Sequence record: OR699282.2
Direction: 5' to 3' (one strand)
DNA from: Escherichia phage BAU.Micro_ELP-22
DNA: 64,000 nucleotides
Shown: positions 1 to 64,000 of the stretch, piece after piece
Position numbering within the stretch: position 1 is the stretch's first letter
How the letters are laid out: each line of letters starts with the position of its first letter
Made by a program: the position numbers and the translations under genes
The notes under the pieces: model-generated
Databases searched by the model: none
Told to the model about the DNA's origin: nothing
What the model saw: the letters and a program-made list of their open reading frames with translations, nothing else

Positions 1-365
1 AGTAGGCAGAGGAAGTCTGCCGTACTTTGTAGTTTCCAAGCTCCTTTTCCATTTTTCAAATTACATCAAATGTAATCAAAAGTAATCACGCAATGATTAG
101 TACTGAATTATTACTTTCACCTTAATTTCAATTACCCCTTTACCCTTCGGGGTAAAATTCCATTACCCCTTGAGGCTCCAGCAAAAAGTTGGTTAGTACT
201 CCATCCTAAATCTCGATCCTAAAAATTTTGGAGTACCTATGAAATAAAAGTTGGATCTTCGAAAGTTGAAATTTACGTTGGGACGTTTATGATTTGTGGG
301 ATATAATGATGTTTGTAGTCGGGTAGTTCTCAAGAATATCAGTACTGAATGGTGAAAGAAAGTTA

Positions 366-393
366 TTGACATTATGATTCAGTACTGTATAAT
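366..393 (+). promoter_or_regulatory. sigma70-like promoter without downstream ORF
   Basis: TTGACA 366-371, 16-bp spacer with CAGTACTG, TATAAT 388-393. Confidence 0.45.
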
Positions 394-782
394 GTTCTAC
401 ATAGAGAGATGAGTTGCTGCGAACAATTCATTTACTCTACCTCCTGTCGTGAGACAGTACAGAAAAGATAGTTCCTCCTGTGGTGGTACATCTTTTTGAA
501 CCTCATATGAAAATCGTAATAACAGTACTGATATTAACAGAATGGTGTCAGTACTGATTTTAATCTAAATCATTATGCCACCAGCACAAGCTGGTGGATT
601 CCCTCTAACAGTATTCAGTACTACATGATAGTCTTCATCCTCCTAGGGTAACATAGTGAGGGCTATGATGGCAGTACTGAATACTCCCTTTCAAAAGATA
701 GATCTATGGTATAGTACTGACGGATTTTGGGTGTAGTTACCCTGGATGGATTTTGGGCGTAGATATGTCTAGCCCTCCAGAA

Positions 783-897
783 GTCTGGAAGTAAAGATGG
801 CTATCCATCTAGACGGCTAAACGGCTAGATTTCTGGATGGCTGGATGGCTAGACGTTTGGACGGCTAAACGGCTAGATGGTTACACGTCTGGAAGTA
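783..897. repeat. Short imperfect direct repeats
   Basis: ACGGCTAAACGGCTAGAT at 813-830 and 861-878; GTCTGGAAGTA at 783-793 and 887-897. Confidence 0.6.
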
Positions 898-1527
898 TAG
901 ACGGCTAAATCAAAATTTTATTTTGTTTTTTCCAATAGTTCCCCTACCGCGTGGGGATAGTTTCCCCGCAGTATCTGGTGTTAGATTTTTCTGAATCTGG
1001 AATCATTATCTTATAAACTGGGGGCAATGTCAACGACCTGGACGGATATTTTTAAAAATTTTTTCAGTACTGAATTTTGGGCGTAACTATGCACCCGGTG
1101 GGCTGGAGTCTTTCTCGACTTGATGGAACTATTATACAGTACTGGAAAAATAAAGCAATACCCTGGAAGCAAAAAAGTTTTAATTAATTTGCTTGCTATC
1201 CTGGGCCGGACTATGGTACTATAATTCAGTACTGAGAAAGTGCGTTTGCCTGCTAGGGTGCGGGAGTGTATCCTTTTTTTATATCTTGAATTTTGGGCGT
1301 AATTCCGCACCCTCTGGGGTTTCCGCTTTCTCGTGTCTATGTAGTAATTATACGCTTTTTCAGGATCAAGTCAATACCTAAAAACAAAATAATTGAAAAT
1401 AATTTAACGCGTTTAAACGGCCTGTAAAGCCCTGGAATGATTGGAATGGTGCAAATGTATAGCTTATGTGTATTAATGCGTTAGAATGCGTCTGAGGCCG
1501 TTTTTTGGGGTGTAGTAGTGATTTGGT

Positions 1528-1619
1528 TGATTCAGTACTGAATAATAGTACTCCTATATAGAAAGATAGTTCCCCTGGATTGATTCAGTACTGAATAATA
1601 GTACTCCTATATAGAAAGA
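1528..1619. repeat. Direct repeat, two copies of 39 bp
   Basis: TGATTCAGTACTGAATAATAGTACTCCTATATAGAAAGA at 1528-1566 and 1581-1619. Confidence 0.8.
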
Positions 1620-1645
1620 AAACTATTTTAAAAGTATTTGTAGAA

Positions 1646-1709
1646 AGTACTTGCACCGTACTGATAAAAGCGTATAATGTTTTACATCGAGAGCGGGAAC
1701 ACTTCCCGC
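1646..1709 (+). promoter_or_regulatory. Early promoter + stem-loop cassette (PeSL-like)
   Basis: AGTACT 1646-1651, -35 TTGCAC 1651-1656, -10 TATAAT 1673-1678, hairpin GCGGGAA-CAC-TTCCCGC 1693-1709. Confidence 0.7.
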
Positions 1710-1724
1710 TACACTTTAAAAGAG

Positions 1725-2096
1725 ATGAAAACGATGGCGACTCAAATCAATAAAATCATGCTTAACCTGGTAAACTTCCGCGATGAGATGAAAGGTCTTC
1801 CGGCTGAAACTGTAAAAATTCACATTGCAGCTTATCGGGAACTTATTGCAATGTTGCCGCTTAAGCGTGAACAATACGCCGCTACTTTGATGCTGGATTC
1901 AATGATCCATATAATGATCTCAAATGATTTGACGATGGTTTATCAGTATATGGGCGAAAATTTCGCGGTGTGTAGTAAGCCAGTACCAGGGATGGCAACA
2001 ACTGAGGAATTGCACGGCTTAAACTTAAAACAAGATGCATGGGATAATATGCCTCGTTTCCTGGTATGGGCTGACAGTGGCAAAATTTACAAATAA
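1725..2096 (+). CDS. hypothetical protein (123 aa)
   Basis: Track ORF 1677..2096 trimmed to first ATG after promoter/hairpin; SD-like AAGAG just upstream. Confidence 0.65.
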   Translation: MKTMATQINKIMLNLVNFRDEMKGLPAETVKIHIAAYRELIAMLPLKREQYAATLMLDSMIHIMISNDLTMVYQYMGENFAVCSKPVPGMATTEELHGLNLKQDAWDNMPRFLVWADSGKIYK

Positions 2097-2105
2097 GTTT
2101 AATAA

Positions 2106-2169
2106 AGTACTTGCATACTAAGTTAAAACAAGTATAATACTTTCTATCAGGTGGGGAATAGTTCCCCAC
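2106..2169 (+). promoter_or_regulatory. PeSL-like promoter cassette
   Basis: AGTACT 2106-2111, TTGCAT 2111-2116, TATAAT 2133-2138, hairpin GTGGGGAATAGTTCCCCAC 2151-2169. Confidence 0.7.
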
Positions 2170-2190
2170 TATAATTAAGAGATTAATTTT

Positions 2191-2424
2191 ATGAGTACTA
2201 TTTTAACTGTTTCTCAATCCGTTGCACTGACTGACCTATTAAACGCTTTAAGCCGTTGCACTGAGGTTGGCTTGTTTGATGTGGTTGACGTTGCACCGGA
2301 CGTTATTAATCATTTTTGTGATGCGATGGAAGAATGTAAGGAAGATGATAGCCGTATGATGGCGGTCGCCTTTGAGGAAGTACAGCCAGGTGAGATCAAA
2401 GGTTTACCAGTACTGAAAAAATAG
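2191..2424 (+). CDS. hypothetical protein (77 aa)
   Basis: ATG 2191 after SD-like AAGAG; downstream of PeSL 2106-2169. Confidence 0.7.
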   Translation: MSTILTVSQSVALTDLLNALSRCTEVGLFDVVDVAPDVINHFCDAMEECKEDDSRMMAVAFEEVQPGEIKGLPVLKK

Positions 2425-2486
2425 TACTTGCAAACTAAGTTTAAAAGCGTATAATGTTTTACATCAGGTGGGGAATAGTTCCCCAC
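2423..2486 (+). promoter_or_regulatory. PeSL-like promoter cassette
   Basis: AGTACT 2423-2428, TTGCAA 2428-2433, TATAAT 2450-2455, hairpin 2468-2486. Confidence 0.7.
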
Positions 2487-2506
2487 TATATAAGAGGATT
2501 AAAAAA

Positions 2507-2746
2507 ATGGCAAAATCAAAAATGTTCTTAGGTCACAAAAACAAAACTCATTGGAATGTAAGCCTGTGGATTAATAACGATGAGGGATTGTATCGGTTGG
2601 CCCTGGATTTTATTAACGACAACACTAATCGCAATGATGCGGCCCGTCATATGATGTTATTTTTAGAACAGACTGGACAAGATAAAACACCGGACGGATT
2701 CAAATATAGCACTACTGCGATCCGTGCGGCGATGGTTGGAATGTAA
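2507..2746 (+). CDS. hypothetical protein, early paralog family A (79 aa)
   Basis: Track ORF 2468 trimmed to ATG 2507 (SD AAGAGGA); paralog of 4620..4859 (GHKNKTHWNVSLWINN ... TPDGFKYSTTAIRAAMVGM). Confidence 0.7.
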   Translation: MAKSKMFLGHKNKTHWNVSLWINNDEGLYRLALDFINDNTNRNDAARHMMLFLEQTGQDKTPDGFKYSTTAIRAAMVGM

Positions 2747-2765
2747 TAGAATAGAATTTATTTAA

Positions 2766-2799
2766 AGTACTATCGCAAAAAATGATAGTACTTTATAAT
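2766..2799 (+). promoter_or_regulatory. Promoter-like site with AGTACT inverted repeat
   Basis: AGTACTATC...GATAGTACT inverted repeat 2766-2792, TATAAT 2794-2799; no clear -35. Confidence 0.45.
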
Positions 2800-2836
2800 A
2801 GTGTTTTATTCATACACCAACGATAAGGGCAACAGC

Positions 2837-3103
2837 ATGAATATTAAGTATTTTGCGACGCGTGAACAAGCTCGGATCGCCGCACGCCAGGACGGGGCAA
2901 CGTTTAAAGATATGGGCGTACAATCGGAACGTGGTAAACGTTGGGCCATTGTAAAGCGTAGTACCGCCAGATCATTACAGTACTGGTTAGCGGCCTTAAA
3001 AAGTCCCGATAGTGTATCGCGTCGAGTGGTAGAAATAAAGCTCGACCGAAAGGGCAACCGCGTGACCGTGTACCGTACTAAAAAGATTGCAGTACTTGAA
3101 TAA
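2837..3103 (+). CDS. hypothetical protein, early paralog family B (88 aa)
   Basis: Track ORF 2801 trimmed to ATG 2837; N-terminal YFATREQARIAAR..TFKDMG and C-terminal DRKGNRVTVY shared with 16025..16420. Confidence 0.65.
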   Translation: MNIKYFATREQARIAARQDGATFKDMGVQSERGKRWAIVKRSTARSLQYWLAALKSPDSVSRRVVEIKLDRKGNRVTVYRTKKIAVLE

Positions 3104-3105
3104 AA

Positions 3106-3169
3106 AGTACTTGCAAACTAAGTTTAAAAGCGTATAATGTTTTACATCGAGAGCGGGAACACTTCCCGC
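3106..3169 (+). promoter_or_regulatory. PeSL-like promoter cassette
   Basis: AGTACT 3106-3111, TTGCAA 3111-3116, TATAAT 3133-3138, hairpin GCGGGAACACTTCCCGC 3153-3169. Confidence 0.7.
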
Positions 3170-3190
3170 CTATAACCTGGAGTAATAAAA

Positions 3191-3421
3191 ATGACTAATA
3201 TGTATATGACTGAAGTTAAAACCGTAAAAGATACTACCACAAATAAAGTTACTTACTTACAGCGGATCTGTGGTGTATGGCAACGTATCAGCAAATCAAA
3301 GTACTTTAAATTAACATCATATGCAAACCGTTCGGATTCATTCAGTACTGAAATAAAAGGTAATAAAGTACACCAATATGGCACTTATTATTATTATAGC
3401 CTGGACGCGATTGCAGTATAA
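3191..3421 (+). CDS. hypothetical protein (76 aa)
   Basis: ATG 3191 with SD GGAG; follows PeSL. Confidence 0.7.
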   Translation: MTNMYMTEVKTVKDTTTNKVTYLQRICGVWQRISKSKYFKLTSYANRSDSFSTEIKGNKVHQYGTYYYYSLDAIAV

Positions 3422-3451
3422 GCAGTTTACAAATCTTTACAATTGCCGGTA

Positions 3452-3530
3452 TTGACTTATTTTGTCAGTACTGGCATAATGTATTCATTGGCAGATAAGC
3501 CGTAGCCCATAGGGTGCGGGAGTGTATCTA
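3452..3530 (+). repeat. Repeated intergenic element, type A (promoter-like + conserved GCCCAyAGGGTGC segment)
   Basis: TTGACT 3452-3457, CATAAT 3475-3480, then CATTG..AGATA..TAGCCCATAGGGTGCGGGAGTGTATCT; related copies at 10639, 14687, 17668, 19931. Confidence 0.6.
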
Positions 3531-3561
3531 TAGAAAAATTAGTTTAGTATAGTTACAATTG

Positions 3562-3625
3562 TGCACCCGGTGGGTTAGCTGTTGTCATGTGGTATATTAT
3601 GCCAGTACTTGATAATGCTGTCAAT
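3562..3625 (-). repeat. Repeated intergenic element, type B (minus-strand promoter-like + CTAACCCACCGGGTGC)
   Basis: Reverse complement reads TTGACA-17-CATAAT then ..CTAACCCACCGGGTGCAC; convergent with element at 3452-3530; similar to 5798-5869 and 12313-12388. Confidence 0.55.
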
Positions 3626-3665
3626 ACTTTTTTTTACTATTCAGTACTGAAAACTATTTTTAAAA

Positions 3666-3698
3666 AGTACTTGCAAACTATGTTTAAAGGCGTATAAT
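3666..3698 (+). promoter_or_regulatory. PeSL-type promoter driving a non-coding element
   Basis: AGTACT 3666-3671, TTGCAA 3671-3676, TATAAT 3693-3698. Confidence 0.65.
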
Positions 3699-3705
3699 GT
3701 TTTAC

Positions 3706-3780
3706 ATCAGGACGGGGAACGAAATAAGTAACTTCCCGTTAAGTAGCCCAGGAGTAAGGCACACGAAAAACTCCCCTGAT
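3706..3780 (+). ncRNA. Candidate small structured RNA (repeated about 75-nt element)
   Basis: Starts at predicted TSS; closing helix ATCAGG/CCTGAT plus internal helix ACGGGGAA/TTCCCGT; no ATG; second copy at 14831-14903 with substitutions and a 2-nt indel. Confidence 0.4.
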
Positions 3781-3788
3781 AAAATAGT

Positions 3789-3816
3789 TTGACAAATGTT
3801 TTTAAAAGCGTATAAT
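3789..3816 (+). promoter_or_regulatory. sigma70-like promoter
   Basis: TTGACA 3789-3794, 16-bp spacer, TATAAT 3811-3816. Confidence 0.6.
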
Positions 3817-3848
3817 ACTTACATCAACTACTGAATGAGGGTTACAAA

Positions 3849-4537
3849 ATGAAAACTATCACTACTACTACTTTCGTTATGGATTTTTCTGAATTGAACG
3901 CAGAACAAAAAACGTCAGCTATCGAACTGGTTCGGGAACGTGAAAAAAACTCAAACGACATTTTTCTGAATTGAACGCAGAACAAAAAACGTCAGCTATC
4001 GAACTGGTTCGGGAACGTGAAAAAAACTCAAACGACAATTATTTTTCTGAAAGTGAAATTGAATACTATAAAGAAACAGTACTACCGGAATATGGCATTA
4101 ATGACGCTGAAATACAATTCAGTGGTTTTTGGTCCCAGGGTGACGGTGCATCAATCAGTACTGACCACGTTGACGCAGTGAAGTTTTTACGCAAGGTAAG
4201 AGCATTAACTAAGTATCGCTCAATCCGTCACTTGCTGAATGAAGATGATTTGGCGATGAGTGTAAAGCGTTCGCACTCCCACTACTCGCATGAGAATACT
4301 GTAAGCGGGTACATTGAATCGGCTTACACTGATTTAACCGCAAAACAAGAAACGTTAGTTAATGAGCTTGAGGAACTACTCACTGAAACTATTCGTGAAT
4401 TGTCCCGCAAGTTGTACCGTGATTTAGAGAATGCATATGAGGATCAATTCACTACTGAAAACATTACGGCACTGATTGAGGGTAACGAGTATCAATTCAA
4501 TGTTATTGATGGCGTAGTGGAATCAATCGAATATTAA
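3849..4537 (+). pseudogene. Acidic hypothetical protein gene disrupted by a 77-bp perfect tandem duplication
   Basis: ATG 3849; units 3884-3960 and 3961-4037 identical; 77 is not a multiple of 3, so frame from 3849 stops at 3972-3974 and the remainder (3971..4537) lacks an ATG; removing one unit restores one ORF. Confidence 0.7.
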
Positions 4538-4544
4538 TTTAAAA

Positions 4545-4600
4545 AGTACTTGTTTAAAGGCGTATAATACTTTATATCGAGGCGGGGAGTGGTTCCCCGC
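4545..4600 (+). promoter_or_regulatory. Degenerate PeSL cassette (shortened spacer)
   Basis: AGTACT 4545-4550, TATAAT 4563-4568 but -35/-10 spacing collapsed relative to other copies; hairpin GCGGGGAGTGGTTCCCCGC 4582-4600. Confidence 0.4.
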
Positions 4601-4619
4601 TCAAACGAGGATTAAAAAA

Positions 4620-4859
4620 ATGGCTAGTACTAAAACTTACAACGGGCACAAAAACAAAACTCATTGGAATGTAAGCCTTTGGATTAATAACGGTGAGTCA
4701 TTGTATCGGCTTGCTCAAAGTTGCATCGCACAAAGTAGAACTAAAGATATTGCAGCGGAATGTATGTACCGCAGATTAAAAGCCAACGGTACTACTACAA
4801 CGCCGGACGGATTCAAATATAGCACTACTGCGATCCGTGCGGCGATGGTTGGAATGTAA
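4620..4859 (+). CDS. hypothetical protein, early paralog family A (79 aa)
   Basis: ATG 4620, SD GAGGA; paralog of 2507..2746. Confidence 0.7.
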   Translation: MASTKTYNGHKNKTHWNVSLWINNGESLYRLAQSCIAQSRTKDIAAECMYRRLKANGTTTTPDGFKYSTTAIRAAMVGM

Positions 4860-4916
4860 TATTCAGTACTGAGATAATGGCGGGTAATAGTTCCCGCCTT
4901 TACTGAGGGTTATCTA

Positions 4917-5204
4917 ATGAGTAAAGTAATAAAGTACAATGTGTTAAGCAAATCATTGTCTATCAGTGAATGCACCGATGGTTTTTGGATGTACGATGAA
5001 ACGCGTGGCATGAATTTAGCTATGCGTGCAAAAACTGCTGAGGCGGCGTATATTCAAGCACTGGAATACTACCAGGAACGTTTAAAGGAAGTAGAAGAAG
5101 ATTATAAAAGCCTCAAAGCGAAAGTAGATCATTTCGTCGGTCAATTCGTGGAAGACAACGACGAGGACGGGCACTACTGCGACCGTTGCGGATCTTACAG
5201 TTAA
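4917..5204 (+). CDS. hypothetical protein (95 aa), C-terminal Cys pair
   Basis: ATG 4917, SD GAGGG; start context CTGAGGGTTATCTAATGAGT repeated at next gene. Confidence 0.65.
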   Translation: MSKVIKYNVLSKSLSISECTDGFWMYDETRGMNLAMRAKTAEAAYIQALEYYQERLKEVEEDYKSLKAKVDHFVGQFVEDNDEDGHYCDRCGSYS

Positions 5205-5221
5205 GTACTGAGGATTATCTA

Positions 5222-5425
5222 ATGAGTGATTTAATCGACCGCATCAAAGAGCTTGAAGAAAAAGAATTGCAGTTGATCGGGTTACGGAATAAAGTATTCC
5301 ATGATTTAGGTGGCTTTATTAATGCCTGGGATAGTGGCGATCCTGATGCGTTACCTGCTAACCGCCAGGCGATGATCAATGATGTGCGTGGTGTCTTTGA
5401 GTATGTTTTAAAGCAATTAAATTAA
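5222..5425 (+). CDS. hypothetical protein (67 aa)
   Basis: Track ORF 5186 (TTG) trimmed to ATG 5222; SD GAGGA. Confidence 0.65.
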   Translation: MSDLIDRIKELEEKELQLIGLRNKVFHDLGGFINAWDSGDPDALPANRQAMINDVRGVFEYVLKQLN

Positions 5426-5428
5426 AAA

Positions 5429-5492
5429 AGTACTTGCAATTAGTTTTCAGTACTGTATAATGGTTTACATCAAAGGGAGAAATGGTTCTCCC
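5429..5492 (+). promoter_or_regulatory. PeSL-like promoter cassette
   Basis: AGTACT 5429-5434, TTGCAA 5434-5439, TATAAT 5456-5461, hairpin GGGAGAAATGGTTCTCCC 5475-5492. Confidence 0.7.
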
Positions 5493-5511
5493 TGGTAATG
5501 AGGAAAATAAA

Positions 5512-5733
5512 ATGGCAAATATCACTACTCTTTCCCAACTGGAAGCACTGGTTAAATCTATGCGGGAACATGCCGACAAAATCGGCGTACAAGATCCAGC
5601 CGTTTGCTTCTGCGACGAATTGAATGATGATACCCTGGTAATAGCAGAAGTCCAGGACGTTTCTAACTATTCCTCGCGTTACACTGGCGGCGTAGCAAAT
5701 AAAGGTGACTTCTGTTTATACCTTACAAAATAA
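5512..5733 (+). CDS. hypothetical protein (73 aa)
   Basis: Track ORF 5482 trimmed to ATG 5512; SD GAGGAA. Confidence 0.7.
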   Translation: MANITTLSQLEALVKSMREHADKIGVQDPAVCFCDELNDDTLVIAEVQDVSNYSSRYTGGVANKGDFCLYLTK

Positions 5734-5738
5734 CAACG

Positions 5739-5768
5739 CGGGGAGATAATAACTCCCCGTTACTTTTT
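5739..5768 (+). terminator. Rho-independent terminator
   Basis: Stem CGGGGAG/CTCCCCG 5739-5759 with loop ATAATAA, then TTACTTTTTC. Confidence 0.65.
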
Positions 5769-5797
5769 CAGTACTGAATCATTTAATAGACGGATCT

Positions 5798-5869
5798 CGG
5801 CACCCGGTGGGTTAGTGACTGTTTCGTCTTGATGTAGTAATTATGCCAGTACTGGATGCACTTGTCAAC
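5798..5869 (-). repeat. Repeated intergenic element, type B
   Basis: Reverse complement: TTGACA-17-CATAAT then ACATCAAGACGAAACAGTCACTAACCCACCGGGTGC. Confidence 0.55.
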
Positions 5870-5901
5870 AACTATTTTTCAAATACTTTTTATTAAAATA
5901 C

Positions 5902-5954
5902 TTGCTAATAGTTTTTAAACGCGTATAATGTTTTGCATAGGGGAGCGGTTCCCC
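5902..5954 (+). promoter_or_regulatory. PeSL-like promoter cassette
   Basis: TTGCTA 5902-5907, TATAAT 5924-5929, hairpin GGGGAGCGGTTCCCC 5940-5954. Confidence 0.65.
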
Positions 5955-5975
5955 TGGTAACTAAGGAATAAGAAA

Positions 5976-6212
5976 ATGCTTGAACAAATCAAATCAACGT
6001 CTGCTAATGTAACGGGAACGGTATCACACTTTATTGGTGATGAATCGCGGGGCGTTCCCTATTGTGCTGTACATGTAAACACTGAGGGTAACTACTGGTT
6101 TACGGTTTACGGATCATATTCATTTGGACGGCCAGGGCATCAAAAAATTCTGGATAAAGTACAGCCAACGGGTAAAAATATCACGGCTGAAATGTTTTAT
6201 AAAAAATCATAA
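5976..6212 (+). CDS. hypothetical protein (78 aa)
   Basis: ATG 5976, SD AAGGAA. Confidence 0.7.
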   Translation: MLEQIKSTSANVTGTVSHFIGDESRGVPYCAVHVNTEGNYWFTVYGSYSFGRPGHQKILDKVQPTGKNITAEMFYKKS

Positions 6213-6276
6213 AGTACTTGATAATAGTTTTTAGTACTGTATAATATTTTACATAGCACGGGGGAGCGGTTCCCCC
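6213..6276 (+). promoter_or_regulatory. PeSL-like promoter cassette
   Basis: AGTACT 6213-6218, TTGATA 6218-6223, TATAAT 6240-6245, hairpin GGGGGAGCGGTTCCCCC 6260-6276. Confidence 0.7.
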
Positions 6277-6296
6277 TGGTAACTAAGGATAATCAA

Positions 6297-6596
6297 ATGA
6301 AAATTGCAATCATCGCCCTGGCTTTATCTGTTTCCTCTTTCGCTGTTAATGCGTCGTTAGATGTGAGTAGTGAAAAATTCATTCAGTGCACTGTTGCGAT
6401 GACCAATGAAAGTACGGGCGAGATTGTTTTAAAGGATTTAGAGATCCAGCCACAAGCATTTAAAAACGGGCCGTTCCATGAAGAAGACGAAAACGGTAGC
6501 ACAACCATTTACTATGATGCCAGTACTAAACGCGGTTCGGTCACGGTTATGGATACTGAGAAAGTAACTCATACAGGCGTTATTAATTGCCGTTGA
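6297..6596 (+). CDS. small secreted/periplasmic protein (99 aa) with N-terminal signal peptide
   Basis: MKIAIIALALSVSSFAVNA-SLD: basic N-terminus, hydrophobic core, AxA-like cleavage motif; SD AAGGA. Confidence 0.65.
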   Translation: MKIAIIALALSVSSFAVNASLDVSSEKFIQCTVAMTNESTGEIVLKDLEIQPQAFKNGPFHEEDENGSTTIYYDASTKRGSVTVMDTEKVTHTGVINCR

Positions 6597-6617
6597 TTGA
6601 TACTACGGGGTAACATC

Positions 6618-6848
6618 ATGACAGCACGAATAGTTTTACTTAACGAAAGCAGTACTACACAACTACTTAACGCCGTGCATTATGATATTGAAACGAGCGT
6701 TAATCTTATCAGTACTGTCGTACTGTTGGACACTGGAAAGGTCGCCAATGATAAAGCGATTGCAGGTATACTAACGGATCTTGAGCCTGGTAGCAGTGCA
6801 CCAATAACGTTAAATGGTAAAGTGTTTAACATTTTACTTACTGATTAA
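6618..6848 (+). CDS. hypothetical protein (76 aa)
   Basis: Track ORF 6597 trimmed to ATG 6618 (GGGG upstream); immediately follows 6297..6596. Confidence 0.55.
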   Translation: MTARIVLLNESSTTQLLNAVHYDIETSVNLISTVVLLDTGKVANDKAIAGILTDLEPGSSAPITLNGKVFNILLTD

Positions 6849-6854
6849 GTACAT

Positions 6855-6883
6855 AGCCCACCTGGTGGGCTTTTTTGTTTTTG
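6855..6883 (+). terminator. Rho-independent terminator
   Basis: AGCCCACC..GGTGGGCT stem followed by TTTTTTGTTTTTG. Confidence 0.7.
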
Positions 6884-6930
6884 TAGTATCGTAGTACTGA
6901 GATACTTTGAAAATAGTTTTAAAAAAGTAG

Positions 6931-6958
6931 TTGACATTACCGCAGAAAAGCGTAGAAT
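6931..6958 (+). promoter_or_regulatory. sigma70-like promoter
   Basis: TTGACA 6931-6936, 16-bp spacer, TAGAAT 6953-6958. Confidence 0.6.
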
Positions 6959-6965
6959 GTATTAC

Positions 6966-7027
6966 ATCAAGACGGGGAGCACTAAGTAGACCGCCAGTAA
7001 GTCGAACGAAAAACTGGACACGTCGAG
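6966..7027 (+). ncRNA. Diverged third copy of the candidate structured RNA element
   Basis: ATCAAGACGGGGAGC..AAGTAG..CAGTAAG..ACGAAAAACT resembles 3706-3780 and 14831-14903; no ORF. Confidence 0.3.
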
Positions 7028-7081
7028 AAAACTTTGATACACTAATAAACGTAAACTAAACTTTAATTGAGGATTTATAAA

Positions 7082-7564
7082 ATGGCTAATGTAAAATCAT
7101 TCATCAAAGCACTGGTAGCAAATGAAACTAACGTCGCGGCTGAGATCCTGGCTGAACTGGATAACGATACCATGAAAGCGGTACGCAATAATTTTAACAT
7201 CGCGTACAGTACTGCGAAAGAACTACAAGCAAATAAAGCGGCAGAAATTGAAGCGGCAAAGGCGGCCCGTGAAGCAGAACTACAAGCAACAATCGAAAGT
7301 ATTCAGGCGGCAGTAGTTGGATTGGATCTGGAAGTAGTTACAGAGATGGCACAAAAAGCCCTGGCGGTTAAGTATGGGGAAGACAAGCCAGAAGTAAAAG
7401 CCAAAAAATGGATTCAGGAACGCGTAGCGGTAGTACTGGACAACGGGGAAGAATATCTGATTCCGGTGCGTGGTAACTGTATTGCGGTAGTACTGGACGC
7501 GATTAACTCCAGTGGTATGACTCGCGAGGAATGGATCGAAGCTCATCGCAAAGTTGAAGCATAA
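7082..7564 (+). CDS. hypothetical protein (160 aa), Ala/Glu-rich helical N-terminus
   Basis: Track ORF 7067 trimmed to ATG 7082, SD GAGGA; followed by strong terminator. Confidence 0.7.
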   Translation: MANVKSFIKALVANETNVAAEILAELDNDTMKAVRNNFNIAYSTAKELQANKAAEIEAAKAAREAELQATIESIQAAVVGLDLEVVTEMAQKALAVKYGEDKPEVKAKKWIQERVAVVLDNGEEYLIPVRGNCIAVVLDAINSSGMTREEWIEAHRKVEA

Positions 7565-7585
7565 CAATTAAAGTACTGAATCACT

Positions 7586-7613
7586 AGCCCACCTTAAACG
7601 GTGGGCTTTTTTG
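7586..7613 (+). terminator. Rho-independent terminator
   Basis: AGCCCACC-TTAAAC-GGTGGGCT then TTTTTTG. Confidence 0.8.
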
Positions 7614-7761
7614 TGTTTATCGTTTACCAGGCCACCAGCACCGCCTAGAAACGATTCTAACGCATTAAACTGATTATCTGATGCATTGCCCTAGCTGGTG
7701 GCGTTAAGGTCGTTGTAATGCGATTGAGAGCGTTTAAAGTATTTTGCAAAAAGTAATAAAA

Positions 7762-7822
7762 AGTACTTGCACGATTAAGAGATTAGCGTATAATGTTTTA
7801 CATCGAGAGGGGGAAACGGTTC
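7762..7822 (+). promoter_or_regulatory. PeSL-like promoter cassette
   Basis: AGTACT 7762-7767, TTGCAC 7767-7772, TATAAT 7789-7794, hairpin in GAGAGGGGGAAACGGTTCTCC. Confidence 0.65.
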
Positions 7823-7849
7823 TCCTTCCAAATCAAAGGAATCAAAACA

Positions 7850-8077
7850 ATGGCTATTATCATTACTCGCGTATCTGGTACTACTGGCAACGAACAAGTA
7901 GTTGCAGTCATTACCAACAAGGAAGGTGCGGAATTGCAAAATGCAATGAATACCTGGGCCGTTAATGAGTTCGGTCAGTGGGCAAGTGTAGCATACATTG
8001 AAACCTATCAAGTGCCGTCGATTAGTTTAACTGATTTGGGCGTTGAGCGTATCCTTTGCCTGGATGAATTAAATTAA
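7850..8077 (+). CDS. hypothetical protein (75 aa)
   Basis: Track ORF 7793 (starts inside promoter) trimmed to ATG 7850; SD AAGGAA. Confidence 0.7.
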   Translation: MAIIITRVSGTTGNEQVVAVITNKEGAELQNAMNTWAVNEFGQWASVAYIETYQVPSISLTDLGVERILCLDELN

Positions 8078-8080
8078 AAA

Positions 8081-8145
8081 AGTACTTGCAAAGTAAATCG
8101 AATAAAGTATAATACATTACATCAAGGGGAGAAATGATTCTCCCC
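8081..8145 (+). promoter_or_regulatory. PeSL-like promoter cassette
   Basis: AGTACT 8081-8086, TTGCAA 8086-8091, TATAAT 8108-8113, hairpin GGGGAGAAATGATTCTCCCC 8126-8145. Confidence 0.7.
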
Positions 8146-8162
8146 ACTACAAGGAAACTAAT

Positions 8163-8306
8163 ATGAAAACTTGTCAATGTGGTCAGAAATCTATTACTGG
8201 TTTAAAGCGGGGCGTTGCTCTTTGCCAGTACCATTATAATTTACAAGTATGGGGTAAAGAATGGGCCGACCAGGTGGAAGCAGCAAAGAAAGCAAAAAGT
8301 AAGTAA
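8163..8306 (+). CDS. small Cys-containing protein (47 aa), not in ORF track
   Basis: ATG 8163 after SD AAGGAA and PeSL; MKTCQCGQ...CQYHY possible metal-binding Cys cluster; stop 8304-8306. Confidence 0.5.
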   Translation: MKTCQCGQKSITGLKRGVALCQYHYNLQVWGKEWADQVEAAKKAKSK

Positions 8307-8318
8307 AAATATTATCAC

Positions 8319-8354
8319 AGTACTATTGACATAGTTTGATAGTACTGGCATAAT
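8319..8354 (+). promoter_or_regulatory. Class-II promoter (AGTACT-TTGACA ... AGTACT-CATAAT), no stem-loop
   Basis: AGTACT 8319-8324, TTGACA 8326-8331, AGTACT 8341-8346, CATAAT 8349-8354; near-identical at 11513-11548. Confidence 0.65.
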
Positions 8355-8397
8355 AGATTTTATCAAAACGACACATATTAATTTAAGGAATACCAAA

Positions 8398-8721
8398 ATG
8401 GCTAAAACTATCATCAACACCGTTTCCCTGGCTGCAATCCGTGCAATCAATGTTGACGGTAAACGTTGGACTGATTCATATGGCAATACTTATCATTCTT
8501 GTCATGTAAGCGTTGAACTGGATAACGGTTTGAATGATCTGGCGGTTGAATCATTTACTTATGGCTATGAAGATGCATATCAACAAACGGCGTTTGATCT
8601 CTTAAAGGAATCAGTAGACGGGCTTGATACTGTTGAAACCTCCCTTACTCGTTTATGTAATGATTTGTCTATCCCGTTGCATTGTACTGTACAGAATGTT
8701 AAACGTAAAAAAGATCTTTAA
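8398..8721 (+). CDS. hypothetical protein, early paralog family C (107 aa)
   Basis: ATG 8398, SD AAGGAA; shares RWTDSxGNTYHSC and DVKRKKD with 15606..15929. Confidence 0.7.
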   Translation: MAKTIINTVSLAAIRAINVDGKRWTDSYGNTYHSCHVSVELDNGLNDLAVESFTYGYEDAYQQTAFDLLKESVDGLDTVETSLTRLCNDLSIPLHCTVQNVKRKKDL

Positions 8722-8801
8722 TTAGCTTTACTTTATGCAGATACTTTGATATAGTGTCTGCATAGGGGAAAGAAATTAAATTAACTTAAGAGGATAGTAT
8801 A

Positions 8802-9071
8802 ATGAAAAATATCAGTACTTTAATCGATGCAGGTACACATGTTCGTCGGTCTATGGTTACAACCAGTACTACAAAACAAGTAGCAAGCGGTTATCTTGTA
8901 TTTGTGCACGATGGAAAACTCCTGGAACGTTCAATCAATTTTGATGTTAAAAACAATTGCCGTTTTATTATCTTTAAGCGTGAACAATATAAAATCGATT
9001 TACCAGCGAAGCCCATAAGCGGGGCGTACAACGTGCAATCATTGTTTGAGCGTCAACCATACACCTATTAA
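8802..9071 (+). CDS. hypothetical protein (89 aa)
   Basis: ATG 8802, SD AAGAGGA; imperfect palindrome ATGCAGATA...TGTCTGCAT upstream (8736-8765). Confidence 0.65.
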   Translation: MKNISTLIDAGTHVRRSMVTTSTTKQVASGYLVFVHDGKLLERSINFDVKNNCRFIIFKREQYKIDLPAKPISGAYNVQSLFERQPYTY

Positions 9072-9122
9072 TCAAAACATCGTTAGCGGTCGATTCAGGC
9101 CGCTTATATTGGGGATTATACC

Positions 9123-9395
9123 ATGAACGTTAATCAAGTACTGAATGAGATCGAAAGCATCATTAAACCGATGAAGCGTACTGATGCTATGTTAACACCG
9201 GAAGAATGCCGCCTTTATGAGCGTTACAGCGTCGAACAAGTCCAGGCAATGGCTATGGCTACCCCAGCCGTTAAACCGCCTGAGAATGCGTTACAGGACG
9301 TTACAGGGGATTATATCATTAATCCAGTACTAGGGAAGATGGCTGCAATCACCGAAGATCAACAAGACTACTTAAGCCAGTACTTAAAAGGTTAA
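9123..9395 (+). CDS. hypothetical protein (90 aa)
   Basis: ATG 9123, SD GGGG. Confidence 0.6.
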   Translation: MNVNQVLNEIESIIKPMKRTDAMLTPEECRLYERYSVEQVQAMAMATPAVKPPENALQDVTGDYIINPVLGKMAAITEDQQDYLSQYLKG

Positions 9396-9400
9396 TTAAT

Positions 9401-9610
9401 ATGCTTACTGTACAGGATAAGATCGACATCTTAAAGGTTAATATGTATGTGATTGATGCAGTACCTGGTAAAGTATTTGCATACGATGACACTACTGTAA
9501 GCAATTTCTACTATAGCCAGGACGTGGGGGATCTTTCTGTACAGTCGGTTATTGAAAACGTAGTTAATGCAGCGTATGAGCATTTACTTTCAAATAGTAC
9601 TTGCAATTAG
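9401..9610 (+). CDS. hypothetical protein (69 aa)
   Basis: ATG 9401 tightly following previous gene; last codons overlap the -35 of the next PeSL. Confidence 0.6.
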   Translation: MLTVQDKIDILKVNMYVIDAVPGKVFAYDDTTVSNFYYSQDVGDLSVQSVIENVVNAAYEHLLSNSTCN

Positions 9611-9660
9611 TTTTTAAACGCGTATAATGTTTTACATGAAGGGGAGAAATGATTCTCCCC
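9596..9660 (+). promoter_or_regulatory. PeSL-like promoter cassette
   Basis: AGTACT 9596-9601, TTGCAA 9601-9606, TATAAT 9623-9628, hairpin GGGGAGAAATGATTCTCCCC 9641-9660. Confidence 0.7.
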
Positions 9661-9679
9661 ACTAATTAAGGAATATGAA

Positions 9680-9826
9680 ATGAAAGCATCAAAAAAGAGT
9701 AATACTAAGAAAGCACGTTCAACCTTAGATGGGGTATTCCCTTTACGTTTCGTTGATGAAGTAGTTTCCTACCCGCCGGGCCTTACTCCTGAGATGGTAG
9801 AAAGTTTGCGTAAATCTAAAAAATAG
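9680..9826 (+). CDS. small basic protein (48 aa), not in ORF track
   Basis: ATG 9680 with SD AAGGAA at 7-nt spacing, directly after PeSL; Lys/Arg-rich. Confidence 0.5.
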   Translation: MKASKKSNTKKARSTLDGVFPLRFVDEVVSYPPGLTPEMVESLRKSKK

Positions 9827-9885
9827 TACTTGCAATTAGTTTTTAGTACTGTATAATAGTTTACATGAAGGGGAAAACGTTCCCC
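9825..9885 (+). promoter_or_regulatory. PeSL-like promoter cassette
   Basis: AGTACT 9825-9830, TTGCAA 9830-9835, TATAAT 9852-9857, hairpin GGGGAAAACGTTCCCC 9870-9885. Confidence 0.7.
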
Positions 9886-9908
9886 TTACACCTAACGAGG
9901 AAAGTATA

Positions 9909-10160
9909 ATGGAAACAATTTTAATCAAAGACACTGCTACTACTGTAACTTATGATAATGATTGCATTATCCCAGGGACTGAGTACGGCGAACGTGTACC
10001 CGTTCAAGTAGAGATTGATACCACATACATCGACAAGGCTGACCAGTGTATCACTATTGTAATTGGTGAATATCGTTTTCTACCAGAAGAGATCCAAAAA
10101 TGGCAGAATATGATTGACCGTGCGAAATTAGTCGCACAAAGTTTAAAATACAAAGTTTAA
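9909..10160 (+). CDS. hypothetical protein (83 aa)
   Basis: ATG 9909, SD GAGGAAAG. Confidence 0.7.
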   Translation: METILIKDTATTVTYDNDCIIPGTEYGERVPVQVEIDTTYIDKADQCITIVIGEYRFLPEEIQKWQNMIDRAKLVAQSLKYKV

Positions 10161-10163
10161 AAT

Positions 10164-10228
10164 AATACTTGCAATTAGTTTTTAGTACTGTATAATGTTT
10201 TACATGAAGGGGAGAAATGATTCTCCCC
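10164..10228 (+). promoter_or_regulatory. PeSL-like promoter cassette
   Basis: TTGCAA 10169-10174, TATAAT 10191-10196, hairpin GGGGAGAAATGATTCTCCCC 10209-10228. Confidence 0.7.
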
Positions 10229-10246
10229 AATAACAGGAGAAACAAA

Positions 10247-10399
10247 ATGAAACAATACAACGCTCGGTTTGATGTTACTATCGGTAACGGCAAAGGTCAA
10301 TTCTCTTTCAGTACTCGCCGCAGTTATACAGAAAACTTCCTGCGTAATTGTGCACTGACCGCCGCTCAAATTAAACATTATTTTCAGGCTAAAAAATGA
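10247..10399 (+). CDS. hypothetical protein (50 aa)
   Basis: Track ORF 10217 trimmed to ATG 10247; SD AGGAGA. Confidence 0.6.
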   Translation: MKQYNARFDVTIGNGKGQFSFSTRRSYTENFLRNCALTAAQIKHYFQAKK

Positions 10400-10485
10400 G
10401 ATCATTAGCTTATTACAGTTCGGCCCTGGTCGGTGCATTGATCGCGGCGTTGTTAGTAACCTATCTATTCTTTATGGTGATTTAA
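10396..10485 (+). CDS. tiny hydrophobic peptide (29 aa), candidate membrane peptide
   Basis: ATG 10396 overlaps upstream stop (ATGA); single hydrophobic stretch SALVGALIAALLVTYLFFMVI. Confidence 0.4.
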   Translation: MRSLAYYSSALVGALIAALLVTYLFFMVI

Positions 10486-10629
10486 ATGAATCCAACAGGT
10501 TTAAACTATAAAAGTTGTTCGGCATTTACGAAAGCAAATAAAGCGAATGCACGTAAAGCGAAAGTACAGGAATACATCAAGCAAGGCATGACGCGAAAGG
10601 CGGCGATTCTAAAAGCTAAAAATAAATGA
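10486..10629 (+). CDS. small basic protein (47 aa)
   Basis: ATG 10486 directly after TAA of preceding peptide; Lys-rich; not in ORF track. Confidence 0.35.
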   Translation: MNPTGLNYKSCSAFTKANKANARKAKVQEYIKQGMTRKAAILKAKNK

Positions 10630-10638
10630 AAAAAGTGG

Positions 10639-10717
10639 TTGACTCCGGTCAGCCATTTTGCTATTATATATTCATTGAGAGATAGCTCACTAGCCCACAG
10701 GGTGCAGGAGTGTATCT
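10639..10717 (+). repeat. Repeated intergenic element, type A
   Basis: TTGACTCCGGTCAG..TATTATAT then CATTGAGAGATAGCTCACTAGCCCACAGGGTGCAGGAGTGTATCT. Confidence 0.6.
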
Positions 10718-10766
10718 ATTGTATAATGTTTGAGTACTGAAAACTATTTTAAAGTATTTGATAAAA

Positions 10767-10830
10767 AGTACTTGCAAACTATCTCAATAAGCGTATAATG
10801 TTTTACATCGCAAGGGGAAACGGTTTCCCC
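10767..10830 (+). promoter_or_regulatory. PeSL-like promoter cassette
   Basis: AGTACT 10767-10772, TTGCAA 10772-10777, TATAAT 10794-10799, hairpin GGGGAAACGGTTTCCCC 10814-10830. Confidence 0.7.
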
Positions 10831-10850
10831 TAGTAATAAGGAAACGAATC

Positions 10851-11192
10851 ATGACTATCTCAATTGCTCAATCTAACTTTGAAAATGAAATCATCGCCCA
10901 GGCACTGCGTTTAAATGATGGTCGGGCCGAAATCAATTACGGTTTCAATTCAGGCGGTTGTGAAAAATATCAGTACTTTGTAACGGCTGATGGCGGTGTC
11001 CTGGGTATCAATACAGTTATTGTAAACATCCAAAAAATTAATTTCAATGATCCAGACGATAGCCAGTTTTACATCACTGGCGTAGACGTGAACTATGAGG
11101 ATGACTCACTAACTGATGATCACACTGGTGAGCGGTTAGAAAGTGCATACGGTGAAGATGATTATCAGTCCGGTCCAGAAGATTTCGAATAA
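10851..11192 (+). CDS. acidic hypothetical protein (113 aa) with D/E-rich C-terminal tail
   Basis: ATG 10851; C-terminal third strongly acidic (DDSLTDDHTGERLESAYGEDDYQSGPEDFE). Confidence 0.7.
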   Translation: MTISIAQSNFENEIIAQALRLNDGRAEINYGFNSGGCEKYQYFVTADGGVLGINTVIVNIQKINFNDPDDSQFYITGVDVNYEDDSLTDDHTGERLESAYGEDDYQSGPEDFE

Positions 11193-11206
11193 TATAAAAA
11201 AATAGT

Positions 11207-11265
11207 TTGACAATAGATTATAGTACTGTATAATAGTTTACATCAAGGGGAGAATAGTTCTCCCC
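11207..11265 (+). promoter_or_regulatory. PeSL-like promoter cassette
   Basis: TTGACA 11207-11212, TATAAT 11229-11234, hairpin GGGGAGAATAGTTCTCCCC 11247-11265. Confidence 0.7.
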
Positions 11266-11287
11266 ACTAACAGAGAGAGAAAACAAA

Positions 11288-11500
11288 ATGGCTAATATCC
11301 GGTCGAAATTAAAAAATGCAAAACAAGTTTTATTTTCAGATCATGAATACTTTAATAAAGATATTACAGGAGTTACAAGTATCAAGGAAGTAAAAGAAAA
11401 AACCGGCGTTTTGTGTGATGTGCGATTAGTTGGAACATTTGGGAATAACGTGCTATATCGCTGCGGTGATTACAATTTTACACTGACTATCATTAACTAA
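11288..11500 (+). CDS. hypothetical protein (70 aa)
   Basis: ATG 11288, SD-like GAGAGAGA. Confidence 0.65.
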   Translation: MANIRSKLKNAKQVLFSDHEYFNKDITGVTSIKEVKEKTGVLCDVRLVGTFGNNVLYRCGDYNFTLTIIN

Positions 11501-11512
11501 AAATATTATCAC

Positions 11513-11548
11513 AGTACTATTGACATAGTTTGATAGTACTGACATAAT
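11513..11548 (+). promoter_or_regulatory. Class-II promoter
   Basis: AGTACT 11513-11518, TTGACA 11520-11525, AGTACT 11535-11540, CATAAT 11543-11548. Confidence 0.65.
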
Positions 11549-11582
11549 AACTTTTATCAACTACACTACTAAGGAATTAAAA

Positions 11583-11762
11583 ATGGCTATCATCGCAAAA
11601 ACTGAAATCATCGGCCTGGATTCTATCATCATGACGTTTGAAGATCAAAAAGGTATGTATGTGGTTTCCTATGGTGATTATGTTCGGGAGTATGAAACGG
11701 TAGACGAAGCCTTTGAAAGTTACATTCGCCAGGTGAATAAAGCATACGACGACTACCGCTAA
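11583..11762 (+). CDS. hypothetical protein (59 aa), not in ORF track
   Basis: ATG 11583 with SD AAGGAA; downstream of class-II promoter. Confidence 0.55.
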   Translation: MAIIAKTEIIGLDSIIMTFEDQKGMYVVSYGDYVREYETVDEAFESYIRQVNKAYDDYR

Positions 11763-11773
11763 AATATATTACC

Positions 11774-11817
11774 AGTACTATTAAATCTATTGACAATGTT
11801 TGATAGTACTGTATAAT
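11774..11817 (+). promoter_or_regulatory. Class-II promoter
   Basis: AGTACT upstream, TTGACA 11790-11795, TATAAT 11812-11817. Confidence 0.6.
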
Positions 11818-11861
11818 AAGTTTTATCAACAGTAGTTAACTTAACCTAAGAGAGAAACAAA

Positions 11862-12005
11862 ATGATCGCACTGGATTCATTCATCGACGCAGTACTGGCA
11901 AAAACTGGCGAGGATCTGACCGCAGAACAATACGCAATGATCGAGCAATGCCAGCAAGACGGTAAATCGGTGAAAGATACTGTTAAGATTATCCGCAAGA
12001 TGTAA
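11862..12005 (+). CDS. hypothetical protein (47 aa), not in ORF track
   Basis: ATG 11862 with SD AAGAGAGA; followed by stem-loop 12012-12037. Confidence 0.5.
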   Translation: MIALDSFIDAVLAKTGEDLTAEQYAMIEQCQQDGKSVKDTVKIIRKM

Positions 12006-12011
12006 GATTAT

Positions 12012-12040
12012 AGCCCACTGGTTAACGCTGGTGGGCTTTA
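12012..12040 (+). terminator. Stem-loop, possible terminator (weak U-run)
   Basis: AGCCCAC..GTGGGCT then TTTAATTC. Confidence 0.45.
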
Positions 12041-12110
12041 ATTCATTACCCTATACAATGCCAGTACTAAACCGTTTATCTCGTTAGAATGCGTTACAGG
12101 ACGTTTAACA

Positions 12111-12308
12111 ATGATTAGCATGAAATCAGTACAAAAACAAATAGAAACATTATCAAAAATTAAACGTAAACAGTACTCCTTAGAATATACAATCAATGGT
12201 AACTATCATCTAATGAAAGAAAATAATTTTATAGTCATTGATGAATCATTGCAAATCATTAGTATAGTACTGAAAGCATTAATCAATGACAGAAAAAAAT
12301 TAAAATAA
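12111..12308 (+). CDS. hypothetical protein (65 aa)
   Basis: ATG 12111; weak SD; AT-rich. Confidence 0.4.
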   Translation: MISMKSVQKQIETLSKIKRKQYSLEYTINGNYHLMKENNFIVIDESLQIISIVLKALINDRKKLK

Positions 12309-12312
12309 ACTA

Positions 12313-12388
12313 TTGACAATATCATCCAGTACTGGCATAATACTTACATCAAGACGAGAACGTCACTAACCCATAGGGTGCACAAATG
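12313..12388 (+). repeat. Repeated intergenic element (B-type sequence, plus orientation)
   Basis: TTGACA 12313-12318, CATAAT 12336-12341, then ACATCAAGACGAGAACGTCACTAACCCATAGGGTGCACA. Confidence 0.55.
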
Positions 12389-12403
12389 TAACTGTATAAT
12401 ATT

Positions 12404-12434
12404 GATCAAAAAATGATCTGATCAATACTTGATC
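12404..12434. promoter_or_regulatory. Cluster of four GATC sites (TGATCA repeats)
   Basis: GATC at 12404, 12415, 12420, 12431 within 31 bp, directly downstream of TATAAT 12395-12400. Confidence 0.4.
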
Positions 12435-12639
12435 AATTTGCGTAAAGTAGTATAATTCTATGCAGTTGGTTAGACGAAAGGTTATGATTAGTAGTGCAAG
12501 TGTATAAAAATTTTCATGGTGTATCGTTCCGCACATATGGGGATGAATATGTGGTATCATGTGGATTGGAAAAAGTAAGAACAAGTAATATTATTGTCGC
12601 ATTACAGTACTATAGTATTTTTATAATGAGGTTAAAATA

Positions 12640-12897
12640 ATGGCTGTAGGATTCGCGAAAGATGGGGCCGAACAAGACGAGATTAACGCAGTGATTCAGG
12701 CTGCCGTTAACCACGCTAGAAAGCAAATTAACGCACAAATAGAATCACTGATACATTGCCTCGACTGCGGCGATATAATCCCTGAGAAACGACGCCAGGC
12801 CGTTAAGGGATGTAAGTACTGCATAACTTGCCAGGAGGATCATGATAGTACTTTTAAACGTCCCCCGCGTAATTGTTGGCATAGATCTATGAGATAA
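12640..12897 (+). CDS. TraR/DksA-family C4 zinc-finger protein (85 aa)
   Basis: C-x2-C...C-x2-C (CLDCGDIIPEKRRQAVKGCKYCITC) C-terminal zinc-finger arrangement typical of TraR/DksA; SD GAGG. Confidence 0.7.
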   Translation: MAVGFAKDGAEQDEINAVIQAAVNHARKQINAQIESLIHCLDCGDIIPEKRRQAVKGCKYCITCQEDHDSTFKRPPRNCWHRSMR

Positions 12898-12904
12898 AAA
12901 GTAA

Positions 12905-12932
12905 TTGACAGTACTGAAAGATAGTGTATAAT
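12905..12932 (+). promoter_or_regulatory. sigma70-like promoter
   Basis: TTGACA 12905-12910, 16-bp spacer with CAGTACTG, TATAAT 12927-12932. Confidence 0.65.
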
Positions 12933-12961
12933 GTTTTATATCTTAACTGAGGATAGTAATC

Positions 12962-13318
12962 ATGGGAATACAACATATCACGCGTACTACTGACAATGGC
13001 GAGATCACTGGCTATCAAGTACAGGGCAAAGTAGCACAATTGCAGTACTGGTTTGTTAAACGTGGAATCATTGCACCGGATCTTGATTATGACCGTGTAG
13101 CGTTTATTGATTCTCTTTATGTTGATCCTGATAGTCGGGGCAATGGTGAAGGTAACGAATTAATGAATGCCTTTATCGATGCCGCCGATGATTCAGATTG
13201 TATCATCTTAGAATGCGATACGGGAGAAGATAACGCCTTTAATCTTAAAGAATGGTACGAAGGTTTCGGATTCGAGGTATTGATAGATAGTGAATATCCT
13301 ATCATGATTTTATCATAG
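12962..13318 (+). CDS. GNAT-family N-acetyltransferase (118 aa)
   Basis: IDSLYVDPDSRGNGEGNELMNAFIDAA matches the GNAT acetyl-CoA binding motif (V-x-P-x-x-R-G-x-G); SD GAGGA. Confidence 0.65.
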   Translation: MGIQHITRTTDNGEITGYQVQGKVAQLQYWFVKRGIIAPDLDYDRVAFIDSLYVDPDSRGNGEGNELMNAFIDAADDSDCIILECDTGEDNAFNLKEWYEGFGFEVLIDSEYPIMILS

Positions 13319-13378
13319 TACTTGCATTTAGTTTTCAGTACTGTTATAGTACTTGCATCAAGGGGAAACATCTTCCCC
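13317..13378 (+). promoter_or_regulatory. PeSL-like promoter cassette
   Basis: AGTACT 13317-13322, TTGCAT 13322-13327, TATAGT 13345-13350, hairpin GGGGAA-ACAT-CTTCCCC 13363-13378. Confidence 0.6.
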
Positions 13379-13396
13379 TACTAAGAGGAAATAAAA

Positions 13397-13585
13397 ATGG
13401 AAAACTTATCAAGTATTTTAGTACAAGATGATTTCGGTAATCCTGGAAGTGCTATCATTGTTCGGGGTAATAAAGCAACATTTGTTATTGCTGGTGGACC
13501 TGTACAGCGTAGCATTAAAAACAATGCCGTTACTATTAATAATGTACGCTATCGCTTAGATAAAGAATTGATTCATAAACTGTAA
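13397..13585 (+). CDS. hypothetical protein (62 aa)
   Basis: ATG 13397, SD AAGAGGAA. Confidence 0.65.
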   Translation: MENLSSILVQDDFGNPGSAIIVRGNKATFVIAGGPVQRSIKNNAVTINNVRYRLDKELIHKL

Positions 13586-13612
13586 TATTAATTTAATAGA
13601 GGATAACAATAA

Positions 13613-13936
13613 ATGTACATTCATACTACTATCACAAAGGAAGTCCGTTGCCAGTTCGAAAGTATTCCGGGCGTATGTTTCATCACTGGTACGTTTTCCC
13701 CTGGTGATCGTGATAATCCAGTACTGTTACAATTACGCCATCCATCATGGGATAAAGCATTTGATCTACCGTTGAATGAATTCGCAACTACTGCTGAAAA
13801 GTACATTAAAAATATTCGCGAGAATGATCGACTATTCATTAATGCTTTTAGTGATTCCGCGTTAAGCGAGATCCACGGCGTATTGGTTGCAATCATGGAA
13901 TCAATGCAGAAAACTAAATTCAAACAAGGTGAATAA
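13613..13936 (+). CDS. hypothetical protein (107 aa)
   Basis: ATG 13613, SD AGAGGA; no own promoter, likely co-transcribed. Confidence 0.65.
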   Translation: MYIHTTITKEVRCQFESIPGVCFITGTFSPGDRDNPVLLQLRHPSWDKAFDLPLNEFATTAEKYIKNIRENDRLFINAFSDSALSEIHGVLVAIMESMQKTKFKQGE

Positions 13937-13942
13937 AAACTA

Positions 13943-14002
13943 TTGACAATGCAATCCAGTACTGTATAATAAGTTACATGAAGGGGAGAAATGATTCTCC
14001 CC
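13943..14002 (+). promoter_or_regulatory. PeSL-like promoter cassette
   Basis: TTGACA 13943-13948, TATAAT 13965-13970, hairpin GGGGAGAAATGATTCTCCCC 13983-14002. Confidence 0.7.
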
Positions 14003-14019
14003 ACTGAGAGGAAAGAAAA

Positions 14020-14232
14020 ATGCAAGGTCAACTAATCGTTCGTAAATGGTCTGATACTAACGAAAAACCGTGGGATGTACAATACATCGGACCGGATGGG
14101 GTATCACGTTATCAGCCTGGCGTAACGCATAGTACTGAGCAATATGCCGCCGCTCACCGCGAACGCCTGTTAGAATCCATGAAACAGGGATACGGTGAAA
14201 AATTCATTCAAGATCATTGGCTGAAAGATTAA
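14020..14232 (+). CDS. hypothetical protein (70 aa)
   Basis: ATG 14020, SD GAGAGGAAAG. Confidence 0.7.
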   Translation: MQGQLIVRKWSDTNEKPWDVQYIGPDGVSRYQPGVTHSTEQYAAAHRERLLESMKQGYGEKFIQDHWLKD

Positions 14233-14249
14233 TAGAAGGAGTACAGCTT

Positions 14250-14342
14250 ATGCAAATGAATCCGATGATTATTGTTTTAGCTGTACTTATGATCATTCAT
14301 GCAATTGTAGAAGTATTAACGCAATCAGGAGTAATAAAATGA
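14250..14342 (+). CDS. tiny hydrophobic peptide (30 aa), candidate membrane peptide
   Basis: ATG 14250 with strong SD AAGGAG at 7 nt; MQMNPMIIVLAVLMIIHAIVEVL hydrophobic; not in ORF track. Confidence 0.5.
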   Translation: MQMNPMIIVLAVLMIIHAIVEVLTQSGVIK

Positions 14343-14512
14343 TTCAAGTAGAATTATCAGTACTGAAAGATCTGTTTTATCGGTTAGGTACTACTGGAGA
14401 GTATCCTAAAAGTGATACCGCAAAACTTTTTGTATCACTCGACTTATGGCAACGCGAACAATTAGTAATGTCCTGGCGTAAAGGTAAAGCAGATAGCGAG
14501 GTGAAAGCATGA
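14339..14512 (+). CDS. hypothetical protein (57 aa)
   Basis: ATG 14339 overlaps upstream stop (ATGA); not in ORF track. Confidence 0.45.
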   Translation: MIQVELSVLKDLFYRLGTTGEYPKSDTAKLFVSLDLWQREQLVMSWRKGKADSEVKA

Positions 14513-14658
14513 AAGAATTCTTATTCGAAGTAGTGTTTCAAGGTGTCGGTAGTAACCAACTGATTCGCTCAAGTGGTTACAATGTTAACCAGGCATGGAA
14601 TAACATTAAACAAATGTACCCGAACGCTATCACCTATCGCAACCCGAAAGAAGTTTAA
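14509..14658 (+). CDS. hypothetical protein (49 aa)
   Basis: ATG 14509 overlaps upstream stop (ATGA); third member of a coupled mini-operon. Confidence 0.45.
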   Translation: MKEFLFEVVFQGVGSNQLIRSSGYNVNQAWNNIKQMYPNAITYRNPKEV

Positions 14659-14686
14659 AAATAATTGAAAAAGGGATTGACTCCGG

Positions 14687-14750
14687 TCAGTCCCTTTGCT
14701 ATTATATACGCATAGAAACAAATCAGCCCACAGGGTGCATAAATGTATCT
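14687..14750 (+). repeat. Repeated intergenic element, type A
   Basis: TTGACTCCGGTCAGTCCCTTTGCTATTATAT then CGCATAGAAACAAATCAGCCCACAGGGTGCATAAATGTATCT. Confidence 0.6.
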
Positions 14751-14790
14751 ATTGTTAGCTGGTGGCTAGTACTGAAAACTATTTTTAAAA

Positions 14791-14823
14791 AGTACTTGCA
14801 TTGTACTTAGAATCAAGTATAAT
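14791..14823 (+). promoter_or_regulatory. PeSL-type promoter driving non-coding element
   Basis: AGTACT 14791-14796, TTGCAT 14796-14801, TATAAT 14818-14823. Confidence 0.65.
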
Positions 14824-14830
14824 GTTTTAC

Positions 14831-14903
14831 ATCAGGACGGGGAACGAAACAAGTAACCCCGTTAAGTAGTCCAGGAGTAAGACATACGAAAACCTCCCCT
14901 GAT
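14831..14903 (+). ncRNA. Candidate small structured RNA (second copy)
   Basis: ATCAGGACGGGGAACGAAACAAGTAACCCCGTTAAGTAGTCCAGGAGTAAGACATACGAAAACCTCCCCTGAT; same layout as 3706-3780. Confidence 0.4.
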
Positions 14904-14911
14904 AAAAAAGA

Positions 14912-14940
14912 TTGACAATAGTTTGAAGTACTGATAAAAT
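14912..14940 (+). promoter_or_regulatory. sigma70-like promoter
   Basis: TTGACA 14912-14917, 17-bp spacer with AGTACT, TAAAAT 14935-14940. Confidence 0.5.
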
Positions 14941-14972
14941 AATCACATCAACTACTGATAAGGAAACATAAA

Positions 14973-15248
14973 ATGCGGATTCTACTGACAGCTAACGAAA
15001 TCGAACAAGTACTGACTACTAACCTGGAAGACTGGAAACGTGAAGCAGATATCCAGGCGGTTCAATGGCTTAACGATAAGTTAACGCCGGATGACTTAAG
15101 CAAGATTGTAGATCCTCAATTCTACGAAGATATTCACGACACCGCGTTAAGCGTCGAGGATGTACTAGATAAGCACTACATTGATACTGATTTGCAGGTT
15201 TACGGTCGTAAAAACTTTATCACTATTCACGATATTTACAATAATTAA
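14973..15248 (+). CDS. hypothetical protein (91 aa)
   Basis: ATG 14973, SD AAGGAA. Confidence 0.7.
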   Translation: MRILLTANEIEQVLTTNLEDWKREADIQAVQWLNDKLTPDDLSKIVDPQFYEDIHDTALSVEDVLDKHYIDTDLQVYGRKNFITIHDIYNN

Positions 15249-15249
15249 G

Positions 15250-15310
15250 TATTGACAAAGTATCTTAGTACTGTATAATAGTTTACATCGAGAGGGGGAA
15301 TGGTTCCCCT
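15250..15310 (+). promoter_or_regulatory. PeSL-like promoter cassette (identical 44-bp promoter, copy 1 of 3)
   Basis: TTGACA 15252-15257, TATAAT 15274-15279, hairpin GGGGGAATGGTTCCCC; same promoter at 15519 and 18096. Confidence 0.7.
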
Positions 15311-15334
15311 CCTAACTAAAAGAGAGAAATAAAA

Positions 15335-15517
15335 ATGGCTAAGTGCACTATCTGTAATAAAGAAATAGTATTAGTTCCAAGTGCCCGTGAACGTGCCGCT
15401 CGGTTCGGTGGCAAAGCGTCAGACTATACAAAAATGTTTACTGCCCATACAGCTTGCCAGGTAGCAAAACGTTCACAAGAAAGCGTAGAATTAATGCGTA
15501 AACTTTCCAAAAAATAA
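15335..15517 (+). CDS. small Cys-containing protein (60 aa)
   Basis: ATG 15335; CTICNKE ... HTACQ possible zinc-ribbon; SD-like AGAGAGA. Confidence 0.65.
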   Translation: MAKCTICNKEIVLVPSARERAARFGGKASDYTKMFTAHTACQVAKRSQESVELMRKLSKK

Positions 15518-15518
15518 G

Positions 15519-15582
15519 TATTGACAAAGTATCTTAGTACTGTATAATAGTTTACATCAAGTGAGGGGAAACGGTTCCCCTC
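15519..15582 (+). promoter_or_regulatory. PeSL-like promoter cassette (copy 2 of 3)
   Basis: TTGACA 15521-15526, TATAAT 15543-15548, hairpin GAGGGGAAACGGTTCCCCTC 15564-15582. Confidence 0.7.
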
Positions 15583-15605
15583 CTAACAAAGAGAGAGAAA
15601 TAAAA

Positions 15606-15929
15606 ATGGCTATGATCCTTACCCAGAAAGTGGAACTGAAAATTGTAACCTCCTTTGACATTAACGTTAATCGGTGGACTGATTCACACGGCAATACTTA
15701 CCACTCTTGCTACGTGTCTGCTTTAATTGGCGACCGCTGGGAAGACCTGGGACACGAAACCTTTACATACGGTTACGGTACACAAGGCGAATACACGGGC
15801 TTGGAGATCATTAAAGAAACCGTTATAGGTTTCAACCCGAAAGAAAAAGTTATTCACCGCATCGAGGAAGAGATCAACAAAGAAATAACAGTTCGCTACC
15901 ACGATGTAAAACGTAAGAAAGACATGTAA
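15606..15929 (+). CDS. hypothetical protein, early paralog family C (107 aa)
   Basis: Track ORF 15561 trimmed to ATG 15606; paralog of 8398..8721. Confidence 0.7.
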   Translation: MAMILTQKVELKIVTSFDINVNRWTDSHGNTYHSCYVSALIGDRWEDLGHETFTYGYGTQGEYTGLEIIKETVIGFNPKEKVIHRIEEEINKEITVRYHDVKRKKDM

Positions 15930-15943
15930 TAGAATCCATTTAA

Positions 15944-15980
15944 AGTACTATTTGACATTGCCCAGATAGTACTTTATAAT
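15944..15980 (+). promoter_or_regulatory. Class-II promoter
   Basis: AGTACT 15944-15949, TTGACA 15952-15957, 17-bp spacer with AGTACT, TATAAT 15975-15980. Confidence 0.65.
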
Positions 15981-16024
15981 AGACTCTAACTTGTAGTACT
16001 AACTTAACTAATAGGATGTATACC

Positions 16025-16420
16025 ATGATTACTAAATTCTACGCTACCCGTGAAGCTGCCCGTATTGTTGCACGCGAGGAAGGCGAAACATTTAAAGACA
16101 TGGGCAAAGATGCACCGAAAGGTCAACGCTGGGCCGTACAGTTCAAAGAGATCTCTGATATTGTGAATTCACCGGAGCCAGTACTAACAGCAGCAGAACT
16201 AAAACGAGCGGATTTACTGGCGTCAATACTTGATGCACAAGATGAGTTTATCGCTGATTCTGATATCAAAGTACAGACAAACCATACCGCATGGACTCAC
16301 GCGGATCACCTGGCAAACCTTAAGCGTCCAAGTGAACTGATTCGCAACCAGAAAGAGATCCGACACGACCGTAAGGGTAATCGTGTAACAGTATACAGTA
16401 AACGCCGCCAGGTTATCTAA
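16025..16420 (+). CDS. hypothetical protein, early paralog family B (131 aa)
   Basis: ATG 16025 (SD AGGA at 8 nt; alternative ATG 16016); paralog of 2837..3103. Confidence 0.65.
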   Translation: MITKFYATREAARIVAREEGETFKDMGKDAPKGQRWAVQFKEISDIVNSPEPVLTAAELKRADLLASILDAQDEFIADSDIKVQTNHTAWTHADHLANLKRPSELIRNQKEIRHDRKGNRVTVYSKRRQVI

Positions 16421-16441
16421 TAACTTGCAGTACTAACAACA

Positions 16442-16468
16442 CGGCGGGATCAGTTCCCGCCTTTTTTA
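16442..16468 (+). terminator. Rho-independent terminator
   Basis: GGCGGGA-TCAG-TTCCCGCC then TTTTTTA. Confidence 0.75.
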
Positions 16469-16481
16469 TAGGACAAACAAA

Positions 16482-16736
16482 ATGATTAAGGTTCAACTAT
16501 ATAAAGATAACATCTTACGGGTACACTATAAAGCACCACAGAGAATCATCACAAAGGCCGTACAGCTTGCTAATGAGTTTATTAATGGTAACCTATTACC
16601 TAGGAAGTTAAGCAACGGGAAACTGCGTGTAATCGACGTGGACACTAACAACAGGATAGTAATCGAGAACACAGGAAAGATAAACCTTTATGAGCATCAA
16701 CAATACAATAAGAAAATAAAACTAATATCACGTTGA
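16482..16736 (+). CDS. hypothetical protein (84 aa)
   Basis: ATG 16482; SD weak. Confidence 0.6.
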   Translation: MIKVQLYKDNILRVHYKAPQRIITKAVQLANEFINGNLLPRKLSNGKLRVIDVDTNNRIVIENTGKINLYEHQQYNKKIKLISR

Positions 16737-16790
16737 CAGTACTCAAATGTTTTAGTACTATATGTACATACCAACACGGGGAGAAACAAA

Positions 16791-17033
16791 ATGATTACTT
16801 TAGAAAAACGTATCAAAGAAACTACATCGCTGGTGGAACTGTTAACAGTACTCAAATGTAAAACTACTCGGTTTAGTACACCGGACTTTATTAATATGGT
16901 TGATGTTAACGGTCGTTATCGTATTGCAGTAGAACAAGGCACGGCAAAAGTATTCAGTACTAAAAACACTAAGGAAGTGATTCACGCGGTTAGTGTGAAA
17001 AAAGTGGTTGCCATTGATAGTAAAGTACTGTAA
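16791..17033 (+). CDS. hypothetical protein (80 aa)
   Basis: ATG 16791, SD GGGGAG. Confidence 0.65.
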   Translation: MITLEKRIKETTSLVELLTVLKCKTTRFSTPDFINMVDVNGRYRIAVEQGTAKVFSTKNTKEVIHAVSVKKVVAIDSKVL

Positions 17034-17064
17034 GATAGTTTCATTAACTCAAGGAGAACATGCA

Positions 17065-17649
17065 ATGCGTAATTATACTAAATTCATCCGTACCCTGTCA
17101 GAAATGGAAACCAACAAAGAGATCCTTTCAGCTTGTCGGTTAGCTGGCCTGGAGATCATCGGTGCTGGTTCTTCCCGTATAGTTTTCGCTTTAAATGATC
17201 GGTTAGTGATTAAGGTCGCGAATTGTGATGCGGGTGTAGAACAAAATGAAACTGAATGTAAGGTATGGAATTTTTTAGACTATGACCGCCCTCAGTTGAA
17301 ACAGTACTTTGCAAAGGTGCATATGCATTTATGCGATCCTGATAATATGTTTATCGTTATGGATCGGTTGAGTACTGCAAGCAAAGGCAGTGTGAAGCAC
17401 GTAAACGCGTGCAATGAATTAAAGTACAATATTAAACGTAATGCAATCGAACGCCAGCACCGCTTTGCTGATGCACTACAACACGTTGATGATACATTAT
17501 CAACACTAACGATAAGAGATATCAGAAAACAGAATATCGGCCAGGATCGTAATGGACTTATTAAAGTACTTGATTACGGTTTAACCAGCAATATCTGGAA
17601 TCAGTACTATAAAAAGCGTGATGTGGCAGCAAGTAAGGTAACACGATAA
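17065..17649 (+). CDS. minimal Ser/Thr protein kinase-like protein (194 aa)
   Basis: Track ORF 17008 trimmed to ATG 17065 (SD AAGGAG, 8 nt); Gly-rich loop GAGSSRIVF, Lys in VIKVAN, catalytic-loop-like RDIRKQNIG, DFG-like LDYG. Confidence 0.65.
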   Translation: MRNYTKFIRTLSEMETNKEILSACRLAGLEIIGAGSSRIVFALNDRLVIKVANCDAGVEQNETECKVWNFLDYDRPQLKQYFAKVHMHLCDPDNMFIVMDRLSTASKGSVKHVNACNELKYNIKRNAIERQHRFADALQHVDDTLSTLTIRDIRKQNIGQDRNGLIKVLDYGLTSNIWNQYYKKRDVAASKVTR

Positions 17650-17667
17650 AAAAGATTAAAAAAGGGA

Positions 17668-17746
17668 TTGACTCCGGTCAGTCCCTTTGCTATTATATAT
17701 CCATTGAGAGATAACTCACTGACCCATAGGGTGCGGAAGTGTATCT
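17668..17746 (+). repeat. Repeated intergenic element, type A
   Basis: TTGACTCCGGTCAGTCCCTTTGCTATTATAT then CATTGAGAGATAACTCACTGACCCATAGGGTGCGGAAGTGTATCT. Confidence 0.6.
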
Positions 17747-17785
17747 ATTATATAAGTATTCAGTACTGAAAACTATTTGATAAAA

Positions 17786-17850
17786 AGTACTTGCATTGTA
17801 CTTAGAATCAAGTATAATGTTTTATATCGAGAGGGGGAAATGGTTCTCCC
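17786..17850 (+). promoter_or_regulatory. PeSL-like promoter cassette
   Basis: AGTACT 17786-17791, TTGCAT 17791-17796, TATAAT 17813-17818, hairpin GGGGGAAATGGTTCTCCC 17833-17850. Confidence 0.7.
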
Positions 17851-17872
17851 TGGTATATTAAGGAATAAAATC

Positions 17873-18094
17873 ATGACTACAATGACTTGCATTTACGCTT
17901 CCAATCTTCTGAATGATGCGGCCTTTAATGTTGATTCAGAATATCAATGTTATCGGGATGAAAATAAAAAAGTTTTTGTAGTTGATAATAATGGTTTCCA
18001 TATTGAATTGCAATCCGGTTTCACTGGTGTTGATGGTAAATCAGTATGGGGCGTACAGGATGATAAAGGCACATATCATTTTAAACGTAATTAA
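17873..18094 (+). CDS. hypothetical protein (73 aa)
   Basis: Track ORF 17777 trimmed to ATG 17873; SD AAGGAA. Confidence 0.7.
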   Translation: MTTMTCIYASNLLNDAAFNVDSEYQCYRDENKKVFVVDNNGFHIELQSGFTGVDGKSVWGVQDDKGTYHFKRN

Positions 18095-18095
18095 G

Positions 18096-18156
18096 TATTG
18101 ACAAAGTATCTTAGTACTGTATAATAGTTTACATCAAGGGGAGAATAGTTCTCCCC
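18096..18156 (+). promoter_or_regulatory. PeSL-like promoter cassette (copy 3 of identical promoter)
   Basis: TTGACA 18098-18103, TATAAT 18120-18125, hairpin GGGGAGAATAGTTCTCCCC 18138-18156. Confidence 0.7.
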
Positions 18157-18180
18157 ACACCAATAAAAGGAAACATAATT

Positions 18181-18453
18181 ATGTCTAGCTACTCCGCTAC
18201 TATGATCATTAAAGATATGAACGGTAATCCTACTTCTGCTGGTGGATCATTTGGAAACATTAATTTAGATGGTCGGTTATCCATGCAATCAGCAATCGAT
18301 GCAGCGAAAGAAGTTTTTAAGAATGAATGTACTGTTAGTAAGCTGGATTATATGGGATTTGCTATCGAAAAAACTAATCGTTTTGTGAACTACAAAAAAC
18401 CATTGATGATTGATACTAACCTGAAAGCTAACGAAGTGGAGTACTTATTATGA
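18181..18453 (+). CDS. hypothetical protein (90 aa)
   Basis: ATG 18181, SD AAAGGAAA. Confidence 0.7.
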   Translation: MSSYSATMIIKDMNGNPTSAGGSFGNINLDGRLSMQSAIDAAKEVFKNECTVSKLDYMGFAIEKTNRFVNYKKPLMIDTNLKANEVEYLL

Positions 18454-18641
18454 CAGTTGAAGAAGTTAAAAAAGTACTGGCAGTACTACGCTATCATAAT
18501 CATTGCAAGGTGAAGAATGATCCTGATTATCTCGATTCATCCCTGGAAGAGGATACACTACAAGCAATAAGCCATATGCAAACATTAGCAAAGCGTATGA
18601 CTGAAAAGAACATGCCGGACTATATCGGAAATAAAATTTAA
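18450..18641 (+). CDS. hypothetical protein (63 aa)
   Basis: ATG 18450 overlaps upstream stop (ATGA). Confidence 0.6.
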   Translation: MTVEEVKKVLAVLRYHNHCKVKNDPDYLDSSLEEDTLQAISHMQTLAKRMTEKNMPDYIGNKI

Positions 18642-18643
18642 AA

Positions 18644-18710
18644 AGTACTTGCATTGTAGTTAGATTAACGTATAATGTTTTATATCGAGAGGGGGAAATG
18701 GTTTCCCCTC
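18644..18710 (+). promoter_or_regulatory. PeSL-like promoter cassette
   Basis: AGTACT 18644-18649, TTGCAT 18649-18654, TATAAT 18671-18676, hairpin GAGGGGGAAATGGTTTCCCCTC 18687-18710. Confidence 0.7.
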
Positions 18711-18728
18711 AAGTCCAGGAGATACACC

Positions 18729-18992
18729 ATGAACACTATCGAAATCACTATCAATGCACACGTATACGACAACGTAGTACTGCAAACTACTATGACCGCT
18801 AATGATACCAGTACTTTGCGGAATACTGTTATTAGTGCCGTATGTGCCGCTATCGGTGATGTCGCCCTGGAAAATGCAAAACACGTAAACGATGGTTTCA
18901 CTATGTGCAAACGTGATAACGCAAAACATATCATCGTAGAAGGTTACGGCGGTGTAGAATATAATGTTTATATGAAAAAAGTACTTGCATAA
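18729..18992 (+). CDS. hypothetical protein (87 aa)
   Basis: Track ORF 18675 trimmed to ATG 18729 (SD AGGAGA); C-terminal codons overlap -35 of next PeSL. Confidence 0.7.
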   Translation: MNTIEITINAHVYDNVVLQTTMTANDTSTLRNTVISAVCAAIGDVALENAKHVNDGFTMCKRDNAKHIIVEGYGGVEYNVYMKKVLA

Positions 18993-19041
18993 TAACTAAA
19001 ACAAAGTATAATGTTTTGCATAGGGGGAGATATCCTCCCCC
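18980..19041 (+). promoter_or_regulatory. PeSL-like promoter cassette
   Basis: AGTACT 18980-18985, TTGCAT 18985-18990, TATAAT 19007-19012, hairpin GGGGGAGATATCCTCCCCC 19023-19041. Confidence 0.7.
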
Positions 19042-19059
19042 ACTAAAAGGAGTAATAAA

Positions 19060-19284
19060 ATGGCTAACTTTGATGAACTGATGCGGGAAGTAGCTACCCT
19101 GGCAGAAGAAAAGAAATCATTCGATTCTATCTATAGCACCGCTCACCGTGATTCAGTACTGGCATGTAACCAGGATCAAAAAGATGAACTAATCGCCACC
19201 TATCATGAAGCATGGAAGTACTACCGACAATGGGAGAAAGAAGAAAGAGAGTCTACCATTGACGGCCTCAATAATCTAATCTAA
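19060..19284 (+). CDS. hypothetical protein (74 aa)
   Basis: ATG 19060, SD AAGGAG. Confidence 0.7.
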   Translation: MANFDELMREVATLAEEKKSFDSIYSTAHRDSVLACNQDQKDELIATYHEAWKYYRQWEKEERESTIDGLNNLI

Positions 19285-19296
19285 AAGTTTTATTTC

Positions 19297-19333
19297 AGTA
19301 CTATTGACATAGCTTGATAGTACTGATGTAATA
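19297..19333 (+). promoter_or_regulatory. Class-II promoter
   Basis: AGTACT 19297-19302, TTGACA 19304-19309, AGTACT in spacer, -10-like GTAATA. Confidence 0.55.
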
Positions 19334-19360
19334 ACTTTACTAACTACAAGGGGAAACATA

Positions 19361-19618
19361 ATGGAACAGTTCACACAATATCGGGTAAATCCTCAAGCTA
19401 TGGCCTACGTAGAAGACCATAAAACATTACCAGTACTAACACCAATTAAAGGCCATATCTATCGTGCAATGTCATGGAATACCGCCCAGGATAGATATAC
19501 TACCGCTGGCGTGGGTATGTATTGCGGGAATGGTGAATGGTTTGATCCAAATAATCCGGTAGCCATTGACAGTACTGAAAAAATGAAATGGGCCGACTAC
19601 ATCGAAGATATTTCATAA
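19361..19618 (+). CDS. hypothetical protein (85 aa)
   Basis: ATG 19361, SD GGGGAAA. Confidence 0.65.
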   Translation: MEQFTQYRVNPQAMAYVEDHKTLPVLTPIKGHIYRAMSWNTAQDRYTTAGVGMYCGNGEWFDPNNPVAIDSTEKMKWADYIEDIS

Positions 19619-19625
19619 AAACTAT

Positions 19626-19686
19626 TTGACAGTACTAACCAGTAATGTATAATGTTTTACATAGAGCGGGGGAATAGTTCTCCCGC
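19626..19686 (+). promoter_or_regulatory. PeSL-like promoter cassette
   Basis: TTGACA 19626-19631, TATAAT 19648-19653, hairpin GCGGGGGAATAGTTCTCCCGC 19666-19686. Confidence 0.7.
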
Positions 19687-19708
19687 CAATAGTTTGGAGT
19701 AAAACATT

Positions 19709-19909
19709 ATGTCTATCGCTATCGCCCTGGTTGAAGTACTGAAAGAAGCTAAAGCCAACCAGATCGACGTAAAGATCCAGGAACTACAAAACGGCGTAAT
19801 CGGCTGTACTTGTACCGCTGGTGGAGCGGCAGACTATCGAGAACACGAATCACTCGAATCACTGGTTCGGTATCTTACCATGATCGTTGATGATTGGAGA
19901 ATCATCTAA
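19709..19909 (+). CDS. hypothetical protein (66 aa)
   Basis: ATG 19709, SD GGAG. Confidence 0.65.
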   Translation: MSIAIALVEVLKEAKANQIDVKIQELQNGVIGCTCTAGGAADYREHESLESLVRYLTMIVDDWRII

Positions 19910-19930
19910 CAAAAAAGAATAAAAAAGGGA

Positions 19931-20004
19931 TTGACTCCGGTCAGTCCCTTTGCTATTATATACGCATAGACAAAAACTAGCCCACAGGGTGCATAGGTGT
20001 ATCC
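19931..20004 (+). repeat. Repeated intergenic element, type A
   Basis: TTGACTCCGGTCAGTCCCTTTGCTATTATAT then CGCATAGACAAAAACTAGCCCACAGGGTGCATAGGTGTATCC. Confidence 0.6.
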
Positions 20005-20070
20005 AAAATATATAGTTAATAACGGTGAGTAACTATCTGCTGGTGGAGTGAAAACTATTAATAAAAAAGT

Positions 20071-20100
20071 ATTGACAAAGTATATCAGTACTGCGATAAT
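20071..20100 (+). promoter_or_regulatory. sigma70-like promoter
   Basis: TTGACA 20071-20076, spacer with CAGTACTG, GATAAT 20095-20100. Confidence 0.55.
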
Positions 20101-20153
20101 GTATCTCGTAGGGCGGCAATGGTGCAACGGCCCACAAAGTTAGGAGATTCAAA

Positions 20154-20486
20154 ATGAGTACTTCAATCGCTATCGTTAAAGCTTTCATCCGTACCAATGT
20201 TTCATCTGTATTCATCGACGGACTGGATCGTGAAGTAGAATACTCAATCATTATCGCACAGACTGCAAACGGTGCTCGGTATATCCTCAATGATAGTGAA
20301 GCAAATCACTACTACTTCACTAAAGCTACTGGCTTTAAACGCATCGATGCCGATGTAGTATACGCTAAGATGAATAAGCTGGTAGACAAGATTAACGCTA
20401 AAGGCACTATTGATTTACAGTACTGGACCGAAACCGATCCAGAATATGGATCTCACCGCTACCTGAATCCAGGTATCAAAATGTAA
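20154..20486 (+). CDS. hypothetical protein (110 aa)
   Basis: ATG 20154, SD AGGAGA. Confidence 0.7.
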   Translation: MSTSIAIVKAFIRTNVSSVFIDGLDREVEYSIIIAQTANGARYILNDSEANHYYFTKATGFKRIDADVVYAKMNKLVDKINAKGTIDLQYWTETDPEYGSHRYLNPGIKM

Positions 20487-20488
20487 AA

Positions 20489-20554
20489 AGTACTTGCATA
20501 GTACTTAGATTCATGTATAATGTTTTACATAGAGAGGGGGAAATGGTTCTCCCT
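20489..20554 (+). promoter_or_regulatory. PeSL-like promoter cassette
   Basis: AGTACT 20489-20494, TTGCAT 20494-20499, TATAAT 20516-20521, hairpin GAGGGGGAAATGGTTCTCCCTC 20533-20554. Confidence 0.7.
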
Positions 20555-20575
20555 CCTAAATTAAGGAGTTTTATC

Positions 20576-20977
20576 ATGACCTTCTCAATCACTTCCTTCG
20601 CTGACGTTTTAGTACTGGCTCGGACTTTTGGTAAAGATGCACTGGAGTACGCTGTAAGTAATGGCACTATCCAACCGGAACAGTGCCGCATCATTGGAAA
20701 CTGCAAACGTTGGGCGGTATCCAATACTATTGCACTGGAAAACTTCCACGATGGCAACAATGAATATTCTGTTGATGTAGTATTCGAAGCCGTTGATCTC
20801 GGCGGTATCTATAATACTAACCTGAATGATGTGCGTATCGTTCGCACTGGGTTCGGTGCTTATGATGTATCTATTCGTGAAGCTATGAACACCGGATACA
20901 TTAGCAAGGACTTACTTGCTCACATCATGCAGCTGTGTACGGAACGTAACGAAGCACGCACTATCTTAGGACTGTAA
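20576..20977 (+). CDS. hypothetical protein (133 aa)
   Basis: Track ORF 20513 trimmed to ATG 20576; SD AAGGAG. Confidence 0.7.
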   Translation: MTFSITSFADVLVLARTFGKDALEYAVSNGTIQPEQCRIIGNCKRWAVSNTIALENFHDGNNEYSVDVVFEAVDLGGIYNTNLNDVRIVRTGFGAYDVSIREAMNTGYISKDLLAHIMQLCTERNEARTILGL

Positions 20978-21045
20978 GCGTTACACATCACCAAACATCA
21001 TAGGCCGCTCTCTAGCGGCCTTAACTATATCAGGAGTACATACAC

Positions 21046-21255
21046 ATGATCTATACAGTATACAGCGTCCTAGGCACTATTGCAGGCGTACATGATAACG
21101 TCGATAGTGCTATGCGTACAGTACTGCAACAGGTTCCACTAAAGCCTAAGACCATTAAGCAGATGACAGCACGACTAACCAGGGCGACCGATGGCGTGGA
21201 AGTATGGCAGGACTACGGGGATACACAGATAATCGTTAGCGTAACGAAGGATTAA
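21046..21255 (+). CDS. hypothetical protein (69 aa)
   Basis: ATG 21046, SD AGGAG; last gene before the compositional shift. Confidence 0.65.
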   Translation: MIYTVYSVLGTIAGVHDNVDSAMRTVLQQVPLKPKTIKQMTARLTRATDGVEVWQDYGDTQIIVSVTKD

Positions 21256-21505
21256 TGCGTAAAGGGATCTAGTACTGATTCAGAAAAAAGTCAAGGCGTT
21301 TTTTAAATTATGCGTTAAAAAAATGCATAGGTAATCCCTTGACTTTTTTGAAATAAAAGGGATTGGACTATGGCAAAATGCGTAGGGGGCTAAAGGGCGG
21401 GTAACCTTTAGCGACTTCGATAAAGGGGTATTACGAATAAAATGTTATTGATTTTTTATACGAATCGTATATTATAGGATTGATATTATTTTTAATGGAG
21501 TCCCT
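21256..21505. promoter_or_regulatory. Boundary intergenic region with nested inverted repeats; probable array promoter
   Basis: AAAAAAGTCAAGG (21283-21296) / CCTTGACTTTTTT (21337-21350); GCTAAAGG..CCTTTAGC hairpin near 21388-21412; TTGATT 21448-21453 plus TATTAT-like -10. Confidence 0.45.
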
Positions 21506-21703
21506 ATGCGTATTTTAACTAAAGAACAGCACCACGAAAGACTTATCAATAACATGGCTATGATAATGTATAAGTCCCATGACCGTGGTATTGCCTATAA
21601 GCGTGAATTAATTATGGCACTATTCATTGGAACTAACTTTCAGGAAAGGTATGTCAACGATTGGATTTGGTATTTAATTGAAGATATAACGAGTAAACTA
21701 TGA
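21506..21703 (+). CDS. small tandem family F1 paralog (65 aa)
   Basis: ATG 21506, SD GGAG; C-terminal FIGTNFQERYV..WI..LI..I core. Confidence 0.65.
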   Translation: MRILTKEQHHERLINNMAMIMYKSHDRGIAYKRELIMALFIGTNFQERYVNDWIWYLIEDITSKL

Positions 21704-21900
21704 AAATGCGTATTTTAAATAAAGAAGAATATCAATCACTGTTACGTAAAAACTTCACAAAGATTTATAATACAGACACACACGTAGAACGAATGGAGTT
21801 ATACCTTTTGATTACTTTGGGAACTAACTATCAGGAAAGATGGGTGATTCAATATATGGATACATTGAAAAATAAAATATTGTCCACGAGGAAACAATGA
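21700..21900 (+). CDS. F1 paralog (66 aa)
   Basis: ATGA stop/start overlap; LGTNYQERWV core. Confidence 0.65.
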   Translation: MKMRILNKEEYQSLLRKNFTKIYNTDTHVERMELYLLITLGTNYQERWVIQYMDTLKNKILSTRKQ

Positions 21901-22106
21901 AAACTATAACACGAACCCAATCATACGGTCTTATCTTGAAATACATGGACTTAATGGTGGATATCAGCAAAGACCTTCCTAAAACTGAAATTGAAGTTGC
22001 AAGAGCAGAGATCCGCATGTTGGCTGTACTGAACACAAACCATCAGGAAGATTATGTTGAAGAATGGATTCGATTTTTAATAGAAGATATTAAGAGTAAA
22101 CTATGA
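21897..22106 (+). CDS. F1 paralog (69 aa)
   Basis: ATGA overlap; LNTNHQEDYV core. Confidence 0.65.
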   Translation: MKTITRTQSYGLILKYMDLMVDISKDLPKTEIEVARAEIRMLAVLNTNHQEDYVEEWIRFLIEDIKSKL

Positions 22107-22318
22107 TTATTATAGAAAACTCATATCAATATACTGAACGCATCGCTGCCAGACAACTTGAAATCCTCATAATATACGAAGAGACTTCTGATTTAAACTT
22201 AGCCGAGGTATTGGAAAATGATATACTATTGGGTGCATTCTTAGGAACAGACTATCAGAAGTATTATGAGGAAAAGTATTTGTCATCTCTTGAGAAATAT
22301 ATCAGGAGCAAATTATGA
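22103..22318 (+). CDS. F1 paralog (71 aa)
   Basis: ATGA overlap; LGTDYQKYY core. Confidence 0.65.
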   Translation: MIIIENSYQYTERIAARQLEILIIYEETSDLNLAEVLENDILLGAFLGTDYQKYYEEKYLSSLEKYIRSKL

Positions 22319-22527
22319 TTTTTTTAACACCAGAAGAATATAAGAAACGTTTCAATTCCGCACAGGGTGAAATCTTACTTATATACCTTTCAAATGCAGA
22401 CCTTAACTTATCAAGGGTATTAGAAAAAGATTTACTTATGGGTGCATTCCTTGATACAGACTTTCAGGTGTATTATGTAGGGGAATACTTAATTGCACTT
22501 CAGAATTATATCAGGAGTAAACTATGA
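22315..22527 (+). CDS. F1 paralog (70 aa)
   Basis: ATGA overlap; LDTDFQVYYV core; close to 22103..22318. Confidence 0.65.
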   Translation: MIFLTPEEYKKRFNSAQGEILLIYLSNADLNLSRVLEKDLLMGAFLDTDFQVYYVGEYLIALQNYIRSKL

Positions 22528-22742
22528 AACATTTAAGTAACTCCGAGAAGAATAAAATTATCGTTGCTGCAATAAACAAATATTTTACACTTCCTCACAC
22601 AGAAGGTTTATGTGTAAGGGAACACAGGATAAACACCACCGATATACGCATGATGGCTGTACTGGGGACGAACTTTCAGGAAGAGTATGTTGTTGCACAC
22701 ATAGTTGCCCTCACTGATCTAATAAGGGACAAATGTAAATGA
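22524..22742 (+). CDS. F1 paralog (72 aa)
   Basis: ATGA overlap; LGTNFQEEYV core. Confidence 0.65.
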   Translation: MKHLSNSEKNKIIVAAINKYFTLPHTEGLCVREHRINTTDIRMMAVLGTNFQEEYVVAHIVALTDLIRDKCK

Positions 22743-22996
22743 AACACTTAACTGATGATGAATTTGAAACTATAATTCGTAAACTAACCCCCATCACAAG
22801 GATAGTCTACGGTGACCCCAGCCTTACATGGAACCAAATGCGAGCTAAAGTTAATGAGCTATGGTTGCTGTACTTTATGGGGACTCAATATCAAGATAAG
22901 TTTTGCACAGAATATATCGAACAATTAACGAATGTTATACAGGATAAACTAGATGATTATTTGCTCACAAAACATGAAGACTTTATCAGGAGTTGA
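22739..22996 (+). CDS. F1 paralog (85 aa) with C-terminal extension
   Basis: ATGA overlap; MGTQYQDKF core; stop displaced so the reading frame runs into the next gene. Confidence 0.6.
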   Translation: MKHLTDDEFETIIRKLTPITRIVYGDPSLTWNQMRAKVNELWLLYFMGTQYQDKFCTEYIEQLTNVIQDKLDDYLLTKHEDFIRS

Positions 22997-23225
22997 GTAT
23001 CAAACTGCCCTATTCTCTTTAATCCATGCCCTTAGAAAAAACAATGCCTTATATGGTGCACCTGAAGTGGATGTTATCAACGGTGAACTTTATCTTATGA
23101 AATTCATTGGAACAAACTATCAAGATCTGTTCATTCAACGATACTTATCAGCATTAAGAAACCAAATCCAATATAAAACCCAGAGAGCCAAAAAAGAATG
23201 GAATAAACAATGCGACACAGACTAA
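22953..23225 (+). CDS. F1 paralog (90 aa; start uncertain, alt ATG 22974)
   Basis: IGTNYQDLFI core. Confidence 0.6.
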   Translation: MIICSQNMKTLSGVEYQTALFSLIHALRKNNALYGAPEVDVINGELYLMKFIGTNYQDLFIQRYLSALRNQIQYKTQRAKKEWNKQCDTD

Positions 23226-23458
23226 ATCACAAAATGTATTGTAAACTATTACAGACACTGGCACAGAAACACTATGACACGGTATCTGGAATATTACCCT
23301 ATGATATCATGCGTTTACTTCACTGTGAGGCCGAGATGCTTGTACTGATGACAGGCACTGATAAAAACGCAATTGCCAAATCAATAGATATGTTCATCGA
23401 AGCACACTGCCAACACATGAGAACCGAAATCTGGAGGAAAGAGAATGATAATCCTTAA
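23210..23458 (+). CDS. F1 paralog, divergent (82 aa; start uncertain)
   Basis: MTGTDKNAIAKSIDMFI core variant. Confidence 0.55.
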   Translation: MRHRLNHKMYCKLLQTLAQKHYDTVSGILPYDIMRLLHCEAEMLVLMTGTDKNAIAKSIDMFIEAHCQHMRTEIWRKENDNP

Positions 23459-23660
23459 TGAGTATCAGTATCATTGGAGGTTACAAACTATCAAATCAAA
23501 AGTGTATAGTATTGTGTTAAACAAATCTATTGCACAAGAGGACAAATGTGTTATAATAGCTGAAATGAAGTTGGGTGCTTTCGTAGGGACAAACTATCAA
23601 AACATCTACACTGACGTATTGTTAAGTGCCTTACGTAACAAGGTGGTATCCAAAATATGA
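23445..23660 (+). CDS. F1 paralog (71 aa)
   Basis: VGTNYQNIY core. Confidence 0.65.
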   Translation: MIILNEYQYHWRLQTIKSKVYSIVLNKSIAQEDKCVIIAEMKLGAFVGTNYQNIYTDVLLSALRNKVVSKI

Positions 23661-23875
23661 GAAATTTACAAGGCTTTGAATACATCAGACTCCTGAAAAC
23701 ATGTGGAAGCAGAAGGAGAATGATATCAAGCGATAAGAGCATCCAAGCTAACCTTAAGCACGCACTAGTAACTGAACTCTATGTAGGTGCACTCTTAGGC
23801 ACAAACTATCAACAAATGTATGTAGATCTATGGATTGACGCTCTACAGAAAGAGGTTAAAAGTAAATGCAAATGA
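23657..23875 (+). CDS. F1 paralog (72 aa)
   Basis: ATGA overlap; LGTNYQQMYV core. Confidence 0.65.
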   Translation: MRNLQGFEYIRLLKTCGSRRRMISSDKSIQANLKHALVTELYVGALLGTNYQQMYVDLWIDALQKEVKSKCK

Positions 23876-24084
23876 TTAATTTAAGTAAAGACGAATTTTA
23901 TGTTATACTGGCGAAAACTTATCCAGCACGTAAGGCCGTTTATGATAGTCACATTATTGAACCCTCAAAGAAGTTGATTTTAGTAAATGAGATAAAGATG
24001 CTTTCAGTCTTAGGAACAAACTATCAAGAGAATGCTGTACTGATGTTAATTGATGCCCTCCAGAGAGAGGTTAAACGTAAATGA
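23866..24084 (+). CDS. F1 paralog (72 aa)
   Basis: LGTNYQENAV core. Confidence 0.65.
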   Translation: MQMINLSKDEFYVILAKTYPARKAVYDSHIIEPSKKLILVNEIKMLSVLGTNYQENAVLMLIDALQREVKRK

Positions 24085-24311
24085 AAATGATTAATTTAAC
24101 TTACCATGAATATCAAAAACGTTTAAATGCATCCAGAGATATAAGGATTCAAATATTCAATAACAAAAAATTGAAACCTGATACCAGAAGAATCAAAATC
24201 ATAGAAGCCGTGTTGTGTAACTTCCTAGGGACTAACTATCAGGAAGGTAAGGTAGAAAACTATCTTATAGAACTCATGAATAGTATTGAAAATAAATGTA
24301 AGGGTAATTAA
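24081..24311 (+). CDS. F1 paralog (76 aa)
   Basis: ATGA overlap; LGTNYQEGKV core. Confidence 0.65.
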   Translation: MKMINLTYHEYQKRLNASRDIRIQIFNNKKLKPDTRRIKIIEAVLCNFLGTNYQEGKVENYLIELMNSIENKCKGN

Positions 24312-24312
24312 C

Positions 24313-24552
24313 ATGAAAATGATTAAATTATCTCAAGCAAAATATAAAGAACGCCTGGTGAAAATTGCACCTGGACTTAATGAAATCCATCACGGAGAAG
24401 TCATTAAACACGGAAATAAGATGATTATGAAACTTGAGTTAAAGGTGGGTGCATTCATAGGAACAAACTATCAGGAGTATTATGTAGATGAATACATAAT
24501 CGCACTTAAGAGATACATTGGAAGAAAACTATATATACAAACTAAAGAATAG
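24313..24552 (+). CDS. F1 paralog (79 aa)
   Basis: Track ORF 24286 trimmed to ATG 24313; IGTNYQEYYV core; shares about 50-bp junction repeat with next gene. Confidence 0.6.
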   Translation: MKMIKLSQAKYKERLVKIAPGLNEIHHGEVIKHGNKMIMKLELKVGAFIGTNYQEYYVDEYIIALKRYIGRKLYIQTKE

Positions 24553-24581
24553 TATTGAAAATAAATGTAAGGGTATTTAAC

Positions 24582-24845
24582 ATGAAAATGATTAATTTAA
24601 GTAAAGATGAATATACCGAGCGTATGACAAAAATTACGCACAAACGTAATACAATCTATCACAACCCAGAAATTCAACACAGTAAGAAAATGATTATGAT
24701 GCGTGAGTTAAAGATGGGTGTATTCTTAGGAACAAACTATCAAGATACAGAAGTAAATCGCTTAATCGCGGAGTTACTACTGGAAATCAGAGGTAAGCTG
24801 TACTTTCATCAAATGACCCAACCACTGAGGTGTACTGATCGATGA
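24582..24845 (+). CDS. F1 paralog (87 aa)
   Basis: Track ORF 24555 trimmed to ATG 24582; LGTNYQDTEV core. Confidence 0.6.
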   Translation: MKMINLSKDEYTERMTKITHKRNTIYHNPEIQHSKKMIMMRELKMGVFLGTNYQDTEVNRLIAELLLEIRGKLYFHQMTQPLRCTDR

Positions 24846-25093
24846 ATGCGATGAATATTGTGAATAACATCAGATTAGCAGAAAGATTTGATAGAATTGG
24901 GGAAGCACTGAGAAGATACGATAAAGAATATGGTCATTTGAGCTTTTCTATAGAAAAGAGATATGAACTTGAAGCAGAGTTTAAAATGCAGAGTCTCTTA
25001 GGCACACAGTATCAAAACCAATATATTCAAACTTGGATTGATTGTTTAATCCAGACAATTTACGTAAGAAACATTAAATGCAAAATGAAATGA
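24842..25093 (+). CDS. F1 paralog (83 aa)
   Basis: ATGA overlap; LGTQYQNQYI core. Confidence 0.65.
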   Translation: MNAMNIVNNIRLAERFDRIGEALRRYDKEYGHLSFSIEKRYELEAEFKMQSLLGTQYQNQYIQTWIDCLIQTIYVRNIKCKMK

Positions 25094-25332
25094 TATACTT
25101 AACACATGATGAGTTAACAGAAAGACTAGATAAATCCAAAAGACTTACAAATAAACTTCCTCACAACACAAATCAAACCCCAGCAGAAAGGAGTGCAGAA
25201 GTTTTATTCCAAAGATTACCATACCTTCTTGGAACTGATAGGCAAGAGTATCACATTGAACGTATAATTAAATATCTCAAAATTACTATTAAGGAAAAAG
25301 TAAATGCAAATGAAATACTTAACAGACGATGA
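25078..25332 (+). CDS. F1 paralog (84 aa; start uncertain)
   Basis: LGTDRQEYHI core; close paralog of 25304..25555. Confidence 0.6.
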   Translation: MQNEMIYLTHDELTERLDKSKRLTNKLPHNTNQTPAERSAEVLFQRLPYLLGTDRQEYHIERIIKYLKITIKEKVNANEILNRR

Positions 25333-25555
25333 GTTAAAAGAACGACTAATTAAATCCAGAAAACTTACAAATCAACTTCCAAACGACACAAACAAGTCAC
25401 ATGCCGAAAGGAGTGCAGAAGTTTTATACATTCAACTCATGTACTTTCTTGGCACTGACAGACAAGAGTATTACATTGAAAGTATGCTTCGATATCTTAA
25501 ATTCTCTATAAAGGAAAAGATACATGCTCAAGAATTTAAAAATCCTAACAGTTAA
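25304..25555 (+). CDS. F1 paralog (83 aa; start uncertain)
   Basis: LGTDRQEYYI core; shares HAERSAEVL with previous gene. Confidence 0.6.
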   Translation: MQMKYLTDDELKERLIKSRKLTNQLPNDTNKSHAERSAEVLYIQLMYFLGTDRQEYYIESMLRYLKFSIKEKIHAQEFKNPNS

Positions 25556-25766
25556 TGAATATCATACGATTGTAATGAAAACTAATAGTGCAATTTCTAA
25601 AAAATCAAACCCCAAGTACATACTGGAACACACATTTGAAGAACGTCAATTAGCTTTAGTTGAAGCAAAACTTCTTGCACTCCTAGGAACAAACTATCAA
25701 GAAGAATACATCAGAAAACTAATATACCTTTTAACTAAACATATAAGAAAAAGAAAAAATGCATGA
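25524..25766 (+). CDS. F1 paralog (80 aa)
   Basis: LGTNYQEEYI core. Confidence 0.6.
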   Translation: MLKNLKILTVNEYHTIVMKTNSAISKKSNPKYILEHTFEERQLALVEAKLLALLGTNYQEEYIRKLIYLLTKHIRKRKNA

Positions 25767-25993
25767 AACACTTGACAGATGATGAACATGGGCTTATAGT
25801 AATGGATGTAATCAACATCGAATACAAAAAGTTGATACGCTACCGTTGTTATGAAGATAAGCAACTCGTTCTAGCAGAACAGAAGTTGTTTCGACTCTTA
25901 AACACAAACTTCCAAGCACAATACGAAGAATCGTATATGTACCTTTTGGCGAGGAAAGCAAAAAGAGATTATGAAAATTTTAAGCAAAGGTGA
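25763..25993 (+). CDS. F1 paralog (76 aa)
   Basis: ATGA overlap; LNTNFQAQY core. Confidence 0.65.
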   Translation: MKHLTDDEHGLIVMDVINIEYKKLIRYRCYEDKQLVLAEQKLFRLLNTNFQAQYEESYMYLLARKAKRDYENFKQR

Positions 25994-26186
25994 TTCAGTA
26001 ATATTACTTATAGAGAGTTCAAGTAAATTCTTAAACATAACACTGTCTGATATAGATGAAGATGACAAAGAAGTACTGAGAGCAGATTTAAGAGTACTGT
26101 TACATATCGGAACAAACCTACAAGAAGAATATGTAGAGTGCTACATCAATGAACTTAAAGAATTAGTACTGAGAACATGCAAATGA
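25971..26186 (+). CDS. F1 paralog (71 aa)
   Basis: IGTNLQEEYV core. Confidence 0.6.
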   Translation: MKILSKGDSVILLIESSSKFLNITLSDIDEDDKEVLRADLRVLLHIGTNLQEEYVECYINELKELVLRTCK

Positions 26187-26419
26187 AAATCCTTTCACCA
26201 AGTGAATACCACGAACTATTAAGTAGTTTAATTCTAAAATTGTATATAGCAAAGACCACAGATTTACCTGATGAAGAAAAAAATATTCTAATGAGTGAAA
26301 TCTATGTTAATTCTACCCTAGGGACTAACTATCAAGAATGTAATATTAATGATTACATCAAAGAACTAAAAAGGTTTATCCAATGCAAATGCGAATCATT
26401 ACCGAAACAGAATACCTAA
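26177..26419 (+). CDS. F1 paralog (80 aa)
   Basis: LGTNYQECNI core; close paralog of next gene. Confidence 0.65.
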   Translation: MQMKILSPSEYHELLSSLILKLYIAKTTDLPDEEKNILMSEIYVNSTLGTNYQECNINDYIKELKRFIQCKCESLPKQNT

Positions 26420-26625
26420 CAATCATAAATGGACTGTTTTTGAAGTTATTTGCCATTAACACATCAAAACTACCAGATACTGATAAAATTATTAAGTTAA
26501 ATGAAATCTATGTTCAAGCTACACTGGGAACTAACTATCAAGAAGCCAATGTGTATAATTACATTAATACACTCAAAAGGGTAATAAAATTAAAATGCAC
26601 AAACAGCCAATACACAAACCACTAG
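26383..26625 (+). CDS. F1 paralog (80 aa)
   Basis: LGTNYQEANV core. Confidence 0.65.
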   Translation: MQMRIITETEYLTIINGLFLKLFAINTSKLPDTDKIIKLNEIYVQATLGTNYQEANVYNYINTLKRVIKLKCTNSQYTNH

Positions 26626-26825
26626 GAACAGCAGAATACATTGAACTCATGGCATTACACTTCTCATCCTTTCAGAAACTTAGGCGAGAATCAAAGAATG
26701 ATTTAGAATATACCATCAGAGGTTCCGATTTAAGAATGCTTCTCACCCTAGACACAGATTCCCAAGAGCGATTTGTCAATGAGCATATTAGAGCACTTTT
26801 AATGGAAATTCAAAGTAAACTATGA
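26595..26825 (+). CDS. F1 paralog (76 aa)
   Basis: LDTDSQERFV core. Confidence 0.6.
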   Translation: MHKQPIHKPLGTAEYIELMALHFSSFQKLRRESKNDLEYTIRGSDLRMLLTLDTDSQERFVNEHIRALLMEIQSKL

Positions 26826-27037
26826 AGATAATATCAAACCAAGAGTACTTGGCACTATTCAGGAAGAATAATCACAAATATATGGCACTTGATTCAAGAA
26901 CTGATATAAGTGAACTTGAAAAAAATCTTTTGCGTTCAGATATGATAGTACTGACACTCTTAGGAACACAGCATCAAGAGAGAACTGTTAATTCACACAT
27001 AGGGATTCTTATGCAGATAGTACAGGAAAAGATATGA
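26822..27037 (+). CDS. F1 paralog (71 aa)
   Basis: ATGA overlap; LGTQHQERTV core. Confidence 0.65.
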   Translation: MKIISNQEYLALFRKNNHKYMALDSRTDISELEKNLLRSDMIVLTLLGTQHQERTVNSHIGILMQIVQEKI

Positions 27038-27255
27038 GAATCATAACACAACAAGATATTCTTAAGTTCACAAGGGTTCATGCATCTGAATTTGATGCTA
27101 TATTATCAAAAAGTTACAACAACCCTTATACACAAGATGTACATTACAGTGAATTATGGATGTATATACTTTTAGGTACAAATAAGCAAGAGCAAGCCGT
27201 ACAGAAGTATTTGACAGCTTTACGTGATGCTACTGCTAATGGAGTACATGTTTAA
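27034..27255 (+). CDS. F1 paralog (73 aa)
   Basis: ATGA overlap; LGTNKQEQAV core. Confidence 0.65.
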   Translation: MRIITQQDILKFTRVHASEFDAILSKSYNNPYTQDVHYSELWMYILLGTNKQEQAVQKYLTALRDATANGVHV

Positions 27256-27256
27256 T

Positions 27257-27499
27257 ATGAAAGTACTGACAGAACTAGAAATGTATCATAGATTTAATAA
27301 GTACTATCATTTACTTAAGCCTATACAGAGGATTAAATGTCCATTTGAAGAGAAACAGGTTTTAATCTATGAGCACAAGTTCTTTGTATCATTAGGTACA
27401 GATCAACAAGAGTACTATTTGACGTTGTACTTGATTACATTAATAGATTTAATTCACTATAAAACCAAACAAGCTAATAAAGAGAAATATGAAAACTAA
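27257..27499 (+). CDS. F1 paralog (80 aa)
   Basis: Track ORF 27224 trimmed to ATG 27257; LGTDQQEYYL core. Confidence 0.6.
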   Translation: MKVLTELEMYHRFNKYYHLLKPIQRIKCPFEEKQVLIYEHKFFVSLGTDQQEYYLTLYLITLIDLIHYKTKQANKEKYEN

Positions 27500-27833
27500 T
27501 ATACAACTCAAGGTATATAAATCATTTGAACATACATATATCAAAAGTAGTCTATGTAGAGATGTAATGGATTACAAGGGTAAGCCATTCACAATTACCT
27601 ATGATTCTTATGTTAGTGATTTATATATATCATTTGTTAATTACGAAAATAAAATATACAAGCACGTTGATATTAAAGATTTAAGTACTTTATCACCAGA
27701 GGAATACTTTCAGGAATCATTAGTATGGGATTTAGAGTTTCCTATGCCATTAGTACATAAGATGATAGTACTAATGAAAGAATCTAAACAGGAGCCTAAT
27801 GGTGATTATGAAGAACACACAGTTGAGTATTAA
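27489..27833 (+). CDS. large tandem family F2 paralog (114 aa)
   Basis: PEEYFQESLVWD core followed by short helical C-terminus. Confidence 0.6.
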   Translation: MKTNIQLKVYKSFEHTYIKSSLCRDVMDYKGKPFTITYDSYVSDLYISFVNYENKIYKHVDIKDLSTLSPEEYFQESLVWDLEFPMPLVHKMIVLMKESKQEPNGDYEEHTVEY

Positions 27834-28203
27834 AAGTACTGATAATATTAAGAGTTATACAAGCTCAAGTACTGTGACAATCGAAGTGAATTCTCTTAAT
27901 GCTGGTAATACAGTAGATAAGTTCTTTATTGCTCAAGGGTACAGGAAAGATATTCATCAATATTGTTCAGTATATGGGGAGTACAATAGTACTGAAGATA
28001 TAATTTATTGGTCAACACATCAAGATTATATAACTAAAATTGGCGTTCCAGATGTTAGTACTTTATCTGAAGAAGAATACTTTCAGTACAGCTTAATATG
28101 TGATGTACCTATACCTTTAGGGTTAATCAAGGGTATACAGGAAGAGGTTCATAAGCTTAAATCCATGAGTAAAGGTACTTTCATTAGAACAGTGCAATAC
28201 TAG
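27799..28203 (+). CDS. F2 paralog (134 aa; start uncertain)
   Basis: EEEYFQYSLICD core. Confidence 0.6.
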   Translation: MVIMKNTQLSIKSTDNIKSYTSSSTVTIEVNSLNAGNTVDKFFIAQGYRKDIHQYCSVYGEYNSTEDIIYWSTHQDYITKIGVPDVSTLSEEEYFQYSLICDVPIPLGLIKGIQEEVHKLKSMSKGTFIRTVQY

Positions 28204-28204
28204 C

Positions 28205-28233
28205 TTGACAGTACTTTTCATTACTGATATAGT
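28205..28233 (+). promoter_or_regulatory. sigma70-like promoter inside array
   Basis: TTGACA 28205-28210, 17-bp spacer with AGTACT, TATAGT 28228-28233. Confidence 0.55.
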
Positions 28234-28262
28234 ACACTAACGTTAATCATAGGGTAAAAATT

Positions 28263-28508
28263 ATGTTAAATTTTTTAAATTTTCTTATCGTCTTGTGTAT
28301 TGTTCTTGGGATTGCACCATTTGTATTGTATTTCATGGATTCAGATGAAATGCAAAAGATGAATTGCACAAGGACAGGACAGAGTAGAGTAGAGACGATT
28401 CTTATGCCTGTTACGGTTATTGTTAATAATATGCCCATTACCAACATGGTCCCTACCCTAACGACAACGTACCAGTACTCTTGTGCTGACGGAGAGAGGT
28501 GGAGATGA
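28263..28508 (+). CDS. small membrane protein (81 aa), not a family member
   Basis: N-terminal hydrophobic helix FLNFLIVLCIVLGIAPFVLYF; own promoter; SD AGGG. Confidence 0.6.
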   Translation: MLNFLNFLIVLCIVLGIAPFVLYFMDSDEMQKMNCTRTGQSRVETILMPVTVIVNNMPITNMVPTLTTTYQYSCADGERWR

Positions 28509-28816
28509 AATTTAATATAGCAAAAACATCGAGTATATGTATTTTTGGTTATGCAGAAGAGTTAGGTGATATTGACATTCTTTTGTACAAAAAGGATGGT
28601 GTTATGCATTTCAAGTACCAGGATGAAGAGGCAGACAATTATCTTTTACCTAATTTAGTACAAATGCAGGAAGAGGAATTATTCCAGTACAGCTTAGTAT
28701 ACGACATTGATATTTGCACGATGCCAGTACTAATTAGTATTCAAAAAGTGATGCTCGATATGTATGATAAGCTAATACAAGGTATGTCAGGGAGGATCAT
28801 TGAAATTGACATATAA
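28505..28816 (+). CDS. F2 paralog (103 aa)
   Basis: Track ORF 28499 (GTG) trimmed to ATG 28505; EEELFQYSLVYD core. Confidence 0.6.
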   Translation: MKFNIAKTSSICIFGYAEELGDIDILLYKKDGVMHFKYQDEEADNYLLPNLVQMQEEELFQYSLVYDIDICTMPVLISIQKVMLDMYDKLIQGMSGRIIEIDI

Positions 28817-28838
28817 GAATATACCTAATGCATATGAA

Positions 28839-29012
28839 ATGAAGTACAGGGAGTTTATTAAAAATGTACACACCGATCCTTTTAATATCAAAATATCAGA
28901 GTTTGATGTATTATTTTATCTAGGGTCAATAGCACAGGATCAATGCGTTGATAAGCTCATATGGTCCTTGAAAATGGAGATACAATGCAGACCCAAATAT
29001 ATAAAAAGGTAG
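28839..29012 (+). CDS. F1-type paralog embedded in F2 array (57 aa)
   Basis: Track ORF 28800 (TTG) trimmed to ATG 28839; FYLGSIAQDQCV core. Confidence 0.55.
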   Translation: MKYREFIKNVHTDPFNIKISEFDVLFYLGSIAQDQCVDKLIWSLKMEIQCRPKYIKR

Positions 29013-29248
29013 ATTCTTTATTGTACGCTTCAAAGTACAGGGATTTTTGTTTACGAGGGGGAGAGGAAGATTTCTCTCTGAGATTATCTGAATTTAATAT
29101 GTTATTTTATCTTGGTACAAAAGATCAAGAAGATACAGTACAGAAATTTATCAAGCACCTTGAACAAAAAATTAATATGCAAATTTTGATGCTTAAGTTA
29201 CAGAATGAGATAAATGAATATGAATCCAGAAATAGTTCAGGATCTTAA
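28961..29248 (+). CDS. F1-type paralog embedded in F2 array (95 aa; alt ATG 28985)
   Basis: FYLGTKDQEDTV core. Confidence 0.55.
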   Translation: MVLENGDTMQTQIYKKVDSLLYASKYRDFCLRGGEEDFSLRLSEFNMLFYLGTKDQEDTVQKFIKHLEQKINMQILMLKLQNEINEYESRNSSGS

Positions 29249-29606
29249 AAAAGTAATATTTCTTTTGAATACCAGAAGTGAATTGTATACAGAGTTAAAA
29301 GAGATTAATGCATTTTATCAGAATTTTGTAATCCAAGAGATCAGTGATTTAATTACAGATGCATTATTTGAATTCTCGGAGAAATACAAAGGTTCAGAGT
29401 TCAGTGTTAAGAATGTTATTCGTCCAAGTGCAAGGAAAATTATATTATCACATTTTACATTTGACAATAAAGATTTATTCAGTCATAATCCAAGTACAGC
29501 TTTATATTTTATTCCTGATTCAGACAAAAATCATCCTATTCATTACGGATGGATTTTGTCATATATAGTACAAGGAAAGGAGTATCCTATTAAATGGAAA
29601 GATTAG
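29214..29606 (+). CDS. hypothetical protein (130 aa)
   Basis: Long ORF in array, no family core recognised. Confidence 0.5.
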   Translation: MNMNPEIVQDLKKVIFLLNTRSELYTELKEINAFYQNFVIQEISDLITDALFEFSEKYKGSEFSVKNVIRPSARKIILSHFTFDNKDLFSHNPSTALYFIPDSDKNHPIHYGWILSYIVQGKEYPIKWKD

Positions 29607-29754
29607 GGCGATTAGATTATTACACAATTAATACAAATTATTTGTTGCGTAATATAAAATCCGATTACAAAATATGGATAAAGAACAGAGATAGCATGTG
29701 TTATGAATTTTATTTAGATTATGCTATCAAACGATTTTTAAGAGAAGAACATTA

Positions 29755-29958
29755 ATGCAAAAGATTAATACGATAACATTAAATGCATTACAGGATTCAT
29801 TATTAGATAGTATTAAGATGTATTACAATATACATTTGAAGGGTGGTATTGATAATTACGATTATTATTTGAGTTTAATTACATTTGAGCACCTTTCAGT
29901 ACAGGACAGGATTTTACATCCTACAAATCCTAGGTATCCATCGATAGGTAAATTATGA
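29755..29958 (+). CDS. hypothetical protein (67 aa)
   Basis: ATG 29755; ATGA overlap with next gene. Confidence 0.5.
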   Translation: MQKINTITLNALQDSLLDSIKMYYNIHLKGGIDNYDYYLSLITFEHLSVQDRILHPTNPRYPSIGKL

Positions 29959-30503
29959 ATGAGATAGAGTTATTAGCACACAAGATAAGTACAATAATGC
30001 TTATCCTCAATAACAACCATCCTATATCGCATATAGATGGAATCCTGAGTCAGAGAACAGGTGGTAGTTTATATTTGTCCATAAACGCAGATATCGCAAG
30101 GAAATACATTGATATTGATGTTGAAATCGAATATGATACAACGGGGATTGTTGATGTAGGTGCATTAATCAGTTCAAATCCAGTATCAGCATCCCCATTG
30201 ACCAAAGGTGTTAGTACAGGATTCGAAGGGTATTTGTGGTACAATACCAATGATGATTATTTTATATATCAGCATTCCAATACAAATTATGATGAAGACA
30301 AATTTCAGTTCATAGACCCTTATGATGAAGCTGGCGTATTCCAACAATCATTAATCACAAAACCGCATGAGATGATGTATCTAATGTTATTCAGTACAAT
30401 GCATTTGAATTCATTAATTAAAGGTTTAAAATTTTATATTCAATTAAATTTAGTCCATGTAGTTTATGATTTATTAATGCAAGGATATAGTTATGAAGTA
30501 TAA
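29955..30503 (+). CDS. F2 paralog (182 aa), member of duplicated unit
   Basis: MNEIELLAHKIST N-terminus and LMQGYSYEV C-terminus shared with 30575..31081; VFQQSLI core. Confidence 0.65.
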   Translation: MNEIELLAHKISTIMLILNNNHPISHIDGILSQRTGGSLYLSINADIARKYIDIDVEIEYDTTGIVDVGALISSNPVSASPLTKGVSTGFEGYLWYNTNDDYFIYQHSNTNYDEDKFQFIDPYDEAGVFQQSLITKPHEMMYLMLFSTMHLNSLIKGLKFYIQLNLVHVVYDLLMQGYSYEV

Positions 30504-30574
30504 AATGTTGTATACCCCAAGATATGATTTATGTTGAATTAGAAGATGATGCATCCATCAATAGGTAATAATAT
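30493..30574 (+). pseudogene. Truncated, frameshifted remnant of a copy of gene 31071..31382
   Basis: ATGAAGTATAAAATGTTGTATACCCCAAGATATGATTTATGTTGAATTAGAAGATGATG matches start of 31071 gene but has 1-nt insertion and early stop. Confidence 0.6.
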
Positions 30575-31081
30575 ATGAATGAGATAGAATTATTAGCACA
30601 CAAGATTAGTACAGTAATGCTTATGCTCAAGAATAATCATTCTATGCATAAGTACATTTATATAGGTGATTTACGCATAGAAGATAGATATGATAAATTA
30701 TCGTTTTTGTTTAAAGATGAAAGTAATGCAAAAGTTTGTTTTGCAGCATTTGCCCAAGGCAATCCAGAACAAGCATCTCCTGTTATATACGAAAATAGTG
30801 AAGGGTATTTGTGGGTCAACACAAACGATTATTTCTTTTATGATTTGAAACAAAATGATGAAGTAGAAGCACGAATTGATTTAATTGATATTAGTTCAGA
30901 TTGTAGTTCTGAATTATTTCAGAAATCGTTATTATACAGTCCTCGTCAAATACATTATCTAAAGTTATTCAGTTCATTGTACGCGAATCCTTTAATTAAG
31001 GGTTTTAAATTTTATATCAAAATTCCGTACCTTTCAAACGTTTATGATATTTTGATGCAAGGATATAGTTATGAAGTATAA
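30575..31081 (+). CDS. F2 paralog (168 aa), duplicated unit
   Basis: Paralog of 29955..30503; ELFQKSLLY core. Confidence 0.65.
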   Translation: MNEIELLAHKISTVMLMLKNNHSMHKYIYIGDLRIEDRYDKLSFLFKDESNAKVCFAAFAQGNPEQASPVIYENSEGYLWVNTNDYFFYDLKQNDEVEARIDLIDISSDCSSELFQKSLLYSPRQIHYLKLFSSLYANPLIKGFKFYIKIPYLSNVYDILMQGYSYEV

Positions 31082-31382
31082 AATGATGTATACCCCAGAT
31101 ATGATTTATGTTGAATTAGAAGATGATGACGATGGGTGGAATTTGATTTATTCAAGAAGTTCAGGTTGGTACATGGCACATTTAAATGATTCGATAGTTA
31201 CAGATTATTTTGTAGATTTCAATACATTATCCGATGAAGAATTGTTCCAACAGCAATTAGTGATTGACACGGGTGGTTATGATGTCTTATTATTAAAAAA
31301 GATACAAAAAGCTGTTATTGATTTTAAGCCCATGATATGGCAAAGGAAATATTATGACCTCGAAGTACCATACCAGCAATGA
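31071..31382 (+). CDS. F2 paralog (103 aa)
   Basis: DEELFQQQLVID core. Confidence 0.6.
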   Translation: MKYKMMYTPDMIYVELEDDDDGWNLIYSRSSGWYMAHLNDSIVTDYFVDFNTLSDEELFQQQLVIDTGGYDVLLLKKIQKAVIDFKPMIWQRKYYDLEVPYQQ

Positions 31383-31920
31383 AATTCAGTACACCTACGC
31401 TAATGCCATCCTTATGGGACAAAAGTTAGCTTGTATTGTTGCAGCCTTATATAATGCCCAGAAATATCACAAGCGTCATTTCCACAAATGTATTGGTATT
31501 ATTCCATCGAAGTACAATACATATATTGCGTGCACGAGTCATTTTGATAAACGATTCAATACACCTGATACCCCAAATTCCCGTAGTGTTATTGGTCTTT
31601 TGGATTTCGCCCCTGGTGCTGTTATTGGAAAGAATGATTTAGAGTACGCATGGTATAATAAAAATGCCCCGTTAGTAATGGTAAAATATGATACAGAAAC
31701 GAACAAAACAATAGAGTACAATACATATAAATCAGAGGAAGAATTTTTCCAAGGTTCATTGCTTGTACCAGTGCGTTTGTTGTTTTATAATGTCCTTATT
31801 AGTACAGTACACAATAGTCCATTACACAAGAATCACAAAATTAATTTCAATTTTTGTGCTTATGCGATTGATGGTGTGTATGAGTGTTTAATGGAGGTAT
31901 TGAGTTATGAAGCTGAATAA
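31354..31920 (+). CDS. F2 paralog (188 aa; start uncertain)
   Basis: EEEFFQGSLL core. Confidence 0.6.
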   Translation: MTSKYHTSNEIQYTYANAILMGQKLACIVAALYNAQKYHKRHFHKCIGIIPSKYNTYIACTSHFDKRFNTPDTPNSRSVIGLLDFAPGAVIGKNDLEYAWYNKNAPLVMVKYDTETNKTIEYNTYKSEEEFFQGSLLVPVRLLFYNVLISTVHNSPLHKNHKINFNFCAYAIDGVYECLMEVLSYEAE

Positions 31921-32248
31921 TACATTTGATATTAATAAGTTAAGAGAATGGTTTTATAGTATTGAAATTGAAGCCATCCCGTATCATAGATATGAACAAT
32001 ATAATTTAACCAGTATTGATATCAGTGAGTTGTACGCGTATTATCAAAGTGCATTAGAGATGCATAAGTTATTTTTGAGTACAGATTTTGTTCTAAATTA
32101 CAATTTTGAGGAATTTAAAAATTATAATTTAGTACAGAAATATGTAGTAGCAAAGTACATGTACAATCAAGGAATCAAAGGTTGCATCGAATTCAATACC
32201 GTTCTTGTTTTAGTTGAGGTAATTTTATGCACCGCATGTCTGATTTAG
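31907..32248 (+). CDS. F2-like paralog, divergent (113 aa)
   Basis: ELYAYYQSAL variant core. Confidence 0.5.
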   Translation: MKLNNTFDINKLREWFYSIEIEAIPYHRYEQYNLTSIDISELYAYYQSALEMHKLFLSTDFVLNYNFEEFKNYNLVQKYVVAKYMYNQGIKGCIEFNTVLVLVEVILCTACLI

Positions 32249-32733
32249 AGTTCAGTTTAGATGCAGCATTTAAATTTGTTCACAAAATAGAAACAATATA
32301 CAGTACATTATGTGCAATAACATCAGTATCAAAAGAGCTTGATGTTGGTGAAAGGTATCAGGTGTGGAATAATTCATTTTTTAATAAAGAACATTCTTCG
32401 ACGGCATTTTATATTTTAGCATTTAATCCCAGCAATTGTTACCCAGAGAAGCATGAACGTTATCCGAATGACGACATGTGGTTTGAGTACAAAGAAGATT
32501 CTGATATGTCGTCAATTGTAGTTCCTGATGATTTTAATGCACAAGATTTAACAGAAGAGTGGTGGTTCCAGCAGAATTTAGTACATGATGATATTGATTT
32601 ATTTTTCTATATTGCATTTAAAATGCTTTATCACAACAATATAGTTAAAGAAAGTGTATCGTTTTCATGTCTATATATTGATGATTTGTACAATGAAATT
32701 CAAATAAACATGCCCAGAACGCCTGTATCGTAA
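32227..32733 (+). CDS. F2 paralog (168 aa)
   Basis: EEWWFQQNLVHD core. Confidence 0.6.
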   Translation: MHRMSDLEFSLDAAFKFVHKIETIYSTLCAITSVSKELDVGERYQVWNNSFFNKEHSSTAFYILAFNPSNCYPEKHERYPNDDMWFEYKEDSDMSSIVVPDDFNAQDLTEEWWFQQNLVHDDIDLFFYIAFKMLYHNNIVKESVSFSCLYIDDLYNEIQINMPRTPVS

Positions 32734-32815
32734 GATATGGGCTTTTTTCGTTTTGGTATTGACATAGAAGACCAAAGCTGTTATCATGTGTATTCATTTT
32801 AAAGGAGAACATATA

Positions 32816-33328
32816 GTGAGTTTCATAATCCCAAGTACATACGAAGATGCATCAAGTGCAGTTCATAAGATTCATTATATTTTTAATTTAATTATTAGAT
32901 CTGCAAAAATTAAAATGTATGCACCTCTTGTGACAAATAATCGAAATGAAGAAATTTTTATTAGCACAGACAAAATTATTTTTCCATATTTCAATGAAGA
33001 TAGATTGTGGTTCATACATTTAGCTGCATTACAAAAATATAAGATGTCAATTCGTAATAATTTGGTTATACCGTTATATCATCCCGATATTGGAGAGGAT
33101 GAGTATTTTCAGTACAGCACAGTACACCGCCATGAAGATATCTTTGCTGCTATGCTTATTGCTAAATTGAACACCGTTGATTTGGAGCAGTACAAATACA
33201 ATAATAAATCATGTAAGATCATAATCCCTGCATTCATAGCTCTTTATGATTATGTGGTGCATAACAAAAAAGATGATACATATGCTTTCAATGAAGAGTA
33301 TTTGAATTTTTTTAAGGAGAAAATATGA
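32816..33328 (+). CDS. F2 paralog (about 170 aa; GTG start favoured)
   Basis: GTG 32816 has strong SD AAGGAG at 8 nt; alternative ATG 32786 lacks SD; EDEYFQYSTVH core. Confidence 0.55.
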   Translation: MSFIIPSTYEDASSAVHKIHYIFNLIIRSAKIKMYAPLVTNNRNEEIFISTDKIIFPYFNEDRLWFIHLAALQKYKMSIRNNLVIPLYHPDIGEDEYFQYSTVHRHEDIFAAMLIAKLNTVDLEQYKYNNKSCKIIIPAFIALYDYVVHNKKDDTYAFNEEYLNFFKEKI

Positions 33329-33864
33329 GCAGTACAACAGTATCAAAAGTACAGAAAGCAATGTCATTCAATGAAATTGGTACATTTAAAGATAAGATCA
33401 TTGATTGCCTTGAATACATGATTTGTAGTAATATCGAAAGTATCGAGATATTTAACAAGACAAATCGCTCTTACCATATGATGTACATTGCAAACAATAA
33501 TGGTATCATTCCATTTATTTCGGATAGTACAATATGGTACGCATGTGATACGAAAAAATACACAGCAGGTTCGTATAGCTTAGGGTCACATACGGAATTG
33601 ATTATTCCTGAGCATTGTATGCAAGAAGAAGAATATTTTCAAATGCAATGTATACATTCACCATTAGTGTTGTTTAGTTTATATATTATACCTTATATCA
33701 CCAAATGTGTTCATGAGAATAAAGCTCCGTGGAATCATGAATTTGTATCGTTGAAGTTATTGTATAATGTATTAGTAGAATATTATGATTACAGGCACAA
33801 TGGTACAATCAGTGATGTATGGGAATTTGAATCGCTAAGGGTGAAAACATACACAGGTGAATGA
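33325..33864 (+). CDS. F2 paralog (179 aa)
   Basis: ATGA overlap; EEEYFQMQCIH core. Confidence 0.6.
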   Translation: MSSTTVSKVQKAMSFNEIGTFKDKIIDCLEYMICSNIESIEIFNKTNRSYHMMYIANNNGIIPFISDSTIWYACDTKKYTAGSYSLGSHTELIIPEHCMQEEEYFQMQCIHSPLVLFSLYIIPYITKCVHENKAPWNHEFVSLKLLYNVLVEYYDYRHNGTISDVWEFESLRVKTYTGE

Positions 33865-34480
33865 TATGACCAGAATTAAAATGTATGATTTGATGCAGTA
33901 CAGTAAAATTGCCATTCCAGTGCTTAATAAAGTGCTGGATGCATTCATTGCCAAATACCCTGAGAATTCAGTGTTATGTATTCCATTTAGTGTTCCAGAT
34001 AAAGATGATATATTCCAAGTGAATGTCAGTACACGTGGTATTACATTACAGCAGAAATACATGGATACGGAATATTATGGAATAAAGTTGGATTCAGTAC
34101 AGGGTTCAAAATCAGCCTATGATTTTTTTGTTCCTAATAATATAGAGTCATGGGAAACAAACATTTCAAAGAAAGATGAAAATGATGTTCCTATTAGTGG
34201 TGTGTTCAACAATAAAGTTTTTTATTATTACGAAACCGACAAATTCCCTGAAGAGTTATATTACAATTCAGAAATGAATGAAGATGTAGATGCATTCATG
34301 TTTCAATTATCTTTAGTACATGATATCATTGATGTTCAAGAGTTAAGAGCAGAAATCAATTTAGCTAAAGAGTTATCGGACATGCTGCCACCGTTTAGTA
34401 TGCTTTTTTGTGAAGGTGGTTATTTTTCAAAAGAAGTGTTTGAACATTTCGTAGATGTTGTAAAAGGGTTGGATATATAG
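33857..34480 (+). CDS. F2 paralog (207 aa)
   Basis: DAFMFQLSLVHD core. Confidence 0.6.
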   Translation: MNDMTRIKMYDLMQYSKIAIPVLNKVLDAFIAKYPENSVLCIPFSVPDKDDIFQVNVSTRGITLQQKYMDTEYYGIKLDSVQGSKSAYDFFVPNNIESWETNISKKDENDVPISGVFNNKVFYYYETDKFPEELYYNSEMNEDVDAFMFQLSLVHDIIDVQELRAEINLAKELSDMLPPFSMLFCEGGYFSKEVFEHFVDVVKGLDI

Positions 34481-34481
34481 T

Positions 34482-34676
34482 ATGCTTACAGTTGATGTTA
34501 AACAAAAATACCGTAAGTTTGATTGGTTCACCGACAGTTTCCAGCTTGAATTATTACATTTGAATATCTGTGAAACATTATGTGCAGAAACACAAGATGA
34601 ATTTGATGATAGAGTGATGAACATAGTAATGCTTTCTTGCTTTAAACATTTTGGTTATTTTTTCGGACAGAATTGA
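34482..34676 (+). CDS. hypothetical protein (64 aa)
   Basis: ORF between family members; no core recognised. Confidence 0.45.
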   Translation: MLTVDVKQKYRKFDWFTDSFQLELLHLNICETLCAETQDEFDDRVMNIVMLSCFKHFGYFFGQN

Positions 34677-34684
34677 GGTAAAAA

Positions 34685-35203
34685 ATGCATCAACACAAGC
34701 ATCATTCATATGATTTTGCAATTAACATTATGAAGTTCATTCGAGCGTTGGAGGATGGGAAGCTTAGTCATAAGTACAGAAAAGAGGGTAACAATTGGTT
34801 CAGAAATGATGATGATGAGTTCAGAAGTCATAAGATTGTTTACAGCAATAATTACAGTGCCAATTACCTACAAGATGTAGTGATGTGTTTTGAATACGTG
34901 TTGCAGTTCAGGGGTTCAATCCAGGATGAGTTGATGGAGCACATGTACATCAGATACCTTCCAATGCTCAAAGATGAAAATGTATTATTAAATTCAATAT
35001 ACCAACGAGTTCGTGAAATTGAGTGCAGGGATATATTAGATACAGAAGAATCGTATTTCCAGCAATCCCTGATTTATGCACCTGATTTATTACAGGTACA
35101 TAATTTGTTTAATACATTACGTCAAAACATCAGTACAGACATATTTTTGTCATTATCGGATTATGATACATTTGTCAAAGATTTAGAGGAAATAGGTTTA
35201 TGA
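34685..35203 (+). CDS. F2 paralog (172 aa)
   Basis: EESYFQQSLIY core. Confidence 0.6.
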   Translation: MHQHKHHSYDFAINIMKFIRALEDGKLSHKYRKEGNNWFRNDDDEFRSHKIVYSNNYSANYLQDVVMCFEYVLQFRGSIQDELMEHMYIRYLPMLKDENVLLNSIYQRVREIECRDILDTEESYFQQSLIYAPDLLQVHNLFNTLRQNISTDIFLSLSDYDTFVKDLEEIGL

Positions 35204-35544
35204 GTCAATTTTCGGTTTATATAGTAAACGTCAGTAAAGATGGTAGTTTAATTGAATTTGATGTAGTTGATAACAATGATAATTCATATGGTATTAAGGT
35301 ACAGGACAATGATGTACAGTTCAGTACAAGGACAAATTTTGAGAATCCAGTCCAAGTTCCGAATTTCATAGAAGATGAAGCTGCACGATTCCAATACGAA
35401 ACGGCATATGACAATGTACATATGCATATTATTATGCAAACGAGTTTAGTTCAATTAGTTCCTTTGTTCAGACAAAATATATATGTACATGAAGTGTCGA
35501 TTAATGGCATTCAAAGTTCCGTTTTGTTCGGTACAAATATGTAA
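35200..35544 (+). CDS. F2 paralog, divergent (114 aa)
   Basis: ATGA overlap; ARFQYETAYD core variant. Confidence 0.55.
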   Translation: MSQFSVYIVNVSKDGSLIEFDVVDNNDNSYGIKVQDNDVQFSTRTNFENPVQVPNFIEDEAARFQYETAYDNVHMHIIMQTSLVQLVPLFRQNIYVHEVSINGIQSSVLFGTNM

Positions 35545-35554
35545 GGAAAGTACA

Positions 35555-36106
35555 ATGAGTTCAATGAGTTTATTAGATACATTAGAAAAAGACAGAAGTG
35601 CAATTAAGCGTTTAAAAGAGCAAGTACAAAAGATTGTATACAACGTTGATAAGTTTGAAGTCCCAGGAAGATTTGGTGATATTTCCCATACGGAGATCAA
35701 ATCCCTTAAGTCAGATTTGTTGATTAAAAATAAAAATGGGTTGATTTTAGTTTTGAGTTCAGATATGATGGGGGCAACACATAGTTATAATGCAGTATCG
35801 GTGCGTTCAGAGTGTGAAGGTATATATCTATCACAGGGTTTCAATAGCGAGACACAGGTTTGTTTTTGTGATGCAGTACATGACCCTATGAAGTTCACGA
35901 GAAGTGAAGCCCAAGCGTTATTAGAGCTATCAGACGAGAGTTTGTTTCAGTACAGTACAATGTATGACAATGATAAGCTTCGTTGTATGTACGCTGTAAA
36001 GCATTATACACAGGAGTTTTCTGGATTTGCATACCTTTTAGTTAGAACCAATACCAGATATATTGATATGTTAGAAGATTACATCGATAAAGTTGTTAAT
36101 GTATGA
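35555..36106 (+). CDS. F2 paralog (183 aa)
   Basis: Track ORF 35483 trimmed to ATG 35555 (SD AAGGAAAG); DESLFQYSTMYD core. Confidence 0.6.
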   Translation: MSSMSLLDTLEKDRSAIKRLKEQVQKIVYNVDKFEVPGRFGDISHTEIKSLKSDLLIKNKNGLILVLSSDMMGATHSYNAVSVRSECEGIYLSQGFNSETQVCFCDAVHDPMKFTRSEAQALLELSDESLFQYSTMYDNDKLRCMYAVKHYTQEFSGFAYLLVRTNTRYIDMLEDYIDKVVNV

Positions 36107-36296
36107 TGTATTATTATGGGATGGGATAATGCTGATGAAAGAGTTATTTGAAGATCAGTTCAATACATATGTGGATAATATTCTTTATTCCAGCCGTGCT
36201 AGTCAACGAGGAAATCGTGCTTACAATATAGATTACCTATTAGTGGTGCTGAGTTCACAGTACACCTACGCTGTACAGAGGACATATTATGAATAA
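36093..36296 (+). CDS. hypothetical protein (67 aa)
   Basis: Small overlapping ORF, no core. Confidence 0.4.
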   Translation: MLMYDVLLWDGIMLMKELFEDQFNTYVDNILYSSRASQRGNRAYNIDYLLVVLSSQYTYAVQRTYYE

Positions 36297-36492
36297 TTTT
36301 AGAGATGTTGCTAAGGAGAAGTTCAAGTGCAGTTTAGATTACGGTTTAAATGATTTTCTTACATGCACAATGTACAGGAATGATGATTATGAGCAATCCG
36401 TAATTTCGTTGCACAGATATTTCGAAATAATTTACGCAAGATATCTTAGAAGGTTAGATGGGATAGGGGATTGGAATTATGATTACGTTTGA
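36289..36492 (+). CDS. hypothetical protein (67 aa)
   Basis: Small overlapping ORF, no core. Confidence 0.4.
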   Translation: MNNFRDVAKEKFKCSLDYGLNDFLTCTMYRNDDYEQSVISLHRYFEIIYARYLRRLDGIGDWNYDYV

Positions 36493-36688
36493 AGAGCCGG
36501 AAGTGTTAAGTTCGCATAGTATTAAGGGTTTTGAATACATGATGGATTTGATTTTGAAGGATACATATTTGGTTCAGAGTGTAGATAATACGGTACACCG
36601 AGTATTGAATTTATACGAGATGACGAGTCGAAGGCTTTGTGCGATGAAAAGGATTGAAGAAATCAAGCTTTCTAGGCTGAATAAATAG
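36479..36688 (+). CDS. hypothetical protein (69 aa)
   Basis: Small overlapping ORF, no core. Confidence 0.4.
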   Translation: MITFEEPEVLSSHSIKGFEYMMDLILKDTYLVQSVDNTVHRVLNLYEMTSRRLCAMKRIEEIKLSRLNK

Positions 36689-36884
36689 AGACGTTTCATT
36701 TTTACAGGCCGCAGGGGGTCAAAAAAATTTCCGCTGAAAAACATGCTAAGGTATATGTTTAATATAAAGTTTTATATTGTGTTTTTCAGAGTACAGTCCA
36801 TGTTTCCTGAAACAAAAAATACCCCGCCCCCGCAACGTGCTCCTTATATTGGAGTTTACCTTATTAATTATAGTAGAGATTAAG

Positions 36885-37262
36885 ATGGAAATAAAATATA
36901 ATGAATTTTGTGCAAGGACATGGATGTACACTGGTGAGTTAGTTACGCACTCTAACTTATACAAGGGTGATTTAAACTACGCTAGGGACAAGATTTTAAA
37001 GTACTGGAATGCTGACTTTTATTTGATGGATTTTAGTACTGGGTTTCATGGGATATCTATCGAGATGCCGGACTATACAGTACTTGATGATGCTGCACTG
37101 TTCCAGGAGGCATTAGTATTTGATAAGAAGTACATCTGTACATTAGAAGAGATGATTGAATTACAGCGTAGAATTAAATGTATTCACAGGGAATGTATAG
37201 ATATCTGGTGCAGTACTGGTGAGGCCGATTTCTGGAAATTTTTTAATCTAGGAGAAGAGTGA
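36885..37262 (+). CDS. F2 paralog, subfamily ELFQESLVFDKKY (125 aa)
   Basis: Track ORF 36777 trimmed to ATG 36885; MPDYTVLDDAALFQEALVFDKKYICTLEE. Confidence 0.6.
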   Translation: MEIKYNEFCARTWMYTGELVTHSNLYKGDLNYARDKILKYWNADFYLMDFSTGFHGISIEMPDYTVLDDAALFQEALVFDKKYICTLEEMIELQRRIKCIHRECIDIWCSTGEADFWKFFNLGEE

Positions 37263-37618
37263 TGGAATTTGATTTTTTAATATCAGTACATACTTTCAAG
37301 CACAGTTATCAGTACTTTTGTAATTTAAACAAAGGTGATTTAATGCACAGTGCGAATGAGTATGTTCATTACACTCAGGGTAAATTTACATTCATTGATT
37401 ACAGTTCATTACAGTATCCACACCAAGATATGCCGGACTATACATTAATGGATACCGCAGAACTATTCCAAGAATCATTAGTATTTGATAAGAAGTACTT
37501 GTGTACATTTGAAGAAGTTATTGCAATACAAAATGAAATGAAAGAGTATGCTGCTTTGCATAAACCCAATGCAAGTATTAATCAAGAATACAAATTCAAT
37601 TTAGGAATTCAAGAATGA
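37259..37618 (+). CDS. F2 paralog, same subfamily (119 aa)
   Basis: ATGA overlap; MPDYTLMDTAELFQESLVFDKKYLCTFEE. Confidence 0.65.
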   Translation: MMEFDFLISVHTFKHSYQYFCNLNKGDLMHSANEYVHYTQGKFTFIDYSSLQYPHQDMPDYTLMDTAELFQESLVFDKKYLCTFEEVIAIQNEMKEYAALHKPNASINQEYKFNLGIQE

Positions 37619-37974
37619 CATATGATTATTCTATGTACTATTATAAGTTACCTAAAGGATGGGACTTGTGCTGTAATCTTATTAAGGGCGACTCGGAACA
37701 TGAGTTGAGTTTATATATGCATTACAAAGATTCTTGTTTTAAATTTATTCATGTATCACATGACGACTATGACTATGAATCTGAGAGTCTTATAGATTAT
37801 ACAGTACTGGACGATGGCGAACTATTTCAGGCTGCATTAGTGTTTGATAAGAATAAGTACTCCTGTACATTTGAAGAAATGGTTTCTTTGCAAAATGAAA
37901 TGAAGAGATTTGAAAAAGAAAACGTATTTAATCCATCCCCATCAAGAACGAATAATTATTATTTCAATATATGA
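37615..37974 (+). CDS. F2 paralog, same subfamily (119 aa)
   Basis: ATGA overlap; IDYTVLDDGELFQAALVFDKNKYSCTFEE. Confidence 0.65.
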   Translation: MTYDYSMYYYKLPKGWDLCCNLIKGDSEHELSLYMHYKDSCFKFIHVSHDDYDYESESLIDYTVLDDGELFQAALVFDKNKYSCTFEEMVSLQNEMKRFEKENVFNPSPSRTNNYYFNI

Positions 37975-37983
37975 GATTATAAA

Positions 37984-38475
37984 ATGACATTACAGAGTTC
38001 ATTGGAAAAAGCAAAGAAGATTCATGAGTACATGAATATGGCAAAAGAAGGTTCAGTTTACGGTGTTTTCAAAGACACAAGTACTCAATATTATGTACCG
38101 GATAACCTCCTTTATAATGACTGCTCAGATACAGAAACGTGCGTACTGGATACAGAAACGTGCATACTAGATACCGACCCTAATGATTATGAATGCTTCA
38201 TTAATATGCATAATGAGTACATGGTCTATATTAATGATACAGATACCATCAACAGTACTGACAGCGATTCCAATGACATTATAATTCCGAGTGAAGTACT
38301 GGAAGGTCCGTGGGATAGTGAAGAGTATTACTTCCAACAAAGTACTGTATATGATAATGAAGTACTTGATGTTATTATAATTATGTGGTACTTTAAAAGT
38401 ATTGGTTCTGGGAACTTCTATTTCGATTACAAATACGTAAAGAAAACTGTAGATAACGGTATTAACAGGGGTTGA
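37984..38475 (+). CDS. F2 paralog, subfamily MSLESALK (163 aa)
   Basis: EEYYFQQSTVYDNEVLDVIIIMWYFKSIG; very close to 39387..39878. Confidence 0.65.
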   Translation: MTLQSSLEKAKKIHEYMNMAKEGSVYGVFKDTSTQYYVPDNLLYNDCSDTETCVLDTETCILDTDPNDYECFINMHNEYMVYINDTDTINSTDSDSNDIIIPSEVLEGPWDSEEYYFQQSTVYDNEVLDVIIIMWYFKSIGSGNFYFDYKYVKKTVDNGINRG

Positions 38476-38476
38476 A

Positions 38477-38947
38477 ATGAGTTTAGAAAGAGCATTAGAG
38501 ATTGCGAAGTTAATTGATTTATGCAGCAAAGAAATTGTAGCAAATTGTCTTAATGGATATCTATTCAAGGAAGGTAAATCTTATTGTCGAATGAGATACG
38601 ATGACAGTAGTGAGTACATTCACATGTATGAAGAAAACTTAGATTCTTCTGAAACAACACTCAATGGGTGTGATGTTAATTTGGAAGATAATTACATGTA
38701 CTTCTGTCGTGATGCTGATATTTTAATACAAGATTCTGACATTATATCTGGTGCAGCAGAGAAACATCTTCCGTATTCAGTACTGGATAATGACTGGGGA
38801 AGTGAAGAGTTCTACTTCCAGCAGAATACTATCTACGAGGAATATGTGCTTGACAAGCTTGTCATTCTGTGGTACTTTAATAATACCGATTGTCCTAGCT
38901 TCTATCTGGACTTGGATCTACTACGAGTTATTAAAGAGGATATATGA
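38477..38947 (+). CDS. F2 paralog, same subfamily (156 aa)
   Basis: EEFYFQQNTIYEEYVLDKLVILWYF. Confidence 0.65.
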   Translation: MSLERALEIAKLIDLCSKEIVANCLNGYLFKEGKSYCRMRYDDSSEYIHMYEENLDSSETTLNGCDVNLEDNYMYFCRDADILIQDSDIISGAAEKHLPYSVLDNDWGSEEFYFQQNTIYEEYVLDKLVILWYFNNTDCPSFYLDLDLLRVIKEDI

Positions 38948-39384
38948 GTTTAGCAAGTGCACTTAAACTGGCACACAAAATACATCACTTCCACGATAAC
39001 ATAAAAAGTGGTTTCTATGGTGATAAAGTAAGTGCATTTGGTAATGAGTATTATCTATCAGGTATAAAGACATACTCTGATGATATTTTACTTATGGGCC
39101 ATGATAAAGACAATACTATACAGTACTCTTCATGTAGTCAATATACTAGTTTCTTTGTATATATTCCAGGTACTAAGATTACTTTTGACACATCAAATAC
39201 ACCTGTTGACTTCGGGGTACTTGATGGGCCGTGGGGTACTGAAGAGTATTACTTCCAACAGAGTCTTATTTTTAACCAAGAAATGCTTGATTCCTTGGTT
39301 GTTTTGTGGTACTTTAAGGAATTGAATTTTGAACCCTTCTTCCTTGACTGGGGAGCATGTGAATATTTAAGTACAGGGGATTAG
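38944..39384 (+). CDS. F2 paralog, same subfamily (146 aa)
   Basis: ATGA overlap; EEYYFQQSLIFNQEMLDSLVVLWYF. Confidence 0.65.
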   Translation: MSLASALKLAHKIHHFHDNIKSGFYGDKVSAFGNEYYLSGIKTYSDDILLMGHDKDNTIQYSSCSQYTSFFVYIPGTKITFDTSNTPVDFGVLDGPWGTEEYYFQQSLIFNQEMLDSLVVLWYFKELNFEPFFLDWGACEYLSTGD

Positions 39385-39386
39385 TA

Positions 39387-39878
39387 ATGTCATTAGAAAG
39401 TGCATTGAAAGAAGCAAAGAAGATTCATGAGTACATGATTATGGTACAAGAAGGTTCAGTGCCTGGTGTGTATAAAACATCTGATACTGAATTTTTTGTA
39501 AAAGACCGCGACGATTATGATGAGTCAGAGATACATGCAGAAACGTTAGTACTACACACTGATACGGGTGATACTGATGACTGTGAATATCATATGTACA
39601 ATCAGTACATTAGTTATTGTAGAGATGAAGATATTATAATTTACAGCCCTGATTACGATGATTATGACACAATCATTCCGTATTCAGTACTAGAAGGTCC
39701 GTGGGATAGTGAAGAATATTACTTCCAGAATAGTACGTTGTACAATGAAGAAGAATTAGATGTTATTGTAATTATGTGGTACTTTAAAAGTATTGGTTCT
39801 GATAGTTTCTATTTCGATTATGAATACGTAGAGAATACTGTAGGGGAAGATAATGTCATTACAAAGTGCTCTGGATAA
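39387..39878 (+). CDS. F2 paralog, same subfamily (163 aa)
   Basis: EEYYFQNSTLYNEEELDVIVIMWYFKSIG. Confidence 0.65.
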   Translation: MSLESALKEAKKIHEYMIMVQEGSVPGVYKTSDTEFFVKDRDDYDESEIHAETLVLHTDTGDTDDCEYHMYNQYISYCRDEDIIIYSPDYDDYDTIIPYSVLEGPWDSEEYYFQNSTLYNEEELDVIVIMWYFKSIGSDSFYFDYEYVENTVGEDNVITKCSG

Positions 39879-40296
39879 AGCAAAAGAACTACAGGTATAT
39901 ATTGAAGATATCAAGGCTGGGAAGTTCGAAGAAGTATACAAAGCCGAGAATGGTAACTACTACAAGGATAGTGATTTTGCTACAACTACAGTTATTCTTG
40001 GGTTGAATTCCAAAAGTCCCGCAGATTTTTCACAATACAATCCAGATGCAGAATTTATCAGTTATGCTTATGGTGGTGAAATCCGTTTTTATAATCGCAG
40101 CAGACCTTTAAAATTGAACTTTGAAGTACTGAAAGGTCCGTGGGATAGTGAAGAGTATTACTTTCAGAATAGTACTTTGTATGATGATGAAGTACTAGAT
40201 ACTTTAGTTATTATGTGGTACTTTAAAAGTATTGATAGTACAAGGTTTTATTTGGATTATGAATATGTACGTGCCGAACATAAGGGTAAACGATGA
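39853..40296 (+). CDS. F2 paralog, same subfamily (147 aa)
   Basis: EEYYFQNSTLYDDEVLDTLVIMWYFKSID. Confidence 0.65.
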   Translation: MSLQSALDKAKELQVYIEDIKAGKFEEVYKAENGNYYKDSDFATTTVILGLNSKSPADFSQYNPDAEFISYAYGGEIRFYNRSRPLKLNFEVLKGPWDSEEYYFQNSTLYDDEVLDTLVIMWYFKSIDSTRFYLDYEYVRAEHKGKR

Positions 40297-40607
40297 AATT
40301 ATTATACAGTATTCAGTACATTCCAGGTACAATTAGTTTAATGTATTTCTTCGATCATGATAATTTCCAGCACCTTGCCGTTAGAAGATGTAATGAATCT
40401 TTAATGATTGAATATCTTCACGATTGTGATTATCTTCCTGACTTCCTTGAATGTGATTACAGAGATGATCATGAATCATTTATTTTTCAGGAATCACTTG
40501 TATGGGATAAGAGAATTAATTTTTATGCTTTACTTGAGATACAAAAACATGTGAAGTACTACTGGGATTACTTAATTACCCAAAAATATATAGAGATTGA
40601 AATATAA
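40293..40607 (+). CDS. F2 paralog (104 aa)
   Basis: ATGA overlap; HESFIFQESLVWD core. Confidence 0.6.
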   Translation: MKLLYSIQYIPGTISLMYFFDHDNFQHLAVRRCNESLMIEYLHDCDYLPDFLECDYRDDHESFIFQESLVWDKRINFYALLEIQKHVKYYWDYLITQKYIEIEI

Positions 40608-41080
40608 TGTACGAAAGTGATCTTAAGCACGCTGAGGAATTAGTTAATATAGTAAAGTTCTTTCAAAATAATGTAAAGTACTTAGACGACAAAGGGGCAT
40701 ATATTAGTACTATAAGTGTTGGTACAGATATTCTAGGATTAGGTAATGAATATAAGTACGAGTCCCATGATTATGATTTGGAATTCAAGTACTTCGAATG
40801 GAATCCTGGAACTTTCTATTCAATCGATGAAAGTGGGAAATATTTTGAATTCACCGAAGAAGACGTACTATTCTTAAATTCAGAAGATGCTTACTTCCAG
40901 TACAGTACTATATACCCAAATAGTGCATTAAGATCTTTAGTAGTTTTTAATGCATTTCTGAAAGAGAACTTTAATAATTCTATATTCATTGATTTAAATT
41001 ATGTATATGAACTAAATCAGGTGATATATATGGAGTCCAGAAAAAATGAGTTACGAAAGTGCAATCAAGAAAGCAAATGA
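40607..41080 (+). CDS. F2 paralog (157 aa)
   Basis: EDAYFQYSTIY core. Confidence 0.6.
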   Translation: MYESDLKHAEELVNIVKFFQNNVKYLDDKGAYISTISVGTDILGLGNEYKYESHDYDLEFKYFEWNPGTFYSIDESGKYFEFTEEDVLFLNSEDAYFQYSTIYPNSALRSLVVFNAFLKENFNNSIFIDLNYVYELNQVIYMESRKNELRKCNQESK

Positions 41081-41492
41081 TATTCTAAAAGTTGTTAAGT
41101 TCTTCAAAGAAAATCCTGAATACGTAGATGATGAACGAAGAGAAGTTTCTAATGGCACGAAGATTACAATTGATTCTTTATTTGATACTAGCAACAACAA
41201 CTGTAGTACTATTGAATTAGCATACGATTATATTTCATTGAACAGAAAATATGATGAAGTTACGATAGAGCGTCATGAGAATGAAGAATCTTTTAAAATT
41301 TCTGATATTTTATCTCTGAGTACAGAAGAAGGGTACTTCCAGGGAAGTACTGTTTATAATGAAGGAACACTAGACAATCTATGTACATTTAGTGTACTAT
41401 ATCAGAAGTCAGTACTGGATATATTTTATCTAGACACTGAAAAACTTGATAGGTTAGTTGATTTCGTTACTATAGAAGAGGCATCCGTTTGA
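41046..41492 (+). CDS. F2 paralog (148 aa)
   Basis: EEGYFQGSTVY core. Confidence 0.6.
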   Translation: MSYESAIKKANDILKVVKFFKENPEYVDDERREVSNGTKITIDSLFDTSNNNCSTIELAYDYISLNRKYDEVTIERHENEESFKISDILSLSTEEGYFQGSTVYNEGTLDNLCTFSVLYQKSVLDIFYLDTEKLDRLVDFVTIEEASV

Positions 41493-42025
41493 GAAAAATT
41501 AACATTAATGATTATGATGCATTACAAGATTTATCAAAAAAGATTCGCACTATCGTACCAGTACTGAAGAAATGCAGTACTGGTTTAATCGATCCTAGTA
41601 CTGTTGTTAATGAGAAGTACAATTTTCATTATGTATTACAGGGTACTGGGGCATTCCAGAAGTGTGAGGTGCGTGAGACACACGTAATTGATACATCATT
41701 GTTTTCTATTGGTGCACCTGTGTCGAATAATACTATTTTCCTAGACAACGCTGGAAATATTCAACAATTAACATTTAAGAAAAGGAAAAAGAACAATAAC
41801 ATTGGTGTGTATGCGATGAAGTGGGGTCAACCTGATTTGAAGCGTGAAATTCACATCCCTAAGTACAATTACAATGCATTTGACGAACAGTGTTTTCAAC
41901 TATCGTGTACTGACCCTGACTATGCTATTATTCAGTTCTATATGGAATTGCAGATAGCATTTAACAGTAATTTGTATATTAACTTATTGGCGATGAACAT
42001 CGATGAAGTATTCAAAAACATTTAA
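41489..42025 (+). CDS. F2 paralog, divergent (178 aa)
   Basis: ATGA overlap; DEQCFQLSCTD core variant. Confidence 0.55.
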   Translation: MRKININDYDALQDLSKKIRTIVPVLKKCSTGLIDPSTVVNEKYNFHYVLQGTGAFQKCEVRETHVIDTSLFSIGAPVSNNTIFLDNAGNIQQLTFKKRKKNNNIGVYAMKWGQPDLKREIHIPKYNYNAFDEQCFQLSCTDPDYAIIQFYMELQIAFNSNLYINLLAMNIDEVFKNI

Positions 42026-42221
42026 TCGAATTGAATACATGAGAACTGTGAGTGCAGTGTGGGACATATGGTTCACTACTAAACCAAAAATGGATTACCA
42101 TGACTTTAAGCTCTTGTTCTTCGTTGGCTCTAACAAACAGGATGTTGCAATGAAGGGTTATATTCAGCACTTACAGGAACTAATCCAGAAGAGAATATAT
42201 GAAAATAATAGACCAAAATGA
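42003..42221 (+). CDS. F1-type paralog embedded in F2 array (72 aa)
   Basis: FFVGSNKQDVAMKGYIQHLQELI core. Confidence 0.55.
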   Translation: MKYSKTFNRIEYMRTVSAVWDIWFTTKPKMDYHDFKLLFFVGSNKQDVAMKGYIQHLQELIQKRIYENNRPK

Positions 42222-42390
42222 CATTGCTAAACTATTCAATATATATTCTACTAGAATGATGCAAACAGACTCATATAGTACTGAATTCAAAGAGTTGAAA
42301 GTCCTGATGTACTTGGGAACCCAATATCAGGAACAAGTTATTTTGGAATATATTAATTCGCTGAAGAAGGATATCCGTTATGTACGATGA
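42199..42390 (+). CDS. F1-type paralog embedded in F2 array (63 aa)
   Basis: MYLGTQYQEQVILEYINSL core. Confidence 0.6.
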   Translation: MKIIDQNDIAKLFNIYSTRMMQTDSYSTEFKELKVLMYLGTQYQEQVILEYINSLKKDIRYVR

Positions 42391-42940
42391 TTTAGATCTT
42401 GCGTTTGAACGTATGGTAATTTTAATGCAATGTGCAGAAATGCATGAAACAATCCGTCGCACCAAAGGGATTGAATATACAAGTAAACTATTCTCATACG
42501 AAAGTCGTCGAGGGATGGATCATTTTTACTGCACTGATTGTTCAAAGTTTTCAGTACTGAAATATTATCATCCTACTGTTTCCAATAATAGTTTAATATC
42601 CACATATGACGGTGATCTGTTTAGTGTAATGTATGACACATTACATCCATCAATTTCAATCTATAAAGATTGCGATAGTAGTTTATCGTATATAATTGAA
42701 GATTACTTATCTCCTAATACTGAAGAGAATATTTTTCAGAACAGTGTGTTGTATGATGAATTAAGTATAAAATGCATCTATATGTTCAATAAGTTAAAAG
42801 AGTACGCCGATAATAATTACTTAATTGATAAGTTAGCAGTATTGTCTGTTTCCGTTTTTAATACAAATGACATTGATATGAAATACTATAATGAGATTTG
42901 TAAAGTACATCATATGTATAAGGAACTATTATGTCAATAA
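42380..42940 (+). CDS. F2 paralog (186 aa)
   Basis: EENIFQNSVLYD core. Confidence 0.6.
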   Translation: MYDDLDLAFERMVILMQCAEMHETIRRTKGIEYTSKLFSYESRRGMDHFYCTDCSKFSVLKYYHPTVSNNSLISTYDGDLFSVMYDTLHPSISIYKDCDSSLSYIIEDYLSPNTEENIFQNSVLYDELSIKCIYMFNKLKEYADNNYLIDKLAVLSVSVFNTNDIDMKYYNEICKVHHMYKELLCQ

Positions 42941-43533
42941 ATGCAAATAAATGTTGTAGTGCAGATGTGCATTTGTTTTTTAAGAAATTAGCAAATGATA
43001 TTATATATATGCAGGAAATGATTTATCACAAACGAGCGGATTTAGAAAAAGCATTAGTACAGTTCTCATTTATGCTTGATGGTGATATATTTCTAGAGAG
43101 TGATGCATTGCGAATAGTATTAGACAAAAATGCTAAAAGATTTTTATTTCATATAGATAATAAATTATGTTCCTCCGTATGTCGTACTTTTTATAATCGT
43201 GATTCGGACTTATATCAATTCCTTTATTCTAAAGGTGCAGTAGAAGCATCATATGGTGATGGTTATGCCCTAGGAAAGAGTATTCCATTTATGAAATCAT
43301 TTAAAATAGAACACATCAGTACTGATGAAGATGTAATGTTCACAAATGATATAACTATGGGACGTGAAGATGCAATGCGATATATTACAAATTCTATGCA
43401 TACATTCTTTCAACGAACAGAATTTGATAATGTATATATATCAAATGTAAATATTTTCAATGACCTGTGTCAGTACTTGAAAAGTGTTTGTGATTTTGAT
43501 GAAAGCTATTGTAAGCTATACACTGAGGTATAA
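42931..43533 (+). CDS. hypothetical protein in array (200 aa), core not evident
   Basis: Long ORF; possible degenerate core DVMFTNDIT. Confidence 0.5.
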   Translation: MSINANKCCSADVHLFFKKLANDIIYMQEMIYHKRADLEKALVQFSFMLDGDIFLESDALRIVLDKNAKRFLFHIDNKLCSSVCRTFYNRDSDLYQFLYSKGAVEASYGDGYALGKSIPFMKSFKIEHISTDEDVMFTNDITMGREDAMRYITNSMHTFFQRTEFDNVYISNVNIFNDLCQYLKSVCDFDESYCKLYTEV

Positions 43534-43538
43534 AACCA

Positions 43539-43901
43539 ATGAACACATTAAGTATTACATACTATACAACTAAAAAATTAGTTACTTGTTTAATATCATT
43601 GAAGACAAATCATGATGATATGTTTGATATGGCGGCATATGAATTAGAATTATCAGAAGATGGCTTCAAGAGCTATGAAGTATATAGCTATGTTCGTGAA
43701 GATGTAATTGACACTACACTAATGCAAGAGGATGAGTTATTCCAAGAAAGTTTAGTATGGGATAATAAGTACGATTGTAACTTTGATTTCTTATGTTTAA
43801 TCCAGAAAGAAATGAAAAGAATCTTTGATAATTATCCAGTGAAGAGATTGAGTACTGGACCGGAGCAGTACAGGAGAATTTTATTCCGTTATGAAGACTG
43901 A
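43539..43901 (+). CDS. F2 paralog, ELFQESLV subfamily (120 aa)
   Basis: EDELFQESLVWDNKYDCNFD. Confidence 0.6.
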   Translation: MNTLSITYYTTKKLVTCLISLKTNHDDMFDMAAYELELSEDGFKSYEVYSYVREDVIDTTLMQEDELFQESLVWDNKYDCNFDFLCLIQKEMKRIFDNYPVKRLSTGPEQYRRILFRYED

Positions 43902-44226
43902 ATTAGTGAAAGTAATGTACGCTACTCATATTAAACTACTACTTGTGAAATTTGATTATAATAAAAAACATAATGATTTCTATACTTTAATTCGTGATGA
44001 AAATACATTCTCCTTGCGATGCAACAATATACCGTTGAAGATAAATGATTTTACTTCACTTGACGAGGGTGAATTATTTCAAGAATCATTAGTTTTTAAT
44101 AGTAATATAAAAATTGATATAGAAGTTATTAAAAAATACCAGATTTTATTGAACAAAATTATGAATTGTTATCCATGTGAAATAGGTGGTCATATGCAGT
44201 TCAAATCAAAAATGTATGAATTATGA
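43891..44226 (+). CDS. F2 paralog, ELFQESLV subfamily (111 aa)
   Basis: EGELFQESLVFNSN. Confidence 0.6.
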   Translation: MKTELVKVMYATHIKLLLVKFDYNKKHNDFYTLIRDENTFSLRCNNIPLKINDFTSLDEGELFQESLVFNSNIKIDIEVIKKYQILLNKIMNCYPCEIGGHMQFKSKMYEL

Positions 44227-44233
44227 GGTTTAT

Positions 44234-44770
44234 ATGTTAGATGAAAAAATGAACAATGGAACACAATATAATCATCTTAAGTTAGATACATTCGAATCAG
44301 CTATCAGTACTGCACAAGATATAATTGATATTATCAAGTTCATTAAAGAAAATAAGTTCAAATGTTTGAAAATACTAAATCGTTCAATGTACCGTGATAA
44401 CAATATTCATGTATCAGTACGTAGACCGAAAGATAAAGAAAGTGGGAGAGATTTCTATAACAACAGTGAGCAGTTCGAATGTGAATATGATCCAGAATTC
44501 AGAGGCGGTTTCATGTGTTACAGTATAAAGGATACCTCACACATTGAGATACGTTCATCGAAAGGTGGCATACGTACATTAGAGTTCATTGATATAGTTT
44601 TAAATCAGGAATACTACTTTCAACTATCATTATTGTTTCCTGCATACGATTTAGGAGTTCTATTCATGTATAAGTACTTTTATGAGCACTGGAATGAAGA
44701 CTTCTATCTGGACTTAGAAGATTACCAATTAGTTTGGAAAGAAATGGTAGAACTTCGCAATCCCTCTTGA
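44234..44770 (+). CDS. F2 paralog (178 aa)
   Basis: Track ORF 44186 trimmed to ATG 44234 (SD GAGG); QEYYFQLSLLF core. Confidence 0.6.
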   Translation: MLDEKMNNGTQYNHLKLDTFESAISTAQDIIDIIKFIKENKFKCLKILNRSMYRDNNIHVSVRRPKDKESGRDFYNNSEQFECEYDPEFRGGFMCYSIKDTSHIEIRSSKGGIRTLEFIDIVLNQEYYFQLSLLFPAYDLGVLFMYKYFYEHWNEDFYLDLEDYQLVWKEMVELRNPS

Positions 44771-44819
44771 CACCCACCGATTCTTTGTGATATAATCCCT
44801 TTATATTAATTGTAAAGGG
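44767..44819 (+). promoter_or_regulatory. Internal array promoter with stem-loop
   Basis: TTGACA 44767-44772, 18-bp spacer, TG-n-TATAAT 44791-44796, hairpin CCCTTTA..TAAAGGG 44797-44819. Confidence 0.6.
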
Positions 44820-44829
44820 TTATAACACA

Positions 44830-45306
44830 ATGTCCAAAGACCTATCATTTAGCAATGCACAAAAAATAGCAAAAGACATTATCAGGGTTTATAAATTCCT
44901 TGCGAATGTTACTGAAGATTTTTCCGTGGGGGAACATAAAGTTATTAAACGAAATGGATACCTTTCATTTATGGATGGGTTACTCTATAGTTCAGATGAA
45001 TCAACTTGTAGCATTAGAGTACTTGATGAAGTACCAAGTGGTGATTTTATTTCATACCATTTTCCAAGTTCAGATAATTTCAAATACTACAATCATCTTC
45101 TTATAAATGAAGCATTTAATACGATTGTAATTAACACTGAAGAAGAGTTCTTCCAGTACAGTACTGTGTATCCAGAGAGGATTGTTTTCAGTTCAGTGAT
45201 TTTAACAGCCCTTAAAAATGAACTAAATTCCGATAGTGATCATTTCTACTTGGACCTGAACAATGTCGATTGTATTATTGAGTACCTGGAGAAAAATGGT
45301 TTATGA
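44830..45306 (+). CDS. F2 paralog (158 aa)
   Basis: EEEFFQYSTVYP core. Confidence 0.6.
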   Translation: MSKDLSFSNAQKIAKDIIRVYKFLANVTEDFSVGEHKVIKRNGYLSFMDGLLYSSDESTCSIRVLDEVPSGDFISYHFPSSDNFKYYNHLLINEAFNTIVINTEEEFFQYSTVYPERIVFSSVILTALKNELNSDSDHFYLDLNNVDCIIEYLEKNGL

Positions 45307-45788
45307 TTACTACAGAATATGATTACTATGGTGTTTTAGAATTTACAGAAAATATCTATCGCATTGCAAAGGAGTTCAGAAGTCCTAAGCCTTTTGGTGG
45401 AATGCCTTTTGGTGGTATGTTTCAATACGATGAGTTCAGTTCATCTAAAGGAAGACTAGCATTTACTAATGGTAGAGGTAATCAAATCTACGCGGAGTAC
45501 TTTGATGATAATGACTTTCATTACAAAGCCGAATACATTTCATATTGCCCTGGGTCTGATTTGAAGATTAATATTGATACATTTAGAGAAGCAGTATTTG
45601 TTCCGTATAATGATTTAGTCTTCATGTCAGAGGAAATGTACTTTCAGGGTTCTTGTATTCATGATGTAAAAGTACTTAATGCTATGTTATTTTATGGTGC
45701 ACTACTTAATCATTACAAATACAATCAACGATTCTTTTTAGATTTAGCAGTCTACTATAAATGCGTGGATTATTTGAATGCAAAATAA
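45303..45788 (+). CDS. F2 paralog (161 aa)
   Basis: ATGA overlap; EEMYFQGSCIHD core. Confidence 0.6.
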   Translation: MITTEYDYYGVLEFTENIYRIAKEFRSPKPFGGMPFGGMFQYDEFSSSKGRLAFTNGRGNQIYAEYFDDNDFHYKAEYISYCPGSDLKINIDTFREAVFVPYNDLVFMSEEMYFQGSCIHDVKVLNAMLFYGALLNHYKYNQRFFLDLAVYYKCVDYLNAK

Positions 45789-46140
45789 GAAAACAATTCA
45801 GTACATGACGGATGGCAATGAATGCTTTGCTTCAAGATATGAATTCAACAAGAACCATTTCGTAACCTATATCCCTGAATATAATCAGTTTTATCTACAG
45901 ATTTACCAAAATGATTCATATATGAATGAGATATATTCTGAAATAAAAATCCTGGATTATAGTACTTTATCAGAAGAGGAATTGTTTCAGCAGAGCACTA
46001 TCAGTACTGAAGATGTGTATGAAATAATGGAATACCAGAAGGTACTTAAATATTTCCATGAAGTTCAGGATATACAAATGGATAGTGTTAAAGCGTGGAA
46101 TTATAACACATACGAGGTAAATTATGTTCGAAATGATTAA
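45778..46140 (+). CDS. F2 paralog (120 aa)
   Basis: EEELFQQSTIS core. Confidence 0.6.
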   Translation: MQNKKTIQYMTDGNECFASRYEFNKNHFVTYIPEYNQFYLQIYQNDSYMNEIYSEIKILDYSTLSEEELFQQSTISTEDVYEIMEYQKVLKYFHEVQDIQMDSVKAWNYNTYEVNYVRND

Positions 46141-46537
46141 AATTATGCAACGATGTATTGTAGACCAACACGGGATATATGGATATAGTTTAAGTGCTCC
46201 TATTGACAAAAATAAAACAACCTATGTAAGCTATAATGCTGTACAAGGATTTGATATATTCATTGATGCCAACAATAAAATCAAACAAGCTAAGGATGTG
46301 TCTATAATGACCCCTGACGAGCTATTTCAGTACAGCTTAGTTCTGCCTACCTGTATTGATTTACAACGTCTAGGAGCTATACAGAAGGTTTTACGCGAAC
46401 ATAAAGTACAACCCAATAAAGTCACACACATTCCAGAAACAATCTTCAAAACCATAGAAGTAGAAACTCCTGATTATATGTTAAGTGATGATGAGTACTA
46501 CGAGAAACACTTCCCTGGTAAAGTTTGGAGAGACTAA
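46124..46537 (+). CDS. F2 paralog (137 aa)
   Basis: PDELFQYSLVLP core. Confidence 0.6.
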   Translation: MFEMIKIMQRCIVDQHGIYGYSLSAPIDKNKTTYVSYNAVQGFDIFIDANNKIKQAKDVSIMTPDELFQYSLVLPTCIDLQRLGAIQKVLREHKVQPNKVTHIPETIFKTIEVETPDYMLSDDEYYEKHFPGKVWRD

Positions 46538-47019
46538 TGAACCGAAAGTACAGAGAAACTATGAAGTTCGCTAAGGAGTGTTTAGAGACAGTTGATTTCA
46601 TTTTCGATAACAAAGACTCACTGGGTCATCACTTCGTAATTACAAAGAAAGAAGATAAGAGATACAAGTGTGAAAGATTAGGATACAGTATTGAGTTCTC
46701 CTTAATGATTGATGGAATGATAAACTCCTTATATGAATGTGGTAAGACTGATTACCTTTCATTTAGATCATGGAGTGAAGGTATCATGTTCTTGAGAACA
46801 AATGGAGTTTTATATCCGTTTCTTGATGATTTATCAGAAGAAAGTTACTTTCAAAATAGTTTAATTTACACAGAAAAAGAACTCAAGATGCTATTCATTA
46901 TGTCGTACTTTAAAAAGTACTGCAATTTTAAATCATTATCTTTTGAGATCTCTGCAATGAAAGTATTCATTAAAAATGTAAAAGAATTAAAGAGGATTTA
47001 CGATGTACATAGAAAATGA
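46525..47019 (+). CDS. F2 paralog (164 aa)
   Basis: EESYFQNSLIY core. Confidence 0.6.
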   Translation: MERLMNRKYRETMKFAKECLETVDFIFDNKDSLGHHFVITKKEDKRYKCERLGYSIEFSLMIDGMINSLYECGKTDYLSFRSWSEGIMFLRTNGVLYPFLDDLSEESYFQNSLIYTEKELKMLFIMSYFKKYCNFKSLSFEISAMKVFIKNVKELKRIYDVHRK

Positions 47020-47545
47020 TAATGTAAAATGCATTGCCGACATTTGTATAAAATTAATGAAAATTTTCATTAACCCAAAATACAAGACTCGTTCTTTACG
47101 TCATAATATTGATGAGCATTGTACCATTAATATACTAGGTAGTATTCTTGATGTAAAATATGATGGTAAAATGTTATTCGGTATAAGAGAAGAGAAGATA
47201 GATGATGCATTCTTTTCTTCTAAAGATAAATTTGAACCTTCTGATTATAAAGTGATTATTCGTGATGATAGCATCTATATTAGTAGTGATTATTCAAATT
47301 ACTTCGATAAAATATACACTGAAAACGTTGACTACCATTATGAAATGATTGATTTACCAGTAACAGACATTGATATGGAGAGAATCAAATTTTCATTATC
47401 AGATAATGAGTACTTAGGTATACAAACATATTATTCACTACAAGGAAAGATTCCACCTGCTATGTATATAAGGATTGAGATTGGTAATGTATTCAATGAT
47501 AAGGTTATATCAATTGCTGATAAAATATTGAGGGTTGAATTATGA
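47003..47545 (+). CDS. hypothetical protein in array (180 aa), core not evident
   Basis: Long ORF, ATGA coupling to next gene. Confidence 0.5.
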   Translation: MYIENDNVKCIADICIKLMKIFINPKYKTRSLRHNIDEHCTINILGSILDVKYDGKMLFGIREEKIDDAFFSSKDKFEPSDYKVIIRDDSIYISSDYSNYFDKIYTENVDYHYEMIDLPVTDIDMERIKFSLSDNEYLGIQTYYSLQGKIPPAMYIRIEIGNVFNDKVISIADKILRVEL

Positions 47546-48105
47546 ATATCAATGATTACCAATTTCATAGGCTTGAATTTCGTCATTGTGTTGCATTTGC
47601 AAAAACATTGATGTGCATCATTGACACTCTTTCATCCAAACAATTTCGTAAGGATAATGATTTATTTCTGAAAAAAGGTCGTGTAACATCATCCGATATC
47701 AGTGTTGAACTATTTGTTGATATCAGTGTTGATACCGGAGACAGTACAAGGGTTGGTTGTATAGGTCATATTGGTACACATTGCTTCACATGGAATCCAA
47801 ATACAAGTCAAGTACGAATTGATTATAGAAATTCACGTTGGGTTGATCTTAGTACTGAATCCGATTTAGAATCAGCTATGTTCCAGCTAAGTTTAATTCA
47901 CAATCCTAATGAACTTCTTTACATTATTACTTTCAGTTATCTGTTACAAAACTACGATAATCCATCAGGGTTTTTCATAGAATCGGATATAGAAGAAATT
48001 ATGGAAGAGTTTCCTAGTTTAAAGGATATTCTGGAAGAAAAAGATTTCTATGAAGACTTCAGAGATTTATACGACATGCACTTGGAGTTATTTAAGAATG
48101 GATAA
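47542..48105 (+). CDS. F2 paralog (187 aa)
   Basis: ATGA overlap; LESAMFQLSLIHN core. Confidence 0.6.
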   Translation: MNINDYQFHRLEFRHCVAFAKTLMCIIDTLSSKQFRKDNDLFLKKGRVTSSDISVELFVDISVDTGDSTRVGCIGHIGTHCFTWNPNTSQVRIDYRNSRWVDLSTESDLESAMFQLSLIHNPNELLYIITFSYLLQNYDNPSGFFIESDIEEIMEEFPSLKDILEEKDFYEDFRDLYDMHLELFKNG

Positions 48106-48616
48106 AGATGATATTCTAATTAGACTAATTAAGAGTTTAATAAAGTTCTCAAATAATGATGTCGATACATACAAAGTAGGGGATATTGAATTCAAATCAT
48201 TTGGTATGTACGGTGAGGACAAAACATATTATGCGTCAATGAAAATTCAAGATTTTCACGAGATGTTAATATCGTTATCATATGAAGATGTTGATCCAAG
48301 ATGGAGTTCCAGTATTTCACTATCGAGAATGGTAATTCGTAGTAAGCATCGTTACATTTCGTCAAAGAATACTCCTAACTTGATTAATATTGTGTTGAAT
48401 GAAAATACCAATCCTATATCTAAACTTGATATCGTACCGTTAACCGATGAAGTACTTTTTCAATTGAGTACCATTTGTGATGAAGATGTGATATCATGTA
48501 TGAAAATTTATGAGACGGTTGGGAGTGATATTCCCATGAACTATTACCTAACGATAGATGGAACATACCTCAGAGATGAAGCTCTAGCGTACATTGACAG
48601 TGTTTTACCAAAATAA
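48098..48616 (+). CDS. F2 paralog (172 aa)
   Basis: Track ORF 48050 trimmed to ATG 48098 (overlaps upstream stop); DEVLFQLSTICD core. Confidence 0.55.
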   Translation: MDKDDILIRLIKSLIKFSNNDVDTYKVGDIEFKSFGMYGEDKTYYASMKIQDFHEMLISLSYEDVDPRWSSSISLSRMVIRSKHRYISSKNTPNLINIVLNENTNPISKLDIVPLTDEVLFQLSTICDEDVISCMKIYETVGSDIPMNYYLTIDGTYLRDEALAYIDSVLPK

Positions 48617-48640
48617 AGACCCTTATTGGGTCTTTTTGTG
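48617..48640 (+). terminator. Rho-independent terminator inside array
   Basis: AGACCC-TTATT-GGGTCT then TTTTTGTGTTT. Confidence 0.75.
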
Positions 48641-48648
48641 TTTACGTC

Positions 48649-48677
48649 TTTACAGTAGCATTCAGATGTGTTATAAT
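48649..48677 (+). promoter_or_regulatory. Promoter with extended -10
   Basis: TG-T-TATAAT 48669-48677; weak -35 TTACAG; precedes gene 48705. Confidence 0.5.
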
Positions 48678-48704
48678 CGCTTTTAATAGAGTACAGGAGA
48701 AGAT

Positions 48705-49271
48705 ATGAGTACTGAATTAATTAAAGAAGTTACCTTACTTCTGAAGCATTGTTTTAAGTTCATTCCTGATACTGGTTCACGCCAGTACATTAAAGTTAAT
48801 GAGAAATATAACATCAATATCCTTGTATCTGAAACTGCGAGCAGTTATGCTAACATTGAGTTGGATTCTGAAGAAAAATATACAGTATTACAAATCATAG
48901 CAGATGTACAACGTAAACAAGATTATCGTTCTTCATTTTACAACGATTATCTGTGTGTTTGCTCAAACTTCAGTGAGAATAAAATTGTGTATAAGAATTT
49001 ATACACACATGAAGTGATTGATACATATAATTATAAAATTTCATCTGATGAATACAATGTGCTAATGTTCAACGCAAACCTTTTGTATGATGCCAGTACT
49101 GTACGCTGTTTAGAGTTAGCATATAAAATTCCAAAGATCATGGAAAGAAAAGATTTGATTCACTTTAAAACTATTTTAAAATACAGTACAAAAGAATTAG
49201 AGGATTTAGTACAGGCTCTTAAGAATTTCATTAATGAACATGTACCTGTTAAATTCGAGGATGCACAATGA
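48705..49271 (+). CDS. F2-like paralog (188 aa)
   Basis: SD AGGAGA; variant core VLMFNANLLYD. Confidence 0.55.
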   Translation: MSTELIKEVTLLLKHCFKFIPDTGSRQYIKVNEKYNINILVSETASSYANIELDSEEKYTVLQIIADVQRKQDYRSSFYNDYLCVCSNFSENKIVYKNLYTHEVIDTYNYKISSDEYNVLMFNANLLYDASTVRCLELAYKIPKIMERKDLIHFKTILKYSTKELEDLVQALKNFINEHVPVKFEDAQ

Positions 49272-49852
49272 ACCATATCAGAACTAAAATTTTGAGACTC
49301 ATGCATGACATTGCAGAACTTTCAGAGATTCATGACATTACAGAAATTGTTGAATTTGATGATTATCGACTGAAAATTGAAAACAAATCCAAACATCGTT
49401 TTGGATCAGTTCAGTTGGATGTATATAAAACTTATGAATTTTCTAAAAAAATTAAAAGTTCATGGGATACGATTACTATGTACATTCGCACATCCAGAAA
49501 TCGTGAACGTATTGGTTCTATTTCTTCTAATATGGTATTTGCGAATGCATTACATGAAAAAATGAATAAAATTGTAGAATCTGATTTCAGTGAAGATGAT
49601 GGTTTTATTGGGTTGGATGTTCCACCAGAATTAGACCAAAGTGAAGATATTCGAGATGCATTCATTTTCCAGAAATCATTGTTGGACAATTACAAAGAAT
49701 TCGAGTACTTAATGCTTTGTTACGATACTGCAAAAGTTCTTGATTGTGGTGAACTAGTTATGTACAATGATTTTATCAATTACAAGACTGATGTTCTGAA
49801 TACACTACTTCAAAATATAGAATCGGTTAAGGAAAAATATGAACGCTTATAG
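49268..49852 (+). CDS. F2 paralog (194 aa)
   Basis: ATGA overlap; DAFIFQKSLLDN core. Confidence 0.6.
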   Translation: MNHIRTKILRLMHDIAELSEIHDITEIVEFDDYRLKIENKSKHRFGSVQLDVYKTYEFSKKIKSSWDTITMYIRTSRNRERIGSISSNMVFANALHEKMNKIVESDFSEDDGFIGLDVPPELDQSEDIRDAFIFQKSLLDNYKEFEYLMLCYDTAKVLDCGELVMYNDFINYKTDVLNTLLQNIESVKEKYERL

Positions 49853-50417
49853 TTATATGACAGAACGCCATCAGTTATTATATGATATCAGTACAAAAAT
49901 GTTATCAATTGTTAGTAGTGCAAAAGAAATTGAAAAACAATACCTCATCCGTGATGTAGCAATTTCATCTAAATGTTGGTCCAATGAATATTACGATCAC
50001 GGTATTCTTACTATTTCTGGGGCTAGAAATATTTGTATTGTAAAAAATAAAAATAAAAGTAATGAAGAGTGTGAGATTATAACCGATATACAAATTAAGG
50101 ATGATGGAAGTTTTTCACACCACCCATTCCATATTAGTACTATTGGTGTTTTATATAATATTAAAGTACTATTCGGTGATGAAGAGTATGTGTTAAAATC
50201 TATCAATCCAGAATCAAGTACAGTTGAAGAAGAACTGTTCCAGATGAGCACTGTTATACCTGAAGAGGTTCTTAGTACTGTTATTTTTTGTAGTTTAATT
50301 TATCATGAATACAAAAAGTACCAGTTCGATTTCCACATGTTAGGAACATACATCTTCAATAATTTGAATGTAGATCGTTTAACAGCATTAAATGCAGCAA
50401 TGGATAAGGTGCTATAA
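49839..50417 (+). CDS. F2 paralog (192 aa)
   Basis: EEELFQMSTVIP core. Confidence 0.6.
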   Translation: MNAYSYMTERHQLLYDISTKMLSIVSSAKEIEKQYLIRDVAISSKCWSNEYYDHGILTISGARNICIVKNKNKSNEECEIITDIQIKDDGSFSHHPFHISTIGVLYNIKVLFGDEEYVLKSINPESSTVEEELFQMSTVIPEEVLSTVIFCSLIYHEYKKYQFDFHMLGTYIFNNLNVDRLTALNAAMDKVL

Positions 50418-50845
50418 TGACAAGAGATGATTGTTTGTACATATGGGATATAATTGAAACTACACTTTCAAATCCAGAAAATTATAAAACAAAAAAAAGA
50501 CAACGACACAAAATATGGATAGATTTGTTCGTTGAGGGCATACACGCAGTGACTATTTGGGATTCACCGAGGGCATCATCATCTACTCTGTTGGACAATG
50601 AATGCATTGATTGCATTAATTCCACTTTTCATCTCCACGGTACTACAATTTTTGGTACATTTCTGGATATTGAAAGTAAAGATGATATTGATTCACTTGC
50701 GTTACAATACCAAGTACTATATAATACTAAATTAATTTACGATTTAGTACTAGCTTCTTATGTGTATAAATTAATGATGAAATATAATCATATTTCTGTT
50801 TCAGTTTATACTAAGGATATTCTTTCATTAAGAGACAAAACATGA
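50417..50845 (+). CDS. F2-like paralog, divergent (142 aa)
   Basis: Variant core SLALQYQVLYN. Confidence 0.5.
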   Translation: MTRDDCLYIWDIIETTLSNPENYKTKKRQRHKIWIDLFVEGIHAVTIWDSPRASSSTLLDNECIDCINSTFHLHGTTIFGTFLDIESKDDIDSLALQYQVLYNTKLIYDLVLASYVYKLMMKYNHISVSVYTKDILSLRDKT

Positions 50846-51351
50846 GTTTATTAAATGCACGCGAATTGGTTGAGATGTATGAGATTTTGTCTTCATATAA
50901 AAATTCTCCAAAAGATGTAATTCTAAACAAAAAGTTCCATGTCAGTGTTGAACATATAACAAATATAGATATGATTTCTTTGGTGGAAAGTAATAAGTCA
51001 GGTCTGGAGCGTGATATCATGCGTTTGATTTATATTCCTAAACCATCATATACTAATGATAGTACTATTAGCAATGAGACATTCATGTATAGTCCTGGTA
51101 CGGATTCTACTATAGTATCGCTGTCCAATAAATCAATGGATACTTTCCAATTCATCTATACCAGTACTGATAACATTGAAGAAATTGAATTTCAAAACAA
51201 TACATTAAGTCCATGTAGTAGTGTTATAACCTTTATGTCATATCTATGGTCAACTAAAACAAGTGCTGTTGTATATAGTTCAAATTATACACAAGATAGT
51301 ATTGTTGAATCATATAAAGTTCTAAAGGAATACTATGAAAATAACAAATGA
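50842..51351 (+). CDS. hypothetical protein in array (169 aa)
   Basis: ATGA overlap; weak variant MDTFQFIYTSTD. Confidence 0.5.
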   Translation: MSLLNARELVEMYEILSSYKNSPKDVILNKKFHVSVEHITNIDMISLVESNKSGLERDIMRLIYIPKPSYTNDSTISNETFMYSPGTDSTIVSLSNKSMDTFQFIYTSTDNIEEIEFQNNTLSPCSSVITFMSYLWSTKTSAVVYSSNYTQDSIVESYKVLKEYYENNK

Positions 51352-51916
51352 TTTTATTAAAAGTGTAGTACACCCTATGCTTAGTATTATGAAAAAAATA
51401 CAGAATCTACCGGAAGATAACGATTACAAGTTTAATCGTTTTGATTCAGATGTGTTTTGTATTGAAATTGAAATTAATAACAATCGTAATTTACATTTAA
51501 AATTCAAAGAATCTTCGAGTCCGTACTACAACTTTGATATGAATTTTAAAATAGATACTGACATTGAAGAAAACGTAATATCAAATCATACTAGCAAAAA
51601 TGGTTTTATGCATAGAACTACTATGTACAATAATAAAAATAGTATTATATCTAAATGGAATCAACAATTCACTAAAATTTGTGAAATTGAATATAATGAT
51701 TTTGGTGAAGAACATTACTTTCAGTTAAGTACAATTCATGAACTTCCACCATATGATTATGTTAAAACATGGTTTGATATTCATAATATAATTGATGATG
51801 CAATCAAACTTCCATTTGGTGTGTCAATATCATATACTGCTCCTAAAACATTTGTTTTTACTGAAGATATGATTATGAAAAAGATATGGGCAATCATCCC
51901 ACTTATGATGGATTAA
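51335..51916 (+). CDS. F2 paralog (193 aa)
   Basis: EEHYFQLSTIHE core. Confidence 0.6.
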   Translation: MKITNDFIKSVVHPMLSIMKKIQNLPEDNDYKFNRFDSDVFCIEIEINNNRNLHLKFKESSSPYYNFDMNFKIDTDIEENVISNHTSKNGFMHRTTMYNNKNSIISKWNQQFTKICEIEYNDFGEEHYFQLSTIHELPPYDYVKTWFDIHNIIDDAIKLPFGVSISYTAPKTFVFTEDMIMKKIWAIIPLMMD

Positions 51917-51921
51917 ATTTG

Positions 51922-51947
51922 TACCAGGGGTTGACTCTGGTTTTTTT
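51922..51947 (+). terminator. Possible terminator (short stem, long T-run)
   Basis: ACCAGG..CTGGT then TTTTTTT; overlaps candidate -35 TTGACT. Confidence 0.4.
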
Positions 51948-51977
51948 GTATGATACATTGTTCTCAAGGAGAATTTT

Positions 51978-52529
51978 ATGAACTACAATCATGATCTTTT
52001 TACATTATGTGCATCCAAATGTGTTGAAGGATGGGCAGATAAAATCAATACCATAATTCATCGATATCTCGTCTTTAGTTCCCGTGCACGAAGTGAGGGG
52101 GCTATGGATTTCAAATATACACTATCTATTGATGGTGTAACTATCCATGCAGACGAAGAACGTCTGAACATTAATTTGTATGATTCCTGTGTATTTGCTA
52201 TTCACCAAAAGATGGGGAAAGGATGGGGTTGTAATAACATTAACTCCAAAGCTATCTTTTGGGTTGGTCACCATCAGACAGTACTTGATCCTTCAATCAA
52301 ATCTAATCTTTTATCCGATAATATGGTTTATGATTTATTGTACTCCGAAGAACAACATTTTCAGTTAAGTACATTACATGATCTGGCACAGTACGAGGAT
52401 TGTTACAAAACATTAGAACTATGCCATTCCCTTGAACTTAAAGATAAATTGATACAAGTTTACCCTTCATTCTTTCATGAAGAAGTACAAAGTACACTAG
52501 ATCATATTTTATATGGATACGATAAATGA
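51978..52529 (+). CDS. F2 paralog (183 aa)
   Basis: SD AAGGAG; EEQHFQLSTLHD core. Confidence 0.6.
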   Translation: MNYNHDLFTLCASKCVEGWADKINTIIHRYLVFSSRARSEGAMDFKYTLSIDGVTIHADEERLNINLYDSCVFAIHQKMGKGWGCNNINSKAIFWVGHHQTVLDPSIKSNLLSDNMVYDLLYSEEQHFQLSTLHDLAQYEDCYKTLELCHSLELKDKLIQVYPSFFHEEVQSTLDHILYGYDK

Positions 52530-53128
52530 GAAAAAGTTATCAAGAAGCTATTGACTTAATTCGTGAAGTTATCAAGGTGGCTCCTGCTGCTATTGAGTTC
52601 AAGAAGTCCATATACAAGAAGTATGGTTCAATGTCGAGTATGTGCTTTCAAAAGAAACGTAGAGCATTCACTACCCAGTACTGGAATGATTCTATCATCC
52701 TGAGCAATGAGACTCAGCGTATTTTAACACTAGAATCTGAACCTAATGAGTACGGGGAAGGGAACATTTGTGTACCTGATTATGATGAAATTAACTTCAA
52801 CTGCGGTGATTTTGAAACAACATTATTACTTCATGAGGGTTATCCAGAAGGTGATGTATTAGCTGAGTACAATCCAAAAACTAAAATTCTCAAAAGAGGA
52901 ATCCAGTTCACTATTAATAACAAAGATGATGTTCAAGCAGCACTGATGCAACTGAGTACAAGTGAACCTATCACTATTAGTGTAGAAGAGTTATGGGGAA
53001 TTATTTCAGTACTCAATGAGTGCTACAAAGTAAAATCATTGCGTAAACACAGCATTATATTACATACCAATATGGCAAATATAAAATGTAAGCACATTCA
53101 AGAAATGGTGGTTCCAGATGGACTTTAA
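52526..53128 (+). CDS. F2-like paralog (200 aa)
   Basis: ATGA overlap; variant AALMQLSTSEP. Confidence 0.5.
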   Translation: MRKSYQEAIDLIREVIKVAPAAIEFKKSIYKKYGSMSSMCFQKKRRAFTTQYWNDSIILSNETQRILTLESEPNEYGEGNICVPDYDEINFNCGDFETTLLLHEGYPEGDVLAEYNPKTKILKRGIQFTINNKDDVQAALMQLSTSEPITISVEELWGIISVLNECYKVKSLRKHSIILHTNMANIKCKHIQEMVVPDGL

Positions 53129-53702
53129 AGAAATTGAAAGTAAATTAAAGTACTTCAAAGATATCAAACTTCTTTGGAAAAAGTATAAAGTTGATTACAA
53201 TTTCAGTGATGATGAGACAATAAAATACATTGAGATTAATATCAAAATCAAGTTCAAGAATAATAATTATGGTGAAGTAACCTTAAATCATACTGGTATA
53301 TCACTCAAGGACTATGATGGTACAACACTCGCATATTTTGACTTCACACCAGAACCAGGTGAAACACTACTTAGTGAGATAAATTCCTATGACATGGAAG
53401 TGTTCGGCGGGAATCCGTTACTGTTCCGACTTTCTGAAGAGTGGAGTGAAGAGTACTACACTTACAAAGATGGTGTAGTACTTGACATTCATGGAGAAGT
53501 TGTGAATGACTTGGAAGAACGTTTGTTCCAAGAATTGTGTGTTTCAAATACTTCATATGCATACAATCATATCCTTGACATGTTTGATTTATATAGTAAA
53601 ATAGATGCTGAAATGAAGGCACATGGTATTCATTACCTTACAATTAACGACTATGCTCAACTCGAAACCGCTGTGAAAGCATTGACTAAAGTACTGAAAT
53701 AG
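53118..53702 (+). CDS. F2 paralog (194 aa)
   Basis: EERLFQELCVSN core. Confidence 0.55.
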   Translation: MDFKEIESKLKYFKDIKLLWKKYKVDYNFSDDETIKYIEINIKIKFKNNNYGEVTLNHTGISLKDYDGTTLAYFDFTPEPGETLLSEINSYDMEVFGGNPLLFRLSEEWSEEYYTYKDGVVLDIHGEVVNDLEERLFQELCVSNTSYAYNHILDMFDLYSKIDAEMKAHGIHYLTINDYAQLETAVKALTKVLK

Positions 53703-53711
53703 GAATGAAAT

Positions 53712-54125
53712 ATGAAACTGTATCATGCGAGTACTGTAAAAATTGATAACTTTTATATCCCGTATGGTGGTCTTCATATGGGAGGTAAACACAGTGCTTT
53801 GGAAGCTGCATTACGCAAGCTGAGAAGCCCACTGAACGTAGTAGACGCATGTACAGTATACTTGCATACCTTAGAAGTTGATGTTGATAACGTGCTTCTG
53901 TGTGAAGATTTAGGCAGTGATGATGAGTGGCGTTCACTTATTGAGAATTGCACTGCTCAAGGTTATGATGCTGTTCAGTACAAAAATGATTACGAGCCAG
54001 ACAATGTTCCTAGCTTTATGATTTGGGATGCATCTAAAGTTCGCATCATTGAAGTTGATGCTATGCATATGGATGAAGCTGAAATGATTATCGAAGATTT
54101 TCTTGATGAATATGAAGGTGTATAA
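53712..54125 (+). CDS. hypothetical protein (137 aa), not a family member
   Basis: ATG 53712 with SD AGGAA; no F1/F2 core; acidic C-terminus. Confidence 0.55.
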   Translation: MKLYHASTVKIDNFYIPYGGLHMGGKHSALEAALRKLRSPLNVVDACTVYLHTLEVDVDNVLLCEDLGSDDEWRSLIENCTAQGYDAVQYKNDYEPDNVPSFMIWDASKVRIIEVDAMHMDEAEMIIEDFLDEYEGV

Positions 54126-54661
54126 TGACTGACCCGATGGTAGCACTGGCACGTACTAAGTTACTATTAAAGATTGGTGAGATTTTTACGGTTCTTCTGT
54201 CCAATAATATTGATATTACTGAGCTAGATATTAAGCAACCGTGGGAAGTGACTATGTTCTCGGCGTTCCACCGATTGTCATATAAAGGTGAAAGTGTTCT
54301 TGATTTTAACCCTAAAGCAAAATTCATAGATTATGCTGCGTTGTACAGAGAGTTGCACCGAAATATTTATTCCGGTTGTATAACCAATAACTTCAAAGAA
54401 ATTAAAGTTCAAACTGCATCACATGAGTTCAATGATTTACTTTATCCAGAATTTAATCTAACGGAAGAATTACTCTTTCAGTACTCGTTAATTCTCACAA
54501 ATCTCGAAACGCTAGAGTACTACAAAGAGTTAGTAGATATTTTTATGAATACACGTCTTTCAAAAGATATTGTGATATTCTGGTATACAGAGCATGTTAC
54601 GGAGGAATTGCTTACTGAATTTCTTCTAAATATGACAGCTATAAAGGAGAAGTTATGTTAG
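54125..54661 (+). CDS. F2 paralog (178 aa)
   Basis: TEELLFQYSLIL core. Confidence 0.6.
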   Translation: MTDPMVALARTKLLLKIGEIFTVLLSNNIDITELDIKQPWEVTMFSAFHRLSYKGESVLDFNPKAKFIDYAALYRELHRNIYSGCITNNFKEIKVQTASHEFNDLLYPEFNLTEELLFQYSLILTNLETLEYYKELVDIFMNTRLSKDIVIFWYTEHVTEELLTEFLLNMTAIKEKLC

Positions 54662-55128
54662 ATATTTTAGGAAACATCGACACTGCAAATTATTTTATTC
54701 AAGATGCATTGTTTAATACAGTACAACAAGGTTTAGAAGTTCACCACAATGTTTATCAGGGTGATGGATATTTTGTTGATATTATCGAGACACGTAAAAA
54801 TACATTTAATGTTAACATTACGACGCTTGGAAGACAGAACATTGCACGAATTTTAGTAAGTAAAGATGAAATAGTACTGAGATACAGTGCTAAGTTTATG
54901 TTGACTTATAAGAAAAAAACTGATATGTTCAGTACTAATTTATTTGATGAGCCATTTGACCTTGAAGATATTGAAGCTACTTTCTTTACTCAAAGTACTA
55001 TGGTAAAATACACTGATGTTCAATTTTCTGCTGATGTAATGTCGGAAACATTACAAATGATCAAGGTATTATTTTATGCATTTGAGCAATTTAGAGAAGA
55101 AAGAAACAAGGTTAACAACCACAGATGA
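54655..55128 (+). CDS. F2-like paralog (157 aa)
   Basis: Variant core EATFFTQSTMV. Confidence 0.5.
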   Translation: MLDILGNIDTANYFIQDALFNTVQQGLEVHHNVYQGDGYFVDIIETRKNTFNVNITTLGRQNIARILVSKDEIVLRYSAKFMLTYKKKTDMFSTNLFDEPFDLEDIEATFFTQSTMVKYTDVQFSADVMSETLQMIKVLFYAFEQFREERNKVNNHR

Positions 55129-55489
55129 ACTAATAGAGGCGATCACTAAGGAGTCAAAATACCACAAAGGGATTCGTCTATATTTTATAGATATTGGTTC
55201 AATGGAAGGCATATACATTTATGGTTCACAATCTTTATCTTATGATGTAATGCCAAAAAAACATGTAAAAATCTTTTTAGGTTCAGATAAAAAAACTTTC
55301 TTGACAATTAATGATAAAAACGTTATTATGAATTCGTTGGGTCATGATAAGGTGGAAATTGATCTAAACACACTGGAGGATATTGATTTTTTTCAATACG
55401 AGTGTTTAGGTGTTGACTTACATGGCATTAGTAGCGATATGATAAAATCATTAATCAAATATTTCGAAGGTGTTCATAAATGTATCTAA
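55076..55489 (+). CDS. F2-like paralog (137 aa; start uncertain)
   Basis: Variant core DIDFFQYECLG. Confidence 0.5.
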   Translation: MHLSNLEKKETRLTTTDELIEAITKESKYHKGIRLYFIDIGSMEGIYIYGSQSLSYDVMPKKHVKIFLGSDKKTFLTINDKNVIMNSLGHDKVEIDLNTLEDIDFFQYECLGVDLHGISSDMIKSLIKYFEGVHKCI

Positions 55490-55977
55490 CTAAATCAATG
55501 AAAAATTCATTTGATAAAATCAAGAGTTGTCTTGATGGGGAAAATATTACAAGTGTTACACAAACTGCTGACCAAATTCAAAGCAGTTCAAGTGATTGTA
55601 CTGTTATTTTAGGTTTACATAGTCTACGTTTATCAATAGTAAATAATATTGACAACACTGCTATTGTAATCACACCATGCCATATTCAAAATGAGAATGG
55701 TGTATATCTTCATCACATGGGAACAGTATTTCATATTTTCAATACAAACGAAAACATTGTTAAGGAATACAAATCTCTTAATATTGATTCAGGTGAATTA
55801 TTTCAAATGAGTACTTTGTACTCATGTAATTTTACAGATACTTCATGTATTTTGCCATTTTTCTTGGAAATTATTAAGAAAATGGAAAATTTAAAACGTG
55901 AATACAATAAAGAAATGGTTCCTGAAGCTATATTAAATATTACTAATGCTATAGAGAAGTATAATGCAGTGACTTAA
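55480..55977 (+). CDS. F2 paralog (165 aa)
   Basis: SGELFQMSTLYS core; last member before array ends. Confidence 0.6.
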   Translation: MYLTKSMKNSFDKIKSCLDGENITSVTQTADQIQSSSSDCTVILGLHSLRLSIVNNIDNTAIVITPCHIQNENGVYLHHMGTVFHIFNTNENIVKEYKSLNIDSGELFQMSTLYSCNFTDTSCILPFFLEIIKKMENLKREYNKEMVPEAILNITNAIEKYNAVT

Positions 55978-56019
55978 TAAAAACGCACATGGAGTGCATT
56001 AGAAGATCAAGGATAGATC

Positions 56020-56493
56020 ATGGAGATTAAAACTGTTGAAAATGGGAAAATTGATGACATTTTAGAGTTGGACGCATTCAAAGTTCATGATATAATGTTT
56101 AATGTGAAGGACATTATTCAATGTCTATTTTTGTGTAGCAAGACAATGCATGATTTTTTTCACAACCCAAATACTAACGTTTTTATACTAACAATCAGTA
56201 CTGAAAACTCGTTTATCATGGGTATGCCTATGAGTACAAATGAACAATATATTGATTGTGTTATTCGTAATAACGATAGTATTACGCCACAATCTGAAGT
56301 ACGTAAAAAGAAAAACACCTACACAATCAAAGATGATAAAATTATGATGTGCTGTAGTAAAGGGTTTATATTAGATAATTTTATCATCAAAGACAGTTAT
56401 CACGACTTTAAAGTGTCTGAAAATCAATCCAATGTAGTTCTTTATGCGAGTGACATAGAAAGTCTAACAGTTAAAGATCCCAGTTTGGAGTAA
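56020..56493 (+). CDS. hypothetical protein (157 aa)
   Basis: ATG 56020, SD-like AAGGA; no family core. Confidence 0.6.
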   Translation: MEIKTVENGKIDDILELDAFKVHDIMFNVKDIIQCLFLCSKTMHDFFHNPNTNVFILTISTENSFIMGMPMSTNEQYIDCVIRNNDSITPQSEVRKKKNTYTIKDDKIMMCCSKGFILDNFIIKDSYHDFKVSENQSNVVLYASDIESLTVKDPSLE

Positions 56494-56495
56494 GT

Positions 56496-56627
56496 ATGGC
56501 TAAGAAAGTAAACAATTTCGTACAGAAACACATGAATGAGTTTAACAAGCCTCAGACACATGTTGATCGTAAGAAAGAAATGAAAAATGGTAAAGTAAAA
56601 CACAAGTCGAGATTTATTCTCGACTAA
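56496..56627 (+). CDS. small basic protein (43 aa), not in ORF track
   Basis: ATG 56496 with SD GGAG at 5 nt; Lys-rich. Confidence 0.45.
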   Translation: MAKKVNNFVQKHMNEFNKPQTHVDRKKEMKNGKVKHKSRFILD

Positions 56628-56656
56628 TTTTTTGTCTAAATTTATGGAGATTTTAT

Positions 56657-57508
56657 ATGTTAGATAGCACTGACTTTCGCAATTTCAAAAAGTATTCAGT
56701 TCTTGAACATATAAACGAATTTCTAAATTCTACTACACCATTTGGCATCAGTGCGTTCGACTCATACGATGGGTATAGAATCTTCTCATGCAATGACTTT
56801 CAAATTTCCGTCAAAAAAGGTTTTACAAAAGAAGTTGCAATTCGTGATGTAGTACTGTATAGCGATTCTTCCATTTCTTACTGTCATGATGCGAACAATT
56901 TTGAATCTCTTTCAACACCTAATTGTTCATACTACAAATCCCATGACACGATGATGTACAAAGAACAACATATCAATGGTGTTTCGTTCTATAAAACGAA
57001 CAGTGATAAGTCATATACATCGAGAGATGATTTTGGAAAGTACACATGTACTATGCACGCGGATAATGAAAAAACAAGCTACACACATTCATTCGAGTCC
57101 AAATTCAAAGAGAGTGACTTTTCAAATATCACTATTCAAGAACAAGTTACAGAAGAAGGTGTTGTATATCGTAGTACTGCATTCTTTCGCATGAAAGATA
57201 TTGTCACTGGTAGACCAATGATGTACAATATTGACATATATATGAAAGGTGATATATCCGAAGTAGTGATTAGTACTGGTTATCGTGAAAAATATACAGT
57301 TACGATGGAATCACCAGATGCATCACTAGTTCACCTCTTTAACAATTTATACACATTCCAATTCGAACTTAGTTTCGAACCCAATGAATATCAAATATTC
57401 GATGTATTAAAAAGTAATATTATTAATAAGTTAGAATATTACTACAAGTTAGGTGGGAAAATGAGCATAGTTAATACTATGTTACATAACATAAAAGAAA
57501 CATTATAA
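56657..57508 (+). CDS. hypothetical protein (283 aa)
   Basis: ATG 56657, SD GGAG; Ser/Thr/Tyr-rich. Confidence 0.65.
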   Translation: MLDSTDFRNFKKYSVLEHINEFLNSTTPFGISAFDSYDGYRIFSCNDFQISVKKGFTKEVAIRDVVLYSDSSISYCHDANNFESLSTPNCSYYKSHDTMMYKEQHINGVSFYKTNSDKSYTSRDDFGKYTCTMHADNEKTSYTHSFESKFKESDFSNITIQEQVTEEGVVYRSTAFFRMKDIVTGRPMMYNIDIYMKGDISEVVISTGYREKYTVTMESPDASLVHLFNNLYTFQFELSFEPNEYQIFDVLKSNIINKLEYYYKLGGKMSIVNTMLHNIKETL

Positions 57509-57523
57509 ATTGGAGGATTTGGG

Positions 57524-57817
57524 ATGGATACTAAATTCAAAGTTATATTTAAAACTAAGCCGTATATTCCGCATACAGCAGAACGTTTTATACCACATGG
57601 TGCAGAGGAAATTATTCACCATGATGGTACAAAGTTATATCTAGTGCCATGTTCATATGAACGTGCAGTAGAAATGTTACTCATGAATTCTAAATTATGT
57701 ACAAACAAGTACATTAGCTACTTATACAATGAACATATTTTAGATTTTAATGATGAAAATATGTTTATTCTAGCAATTGAAGATTTTAATAATTGGTACA
57801 ACATTATTAAAATCTGA
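57524..57817 (+). CDS. hypothetical protein (97 aa)
   Basis: ATG 57524, SD GGAGGA. Confidence 0.65.
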   Translation: MDTKFKVIFKTKPYIPHTAERFIPHGAEEIIHHDGTKLYLVPCSYERAVEMLLMNSKLCTNKYISYLYNEHILDFNDENMFILAIEDFNNWYNIIKI

Positions 57818-57825
57818 TAAAAATA

Positions 57826-57863
57826 TTGTGAACATATTAAATCTTTATGATATAATGTTCACA
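57826..57863 (+). promoter_or_regulatory. Promoter overlapped by 9-bp inverted repeat (candidate operator)
   Basis: TGTGAACAT 57827-57835 and ATGTTCACA 57855-57863 flank/overlap TATAAT 57851-57856. Confidence 0.5.
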
Positions 57864-57887
57864 TCTTTTTTGATAATGGAGATATAG

Positions 57888-58274
57888 ATGAATACAAGTT
57901 CAATCCTAAAAGCAATTGGTGGTGTTTTACTTATTGAAGTGAAAGGTGAACCAAAACTATGCTGTTTGGAAGATATGAAGAATACAAAACACTTCAGTAC
58001 TGGTCAGATTTTTAATGCCATTCGTGTTCTAAATGATAAATCAATCGCTGATTATGGTAAAGTTTGGCCTGTATATCAAAACGCAGAGGGTGATATCAGT
58101 TCTGACTGGAAAACCATCGAAGCAGTTCGACAAAGTTGCGATAGTGACTGGGACTTTATTGTCGAAGTATGTGATCAACTACAAGAAGATGTTCCAGAAA
58201 TTGTCGAACGAAAAGAAGTCCTAGCACGACTTGAAAAATTCCGTCACGGAACACTACAGTATGACACAATCTAA
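57888..58274 (+). CDS. hypothetical protein (128 aa)
   Basis: ATG 57888, SD GGAG. Confidence 0.65.
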   Translation: MNTSSILKAIGGVLLIEVKGEPKLCCLEDMKNTKHFSTGQIFNAIRVLNDKSIADYGKVWPVYQNAEGDISSDWKTIEAVRQSCDSDWDFIVEVCDQLQEDVPEIVERKEVLARLEKFRHGTLQYDTI

Positions 58275-58323
58275 TCTGCTTATTAAAAATATCTAATTAA
58301 CATTATATAAAAGGAATTTAAAA

Positions 58324-58629
58324 ATGGAAGACAATGGAATGAAATTTGATATGTTTGAAGGTGTACCAGAGTTCGATTTCAATAAACTTGAAAATGGTGA
58401 AGAATCAGAACTAGTAAGTGTTACACTAAAATCAGATACCAAAAAGAAATATTCCCCATCAGTTCGTTCACGTTCTCAAGAAGAATATGAAACCTTCATT
58501 GAGAGTATTCATTACGAAACGTTCCATCATGCAGATGGTACTCCGTATGAAGTTCGTGTTACAGTACTGAAGCCTGAAGTAAACCCAATGGAAAATCTAC
58601 GTCCTGTTTACTGCTGGGCAAGCCACTAA
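58324..58629 (+). CDS. hypothetical protein (101 aa)
   Basis: ATG 58324, SD AAGGAA; followed by strong terminator. Confidence 0.65.
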   Translation: MEDNGMKFDMFEGVPEFDFNKLENGEESELVSVTLKSDTKKKYSPSVRSRSQEEYETFIESIHYETFHHADGTPYEVRVTVLKPEVNPMENLRPVYCWASH

Positions 58630-58639
58630 TAAACCAAAG

Positions 58640-58669
58640 GACGGGATATAATATCTCGTCTTTTTTTTT
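58640..58669 (+). terminator. Rho-independent terminator
   Basis: GACGGGATAT..ATATCTCGTC stem then nine T. Confidence 0.8.
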
Positions 58670-58681
58670 GTCTGGAGATAT

Positions 58682-59530
58682 ATGAAACTTTATCTAATCG
58701 TTGACTACAGTAAGGGTTATTATGACTACGCAGAAGAATCTGAAGGGTATTGCTCGTCTACTAATGTCAATGTACGCACCAGTAGTACACATGAGCATGA
58801 ATCTATTACAAACCTAAAAGATTTCATCGCATATCGAGCATTTGAAAAGAATTTCTGTCGTAGTAGATATTCGAAGTTTGAGTACCCGTTAATTGATGTT
58901 CCTGATGAATTGATGTTCCAGTTAATGCTCACTGGAGTACAAGATTATGATTACATCGCGTACAATCACATTACTAAGAAAATTTATATCGGTACGTCAA
59001 CACATGACATTTCTATGTATGCATCATGCCCCGATGATCGAATGAATGATAGAAAATCATACTATAGTGGATCAGTTGGTTCAAATGATTCATTAAATAA
59101 AAATTTATTCTTTGAGTACGAGTTTGATAATCATCGAGGGAAAAAAGACCGAGAAGATTATTGTACTGAAATTGATAGTACCAATGGATATGAAGAAGTG
59201 AAAGAAGCGATAATGCCATATATCCTTGACAAGTACTACAAAGATTTTCAGTACTGTAGTAATTTTCTAATCCGAAATTCTATCATAATCGGTCGTCAAA
59301 GTACTGCATTCTCTAAGTACTACAATGATTCCCCTGTTGCTGAAAATGAAAACTGTAATATTCTCTCAATCCCACGTGAAGATATGGTATTCATGTTCAC
59401 ATCTTTCATTGAAGATGATGAGTTGTATGTAAAAAACAAGCACAGGTTCATGCCAAGTAAGATTGAGGTTATGAGAAGCTTAAGTGCAGATATCTTAACT
59501 AATTTCACTGAAAAAACAGAATACAACTGA
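58682..59530 (+). CDS. hypothetical protein (282 aa)
   Basis: ATG 58682, SD GGAGA. Confidence 0.65.
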   Translation: MKLYLIVDYSKGYYDYAEESEGYCSSTNVNVRTSSTHEHESITNLKDFIAYRAFEKNFCRSRYSKFEYPLIDVPDELMFQLMLTGVQDYDYIAYNHITKKIYIGTSTHDISMYASCPDDRMNDRKSYYSGSVGSNDSLNKNLFFEYEFDNHRGKKDREDYCTEIDSTNGYEEVKEAIMPYILDKYYKDFQYCSNFLIRNSIIIGRQSTAFSKYYNDSPVAENENCNILSIPREDMVFMFTSFIEDDELYVKNKHRFMPSKIEVMRSLSADILTNFTEKTEYN

Positions 59531-59560
59531 GACATACCATAAGTTTATGATATAATGTAA

Positions 59561-59594
59561 GGTGACAGCAGAATATGTTGTCGCCTTTTTTTTT
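59561..59594 (+). terminator. Rho-independent terminator
   Basis: GGTGACAGC-AGAATAT-GTTGTCGCC (G-U tolerant) then nine T. Confidence 0.7.
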
Positions 59595-60132
59595 AATCCT
59601 GAAAGGTTCCATATGGAAATGATTAAAGCCTAATCCACTCGAAAAGTAGAGGGTAGATGAGTAGTCCTTTCAGTACGAACAGCAAATGAAACCCGTTAGA
59701 TGATGGCATAGTTTGAACCACTCACGGCAATGCGGCTGTATAAAGAACTCCAATAGGATAAAGAGAGTTCCTCGATAGACATATAAGGATCGCACCTTAC
59801 CAATTATCTAAGGGAGATTTCATGAGAAATTTGCGGTCGTAATTTATACAAAATAGTTGCGTCCAAAATTCGTGAAATCAAATACAAGTACTGGTCATAT
59901 GGTATTTGTATTATGTGTCGGGATGTTTAAGACCGACGACCGTTGCTACAAGAACCGCGATAGAGAGAAACAGAGCAACCCGCTTTCGTCTCGTAAGAGA
60001 ATTCGTGATATGAACTATGTGAAGGCCACCAGCGTCAAACTTTTTTGTTCTTTCCCCTGCGGGGGGATGAAATATGCTCAAGCAAACCCCGTCAATATTA
60101 ATTAAAAGAAAATAGTACTTGTAGAATTAGAC
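59595..60132. other. Non-coding island, GC-richer than flanks
   Basis: No ORF with RBS; contains hairpin TCCCCTGCGGGGGGA near 60052-60068; no tRNA-like T-loop seen. Confidence 0.45.
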
Positions 60133-60753
60133 ATGCGTAGCATGGTAATTCTACTGATGTTGATGGAATCAACGTCACGTATATTCATTGATGTTTCCAT
60201 AGGAATAATGATGGCATTTATTAGAAAACAAAAAACTTTTACCTATAAGACTTTGGATTTTGTTGATTGTGAAAACCAATTACAAGATGAAGATAACTTT
60301 ACAGGATTTGTTGTTATTAAAGAAAAAGGATGCATTTCGTATATAAAGGAATTACAGAACGGCATTGAAGTTACTTCAGTCAAATTACTTCCTACACAAA
60401 AACCAACAATATTAAAAGCACAGTATGGTAATTATTTCGAGGAAAGATATAGTAATAATTTAATAAGTGTTAAGGCTCATATTATAAAAGGAGAACTAGA
60501 AGGAGAATATAGAAAATACAACCCACAAGGAAAATGTGTTTGGGTTAAATACTTCAATTCAGGAAATGATGTAACATCTGAAATAATTGAGTTTTTAGGT
60601 TTAACATGTACCCCTGAAACTCTTCATGATTACAAATTTAATACTGAAGAAGAGTTTAATCTGATGATGCGTTATGGTTCACATTTTAAATTTTTATATG
60701 AATATAACATTGACAGTAGTACTTTTGATAAGATAGTACAGAACTGTCTCTAA
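60133..60753 (+). CDS. hypothetical protein (206 aa; alternative start ATG 60208 with SD AGGAA)
   Basis: Long ORF; possible MORN-like G..Y..NG repeats (weak). Confidence 0.55.
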   Translation: MRSMVILLMLMESTSRIFIDVSIGIMMAFIRKQKTFTYKTLDFVDCENQLQDEDNFTGFVVIKEKGCISYIKELQNGIEVTSVKLLPTQKPTILKAQYGNYFEERYSNNLISVKAHIIKGELEGEYRKYNPQGKCVWVKYFNSGNDVTSEIIEFLGLTCTPETLHDYKFNTEEEFNLMMRYGSHFKFLYEYNIDSSTFDKIVQNCL

Positions 60754-60769
60754 CAAAAGGAATTATATA

Positions 60770-61291
60770 ATGTCGAAGAAGGATGCTTCGAAAAAACATT
60801 CAGTACATTTTAGTACTGGTAAAGATAACTGGACAACTCCAAAAGATTTCTTTGAAGAGTTAGATGAGTTATGGGGATTTACGCTTGATGCTGCTTGTGT
60901 TGATGAGACTGCATTATGTGAGAATTATTTTACACCAAATGATGATTCTCTTTCACAGGATTGGGGAAAGAATATAGTTTGGTTGAACCCTCCATATAGT
61001 GATTTGAAAACATGGTTATCTAAAGCAGTAGATGCGTATAATAAAGGAGCAACTGTATTAATTCTTGTACCATCAAGAACGGATACTATAGCCTTTCAGG
61101 ATTATGCTGCGAAAGTTTGTGATTGTATTTGTTTTATTAAGGGAAGGTTACGATTTGGTATCCCAGAAGAACCAGAGAAGAAAACAGATTCAGCACCATT
61201 TCCTTCGTGTCTGATAGTACTGGATAAGTACTTAACCACTGCTAAAATCAATTATCTTAAATCTCTTGGATTGGTGATGAAGAATTTATGA
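60770..61291 (+). CDS. dam: DNA N6-adenine methyltransferase, phage Dam type (173 aa)
   Basis: FTLDAAC...VWLNPPYS: target-binding/catalytic NPPY motif and overall layout typical of small phage Dam methylases; SD AAGGAA. Confidence 0.8.
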   Translation: MSKKDASKKHSVHFSTGKDNWTTPKDFFEELDELWGFTLDAACVDETALCENYFTPNDDSLSQDWGKNIVWLNPPYSDLKTWLSKAVDAYNKGATVLILVPSRTDTIAFQDYAAKVCDCICFIKGRLRFGIPEEPEKKTDSAPFPSCLIVLDKYLTTAKINYLKSLGLVMKNL

Positions 61292-61821
61292 AAGAAACAT
61301 GCGTATTAACTTTTGGACGTGTTAATCCCGTACATCGTGGACATGGTTTAGTTTTTGAAAAGGCCAAAACATTACAAGAACAGTACAATGCTGATTTAAA
61401 AATATATCTAAGCACCAGTACTGACAATATAAAAAACCCACTCCCACCTGAACTAAAAATGTATTATACAGAGGGATTTTATCCTTCAGTGCAAGAGAAC
61501 ATCTACACAGAAGACAATCTGTTTGATATAATGAGAGAACTGGATGGAAAGTACTTAGATGTTCTTTTCATATGTGGTTCTGACCGTATTGATTCTTTTC
61601 AAAAAACTCTTGACATGTACAATGGTAAGTTGTATAATTTTTGTAGTATAAAAGTAATTCAAGCAGGTATTGACCGTAATGTAAGTCAATATAGCTCAAC
61701 ACAAATGCGTAACTTCGCAAAAAATGAAGATTTTGATAGTTTTCGTGAGTTTTTACCTGGAAATGACGAGAACTTAAAAATACAATTATTTGAAGACGTT
61801 ATAAAATACATGAGGAAATAA
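61288..61821 (+). CDS. HxGH-motif nucleotidyltransferase (NMNAT/NadD-like adenylyltransferase) (177 aa)
   Basis: ATGA overlap with dam; FGRVNPVHRGH (G-x-F-x-P-x-H-x-G-H) and C-terminal SSTQMR (S-x-T-x-x-R) motifs. Confidence 0.7.
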   Translation: MKETCVLTFGRVNPVHRGHGLVFEKAKTLQEQYNADLKIYLSTSTDNIKNPLPPELKMYYTEGFYPSVQENIYTEDNLFDIMRELDGKYLDVLFICGSDRIDSFQKTLDMYNGKLYNFCSIKVIQAGIDRNVSQYSSTQMRNFAKNEDFDSFREFLPGNDENLKIQLFEDVIKYMRK

Positions 61822-61823
61822 TT

Positions 61824-62117
61824 ATGTCAGTACTGTTCAAAACCAATCCAGTACTTTGGGATCAAAATGAGCAATCAGGATTTCGTTCCATCCATGTTGA
61901 ATACAAAGGTAATACTGTAGTTGCAATTATTGCTAACAAAACTCTAGGAAACTGGACTGCACAGGTTGTTCCTATGGGATATTCTTACACATCTGATGAG
62001 GTTCAATTCCTGGCTGAACTATATCGTCAAGTGCCGTTTATCATTAATGTACTAGAAGGTAATGATACATTATCACATGCAGATGTGATTAATTTTCTTG
62101 GAAACTTGCATGTGTGA
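61824..62117 (+). CDS. hypothetical protein (97 aa)
   Basis: ATG 61824 two nt after upstream stop. Confidence 0.6.
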   Translation: MSVLFKTNPVLWDQNEQSGFRSIHVEYKGNTVVAIIANKTLGNWTAQVVPMGYSYTSDEVQFLAELYRQVPFIINVLEGNDTLSHADVINFLGNLHV

Positions 62118-62397
62118 TGAAATAAATCTTACAGGATATTTTTTACAAGAATCAATGATTAAATTTAGTGATAAATTTTCAGTACTGGATGGTATCGAAA
62201 TGTGGCATGTCAAACCACTGTTCCACACTTTCAGTAAAGAGCACAAAATGTTATTGACTGAAGCGAGTAAATCAAATAACATATGTGAAATCAAAATTGG
62301 TGTAAATGTCTATAAAGGGATGGTTATCTTTTTTGACAATAACAGCAACTACTTTTATATTGTTAAGGAGCATTACGTTGACAAATACAAATACTAA
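62110..62397 (+). CDS. hypothetical protein (95 aa)
   Basis: Track ORF 62098 (TTG) trimmed to ATG 62110; overlaps upstream gene by 8 nt. Confidence 0.55.
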   Translation: MCDEINLTGYFLQESMIKFSDKFSVLDGIEMWHVKPLFHTFSKEHKMLLTEASKSNNICEIKIGVNVYKGMVIFFDNNSNYFYIVKEHYVDKYKY

Positions 62398-62992
62398 TAC
62401 ATACTTCCGTTATCTTCGCTTAGGTCTTTCCCTACGTCCGATCCGTGGAAAGTGCGATTCACTCGCTGACCTTGACTATGCATATGCATTACATCATGAA
62501 GGTGTACAGTATGTATTGGGTGATTATGGTGAATTTGAAGAAACAAATGACAGTACTGGAATTAATGCTGGTGTAGAAAATCTTAACAACATTGCTAACA
62601 GTTCTCGCCATGACATTGTGTTACAGATTCAAAACTTTATTGAGCAGCACACAGGTAAACGTGTTTGGTGCTATGTCGGTACTGATGCACAAATGTCAAT
62701 TTCATTCGGTAACGATGAAGGATATGTTGCACAGCTTATTATGGATTTTGAATCTGAAGAGAAGTTTTTAGAATTCAAAGAAAAGATTATTCAGTCACTT
62801 GTTGATATGGGTATCCCCGAAGATAAAATGCCAGAAGTTCAAAACATTGATGAATTTGTTTTGATTCCATCTGATGAGAAATATGATGCAATGTTTACTG
62901 CCCTTAATATTCCAGGAGTTATTGTGGAGTACTTTGATGATGGTGATGATAGTATCTATATCGATCTAGATGACGATGACGACGATGAATAA
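62378..62992 (+). CDS. acidic hypothetical protein (204 aa), poly-Asp C-terminus, probable TTG start
   Basis: TTG 62378 preceded by SD AAGGAG at 7 nt; C-terminus DDGDDSIYIDLDDDDDDE. Confidence 0.55.
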   Translation: MTNTNTNTYFRYLRLGLSLRPIRGKCDSLADLDYAYALHHEGVQYVLGDYGEFEETNDSTGINAGVENLNNIANSSRHDIVLQIQNFIEQHTGKRVWCYVGTDAQMSISFGNDEGYVAQLIMDFESEEKFLEFKEKIIQSLVDMGIPEDKMPEVQNIDEFVLIPSDEKYDAMFTALNIPGVIVEYFDDGDDSIYIDLDDDDDDE

Positions 62993-62998
62993 TGTACA

Positions 62999-63027
62999 TA
63001 GCCCGACATAAGTTCGGGCTATTTTTG
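62999..63027 (+). terminator. Rho-independent terminator
   Basis: TAGCCCGA-CATAAGT-TCGGGCTA then TTTTTG. Confidence 0.8.
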
Positions 63028-63038
63028 TAAGGGGATAT

Positions 63039-63314
63039 ATGAATTATAAAGTTCTACAATATACATACAGTGTTTTGTTTGATTTACATCACAATGGAAG
63101 ATATCTCAATACAATACGAGAAAACACATTCACTCATACTATCTGGATTAATCACTTAATAATGATACGTGAATATTTTGTTAATAGTGAGATAATCATT
63201 CGTGGTAAAAAACAGAAGATAGAACAAGTTAATAGTTTTGGTGGTAAATTAGTACTATCATTTATAGATAGTAATACTAATGAAAGATATAGTATAGATT
63301 TGGTGGACATATGA
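63039..63314 (+). CDS. tandem family F3 paralog (91 aa)
   Basis: MNYKVLQYTYSVLFDLHHNG; SD GGGGA. Confidence 0.6.
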   Translation: MNYKVLQYTYSVLFDLHHNGRYLNTIRENTFTHTIWINHLIMIREYFVNSEIIIRGKKQKIEQVNSFGGKLVLSFIDSNTNERYSIDLVDI

Positions 63315-63577
63315 ATTATAAAGATTTCCTACTAACATACAAGATTATTCGAGATTTAGCACACGACAATGATAGCCCTAGTCTAGAAGACACATGCACT
63401 GAAATGATTCATACAATTCGTGGTAAGATTAAAAAAAAATTCAGTACTGTTATTATTGGTGATGACCATGCAGAATTTTCTGATATAATCATTAGACGTG
63501 ATGGTAAAGTTGAGGTTCAGTACTACACTGATTTTGGATTTACCAGTATTCCGTTGGAGATATTCCCTTGGGATTAA
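63311..63577 (+). CDS. F3 paralog (88 aa)
   Basis: ATGA overlap; MNYKDFLLTYKIIRDLAHDN. Confidence 0.6.
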   Translation: MNYKDFLLTYKIIRDLAHDNDSPSLEDTCTEMIHTIRGKIKKKFSTVIIGDDHAEFSDIIIRRDGKVEVQYYTDFGFTSIPLEIFPWD

Positions 63578-63879
63578 ATTTAAATGATATACAATTCACT
63601 TATAAGATCCTATATGATTTGTATGATGTATACCTTGTTAGTAACAAAATAGGTTCACATAACCCATACAAAGAACAACCATTTATTGATTTATATATTG
63701 AGTACTTAGATTCAGTAGGTGAATATATAAAAAAGAATTACAGTACTTTTATCGATGGAAATGATAAATTCGATTTCTATGGTGTGCAATCATATAATGG
63801 TATAATCCATGTTCAATTTCAGGAAATAACCGATAGGGGATTTATCGAGATTAAAGTTGTGAAGTTGGTGAATTTATAA
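63568..63879 (+). CDS. F3 paralog (103 aa), no in-frame ATG (TTG start?)
   Basis: LNDIQFTYKILYDLYDV; TTG 63568 with SD GGAGA upstream; may be decaying. Confidence 0.45.
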   Translation: MGLNLNDIQFTYKILYDLYDVYLVSNKIGSHNPYKEQPFIDLYIEYLDSVGEYIKKNYSTFIDGNDKFDFYGVQSYNGIIHVQFQEITDRGFIEIKVVKLVNL

Positions 63880-63889
63880 GAGGTTACAT

Positions 63890-64000
63890 ATGTTATTAAA
63901 TGATATACAATTCACATACAAATTTTTGTATATCCAATACGCTACGGTTGATGCTGGAGAATATCTCTACAGTGAAATCTATCGTTCGGTATGGATAAAG
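63890..64000 (+). CDS. F3 paralog, 5' partial (runs off window)
   Basis: ATG 63890; MLLNDIQFTYKFLY matches previous gene. Confidence 0.55.
   Translation, partial: MLLNDIQFTYKFLYIQYATVDAGEYLYSEIYRSVWIK

What the first reader, a model, noticed from the sequence alone, without database searches (positions are those of the whole stretch)
15250..18137. Three identical copies of one 44-bp promoter in front of unrelated genes
AAGTATTGACAAAGTATCTTAGTACTGTATAATAGTTTACATC occurs at 15247-15290, 15517-15560 and 18094-18137 in front of three different genes. Identity at this level between cassettes separated by kilobases implies recent copying or gene conversion of the regulatory cassette independently of the cargo gene. 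Two genes (9401..9610 and 18729..18992) even terminate inside the -35 of the following cassette, consistent with cassette insertion.
Basis: seen in the sequence. Interest (0 to 1): 0.5.

Follow-up and report, generated by a model that had tools for sequence, protein, structure and literature searches.

The report
Shuffling promoter–hairpin cassettes in jumbo phage
The three identical promoters belong to a family of about 30 small promoter cassettes (about 18 with a hairpin) in front of early genes of an E. coli jumbo phage; phages recombine at these cassettes to gain, lose and swap single genes, a mechanism already described for T4-like phages.

Summary
A 44-nt string (TAA stop, perfect TTGACA-N16-TATAAT promoter, start region) is identical at 15246-15289, 15515-15558 and 18092-18135, in front of three unrelated small genes.

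The window is an Asteriusvirus (PBECO4/SP27-like, ~350 kb) E. coli jumbo phage. Its first ~21 kb matches the phage's terminal repeat and early region. The trio is the tightest subfamily of about 31 consensus sigma-70 promoters there. About 18 of these are followed a few bases into the transcript by a 7-9 bp G/C hairpin, then a ribosome-binding site and ATG.

Homology between copies is confined to ~100-109 bp of cassette. Relatives show the cassettes acting as crossover sites:
- 121Q and UE-S1 lack exactly the gene plus one cassette between copies 1 and 2.
- In EJP2 a single hybrid cassette replaces copy 1 through copy 3, with a further deletion to ~18670.
- SP27 has the two 5' leaders swapped; PBECO4 and BF17 carry chimeras.
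- The exact 44-mer, with its upstream gene, sits in Justusliebigvirus muut, a different phage subfamily.

This matches the PeSL "promoter-early stem-loop" cassettes of T4-type phages, so it is a new member of a known kind. Promoter activity, hairpin function and circular intermediates are inferred, not shown. Unexplained side finding: the palindrome AGTACT is ~20-fold over-represented.

The parts
15246..15337 (+). Cassette copy 1. TAA stop of upstream gene 15246-15248; -35 TTGACA 15252-15257; -10 TATAAT 15274-15279; predicted transcript start around 15285-15287; hairpin GAGGGGGA-AUGG-UUCCCCUC 15292-15311; purine-rich ribosome-binding region; ATG 15335.
15515..15608 (+). Cassette copy 2. TAA 15515-15517; -35 15521-15526; -10 15543-15548; hairpin 15560-15584; ATG 15606.
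18092..18183 (+). Cassette copy 3. TAA 18092-18094; -35 18098-18103; -10 18120-18125; hairpin GGGGAGAA-UAG-UUCUCCCC 18138-18156; ATG 18181.
14973..15248 (+). Small gene (91 aa, phrog_14947, unknown function) upstream of copy 1. The gene plus the 44-mer is shared with Justusliebigvirus muut: about 97% identity in the gene and 100% in the 44-mer.
15335..15517 (+). Cargo gene between copies 1 and 2 (60 aa, phrog_8738, unknown function). It is absent, together with one cassette, from 121Q and UE-S1. It is present at 88% nucleotide identity in Justusliebigvirus ALITA, in the slot where muut carries the 14973 homologue.
15606..15929 (+). Gene downstream of copy 2 (107 aa, phrog_6246, unknown function).
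18181..18453 (+). Gene downstream of copy 3 (90 aa, phrog_8099, unknown function).
2096..20513 (+). The wider cassette family. About 31 promoters have a 16-nt spacer and perfect TATAAT. About 18 are promoter+hairpin cassettes, with -10 hexamers at 2133, 3133, 4563, 5924, 6240, 8108, 9623, 9852, 10794, 11229, 13345, ~13967, 15274, 15543, 18120, 19007, 19648 and 20095. Almost every one sits between the stop codon of one small gene of unknown function and the ATG of the next.
16443..16471 (+). For contrast: a cassette-type hairpin (GGCGGGATCAGTTCCCGCC) that is followed by a T-run, making a canonical intrinsic terminator. The three copies' hairpins lack such a T-run.

Best explanation
The three identical 44-mers are members of a dense family of early-gene regulatory cassettes in the terminal-repeat early region of an Asteriusvirus jumbo phage.

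Each cassette contains, in order:
- the upstream gene's stop codon in an A/T-rich stretch;
- a consensus host sigma-70 promoter;
- a 7-9 bp G/C hairpin beginning about 4-8 nt into the predicted transcript;
- a ribosome-binding site and the ATG of the next small gene.

Because about 50-110 bp of cassette is shared between otherwise unrelated genes, the phage's homologous recombination machinery crosses over and converts between cassettes. This has three consequences:
- it keeps subsets of cassettes identical (concerted evolution);
- it deletes or inserts 'gene + one cassette' modules;
- it lets genes move with a ready-made promoter between co-infecting phages, including phages of other families.

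This is the PeSL (promoter-early stem-loop) modular-shuffling mechanism described for T4-type phages.

Shown here: the anatomy, the homology limits, the recombinant alleles, and the deletion and replacement variants in natural genomes.

Inferred: that the promoters fire early on host RNA polymerase, and that exchange proceeds by general homologous recombination, possibly through excised circles.

Hairpin role (inferred): it lies inside its own transcript and has no U-tract. I favour a 5'-end mRNA stabiliser or insulator that leaves the ribosome-binding site free (about 0.45) over a terminator or attenuator of upstream read-through (about 0.3).
For: Identity of the phage and region. The window is 97.5% identical to Asteriusvirus SP27. 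The region corresponds to the 21.5-kb direct terminal repeat annotated in vB_Ec-M-J.

Promoters. The three copies are 12/12 consensus promoters within a family of 31 such promoters. Median identity is 27/43, and several subfamilies are near-identical.

Architecture. Nearly every intergenic region follows the order stop, promoter, hairpin, ribosome-binding site, ATG.

Hairpins. MFE is -12.9 to -15 kcal/mol and z-scores are -1.45 to -3.35 (weakest for copy 1, where 19 of 200 shuffles fold as well). The ribosome-binding site and AUG stay unpaired. Fifty-four distinct stem sequences show compensatory pair types, for example G-C vs C-G at stem position 6 (42 vs 8) and G-C/A-U/G-U at position 4; this set was pre-selected for folding and contains a few unrelated hairpins. 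Orthologous hairpins are replaced by different hairpins in UE-S1, and by one with a different loop in E9.1.

Homology limits. Similarity is confined to the cassette.

Deletion variants.
- In 121Q and UE-S1 one cassette aligns to both copy 1 and copy 2 (103-108 bp overlap), and the 60-aa gene is missing.
- In EJP2 one cassette aligns to both copy 1 and copy 3 (69 bp overlap), and about 3.4 kb is missing.
- About ten further single-gene indels carry 53-127 bp cassette overlaps.

Recombinant leader alleles occur in SP27, PBECO4 and BF17.

Conservation. The 44-mer is 100% conserved in 37 of 38 genomes, although flanking genes are only 87-97% identical.

Cross-family sharing. muut and ALITA carry alternative window genes in the same cassette-bounded slot. 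Sequence-similar cassettes occur in Rak2-like jumbo phages, in Justusliebigvirus (Stephanstirmvirinae) and in other ~137-151-kb coliphages.

Literature. The PeSL description matches point by point, including the GGGG...CCCC stems (PMC2839356; PMC4122927).
Against: No transcription data are available, so promoter use, start site and timing are inferred from consensus only.

Copies 1 and 2 are identical in every genome examined. For that pair alone, ongoing conversion cannot be separated from strong purifying selection on an old duplication.

Copy 3 differs from copies 1 and 2 in relatives by only 1-3 spacer bases. Point mutation could explain that instead of conversion.

Breakpoints in intergenic DNA are also what selection for viable recombinants would leave, whatever the mechanism.

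The published PeSL stem-loops were reported to terminate transcription. The hairpins here lack a T-run and are not called terminators, so either that function differs or it does not need a T-run.

A distant-mode blastn with a 92-nt cassette returned no RB49/phi1 hits. The relation to the original PeSLs is therefore architectural, not demonstrable sequence homology.
Confidence: 0.8

Rival explanations
1. Selection only. The three copies descend from old duplications of one optimal promoter and stay identical purely through purifying selection. The cassettes play no special role in recombination; indels at gene boundaries simply reflect survival of viable genomes.
For: Copies 1 and 2 are identical in all genomes examined, and the 44-mer is far more conserved than the flanking genes. 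That is what strong selection would give. The conserved CAGTACTG and GTTTACATC blocks recur in many cassettes.
Against: About nine spacer and upstream positions are free to vary among other functional cassettes yet are identical in the trio.

Leader alleles are swapped or chimeric between copies 1 and 2 in SP27, PBECO4 and BF17. Copy 3 shows all four spacer/post-hairpin combinations.

Deletion junctions carry 53-127 bp of cassette aligned to both flanks, the signature of homologous exchange between repeats.

The identical 44-mer is present in an unrelated phage lineage.
Confidence: 0.1
2. Dedicated gene-capture system. The cassettes are targets of a sequence-specific phage protein that actively excises and integrates gene cassettes, in the manner of an integron. 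The target would be the CAGTACTG palindrome next to the -10 and -35 boxes, or the GGGG...CCCC hairpin.
For: AGTACT is about 20-fold over-represented and flanks both promoter hexamers. One gene indel, 12915/13336, joins exactly within a shared CAGTACTG. The PeSL authors also speculated about a specific DNA-binding protein. Cassette and motif are conserved in RaK2.
Against: No integrase or recombinase was looked for or found here. Most junctions sit in long homology, so no site-specific cut is needed. AGTACT is equally common inside coding sequence in all three frames, so it is not cassette-specific. muut and ALITA cassettes exchange genes yet mostly lack AGTACT.
Confidence: 0.08
3. Artefact or chance. 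The repeats are assembly collapses or coincidental matches to the promoter consensus.
For: None beyond the general risk with repeats.
Against: No match occurred in 100 shuffles. The same copies, in the same gene contexts, are present in 38 independently sequenced genomes.
Confidence: 0.01

Closest known systems
PeSL (promoter-early stem-loop) mobile regulatory cassettes of T4-type phages RB49/phi1, PST/T4 and nt-1/KVP40 (Arbiol et al. 2010, PMC2839356; Comeau et al. 2014, PMC4122927)
   Same: Both have the upstream stop codon in an A/T-rich stretch, a sigma-70 consensus early promoter, a GGGG...CCCC stem-loop, and the ribosome-binding site and ATG of a small gene of unknown function. Both are clustered in hyperplastic early regions. 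In both, single-gene insertions, deletions and replacements between close relatives have endpoints in the cassettes, and about 100 bp of shared sequence serves as the recombination substrate.
   Different: The host phage is a Rak2-like jumbo phage (Asteriusvirus), not a T4-like phage, and the region is the terminal repeat.

The stem-loop is uniformly downstream of the predicted transcript start and lacks a T-run, whereas PeSL stem-loops sit at five different positions and were reported to terminate.

No sequence similarity to RB49/phi1 was detected.

An identical cassette is shared between different phage subfamilies.

Mini-circles were not tested.
Morons of lambdoid phages (Hendrix et al. 2000, as discussed in PMC2839356) and Botstein's modular-evolution 'linker' sequences
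   Same: Single genes carry their own promoter between phage genomes. Conserved boundary sequences place modules in permissible intergenic sites.
   Different: Morons are not thought to move by means of their regulatory sequences and lack conserved flanks. Here the conserved cassette is itself the homology used for exchange.
Integron gene cassettes (attC sites plus integrase)
   Same: Arrays of single promoter-adjacent genes, each bounded by a structured repeat; gene-by-gene gain and loss; possible circular intermediates.
   Different: There is no integrase and no attC-type site. Every cassette has its own promoter. Exchange is consistent with general homologous recombination.
5'-terminal stabilising stem-loops of bacterial and phage mRNAs, such as the ompA 5' hairpin (own knowledge, not tested here)
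   Same: A stable hairpin within a few nucleotides of the predicted mRNA 5' end, with the ribosome-binding site left single-stranded.
   Different: No decay measurements exist. The start site is predicted only. The PeSL literature assigns the stem-loop a terminator role instead.

Membership tests
PeSL regulatory cassettes | Sigma-70 consensus early promoter with an A/T-rich upstream region | tested here: met
   TTGACA-N16-TATAAT scores 12/12 at 15252, 15521 and 18098. Upstream sequence is A/T-rich and includes the TAA stop. Activity was not measured.
PeSL regulatory cassettes | Adjacent stable G/C stem-loop (typically GGGG...CCCC) | tested here: met
   Hairpins of 7-9 bp with MFE of -10 to -15 kcal/mol follow about 18 promoters. 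Stem variants are compensatory.
PeSL regulatory cassettes | The stem-loop acts as a transcription terminator or attenuator | not testable with these tools
   There is no T-run after the three hairpins, and the consensus scan does not call them terminators. A cassette-type hairpin with a T-run exists at 16443. In vivo termination cannot be assessed here.
PeSL regulatory cassettes | Intergenic position from upstream stop codon to downstream ribosome-binding site and ATG, in front of small genes of unknown function in a hyperplastic region | tested here: met
   The intergenic listing shows this layout. All neighbouring genes fall in PHROG families of unknown function with no Pfam hit. The region is highly mosaic among relatives.
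PeSL regulatory cassettes | Insertions, deletions and replacements between close relatives have endpoints in the cassettes, leaving a single chimeric cassette | tested here: met
   121Q and UE-S1 (copies 1-2), EJP2 (copies 1-3) and about ten other events show 53-127 bp overlaps. muut and ALITA show a slot replacement.
PeSL regulatory cassettes | Formation of excised circular 'mini-circles' carrying one cassette plus a gene | not testable with these tools
   This needs PCR or sequencing of infected cells or virions. The SP27 leader swap is compatible with excision in the 44-mer and re-entry at the shared ribosome-binding-site/ATG segment, but that is inference.
PeSL regulatory cassettes | Sequence homology to the RB49/phi1 elements, or residence in a T4-like phage. 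This reflects how the class was first described; it is not a mechanistic requirement. | tested here: not met
   The host is Asteriusvirus. A distant blastn with a 92-nt cassette returns Rak2-like phages, Justusliebigvirus and other ~137-151-kb coliphages, but no RB49/phi1. The 2014 paper already includes non-homologous PeSLs, so I treat the class as architectural.
Integron cassette array | Tyrosine-recombinase integrase with attI/attC recombination sites | not tested
   No integrase search was made. Junctions lie in extended homology rather than at a fixed core site. I do not file the element here.

The most novel reading that the evidence does not exclude
The cassettes, together with the roughly 20-fold over-represented (C)AGTACT(G) palindrome that brackets their -35 and -10 boxes, might form a protein-targeted gene-capture and exchange system. 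Such a system would be shared by large coliphages of different families, working like a virus-borne integron with a promoter on every cassette, rather than arising as a passive by-product of homologous recombination.
Probability: 0.08. Interest if true: 0.8.

Novelty: new member of a known kind. Interest (0 to 1): 0.4.

Why it matters
The result shows that PeSL-type promoter/stem-loop cassettes are not restricted to T4-like phages.

They organise the whole terminal-repeat early region of Rak2-like jumbo phages. They also appear to act as a common currency for moving single host-takeover genes, with promoter attached, between unrelated large coliphages: an identical 44-mer is present in an Asteriusvirus and a Justusliebigvirus.

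The natural deletion series is convenient for experiments. The window has cassette-gene-cassette, 121Q and UE-S1 have lost one gene, and EJP2 has lost about 3.4 kb. This allows recombination rates and hairpin function to be measured. It is also useful when engineering these phages or annotating their many small genes.

It is not a new principle.

Tried and rejected
Rfam scan of window 1-22000 at E<=1 gave only a spurious miRNA hit. The hairpins, leaders and the CCCAnnGGGTGC element match no known RNA family.

RNAalifold on a MAFFT alignment of 22 hairpin regions recovered only a 5-bp core, because loop lengths put the rows out of register. I used a loop-anchored tabulation instead. That tabulation is biased towards sequences that fold, so I cite it only for compensatory pair types.

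Tandem gene duplication was rejected: the three downstream proteins fall in different PHROG families and share no DNA similarity beyond the cassette.

Intrinsic terminator was rejected as the simple reading of the hairpins, since they have no T-run.

An extended -10 (TGnTATAAT) does not explain the conserved CAGTACTG. The TG abuts TATAAT, one position off the canonical spacing, as read directly from the sequence.

The mini-ORF starting at the loop ATG of some hairpins (for example copy 1) is not conserved in copies 2 and 3, so I treat it as coincidence.

Literature searches for AGTACT or CAGTACTG in phages, and for PeSL-like elements in Asteriusvirus or jumbo phages, found nothing relevant. 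The vB_PcaM_CBB paper only notes RpoD-like promoters with UP elements in the early region of a Rak2-like phage.

An IMG/VR exact search for the 41-nt core found only the 121Q genome.
Full report
OBSERVATION

The quoted string is 43 nt long. It occurs without mismatch at 15247-15289, 15516-15558 and 18093-18135 on the + strand, and none is expected by chance. Including the T of the upstream TAA stop codon, 44 nt are identical in all three copies. Each copy is a perfect TTGACA-N16-TATAAT promoter. The genes that follow belong to three different PHROG families of unknown function and have no Pfam hit:
- 15335-15517, 60 aa
- 15606-15929, 107 aa
- 18181-18453, 90 aa

TAG 9608-9610 lies 2 nt after TTGCAA. 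TAA 18990-18992 overlaps the last base of TTGCAT.

CONTEXT

The window is an Escherichia coli jumbo phage of the genus Asteriusvirus (SP27 97.5%, PBECO4 ~96%; genomes ~350 kb). In vB_Ec-M-J the annotated direct terminal repeat is 1-21525, and the 44-mer lies at 14597 there. The cassette-rich first ~21 kb of the window therefore corresponds to the terminal repeat. The same kind of region was suggested to hold early genes in the Rak2-like phage CBB (PMC5259590).

ANATOMY

Nearly every intergenic region between 2.0 and 20.5 kb follows one plan:
- the stop codon (usually TAA) in an A-rich stretch;
- a -35 hexamer, either TTGACA or (C)TTGCA(A/T), often preceded by AAAGTAC;
- a 16-17 nt spacer, often ending in CAGTACTG;
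- TATAAT, then GTTTTACAT(C/G);
- a G/C hairpin, then ACTAA, a purine-rich ribosome-binding site and ATG.

I count 31 promoters with a 16-nt spacer and a perfect TATAAT. Their median pairwise identity is 27 of 43 positions. The trio is 43/43, but there are other tight sets: 2428=3111 at 43/43, 14796~17791 at 42/43, and 5434~9830~10169 at 39-40/43.

About 18 promoters are followed by a hairpin. It starts about 4-8 nt after the predicted transcript start, has 7-9 bp, and has an MFE of -10 to -15 kcal/mol. For the three copies and three others tested, the MFE structure is this single hairpin with the ribosome-binding site and AUG unpaired. Z-scores run from -1.45 to -3.35, weakest for copy 1, where 19 of 200 shuffles fold as well.

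Across the window and relatives there are 54 distinct stem sequences with compensatory pair types: G-C vs C-G at stem position 6, and G-C/A-U/G-U at position 4. This set was pre-selected for folding and includes a few unrelated hairpins. At one orthologous position the hairpin is replaced by a different hairpin in UE-S1, and by one with a different loop in E9.1.

None of the three hairpins has a T-run, and the consensus scan does not call them terminators. A cassette-type hairpin with a T-run at 16443 is called one.

HOMOLOGY LIMITS

Copy 1 and copy 2 align over 107-109 bp (99/109 identical). The alignment runs from the last ~12 nt of the upstream gene to ATGGCTA of the downstream gene. Copies 1 and 3 align over ~100 bp (87/103). 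There is no similarity beyond the cassette.

EVIDENCE THAT THE CASSETTES ARE EXCHANGE POINTS

1. Deletion variants.
- In 121Q and UE-S1 a single cassette aligns to both copy 1 and copy 2 (103-108 bp overlap). The 60-aa gene plus one cassette is absent.
- In EJP2 a single cassette aligns to both copy 1 and copy 3 (69 bp overlap). It is followed by the homologue of the gene at 18675-18992, so about 3.4 kb is absent.

2. Other indels. Comparison with eight Asteriusvirus genomes gives about 20 distinct indel or replacement events in 4-22 kb. Nearly all have both ends in intergenic cassettes or within a few bases of a start or stop codon.
- Ten or so are 'gene + one cassette' events with 53-127 bp overlaps. 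Examples are 9877/10159 in five phages, 9648/9825, 9660/10159, 18699/18976, 16794/16733, 8372/8278 and 20135/20058.
- The clear exception is an internal deletion in gene 9123-9395; small insertions at 7808/7844 and 7815/7835 also fall inside the listed ORF 7793-8077.
- Intergenic DNA is about 26% of the region.

3. Recombinant leader alleles. The leaders of copies 1 and 2 differ at two linked sites: the loop (aatgg vs aaacgg) and the post-hairpin segment (ctaactaaaagagag vs ctaacaaagagagag).
- Most genomes have the first pair of alleles at copy 1 and the second pair at copy 2.
- SP27 has them exchanged.
- PBECO4 and BF17 have a chimera at copy 1.
- 121Q and UE-S1 carry copy-1-type or chimeric leaders in front of the copy-2 gene.

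For copy 3, the spacer allele (CTT/ATT/ATC/ACC) and the post-hairpin allele (acacc/gatac) occur in all four combinations. The SP27 swap is what excision by a crossover in the 44-mer, followed by re-entry through the shared ribosome-binding-site/ATGGCTA segment, would produce. That is inference.

4. Conservation. The 44-mer is 100% identical in 37 of 38 phage records, although flanking genes are 87-97% identical. Complete genomes hold one to three unique copies, all in this region; higher counts reflect both terminal repeats being present in the record.

5. Cross-family sharing.
- Justusliebigvirus muut (146 kb, Stephanstirmvirinae) carries the homologue of window gene 14973-15248 at about 97% identity, followed by the exact 44-mer. 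Similarity falls off at the hairpin, which differs by a compensatory G/C exchange.
- Its close relative ALITA is 96-97% identical in the flanks. In the same slot it carries instead the homologue of window gene 15335-15517, 88% identical over window 15273-15594.
- muut's and ALITA's own intergenic regions have the same promoter-hairpin-ribosome-binding-site plan.
- Sequence-similar cassettes are detected in Rak2-like jumbo phages of Klebsiella, Salmonella and Erwinia, in Justusliebigvirus, and in other ~137-151-kb coliphages. RaK2's early region shows the same architecture.

INTERPRETATION

These are PeSL-type cassettes. The published description matches point by point (PMC2839356; PMC4122927):
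- the stop codon in an A/T-rich region;
- a sigma-70 consensus early promoter;
- a GGGG...CCCC stem-loop;
- a ribosome-binding site and ATG;
- clustering in hyperplastic regions in front of small genes of unknown function;
- about 100 bp of conserved sequence acting as recombination substrate;
- indels leaving one chimeric element.

The differences are these:
- The host lineage is a Rak2-like jumbo phage, and the region is its terminal repeat.
- The hairpin sits uniformly inside the transcript and has no T-run.
- There is no detectable sequence similarity to RB49/phi1.
- An identical cassette is demonstrably shared across phage subfamilies.

I found no paper in the searchable library that describes such cassettes in Asteriusvirus or other jumbo phages.

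HAIRPIN FUNCTION (INFERENCE)

The hairpin is transcribed from its own promoter, has no U-tract, and leaves the ribosome-binding site free. I therefore favour a 5'-terminal stabiliser or insulator of the early mRNA. This rests on my own knowledge of the ompA-type 5' hairpin and was not tested. The alternative, from the PeSL papers, is attenuation of read-through from the upstream unit. Both could hold.

RIVALS

Pure purifying selection cannot explain the reshuffled alleles, the overlap junctions or the cross-family copy. It probably does contribute to the extreme conservation of the 44-mer.

A dedicated site-specific system is not excluded but is not needed.

Chance and artefact are excluded.

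SIDE OBSERVATIONS

1. AGTACT is the commonest hexamer in the early region: 137 copies in 21.5 kb against about 6 expected. It remains about 10-fold enriched in the rest of the window (118 against ~11). It tends to extend to CAGTACTG and occurs in all three reading frames as well as next to both promoter hexamers. RaK2 has 150 copies in 20 kb. muut has 2 in 6 kb, both inside the block shared with the window, which suggests transfer from an Asteriusvirus-like donor into muut. Its meaning is unknown.

2. Nine promoters are followed at about +30 by an invariant CCCAnnGGGTGC. Four of these promoters are embedded in a terminator-like hairpin, and some pairs converge. There is no Rfam hit and no covarying fold.

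3. A conserved ~85-nt leader lies between tandem promoters at 3702-3789 and 14827-14912. It is also present in muut and EJP2.

4. From 21.5 to 29 kb there are about 35 tightly packed 65-90-aa genes without cassettes. A long run of 155-210-aa genes follows.

VERDICT

The element is a new member of a known kind. Interest is moderate.

Noticed in passing
whole window; densest in 1-21500 (for example 15267, 15536, 18113 inside the three copies): The palindrome AGTACT, often as CAGTACTG, occurs 137 times in 1-21500 against about 6 expected, and 118 times in 21501-64000 against about 11 expected. It is the most frequent hexamer of the early region. It lies in all three reading frames as well as just 5' of the -35 and -10 boxes, and none falls in 32-36 kb. 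It is equally dense in Klebsiella phage RaK2 (150 in 20 kb, L012) but nearly absent from the Justusliebigvirus loci. Its function is unknown; it could be a regulator site, a modification site or a recombination site.
   Followed up: partly
window + strand ~3452-3560, 10639-10745, 12313-12420, 14677-14780, 17668-17775, 19931-20035; - strand ~1386-1268, 3636-3520, 5880-5760: Nine promoters are followed about 30 nt downstream by an invariant CCCAnnGGGTGC motif and then TGTATC. No gene follows immediately, and some pairs are convergent (3452+/3624-). There is no Rfam match and no covarying structure. They may be short RNAs or a protein-binding signal.
   Followed up: partly
window ~10630-10670, 14670-14705, 17661-17696, ~19924-19960: A promoter (TTGACT-N17-TATTAT) has its -35 box inside a 12-bp terminator-like hairpin, AAAGGGATTGACTCCGGTCAGTCCCTTT. 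This composite terminator/promoter is repeated four times almost identically (the copy at ~10630 is more diverged).
   Followed up: no
window 3702-3789 and 14827-14912; also L005 2582-2667 (muut) and L009 (EJP2): A conserved ~85-nt leader (ACATCAGGACGGGGAACGAA...CCCCTGATAAAA) lies between two tandem promoters. It has a possible multi-branch fold and one or two compensatory pairs, and no Rfam hit.
   Followed up: partly
window 21506-29000 and 30000-56500: About 35 tightly packed genes of 65-90 aa have overlapping stop and start codons and no promoter cassettes. They are followed by a long run of 155-210-aa genes. These may be multigene families.
   Followed up: no
window ~1-21400: The cassette-rich region corresponds to the 21.5-kb direct terminal repeat annotated in Asteriusvirus vB_Ec-M-J, and to terminal-repeat annotation in Klebsiella phage Muenster. 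The early genes are therefore present twice per virion DNA.
   Followed up: partly
window 2428/3111/3671; 14796/17791/18649/20494; 5434/9601/9830/10169: Other subfamilies of near-identical promoters exist (43/43, 42/43 and 39-41/43 identical positions). The trio is not unique.
   Followed up: yes
window 5425-5482, 10160-10217, 16736-16791: In these truncated-looking cassettes a listed ATG directly follows the G-rich 5' arm of the hairpin (GGGGAGAAATG / GGGAGAAATG / GGGGAGAAACAAAATG), so that arm doubles as the ribosome-binding site. At 5456 and 10191 the full hairpin still folds, with the ATG in its loop. At 10217 annotated starts differ between records.
   Followed up: no
window 12915/13336: The acetyltransferase-like gene 12962-13318 is absent from PBECO4, slurp01 and BF17. 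The junction falls within, or at the edge of, a CAGTACTG shared by the two flanking cassettes.
   Followed up: partly

What the first reader, a model, noticed from the sequence alone, without database searches (positions are those of the whole stretch)
17065..17649. Minimal Ser/Thr kinase-like protein among early genes
The 194-aa product has a glycine-rich loop (GAGSSRIVF), a beta-3-like lysine (VIKVAN), a catalytic-loop-like RDIRKQNIG and a DFG-like LDYG in the right order and spacing for a stripped-down protein kinase fold. Phage early kinases (for example T7 gp0.7) phosphorylate host transcription and translation factors, so this is a plausible host-takeover effector.
Basis: partly seen in the sequence, partly recalled or inferred. 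Interest (0 to 1): 0.58.

Follow-up and report, generated by a model that had tools for sequence, protein, structure and literature searches.

The report
Stripped-down early kinase of jumbo phage
The gene is real and encodes a very small protein-kinase-like enzyme, made from the first DNA a giant E. coli phage injects. It belongs to a widespread, uncharacterised phage family whose substrate is unknown, and databases had already guessed "kinase".

Summary
**Observation:** confirmed.

**Conservation:** the motif residues are the conserved ones in a phage family (PHROG 4301). In 89 sequences G35, S36, R38, K50, Q60, N61, E64, D170 and G172 are invariant, and D152 is present in 88.

**Fold evidence:**
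- A family profile hits only protein kinases in the PDB (MKK4, E=3e-5).

**What is missing:** the protein, and the whole family, stops about 13-24 residues after the DFG-like DYG. There is no activation segment and no αF-αI lobe (Hanks subdomains VIII-XI). The same truncation is documented for the active Shigella kinase OspG. From the sequences, T7-type phage kinases look similarly short.

**Context:** the window is the left end of an Asteriusvirus jumbo coliphage. The gene lies inside the ~21-kb direct terminal repeat, among consensus sigma-70 promoters, so early expression is likely.

**Limits:** it is not a sequence relative of T7 gp0.7. Protein substrates, Ser/Thr specificity and a host-takeover role are inferred, not shown.

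**Novelty:** modest. Several GenBank records and one paper already call it a putative kinase.

The parts
16733..16761 (+). Sigma-70-like promoter (TTGACA-17-TACTAT), the likely start of the two-gene unit that ends with the kinase gene
   Evidence: Promoter scan, 10/12 match. It sits just after the stop of ORF 16482-16736. Function is inferred, not tested.
16791..17033 (+). 80-aa ORF immediately upstream, probably co-transcribed with the kinase gene. Function unknown.
   Evidence: No PHROG match. Weak similarity to the gene directly upstream of the kinase homologue in phages EJP2 and SE_PL (tblastn E 7e-6 and 4e-7).
17051..17056 (+). Ribosome-binding site AAGGAG, 8 nt before the ATG
   Evidence: Read from the sequence.
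17065..17649 (+). CDS for the 194-aa minimal protein-kinase-like protein (PHROG 4301)
17161..17187 (+). Gly-rich loop G33-A-G35-S36-S-R38-I-V40-F41 (beta1-beta2)
   Evidence: G35, S36 and R38 are invariant and V40 is present in 82/89. Strands 30-35 and 38-42 in the model.
17212..17214 (+). K50, the beta3 (VAIK-type) lysine
   Evidence: Invariant in 89/89. Lies in the Pfam Pkinase alignment, residues 46-181 to model positions 26-152.
17242..17256 (+). alphaC motif Q60-N61-x-x-E64. E64 is the presumed salt-bridge partner of K50.
   Evidence: Q60, N61 and E64 are invariant. Helix 55-70 in the model.
17515..17541 (+). Catalytic loop R151-D152-I-R-K-Q-N157-I-G159
   Evidence: D152 in 88/89 and G159 in 88/89. 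N157 is variable in the family. Aligned to HRDIKPSN of MKK4.
17572..17580 (+). DFG-equivalent D170-Y171-G172
   Evidence: D170 and G172 are invariant and Y171 is present in 66/89. Aligned to DFG of MKK4, PAK and PknB-type kinases.
17587..17649 (+). Short C-terminal helix (residues 175-182, conserved YY at 181-182), then the tail and stop. The chain ends where a kinase activation segment would begin.
   Evidence: Model helix H175-182. Family members end 0-25 residues after this point. Y181/Y182 are conserved.
17661..17696 (+). Terminator-like hairpin AAAGGGATTGACTCCGGTCAGTCCCTTT that also carries the -35 of the next promoter (TTGACT-17-TATTAT)
   Evidence: The identical 28-mer also occurs at 14670 and 19924, with 0 expected by chance.

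Best explanation
The gene encodes a catalytically competent, ultra-minimal member of the protein-kinase-like superfamily.

**Likely chemistry (inferred)**
- It most likely binds Mg-ATP between the Gly-rich loop (G33/G35/S36/R38), the K50-E64 pair and D170.
- D152 would act as catalytic base to transfer the gamma-phosphate to a hydroxyl group, most probably on proteins.

**Consequences of the truncation (inferred)**
- The chain ends right after the DFG-like DYG, so there is no activation segment, P+1 loop or alphaF-alphaI lobe.
- The enzyme should therefore be unregulated, with little built-in substrate selectivity, as in T7 kinase.
- Alternatively it may need a partner protein to be fully active, as OspG needs E2~ubiquitin.

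**Expression and role (inferred)**
- The gene is transcribed by host sigma-70 RNA polymerase from the terminal repeat, and that repeat is duplicated at both genome ends. If DNA enters from the left end, this repeat is also the first DNA in the cell.
- The product would then act in the first minutes of infection on host proteins, or possibly phage proteins. Plausible targets are transcription, translation or defence proteins.

**Shown versus inferred**
- Shown here: the gene, the residue conservation, the fold class, the truncation, the phage restriction, the position in the repeat and the promoter context.
- Inferred: catalytic activity, protein substrates, timing and biological role.
For: **Gene and family**
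- ORF plus RBS.
- PHROG 4301, E=1.8e-41.
- 288 representatives, mostly 160-290 aa.
- K50, E64, D170, G35, S36, R38, Q60 and N61 are invariant, and D152 is present in 88/89.
- Even 152-164-aa members keep all motifs.

**Kinase homology**
- The family profile against PDB sequences hits only kinases among the best 60: MKK4 3.3e-5, PAK5 5e-4, BTK 1e-3 and the SteC N-lobe 3.6e-3.
- Single-sequence phmmer gives 19 hits, all protein kinases.

**Structure**
- AF2 with the 89-sequence alignment gives pLDDT 89.8 and pTM 0.87.
- Foldseek/PDB: the 50 hits listed are all kinase-like, including APH(2''), MEK1, DYRK1A, CLK1, MTR kinase and Lpg2603, with probability about 1.0.
- BFVD hits include T7-type Ser/Thr kinases at E of about 3e-5.

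**Truncation is a family trait**
- Proteins, and each unit of the tandem fusions, end within about 0-25 residues of query position ~183.

**Precedents for activity without subdomains VIII-XI**
- OspG is an active kinase despite lacking them (PMC12756638).
- T7 kinase is hyperactive and promiscuous, and its predicted structure resembles CLK1 and DYRK1A (PMC13645617).
- The Asteriusvirus T7K homologue also stops 22 aa after its DP motif.

**Early context**
- Window position 1 equals the left physical end of phage vB_Ec-M-J, whose DTR spans 1-21525.
- The fEgEco12 DTR of 20,993 bp was verified by restriction digests, and the gene lies at 16161-16745.
- Genomes deposited with both repeats carry two copies.
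- There are 13 perfect TTGACA-N16-18-TATAAT sites, all on the + strand, 11 of them in the first 20 kb, against 0.23 expected.

**Phage restriction**
- All 59 phage records with a homologue are from enterobacterial or Xanthomonas hosts. All but one are 320-386-kb genomes, and those I recognise are RaK2-like.
- Only 9 hits were found in 185,579 cellular genomes, all on MAG contigs.
Against: - No experiment exists for any member of the family.
- The Pfam Pkinase score is below threshold (17 versus 31.7 bits), and no Pfam, NCBIfam or other named family covers it.
- TM-scores to solved kinases are modest (0.4-0.49 of the query).
- The best Foldseek hit is a small-molecule kinase, APH(2'').
- The metal-binding Asn of the catalytic loop (N157) is not conserved family-wide.
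- The lobe that binds protein substrates in classical kinases is absent.
- Early timing rests on promoter consensus and map position, not on transcript data.
Confidence: 0.55

Rival explanations
1. It is a small-molecule or nucleic-acid kinase rather than a protein kinase. A kinase-like ATP-binding core would phosphorylate a metabolite, an antibiotic-like compound, a nucleotide immune signal, or RNA or DNA, as APH, methylthioribose kinase or the archaeal tRNA kinase ArkI do.
For: - The top Foldseek hits are APH(2'')-IIa and -Ib, and 5-methylthioribose kinase is also listed.
- The protein-substrate-binding lobe of classical kinases is missing.
- Neighbours of distant homologues include nucleotide and RNA enzymes: a CCA-adding-type PolyA_pol, HD, NUDIX and thymidine kinase.
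Against: - Sequence-level similarity is to protein kinases only.
- From my own knowledge, APH and MTR kinases bind their substrates with a helical C-terminal subdomain; that region is also absent here.
- No metabolic partner gene is conserved across the family.
- OspG and T7 kinase show that the truncated design is compatible with protein phosphorylation.
Confidence: 0.2
2. The kinase-like scaffold performs a different ATP-dependent chemistry. Candidates are AMPylation (as in SelO), glutamylation (as in SidJ) or a SAICAR-synthetase-type ligation.
For: - The family has unusual invariant residues not typical of kinases: R38 in the Gly-rich loop and Q60-N61 in alphaC.
- The catalytic-loop Asn is variable.
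- Kinase folds with non-kinase chemistry are documented, for example SidJ (papers listed).
Against: - The canonical K/E/D/D set is intact and in canonical order and spacing.
- No sequence similarity to PurC, SelO or SidJ families appeared in Pfam, NCBIfam or PDB searches.
Confidence: 0.1
3. It is a catalytically dead ATP- or protein-binding module (pseudokinase) that acts as a decoy, sponge or scaffold.
For: - It has an extremely reduced C-lobe.
- N157 is not conserved in the family.
- Tandem 2x and 3x fusions could be binding arrays.
Against: - The lysine, glutamate and both aspartates are invariant or nearly so across sequences only 20-25% identical, and in every unit of the tandem fusions I read. 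That is the signature of retained catalysis.
Confidence: 0.1
4. It is a chance motif pattern in a non-functional or mis-called ORF.
For: The single-sequence Pfam hit is sub-threshold.
Against: - The gene is conserved at 79-100% in about 35 Asteriusvirus and related genomes and at 36-40% in RaK2-like phages.
- The family has hundreds of representatives.
- The structure model is confident.
- The RBS, promoter and terminator are in place.
Confidence: 0.01

Closest known systems
Shigella OspG / E. coli NleH minimal effector kinases
   Same: - Similar size: OspG is 196 aa by my recollection, against 194 aa here.
- A kinase core that retains the lysine, the catalytic Asp and the DFG-type Asp but lacks Hanks subdomains VIII-XI, yet is an active kinase (PMC12756638; PMC13395416).
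- This is the closest match in design.
   Different: - No sequence relation was detected. OspG and NleH are not among the best 60 profile hits or the listed fold hits.
- OspG is a secreted effector acting in eukaryotic cells and is activated by E2~ubiquitin. The phage protein acts inside bacteria and no partner is known.
- The phage family domain is shorter still: some members are 152-164 aa and end about 13 residues after DYG.
Phage T7 protein kinase gp0.7 (T7K; Pfam PF27024, PHROG 2828/15752)
   Same: - A phage-encoded, early-region, compact kinase-like domain.
- The predicted fold resembles DYRK1A and CLK1 in both cases (PMC13645617).
- Foldseek links the model to T7-type kinases at E of about 3e-5.
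- The Asteriusvirus T7K homologue likewise ends 22 aa after its DFG-equivalent.
- T7K shows what such an enzyme can do: promiscuous Ser/Thr/Tyr phosphorylation that disarms defence systems.
   Different: - It is a different family: BLASTP finds nothing, hhalign probability is 0.4%, and there are no cross-hits between PHROGs.
- The motifs differ: GxGSSR / QNxxE / DYG here versus GNGHFS / DMHSGN / DPV in T7K.
- There is no shut-off/DNA-binding C-terminal domain.
- This phage genus has its own separate T7K homologue (Sharanji gp144), which lies outside the window.
Eukaryotic-like Ser/Thr/Tyr protein kinases (Pfam PF00069/PF07714)
   Same: - Order and spacing of the Gly-rich loop, beta3 Lys, alphaC Glu, catalytic-loop Asp(-x4-Asn) and DFG-type Asp.
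- The best sequence hits are MKK4, PAK, BTK and PKC.
   Different: - Below the Pfam threshold.
- The third glycine of the Gly-rich loop is an invariant Arg.
- The catalytic-loop Asn is not conserved in the family.
- The entire activation segment and the alphaF-alphaI half of the C-lobe are absent.
Aminoglycoside phosphotransferases APH(2'') and other small-molecule kinases of the kinase-like superfamily
   Different: - High rmsd (13-14 Å over about 200 columns).
- No sequence hits.
- The helical substrate-binding subdomain of these enzymes, as I know them, has no counterpart in the 24 residues that follow DYG here.
HopBF1 and SteC (other 'minimal' bacterial effector kinases)
   Same: - Described as minimal or atypical kinase folds with reduced C-lobes (PMC9950578; PMC13395416).
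- The SteC N-lobe is a weak profile hit (E=3.6e-3).
   Different: - SteC still needs its alphaF-containing C-lobe for activity, and the phage family has none.
- No significant full-length similarity.

Membership tests
PHROG 4301 (phage protein family, function unknown) | Significant match to the family HMM over most of its length | tested here: met
   E=1.8e-41, 143 bits, residues 3-188 against profile positions 13-185 of 225.
Protein kinase domain (Pfam PF00069) | Score at or above the Pfam gathering threshold | tested here: not met
   17 bits against a cut-off of 31.7. Only 6 of 113 family members hit Pkinase at E<=0.01.
Protein kinase domain (Pfam PF00069) | Gly-rich loop, beta3 Lys and alphaC Glu (subdomains I-III) | tested here: met
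   GxGSSRxV with G35, S36 and R38 invariant. K50 and E64 are invariant. The Pfam Pkinase alignment covers this region in register. The third Gly is replaced by Arg.
Protein kinase domain (Pfam PF00069) | Catalytic loop (H)RDxxxxN and DFG (subdomains VIb, VII) | tested here: inconclusive
   D152 is present in 88/89 and D170/G172 are invariant. They align to HRD and DFG of MKK4. N157 is present in this protein, but the family has S/N/H/T there.
Protein kinase domain (Pfam PF00069) | Activation segment/APE and the alphaF-alphaI lobe (subdomains VIII-XI) | tested here: not met
   The chain ends 24 residues after D170, and family members end 0-25 residues after query position ~183. The Pkinase match stops at model position 152 of 263. 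The model has only one short helix after DYG.
Protein-kinase-like (PKL) fold superfamily | Bilobal nucleotide-binding core: five-stranded N-lobe with alphaC, then a catalytic-loop/DFG beta-hairpin region | tested here: met
T7 gp0.7 kinase family (PF27024; PHROG 2828/15752/18305) | Sequence membership and the DPV motif in place of DFG | tested here: not met
   No BLASTP similarity. hhalign probability 0.4%. No hit to these PHROGs at E<=1, while T7K and Sharanji gp144 hit them at 1e-169 and 1e-97. The motif here is DYG.
T7 gp0.7 kinase family (functional analogy) | Early expression and promiscuous phosphorylation of host proteins | not testable with these tools
   Early expression is inferred from DTR position and sigma-70 promoters. 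Activity is untested.
OspG/NleH minimal kinases | Active kinase core lacking subdomains VIII-XI | tested here: inconclusive
   The architectural feature is met (OspG description in PMC12756638). Homology was not shown: these proteins are absent from the listed sequence and fold hits. Activity and partner dependence are not testable here.
Aminoglycoside/small-molecule kinases (APH-like) | Kinase-like core plus a helical substrate-binding C-terminal subdomain | tested here: not met
   Core similarity is present, but no C-terminal subdomain exists and there is no Pfam APH hit.
SAICAR synthetase-like | PurC sequence family and ligase active site | tested here: not met

The most novel reading that the evidence does not exclude
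PHROG 4301 may be the smallest autonomous kinase-type catalytic domain known. Its core is about 150 aa, ends 13 residues after the DFG equivalent, and lacks the whole alphaF-alphaI scaffold. It might become active only by self-association, as the natural 2x and 3x tandem fusions hint, or by docking onto a host protein that supplies the missing C-lobe. Alternatively its substrate may not be a protein at all, for example a nucleotide immune signal or a nucleic acid. Either way it would be a new class of jumbo-phage immediate-early effector, distinct from T7 kinase.
Probability: 0.15. Interest if true: 0.75.

Novelty: new member of a known kind. Interest (0 to 1): 0.45.

Why it matters
Phage kinases have recently been shown to act as broad anti-defence weapons (T7 kinase, PMC13645617). 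This gene represents a second, sequence-unrelated family of phage mini-kinases.

- The family is widespread in jumbo phages and in metagenomic phage contigs.
- In the four RaK2-like genomes with annotated or verified terminal repeats it sits inside the repeat, among strong host-type promoters. That repeat may be the first DNA to enter the cell.
- No member has been studied experimentally.

If it is active, it would show how little of the kinase fold is needed for catalysis. It would also give a tractable handle, since E. coli K-12 phages are available, on the immediate-early programme of RaK2-like jumbo phages. If it is inactive, or acts on non-protein substrates, that would be the more surprising result.

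Tried and rejected
**Searches that found no relationship or no named family**
- Direct relationship to T7 gp0.7: BLASTP, profile versus sequence and profile versus profile with a T7K family alignment were all negative. The family HMM also misses T7K and Sharanji gp144 at E<=1.
- NCBIfam gave nothing.
- PADLOC gave only weak hits to the kinase of defence system PD-T4-6 (E 7e-4 to 6e-3). I read these as generic kinase similarity.
- The tools returned no Pfam family for the wider family. Stored annotations are empty for 100 of 101 homologues; the single stored accession, PF06315, was not followed up. Per-member scans gave only sporadic Pkinase and ABC1 hits.

**Searches within the window**
- A second copy or paralogue: none found. 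Weak tblastn hits of both kinases near 33.3-33.7 kb (E 0.5-0.9) are not significant.
- A T7K-type kinase: absent from the window.

**Gene neighbourhood**
- No partner gene is conserved. Neighbours of distant homologues are unrelated.
- Within RaK2-like phages only general synteny remains, plus a weakly conserved 80-aa upstream ORF.
- All neighbours are PHROGs of unknown function.

**Cellular genomes**
- The first pattern scan found nothing.
- The second scan gave 9 MAG contigs only.

**Structure and fold searches**
- The first AlphaFold run, with 14 sequences, was too poor to use (pLDDT 56).
- The AFDB50 fold library was unavailable.

**Other**
- Ser/Thr/Tyr content of DTR proteins versus the rest of the window (16.9% versus 19.4%; kinase 13.9%). 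This mimics the T7 "early proteins avoid S/T/Y" test, but the difference is small and there is no late-gene baseline, so I draw no conclusion.
- Supplementary tables of the T7K paper were not available, so I could not check which G17 protein was listed.

Full report
**1. The observation**

The ORF at 17065-17649 (+) is real. It has an ATG start, AAGGAG 8 nt upstream, and encodes 194 aa.

**2. Where the window comes from**

- The window is 95-98% identical to Asteriusvirus jumbo coliphages such as PBECO4, 121Q, Sharanji, G17 and fEgEco12.
- Window position 1 aligns with position 1 of phage vB_Ec-M-J, whose record annotates a direct terminal repeat (DTR) at 1-21525. The window is therefore the left physical end of the genome, and the DTR ends near window position 21.4 kb.
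- In fEgEco12 the 20,993-bp DTR was confirmed by PhageTerm and restriction digests, and the orthologue (g044) lies at 16161-16745.
- Genomes deposited with both repeats carry two copies of the gene.
- The DTR is a run of short, same-strand genes. The window holds 13 perfect TTGACA-N16-18-TATAAT sites, all on the + strand, 11 of them in the first 20 kb, against 0.23 expected.
- The kinase gene appears to be the second gene of a short unit:
  - a promoter-like site at 16733-16761;
  - an 80-aa ORF at 16791-17033;
  - the kinase gene;
  - a 12-bp-stem hairpin at 17661-17688, which also carries the -35 of the next promoter. The identical 28-mer recurs at 14670 and 19924.
- "Among early genes" is therefore well supported by inference, but no transcript data were found. 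Authors of the related phage CBB interpreted an RpoD-like promoter cluster in the same way.

**3. The family**

- The protein belongs to PHROG 4301, function unknown (E=1.8e-41). No NCBIfam family matches, and no Pfam family matches above threshold.
- An exhaustive search of 1.84 billion cluster representatives found 288 relatives at E<=1e-3, mostly 160-290 aa.
- A profile search of 5.8 billion proteins returned 101, all unnamed or "hypothetical" apart from one "predicted transcriptional regulator", and many on 100-360-kb contigs.
- tblastn against 50,697 phage genomes found homologues in 59 records, from phages of Escherichia, Klebsiella, Salmonella, Yersinia, Erwinia, Pectobacterium and Xanthomonas. 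All but one are 320-386-kb genomes, and those I recognise are RaK2-like.
- Pattern scans of 185,579 cellular genomes found only nine hits, all on MAG contigs.
- I read the family as essentially phage-restricted.

**4. Conservation**

- In 89 sequences, most only 18-28% identical to the query, the invariant positions are G35, S36, R38, K50, G57, Q60, N61, E64, D170 and G172. D152 and G159 are each present in 88/89.
- These positions map onto the Gly-rich loop, the beta3 lysine, the alphaC glutamate, the catalytic-loop aspartate and the DFG aspartate.
- The family consensus is GxGSSRIV[YF] ... VLKIAKNxKGIAQNxxE ... GDLxKx[SNH]WG ... VLIDYGLTxxVxxxYY.
- Two features are atypical:
  - an invariant Arg sits where the third Gly of GxGxxG would be;
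  - the catalytic-loop Asn (N157 here) is not conserved family-wide.

**5. Homology to kinases**

- The query alone gives a sub-threshold Pfam Pkinase hit (E=0.004, 17 bits against 31.7), aligned over residues 46-181 to model positions 26-152 of 263.
- phmmer against PDB sequences returns 19 hits, all protein kinases, aligned on the catalytic loop and DFG.
- A family profile raises this to E=3.3e-5 for MKK4. It gives 606 PDB sequences at E<=10, and the best 60 are all kinases.

**6. Structure**

- With 14 sequences AlphaFold2 gave a poor model (pLDDT 56). With 89 sequences it gave pLDDT 89.8 and pTM 0.87.
- I map the predicted elements onto a kinase as follows:

| Residues | Element |
|---|---|
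| 4-26 | two N-terminal helices |
| 30-52 | beta1-beta3 |
| 55-70 | alphaC |
| 96-100 | beta5 |
| 109-117 | alphaD-like helix |
| 133-145 | alphaE-like helix |
| around 152 | catalytic loop |
| 158-160 and 166-168 | two short strands |
| 170-172 | DYG |
| 175-182 | one short helix, then the end of the chain |

- Foldseek against the PDB lists only kinase-like folds: APH(2''), MEK1, DYRK1A, CLK1, MTR kinase and Lpg2603 (E 2.5e-4 to 2e-3, TM 0.4-0.49 of the query).
- From my own knowledge, SAICAR synthetase shares the ancestral nucleotide-binding core and also lacks the helical kinase C-lobe. That would explain its rank once that lobe is missing.
- Against predicted viral structures, the model matches the RaK2 orthologue (TM 0.80), many 140-250-aa phage proteins of unknown function, and T7-type Ser/Thr kinases at E of about 3e-5.

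**7. The truncation is the defining trait**

- Across the family the polypeptide ends within about 0-25 residues of query position ~183, that is 13-15 residues after DYG. This also holds for each unit of natural two- and three-copy tandem fusions (P0022, P0024, P0027).
- The shortest members, 152-164 aa, still carry every motif.
- Hanks subdomains VIII-XI (activation segment, APE, alphaF-alphaI) are therefore absent by design, not through a local frameshift.
- Precedents show this is compatible with activity:
  - OspG is an active kinase lacking subdomains VIII-XI (PMC12756638);
  - the Asteriusvirus T7K homologue ends 22 aa after its DFG-equivalent.
- SteC points the other way. It needs its residual alphaF-containing lobe for activity (PMC13395416), so activity here cannot be assumed.

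**8. Relation to T7 gp0.7**

- There is no detectable sequence relationship, and the two fall in different PHROGs.
- The genus has a separate T7K homologue (Sharanji gp144, WNN14432.1, PHROG 15752, E=1e-97). It lies outside this window.
- The Sharanji paper already lists the orthologue of our gene (WNN14351.1) as "another protein kinase, which function is unknown".
- GenBank records call it "protein kinase domain-containing protein", "serine/threonine-protein kinase PRP4", "serine/threonine-protein kinase" or "putative protein kinase".
- The kinase-like nature of the protein is thus already in databases. Its family-level anatomy and its function are not.

**9. Mechanism**

- Best-supported reading (confidence 0.55): an active, constitutive, low-specificity protein kinase made immediately after DNA entry from host-recognised promoters in the DTR. 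It would act on host or phage proteins, by analogy with T7 kinase, which phosphorylates most of the proteome and disarms defence systems (PMC13645617).
- Shown: the gene, residue conservation, fold class, truncation, phage restriction, DTR position and promoter context.
- Inferred: catalysis, protein substrates, timing and role.
- Rivals:
  - small-molecule or nucleic-acid kinase (0.2);
  - other ATP-dependent chemistry on the kinase scaffold (0.1);
  - pseudokinase or binding module (0.1);
  - chance (0.01).

**10. Verdict**

This is a real, conserved, probably catalytic mini-kinase of a distinct and uncharacterised phage family. It counts as a new member of a known kind (phage-encoded or minimal kinases), and its kinase-like nature has already been flagged by automatic annotation. 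Interest is moderate. It would rise if the domain proves active at about 150 aa, needs a partner in trans, or acts on a non-protein substrate.

Noticed in passing
window 366-19653 (also 44767, 61610): There are 13 perfect sigma-70 consensus promoters (TTGACA-N16-18-TATAAT), all on the + strand, 11 of them in the first 20 kb (0.23 expected). Most share the extended sequence AGTACTGTATAAT, and three are identical 28-mers (15252, 15521, 18098).
   Followed up: partly
window 14670-14697, 17661-17688, 19924-19951: An identical 28-nt hairpin, AAAGGGATTGACTCCGGTCAGTCCCTTT, occurs three times. It looks like a terminator stem that embeds the -35 (TTGACT) of a downstream promoter (TATTAT -10). It may be a composite terminator-promoter cassette between early genes.
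   Followed up: partly
window 1-~21400: Window position 1 coincides with the annotated left physical end of phage vB_Ec-M-J. The first ~21.4 kb correspond to the direct terminal repeat. Gene organisation changes at that boundary, from individually promoted genes with ~85-nt spacers to tightly overlapping genes.
   Followed up: yes
window 21506-27255 (plus 42199-42390): Starting right after the repeat boundary there is an array of 24 tandem paralogous genes of about 65-85 aa with overlapping stops and starts, plus one outlier copy (blastp clustering at E<1e-5). Function unknown.
   Followed up: partly
window 36885-40296, 43539-43901, 46537-47019, 29955-31920: Further tandem paralogue sets: six genes of ~150-165 aa (37984-40296 plus 46537), four of ~120 aa (36885-37974 plus 43539) and three of ~170-190 aa (29955-31920).
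   Followed up: no
outside the window: Sharanji OR545507.1 66182-66856 (L006:30183-30857, - strand): The same phage genus encodes a second, unrelated mini-kinase. It is a T7 gp0.7-type homologue (224 aa, ITDP motif, PHROG 15752) that also stops ~22 aa after its DFG-equivalent. These phages therefore carry two different truncated kinases.
   Followed up: partly
metagenomic proteins P0022 (693 aa), P0027 (782 aa), P0024 (454 aa) and others: The mini-kinase domain occurs as natural tandem fusions of two or three complete copies in one polypeptide, each with intact GSSR, K, QNxxE, D and DYG motifs. This may hint at function as an oligomer.
   Followed up: partly
window ~16700-17030 versus L001, L002 and L003: The segment just upstream of the kinase gene varies between otherwise 96-97% identical phages. 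There are one to two different small ORFs there (for example fEgEco12 g042/g043 against Sharanji gp065/gp064), and megablast breaks the match into 2-5 pieces.
   Followed up: no
window 12349-13026 equivalent (annotated in L001 and L005): The DTR also encodes a DksA-like zinc-finger protein and a GNAT acetyltransferase a few kb upstream of the kinase, according to annotations of fEgEco12 and vB_Ec-M-J. These are other candidates for early host manipulation.
   Followed up: no
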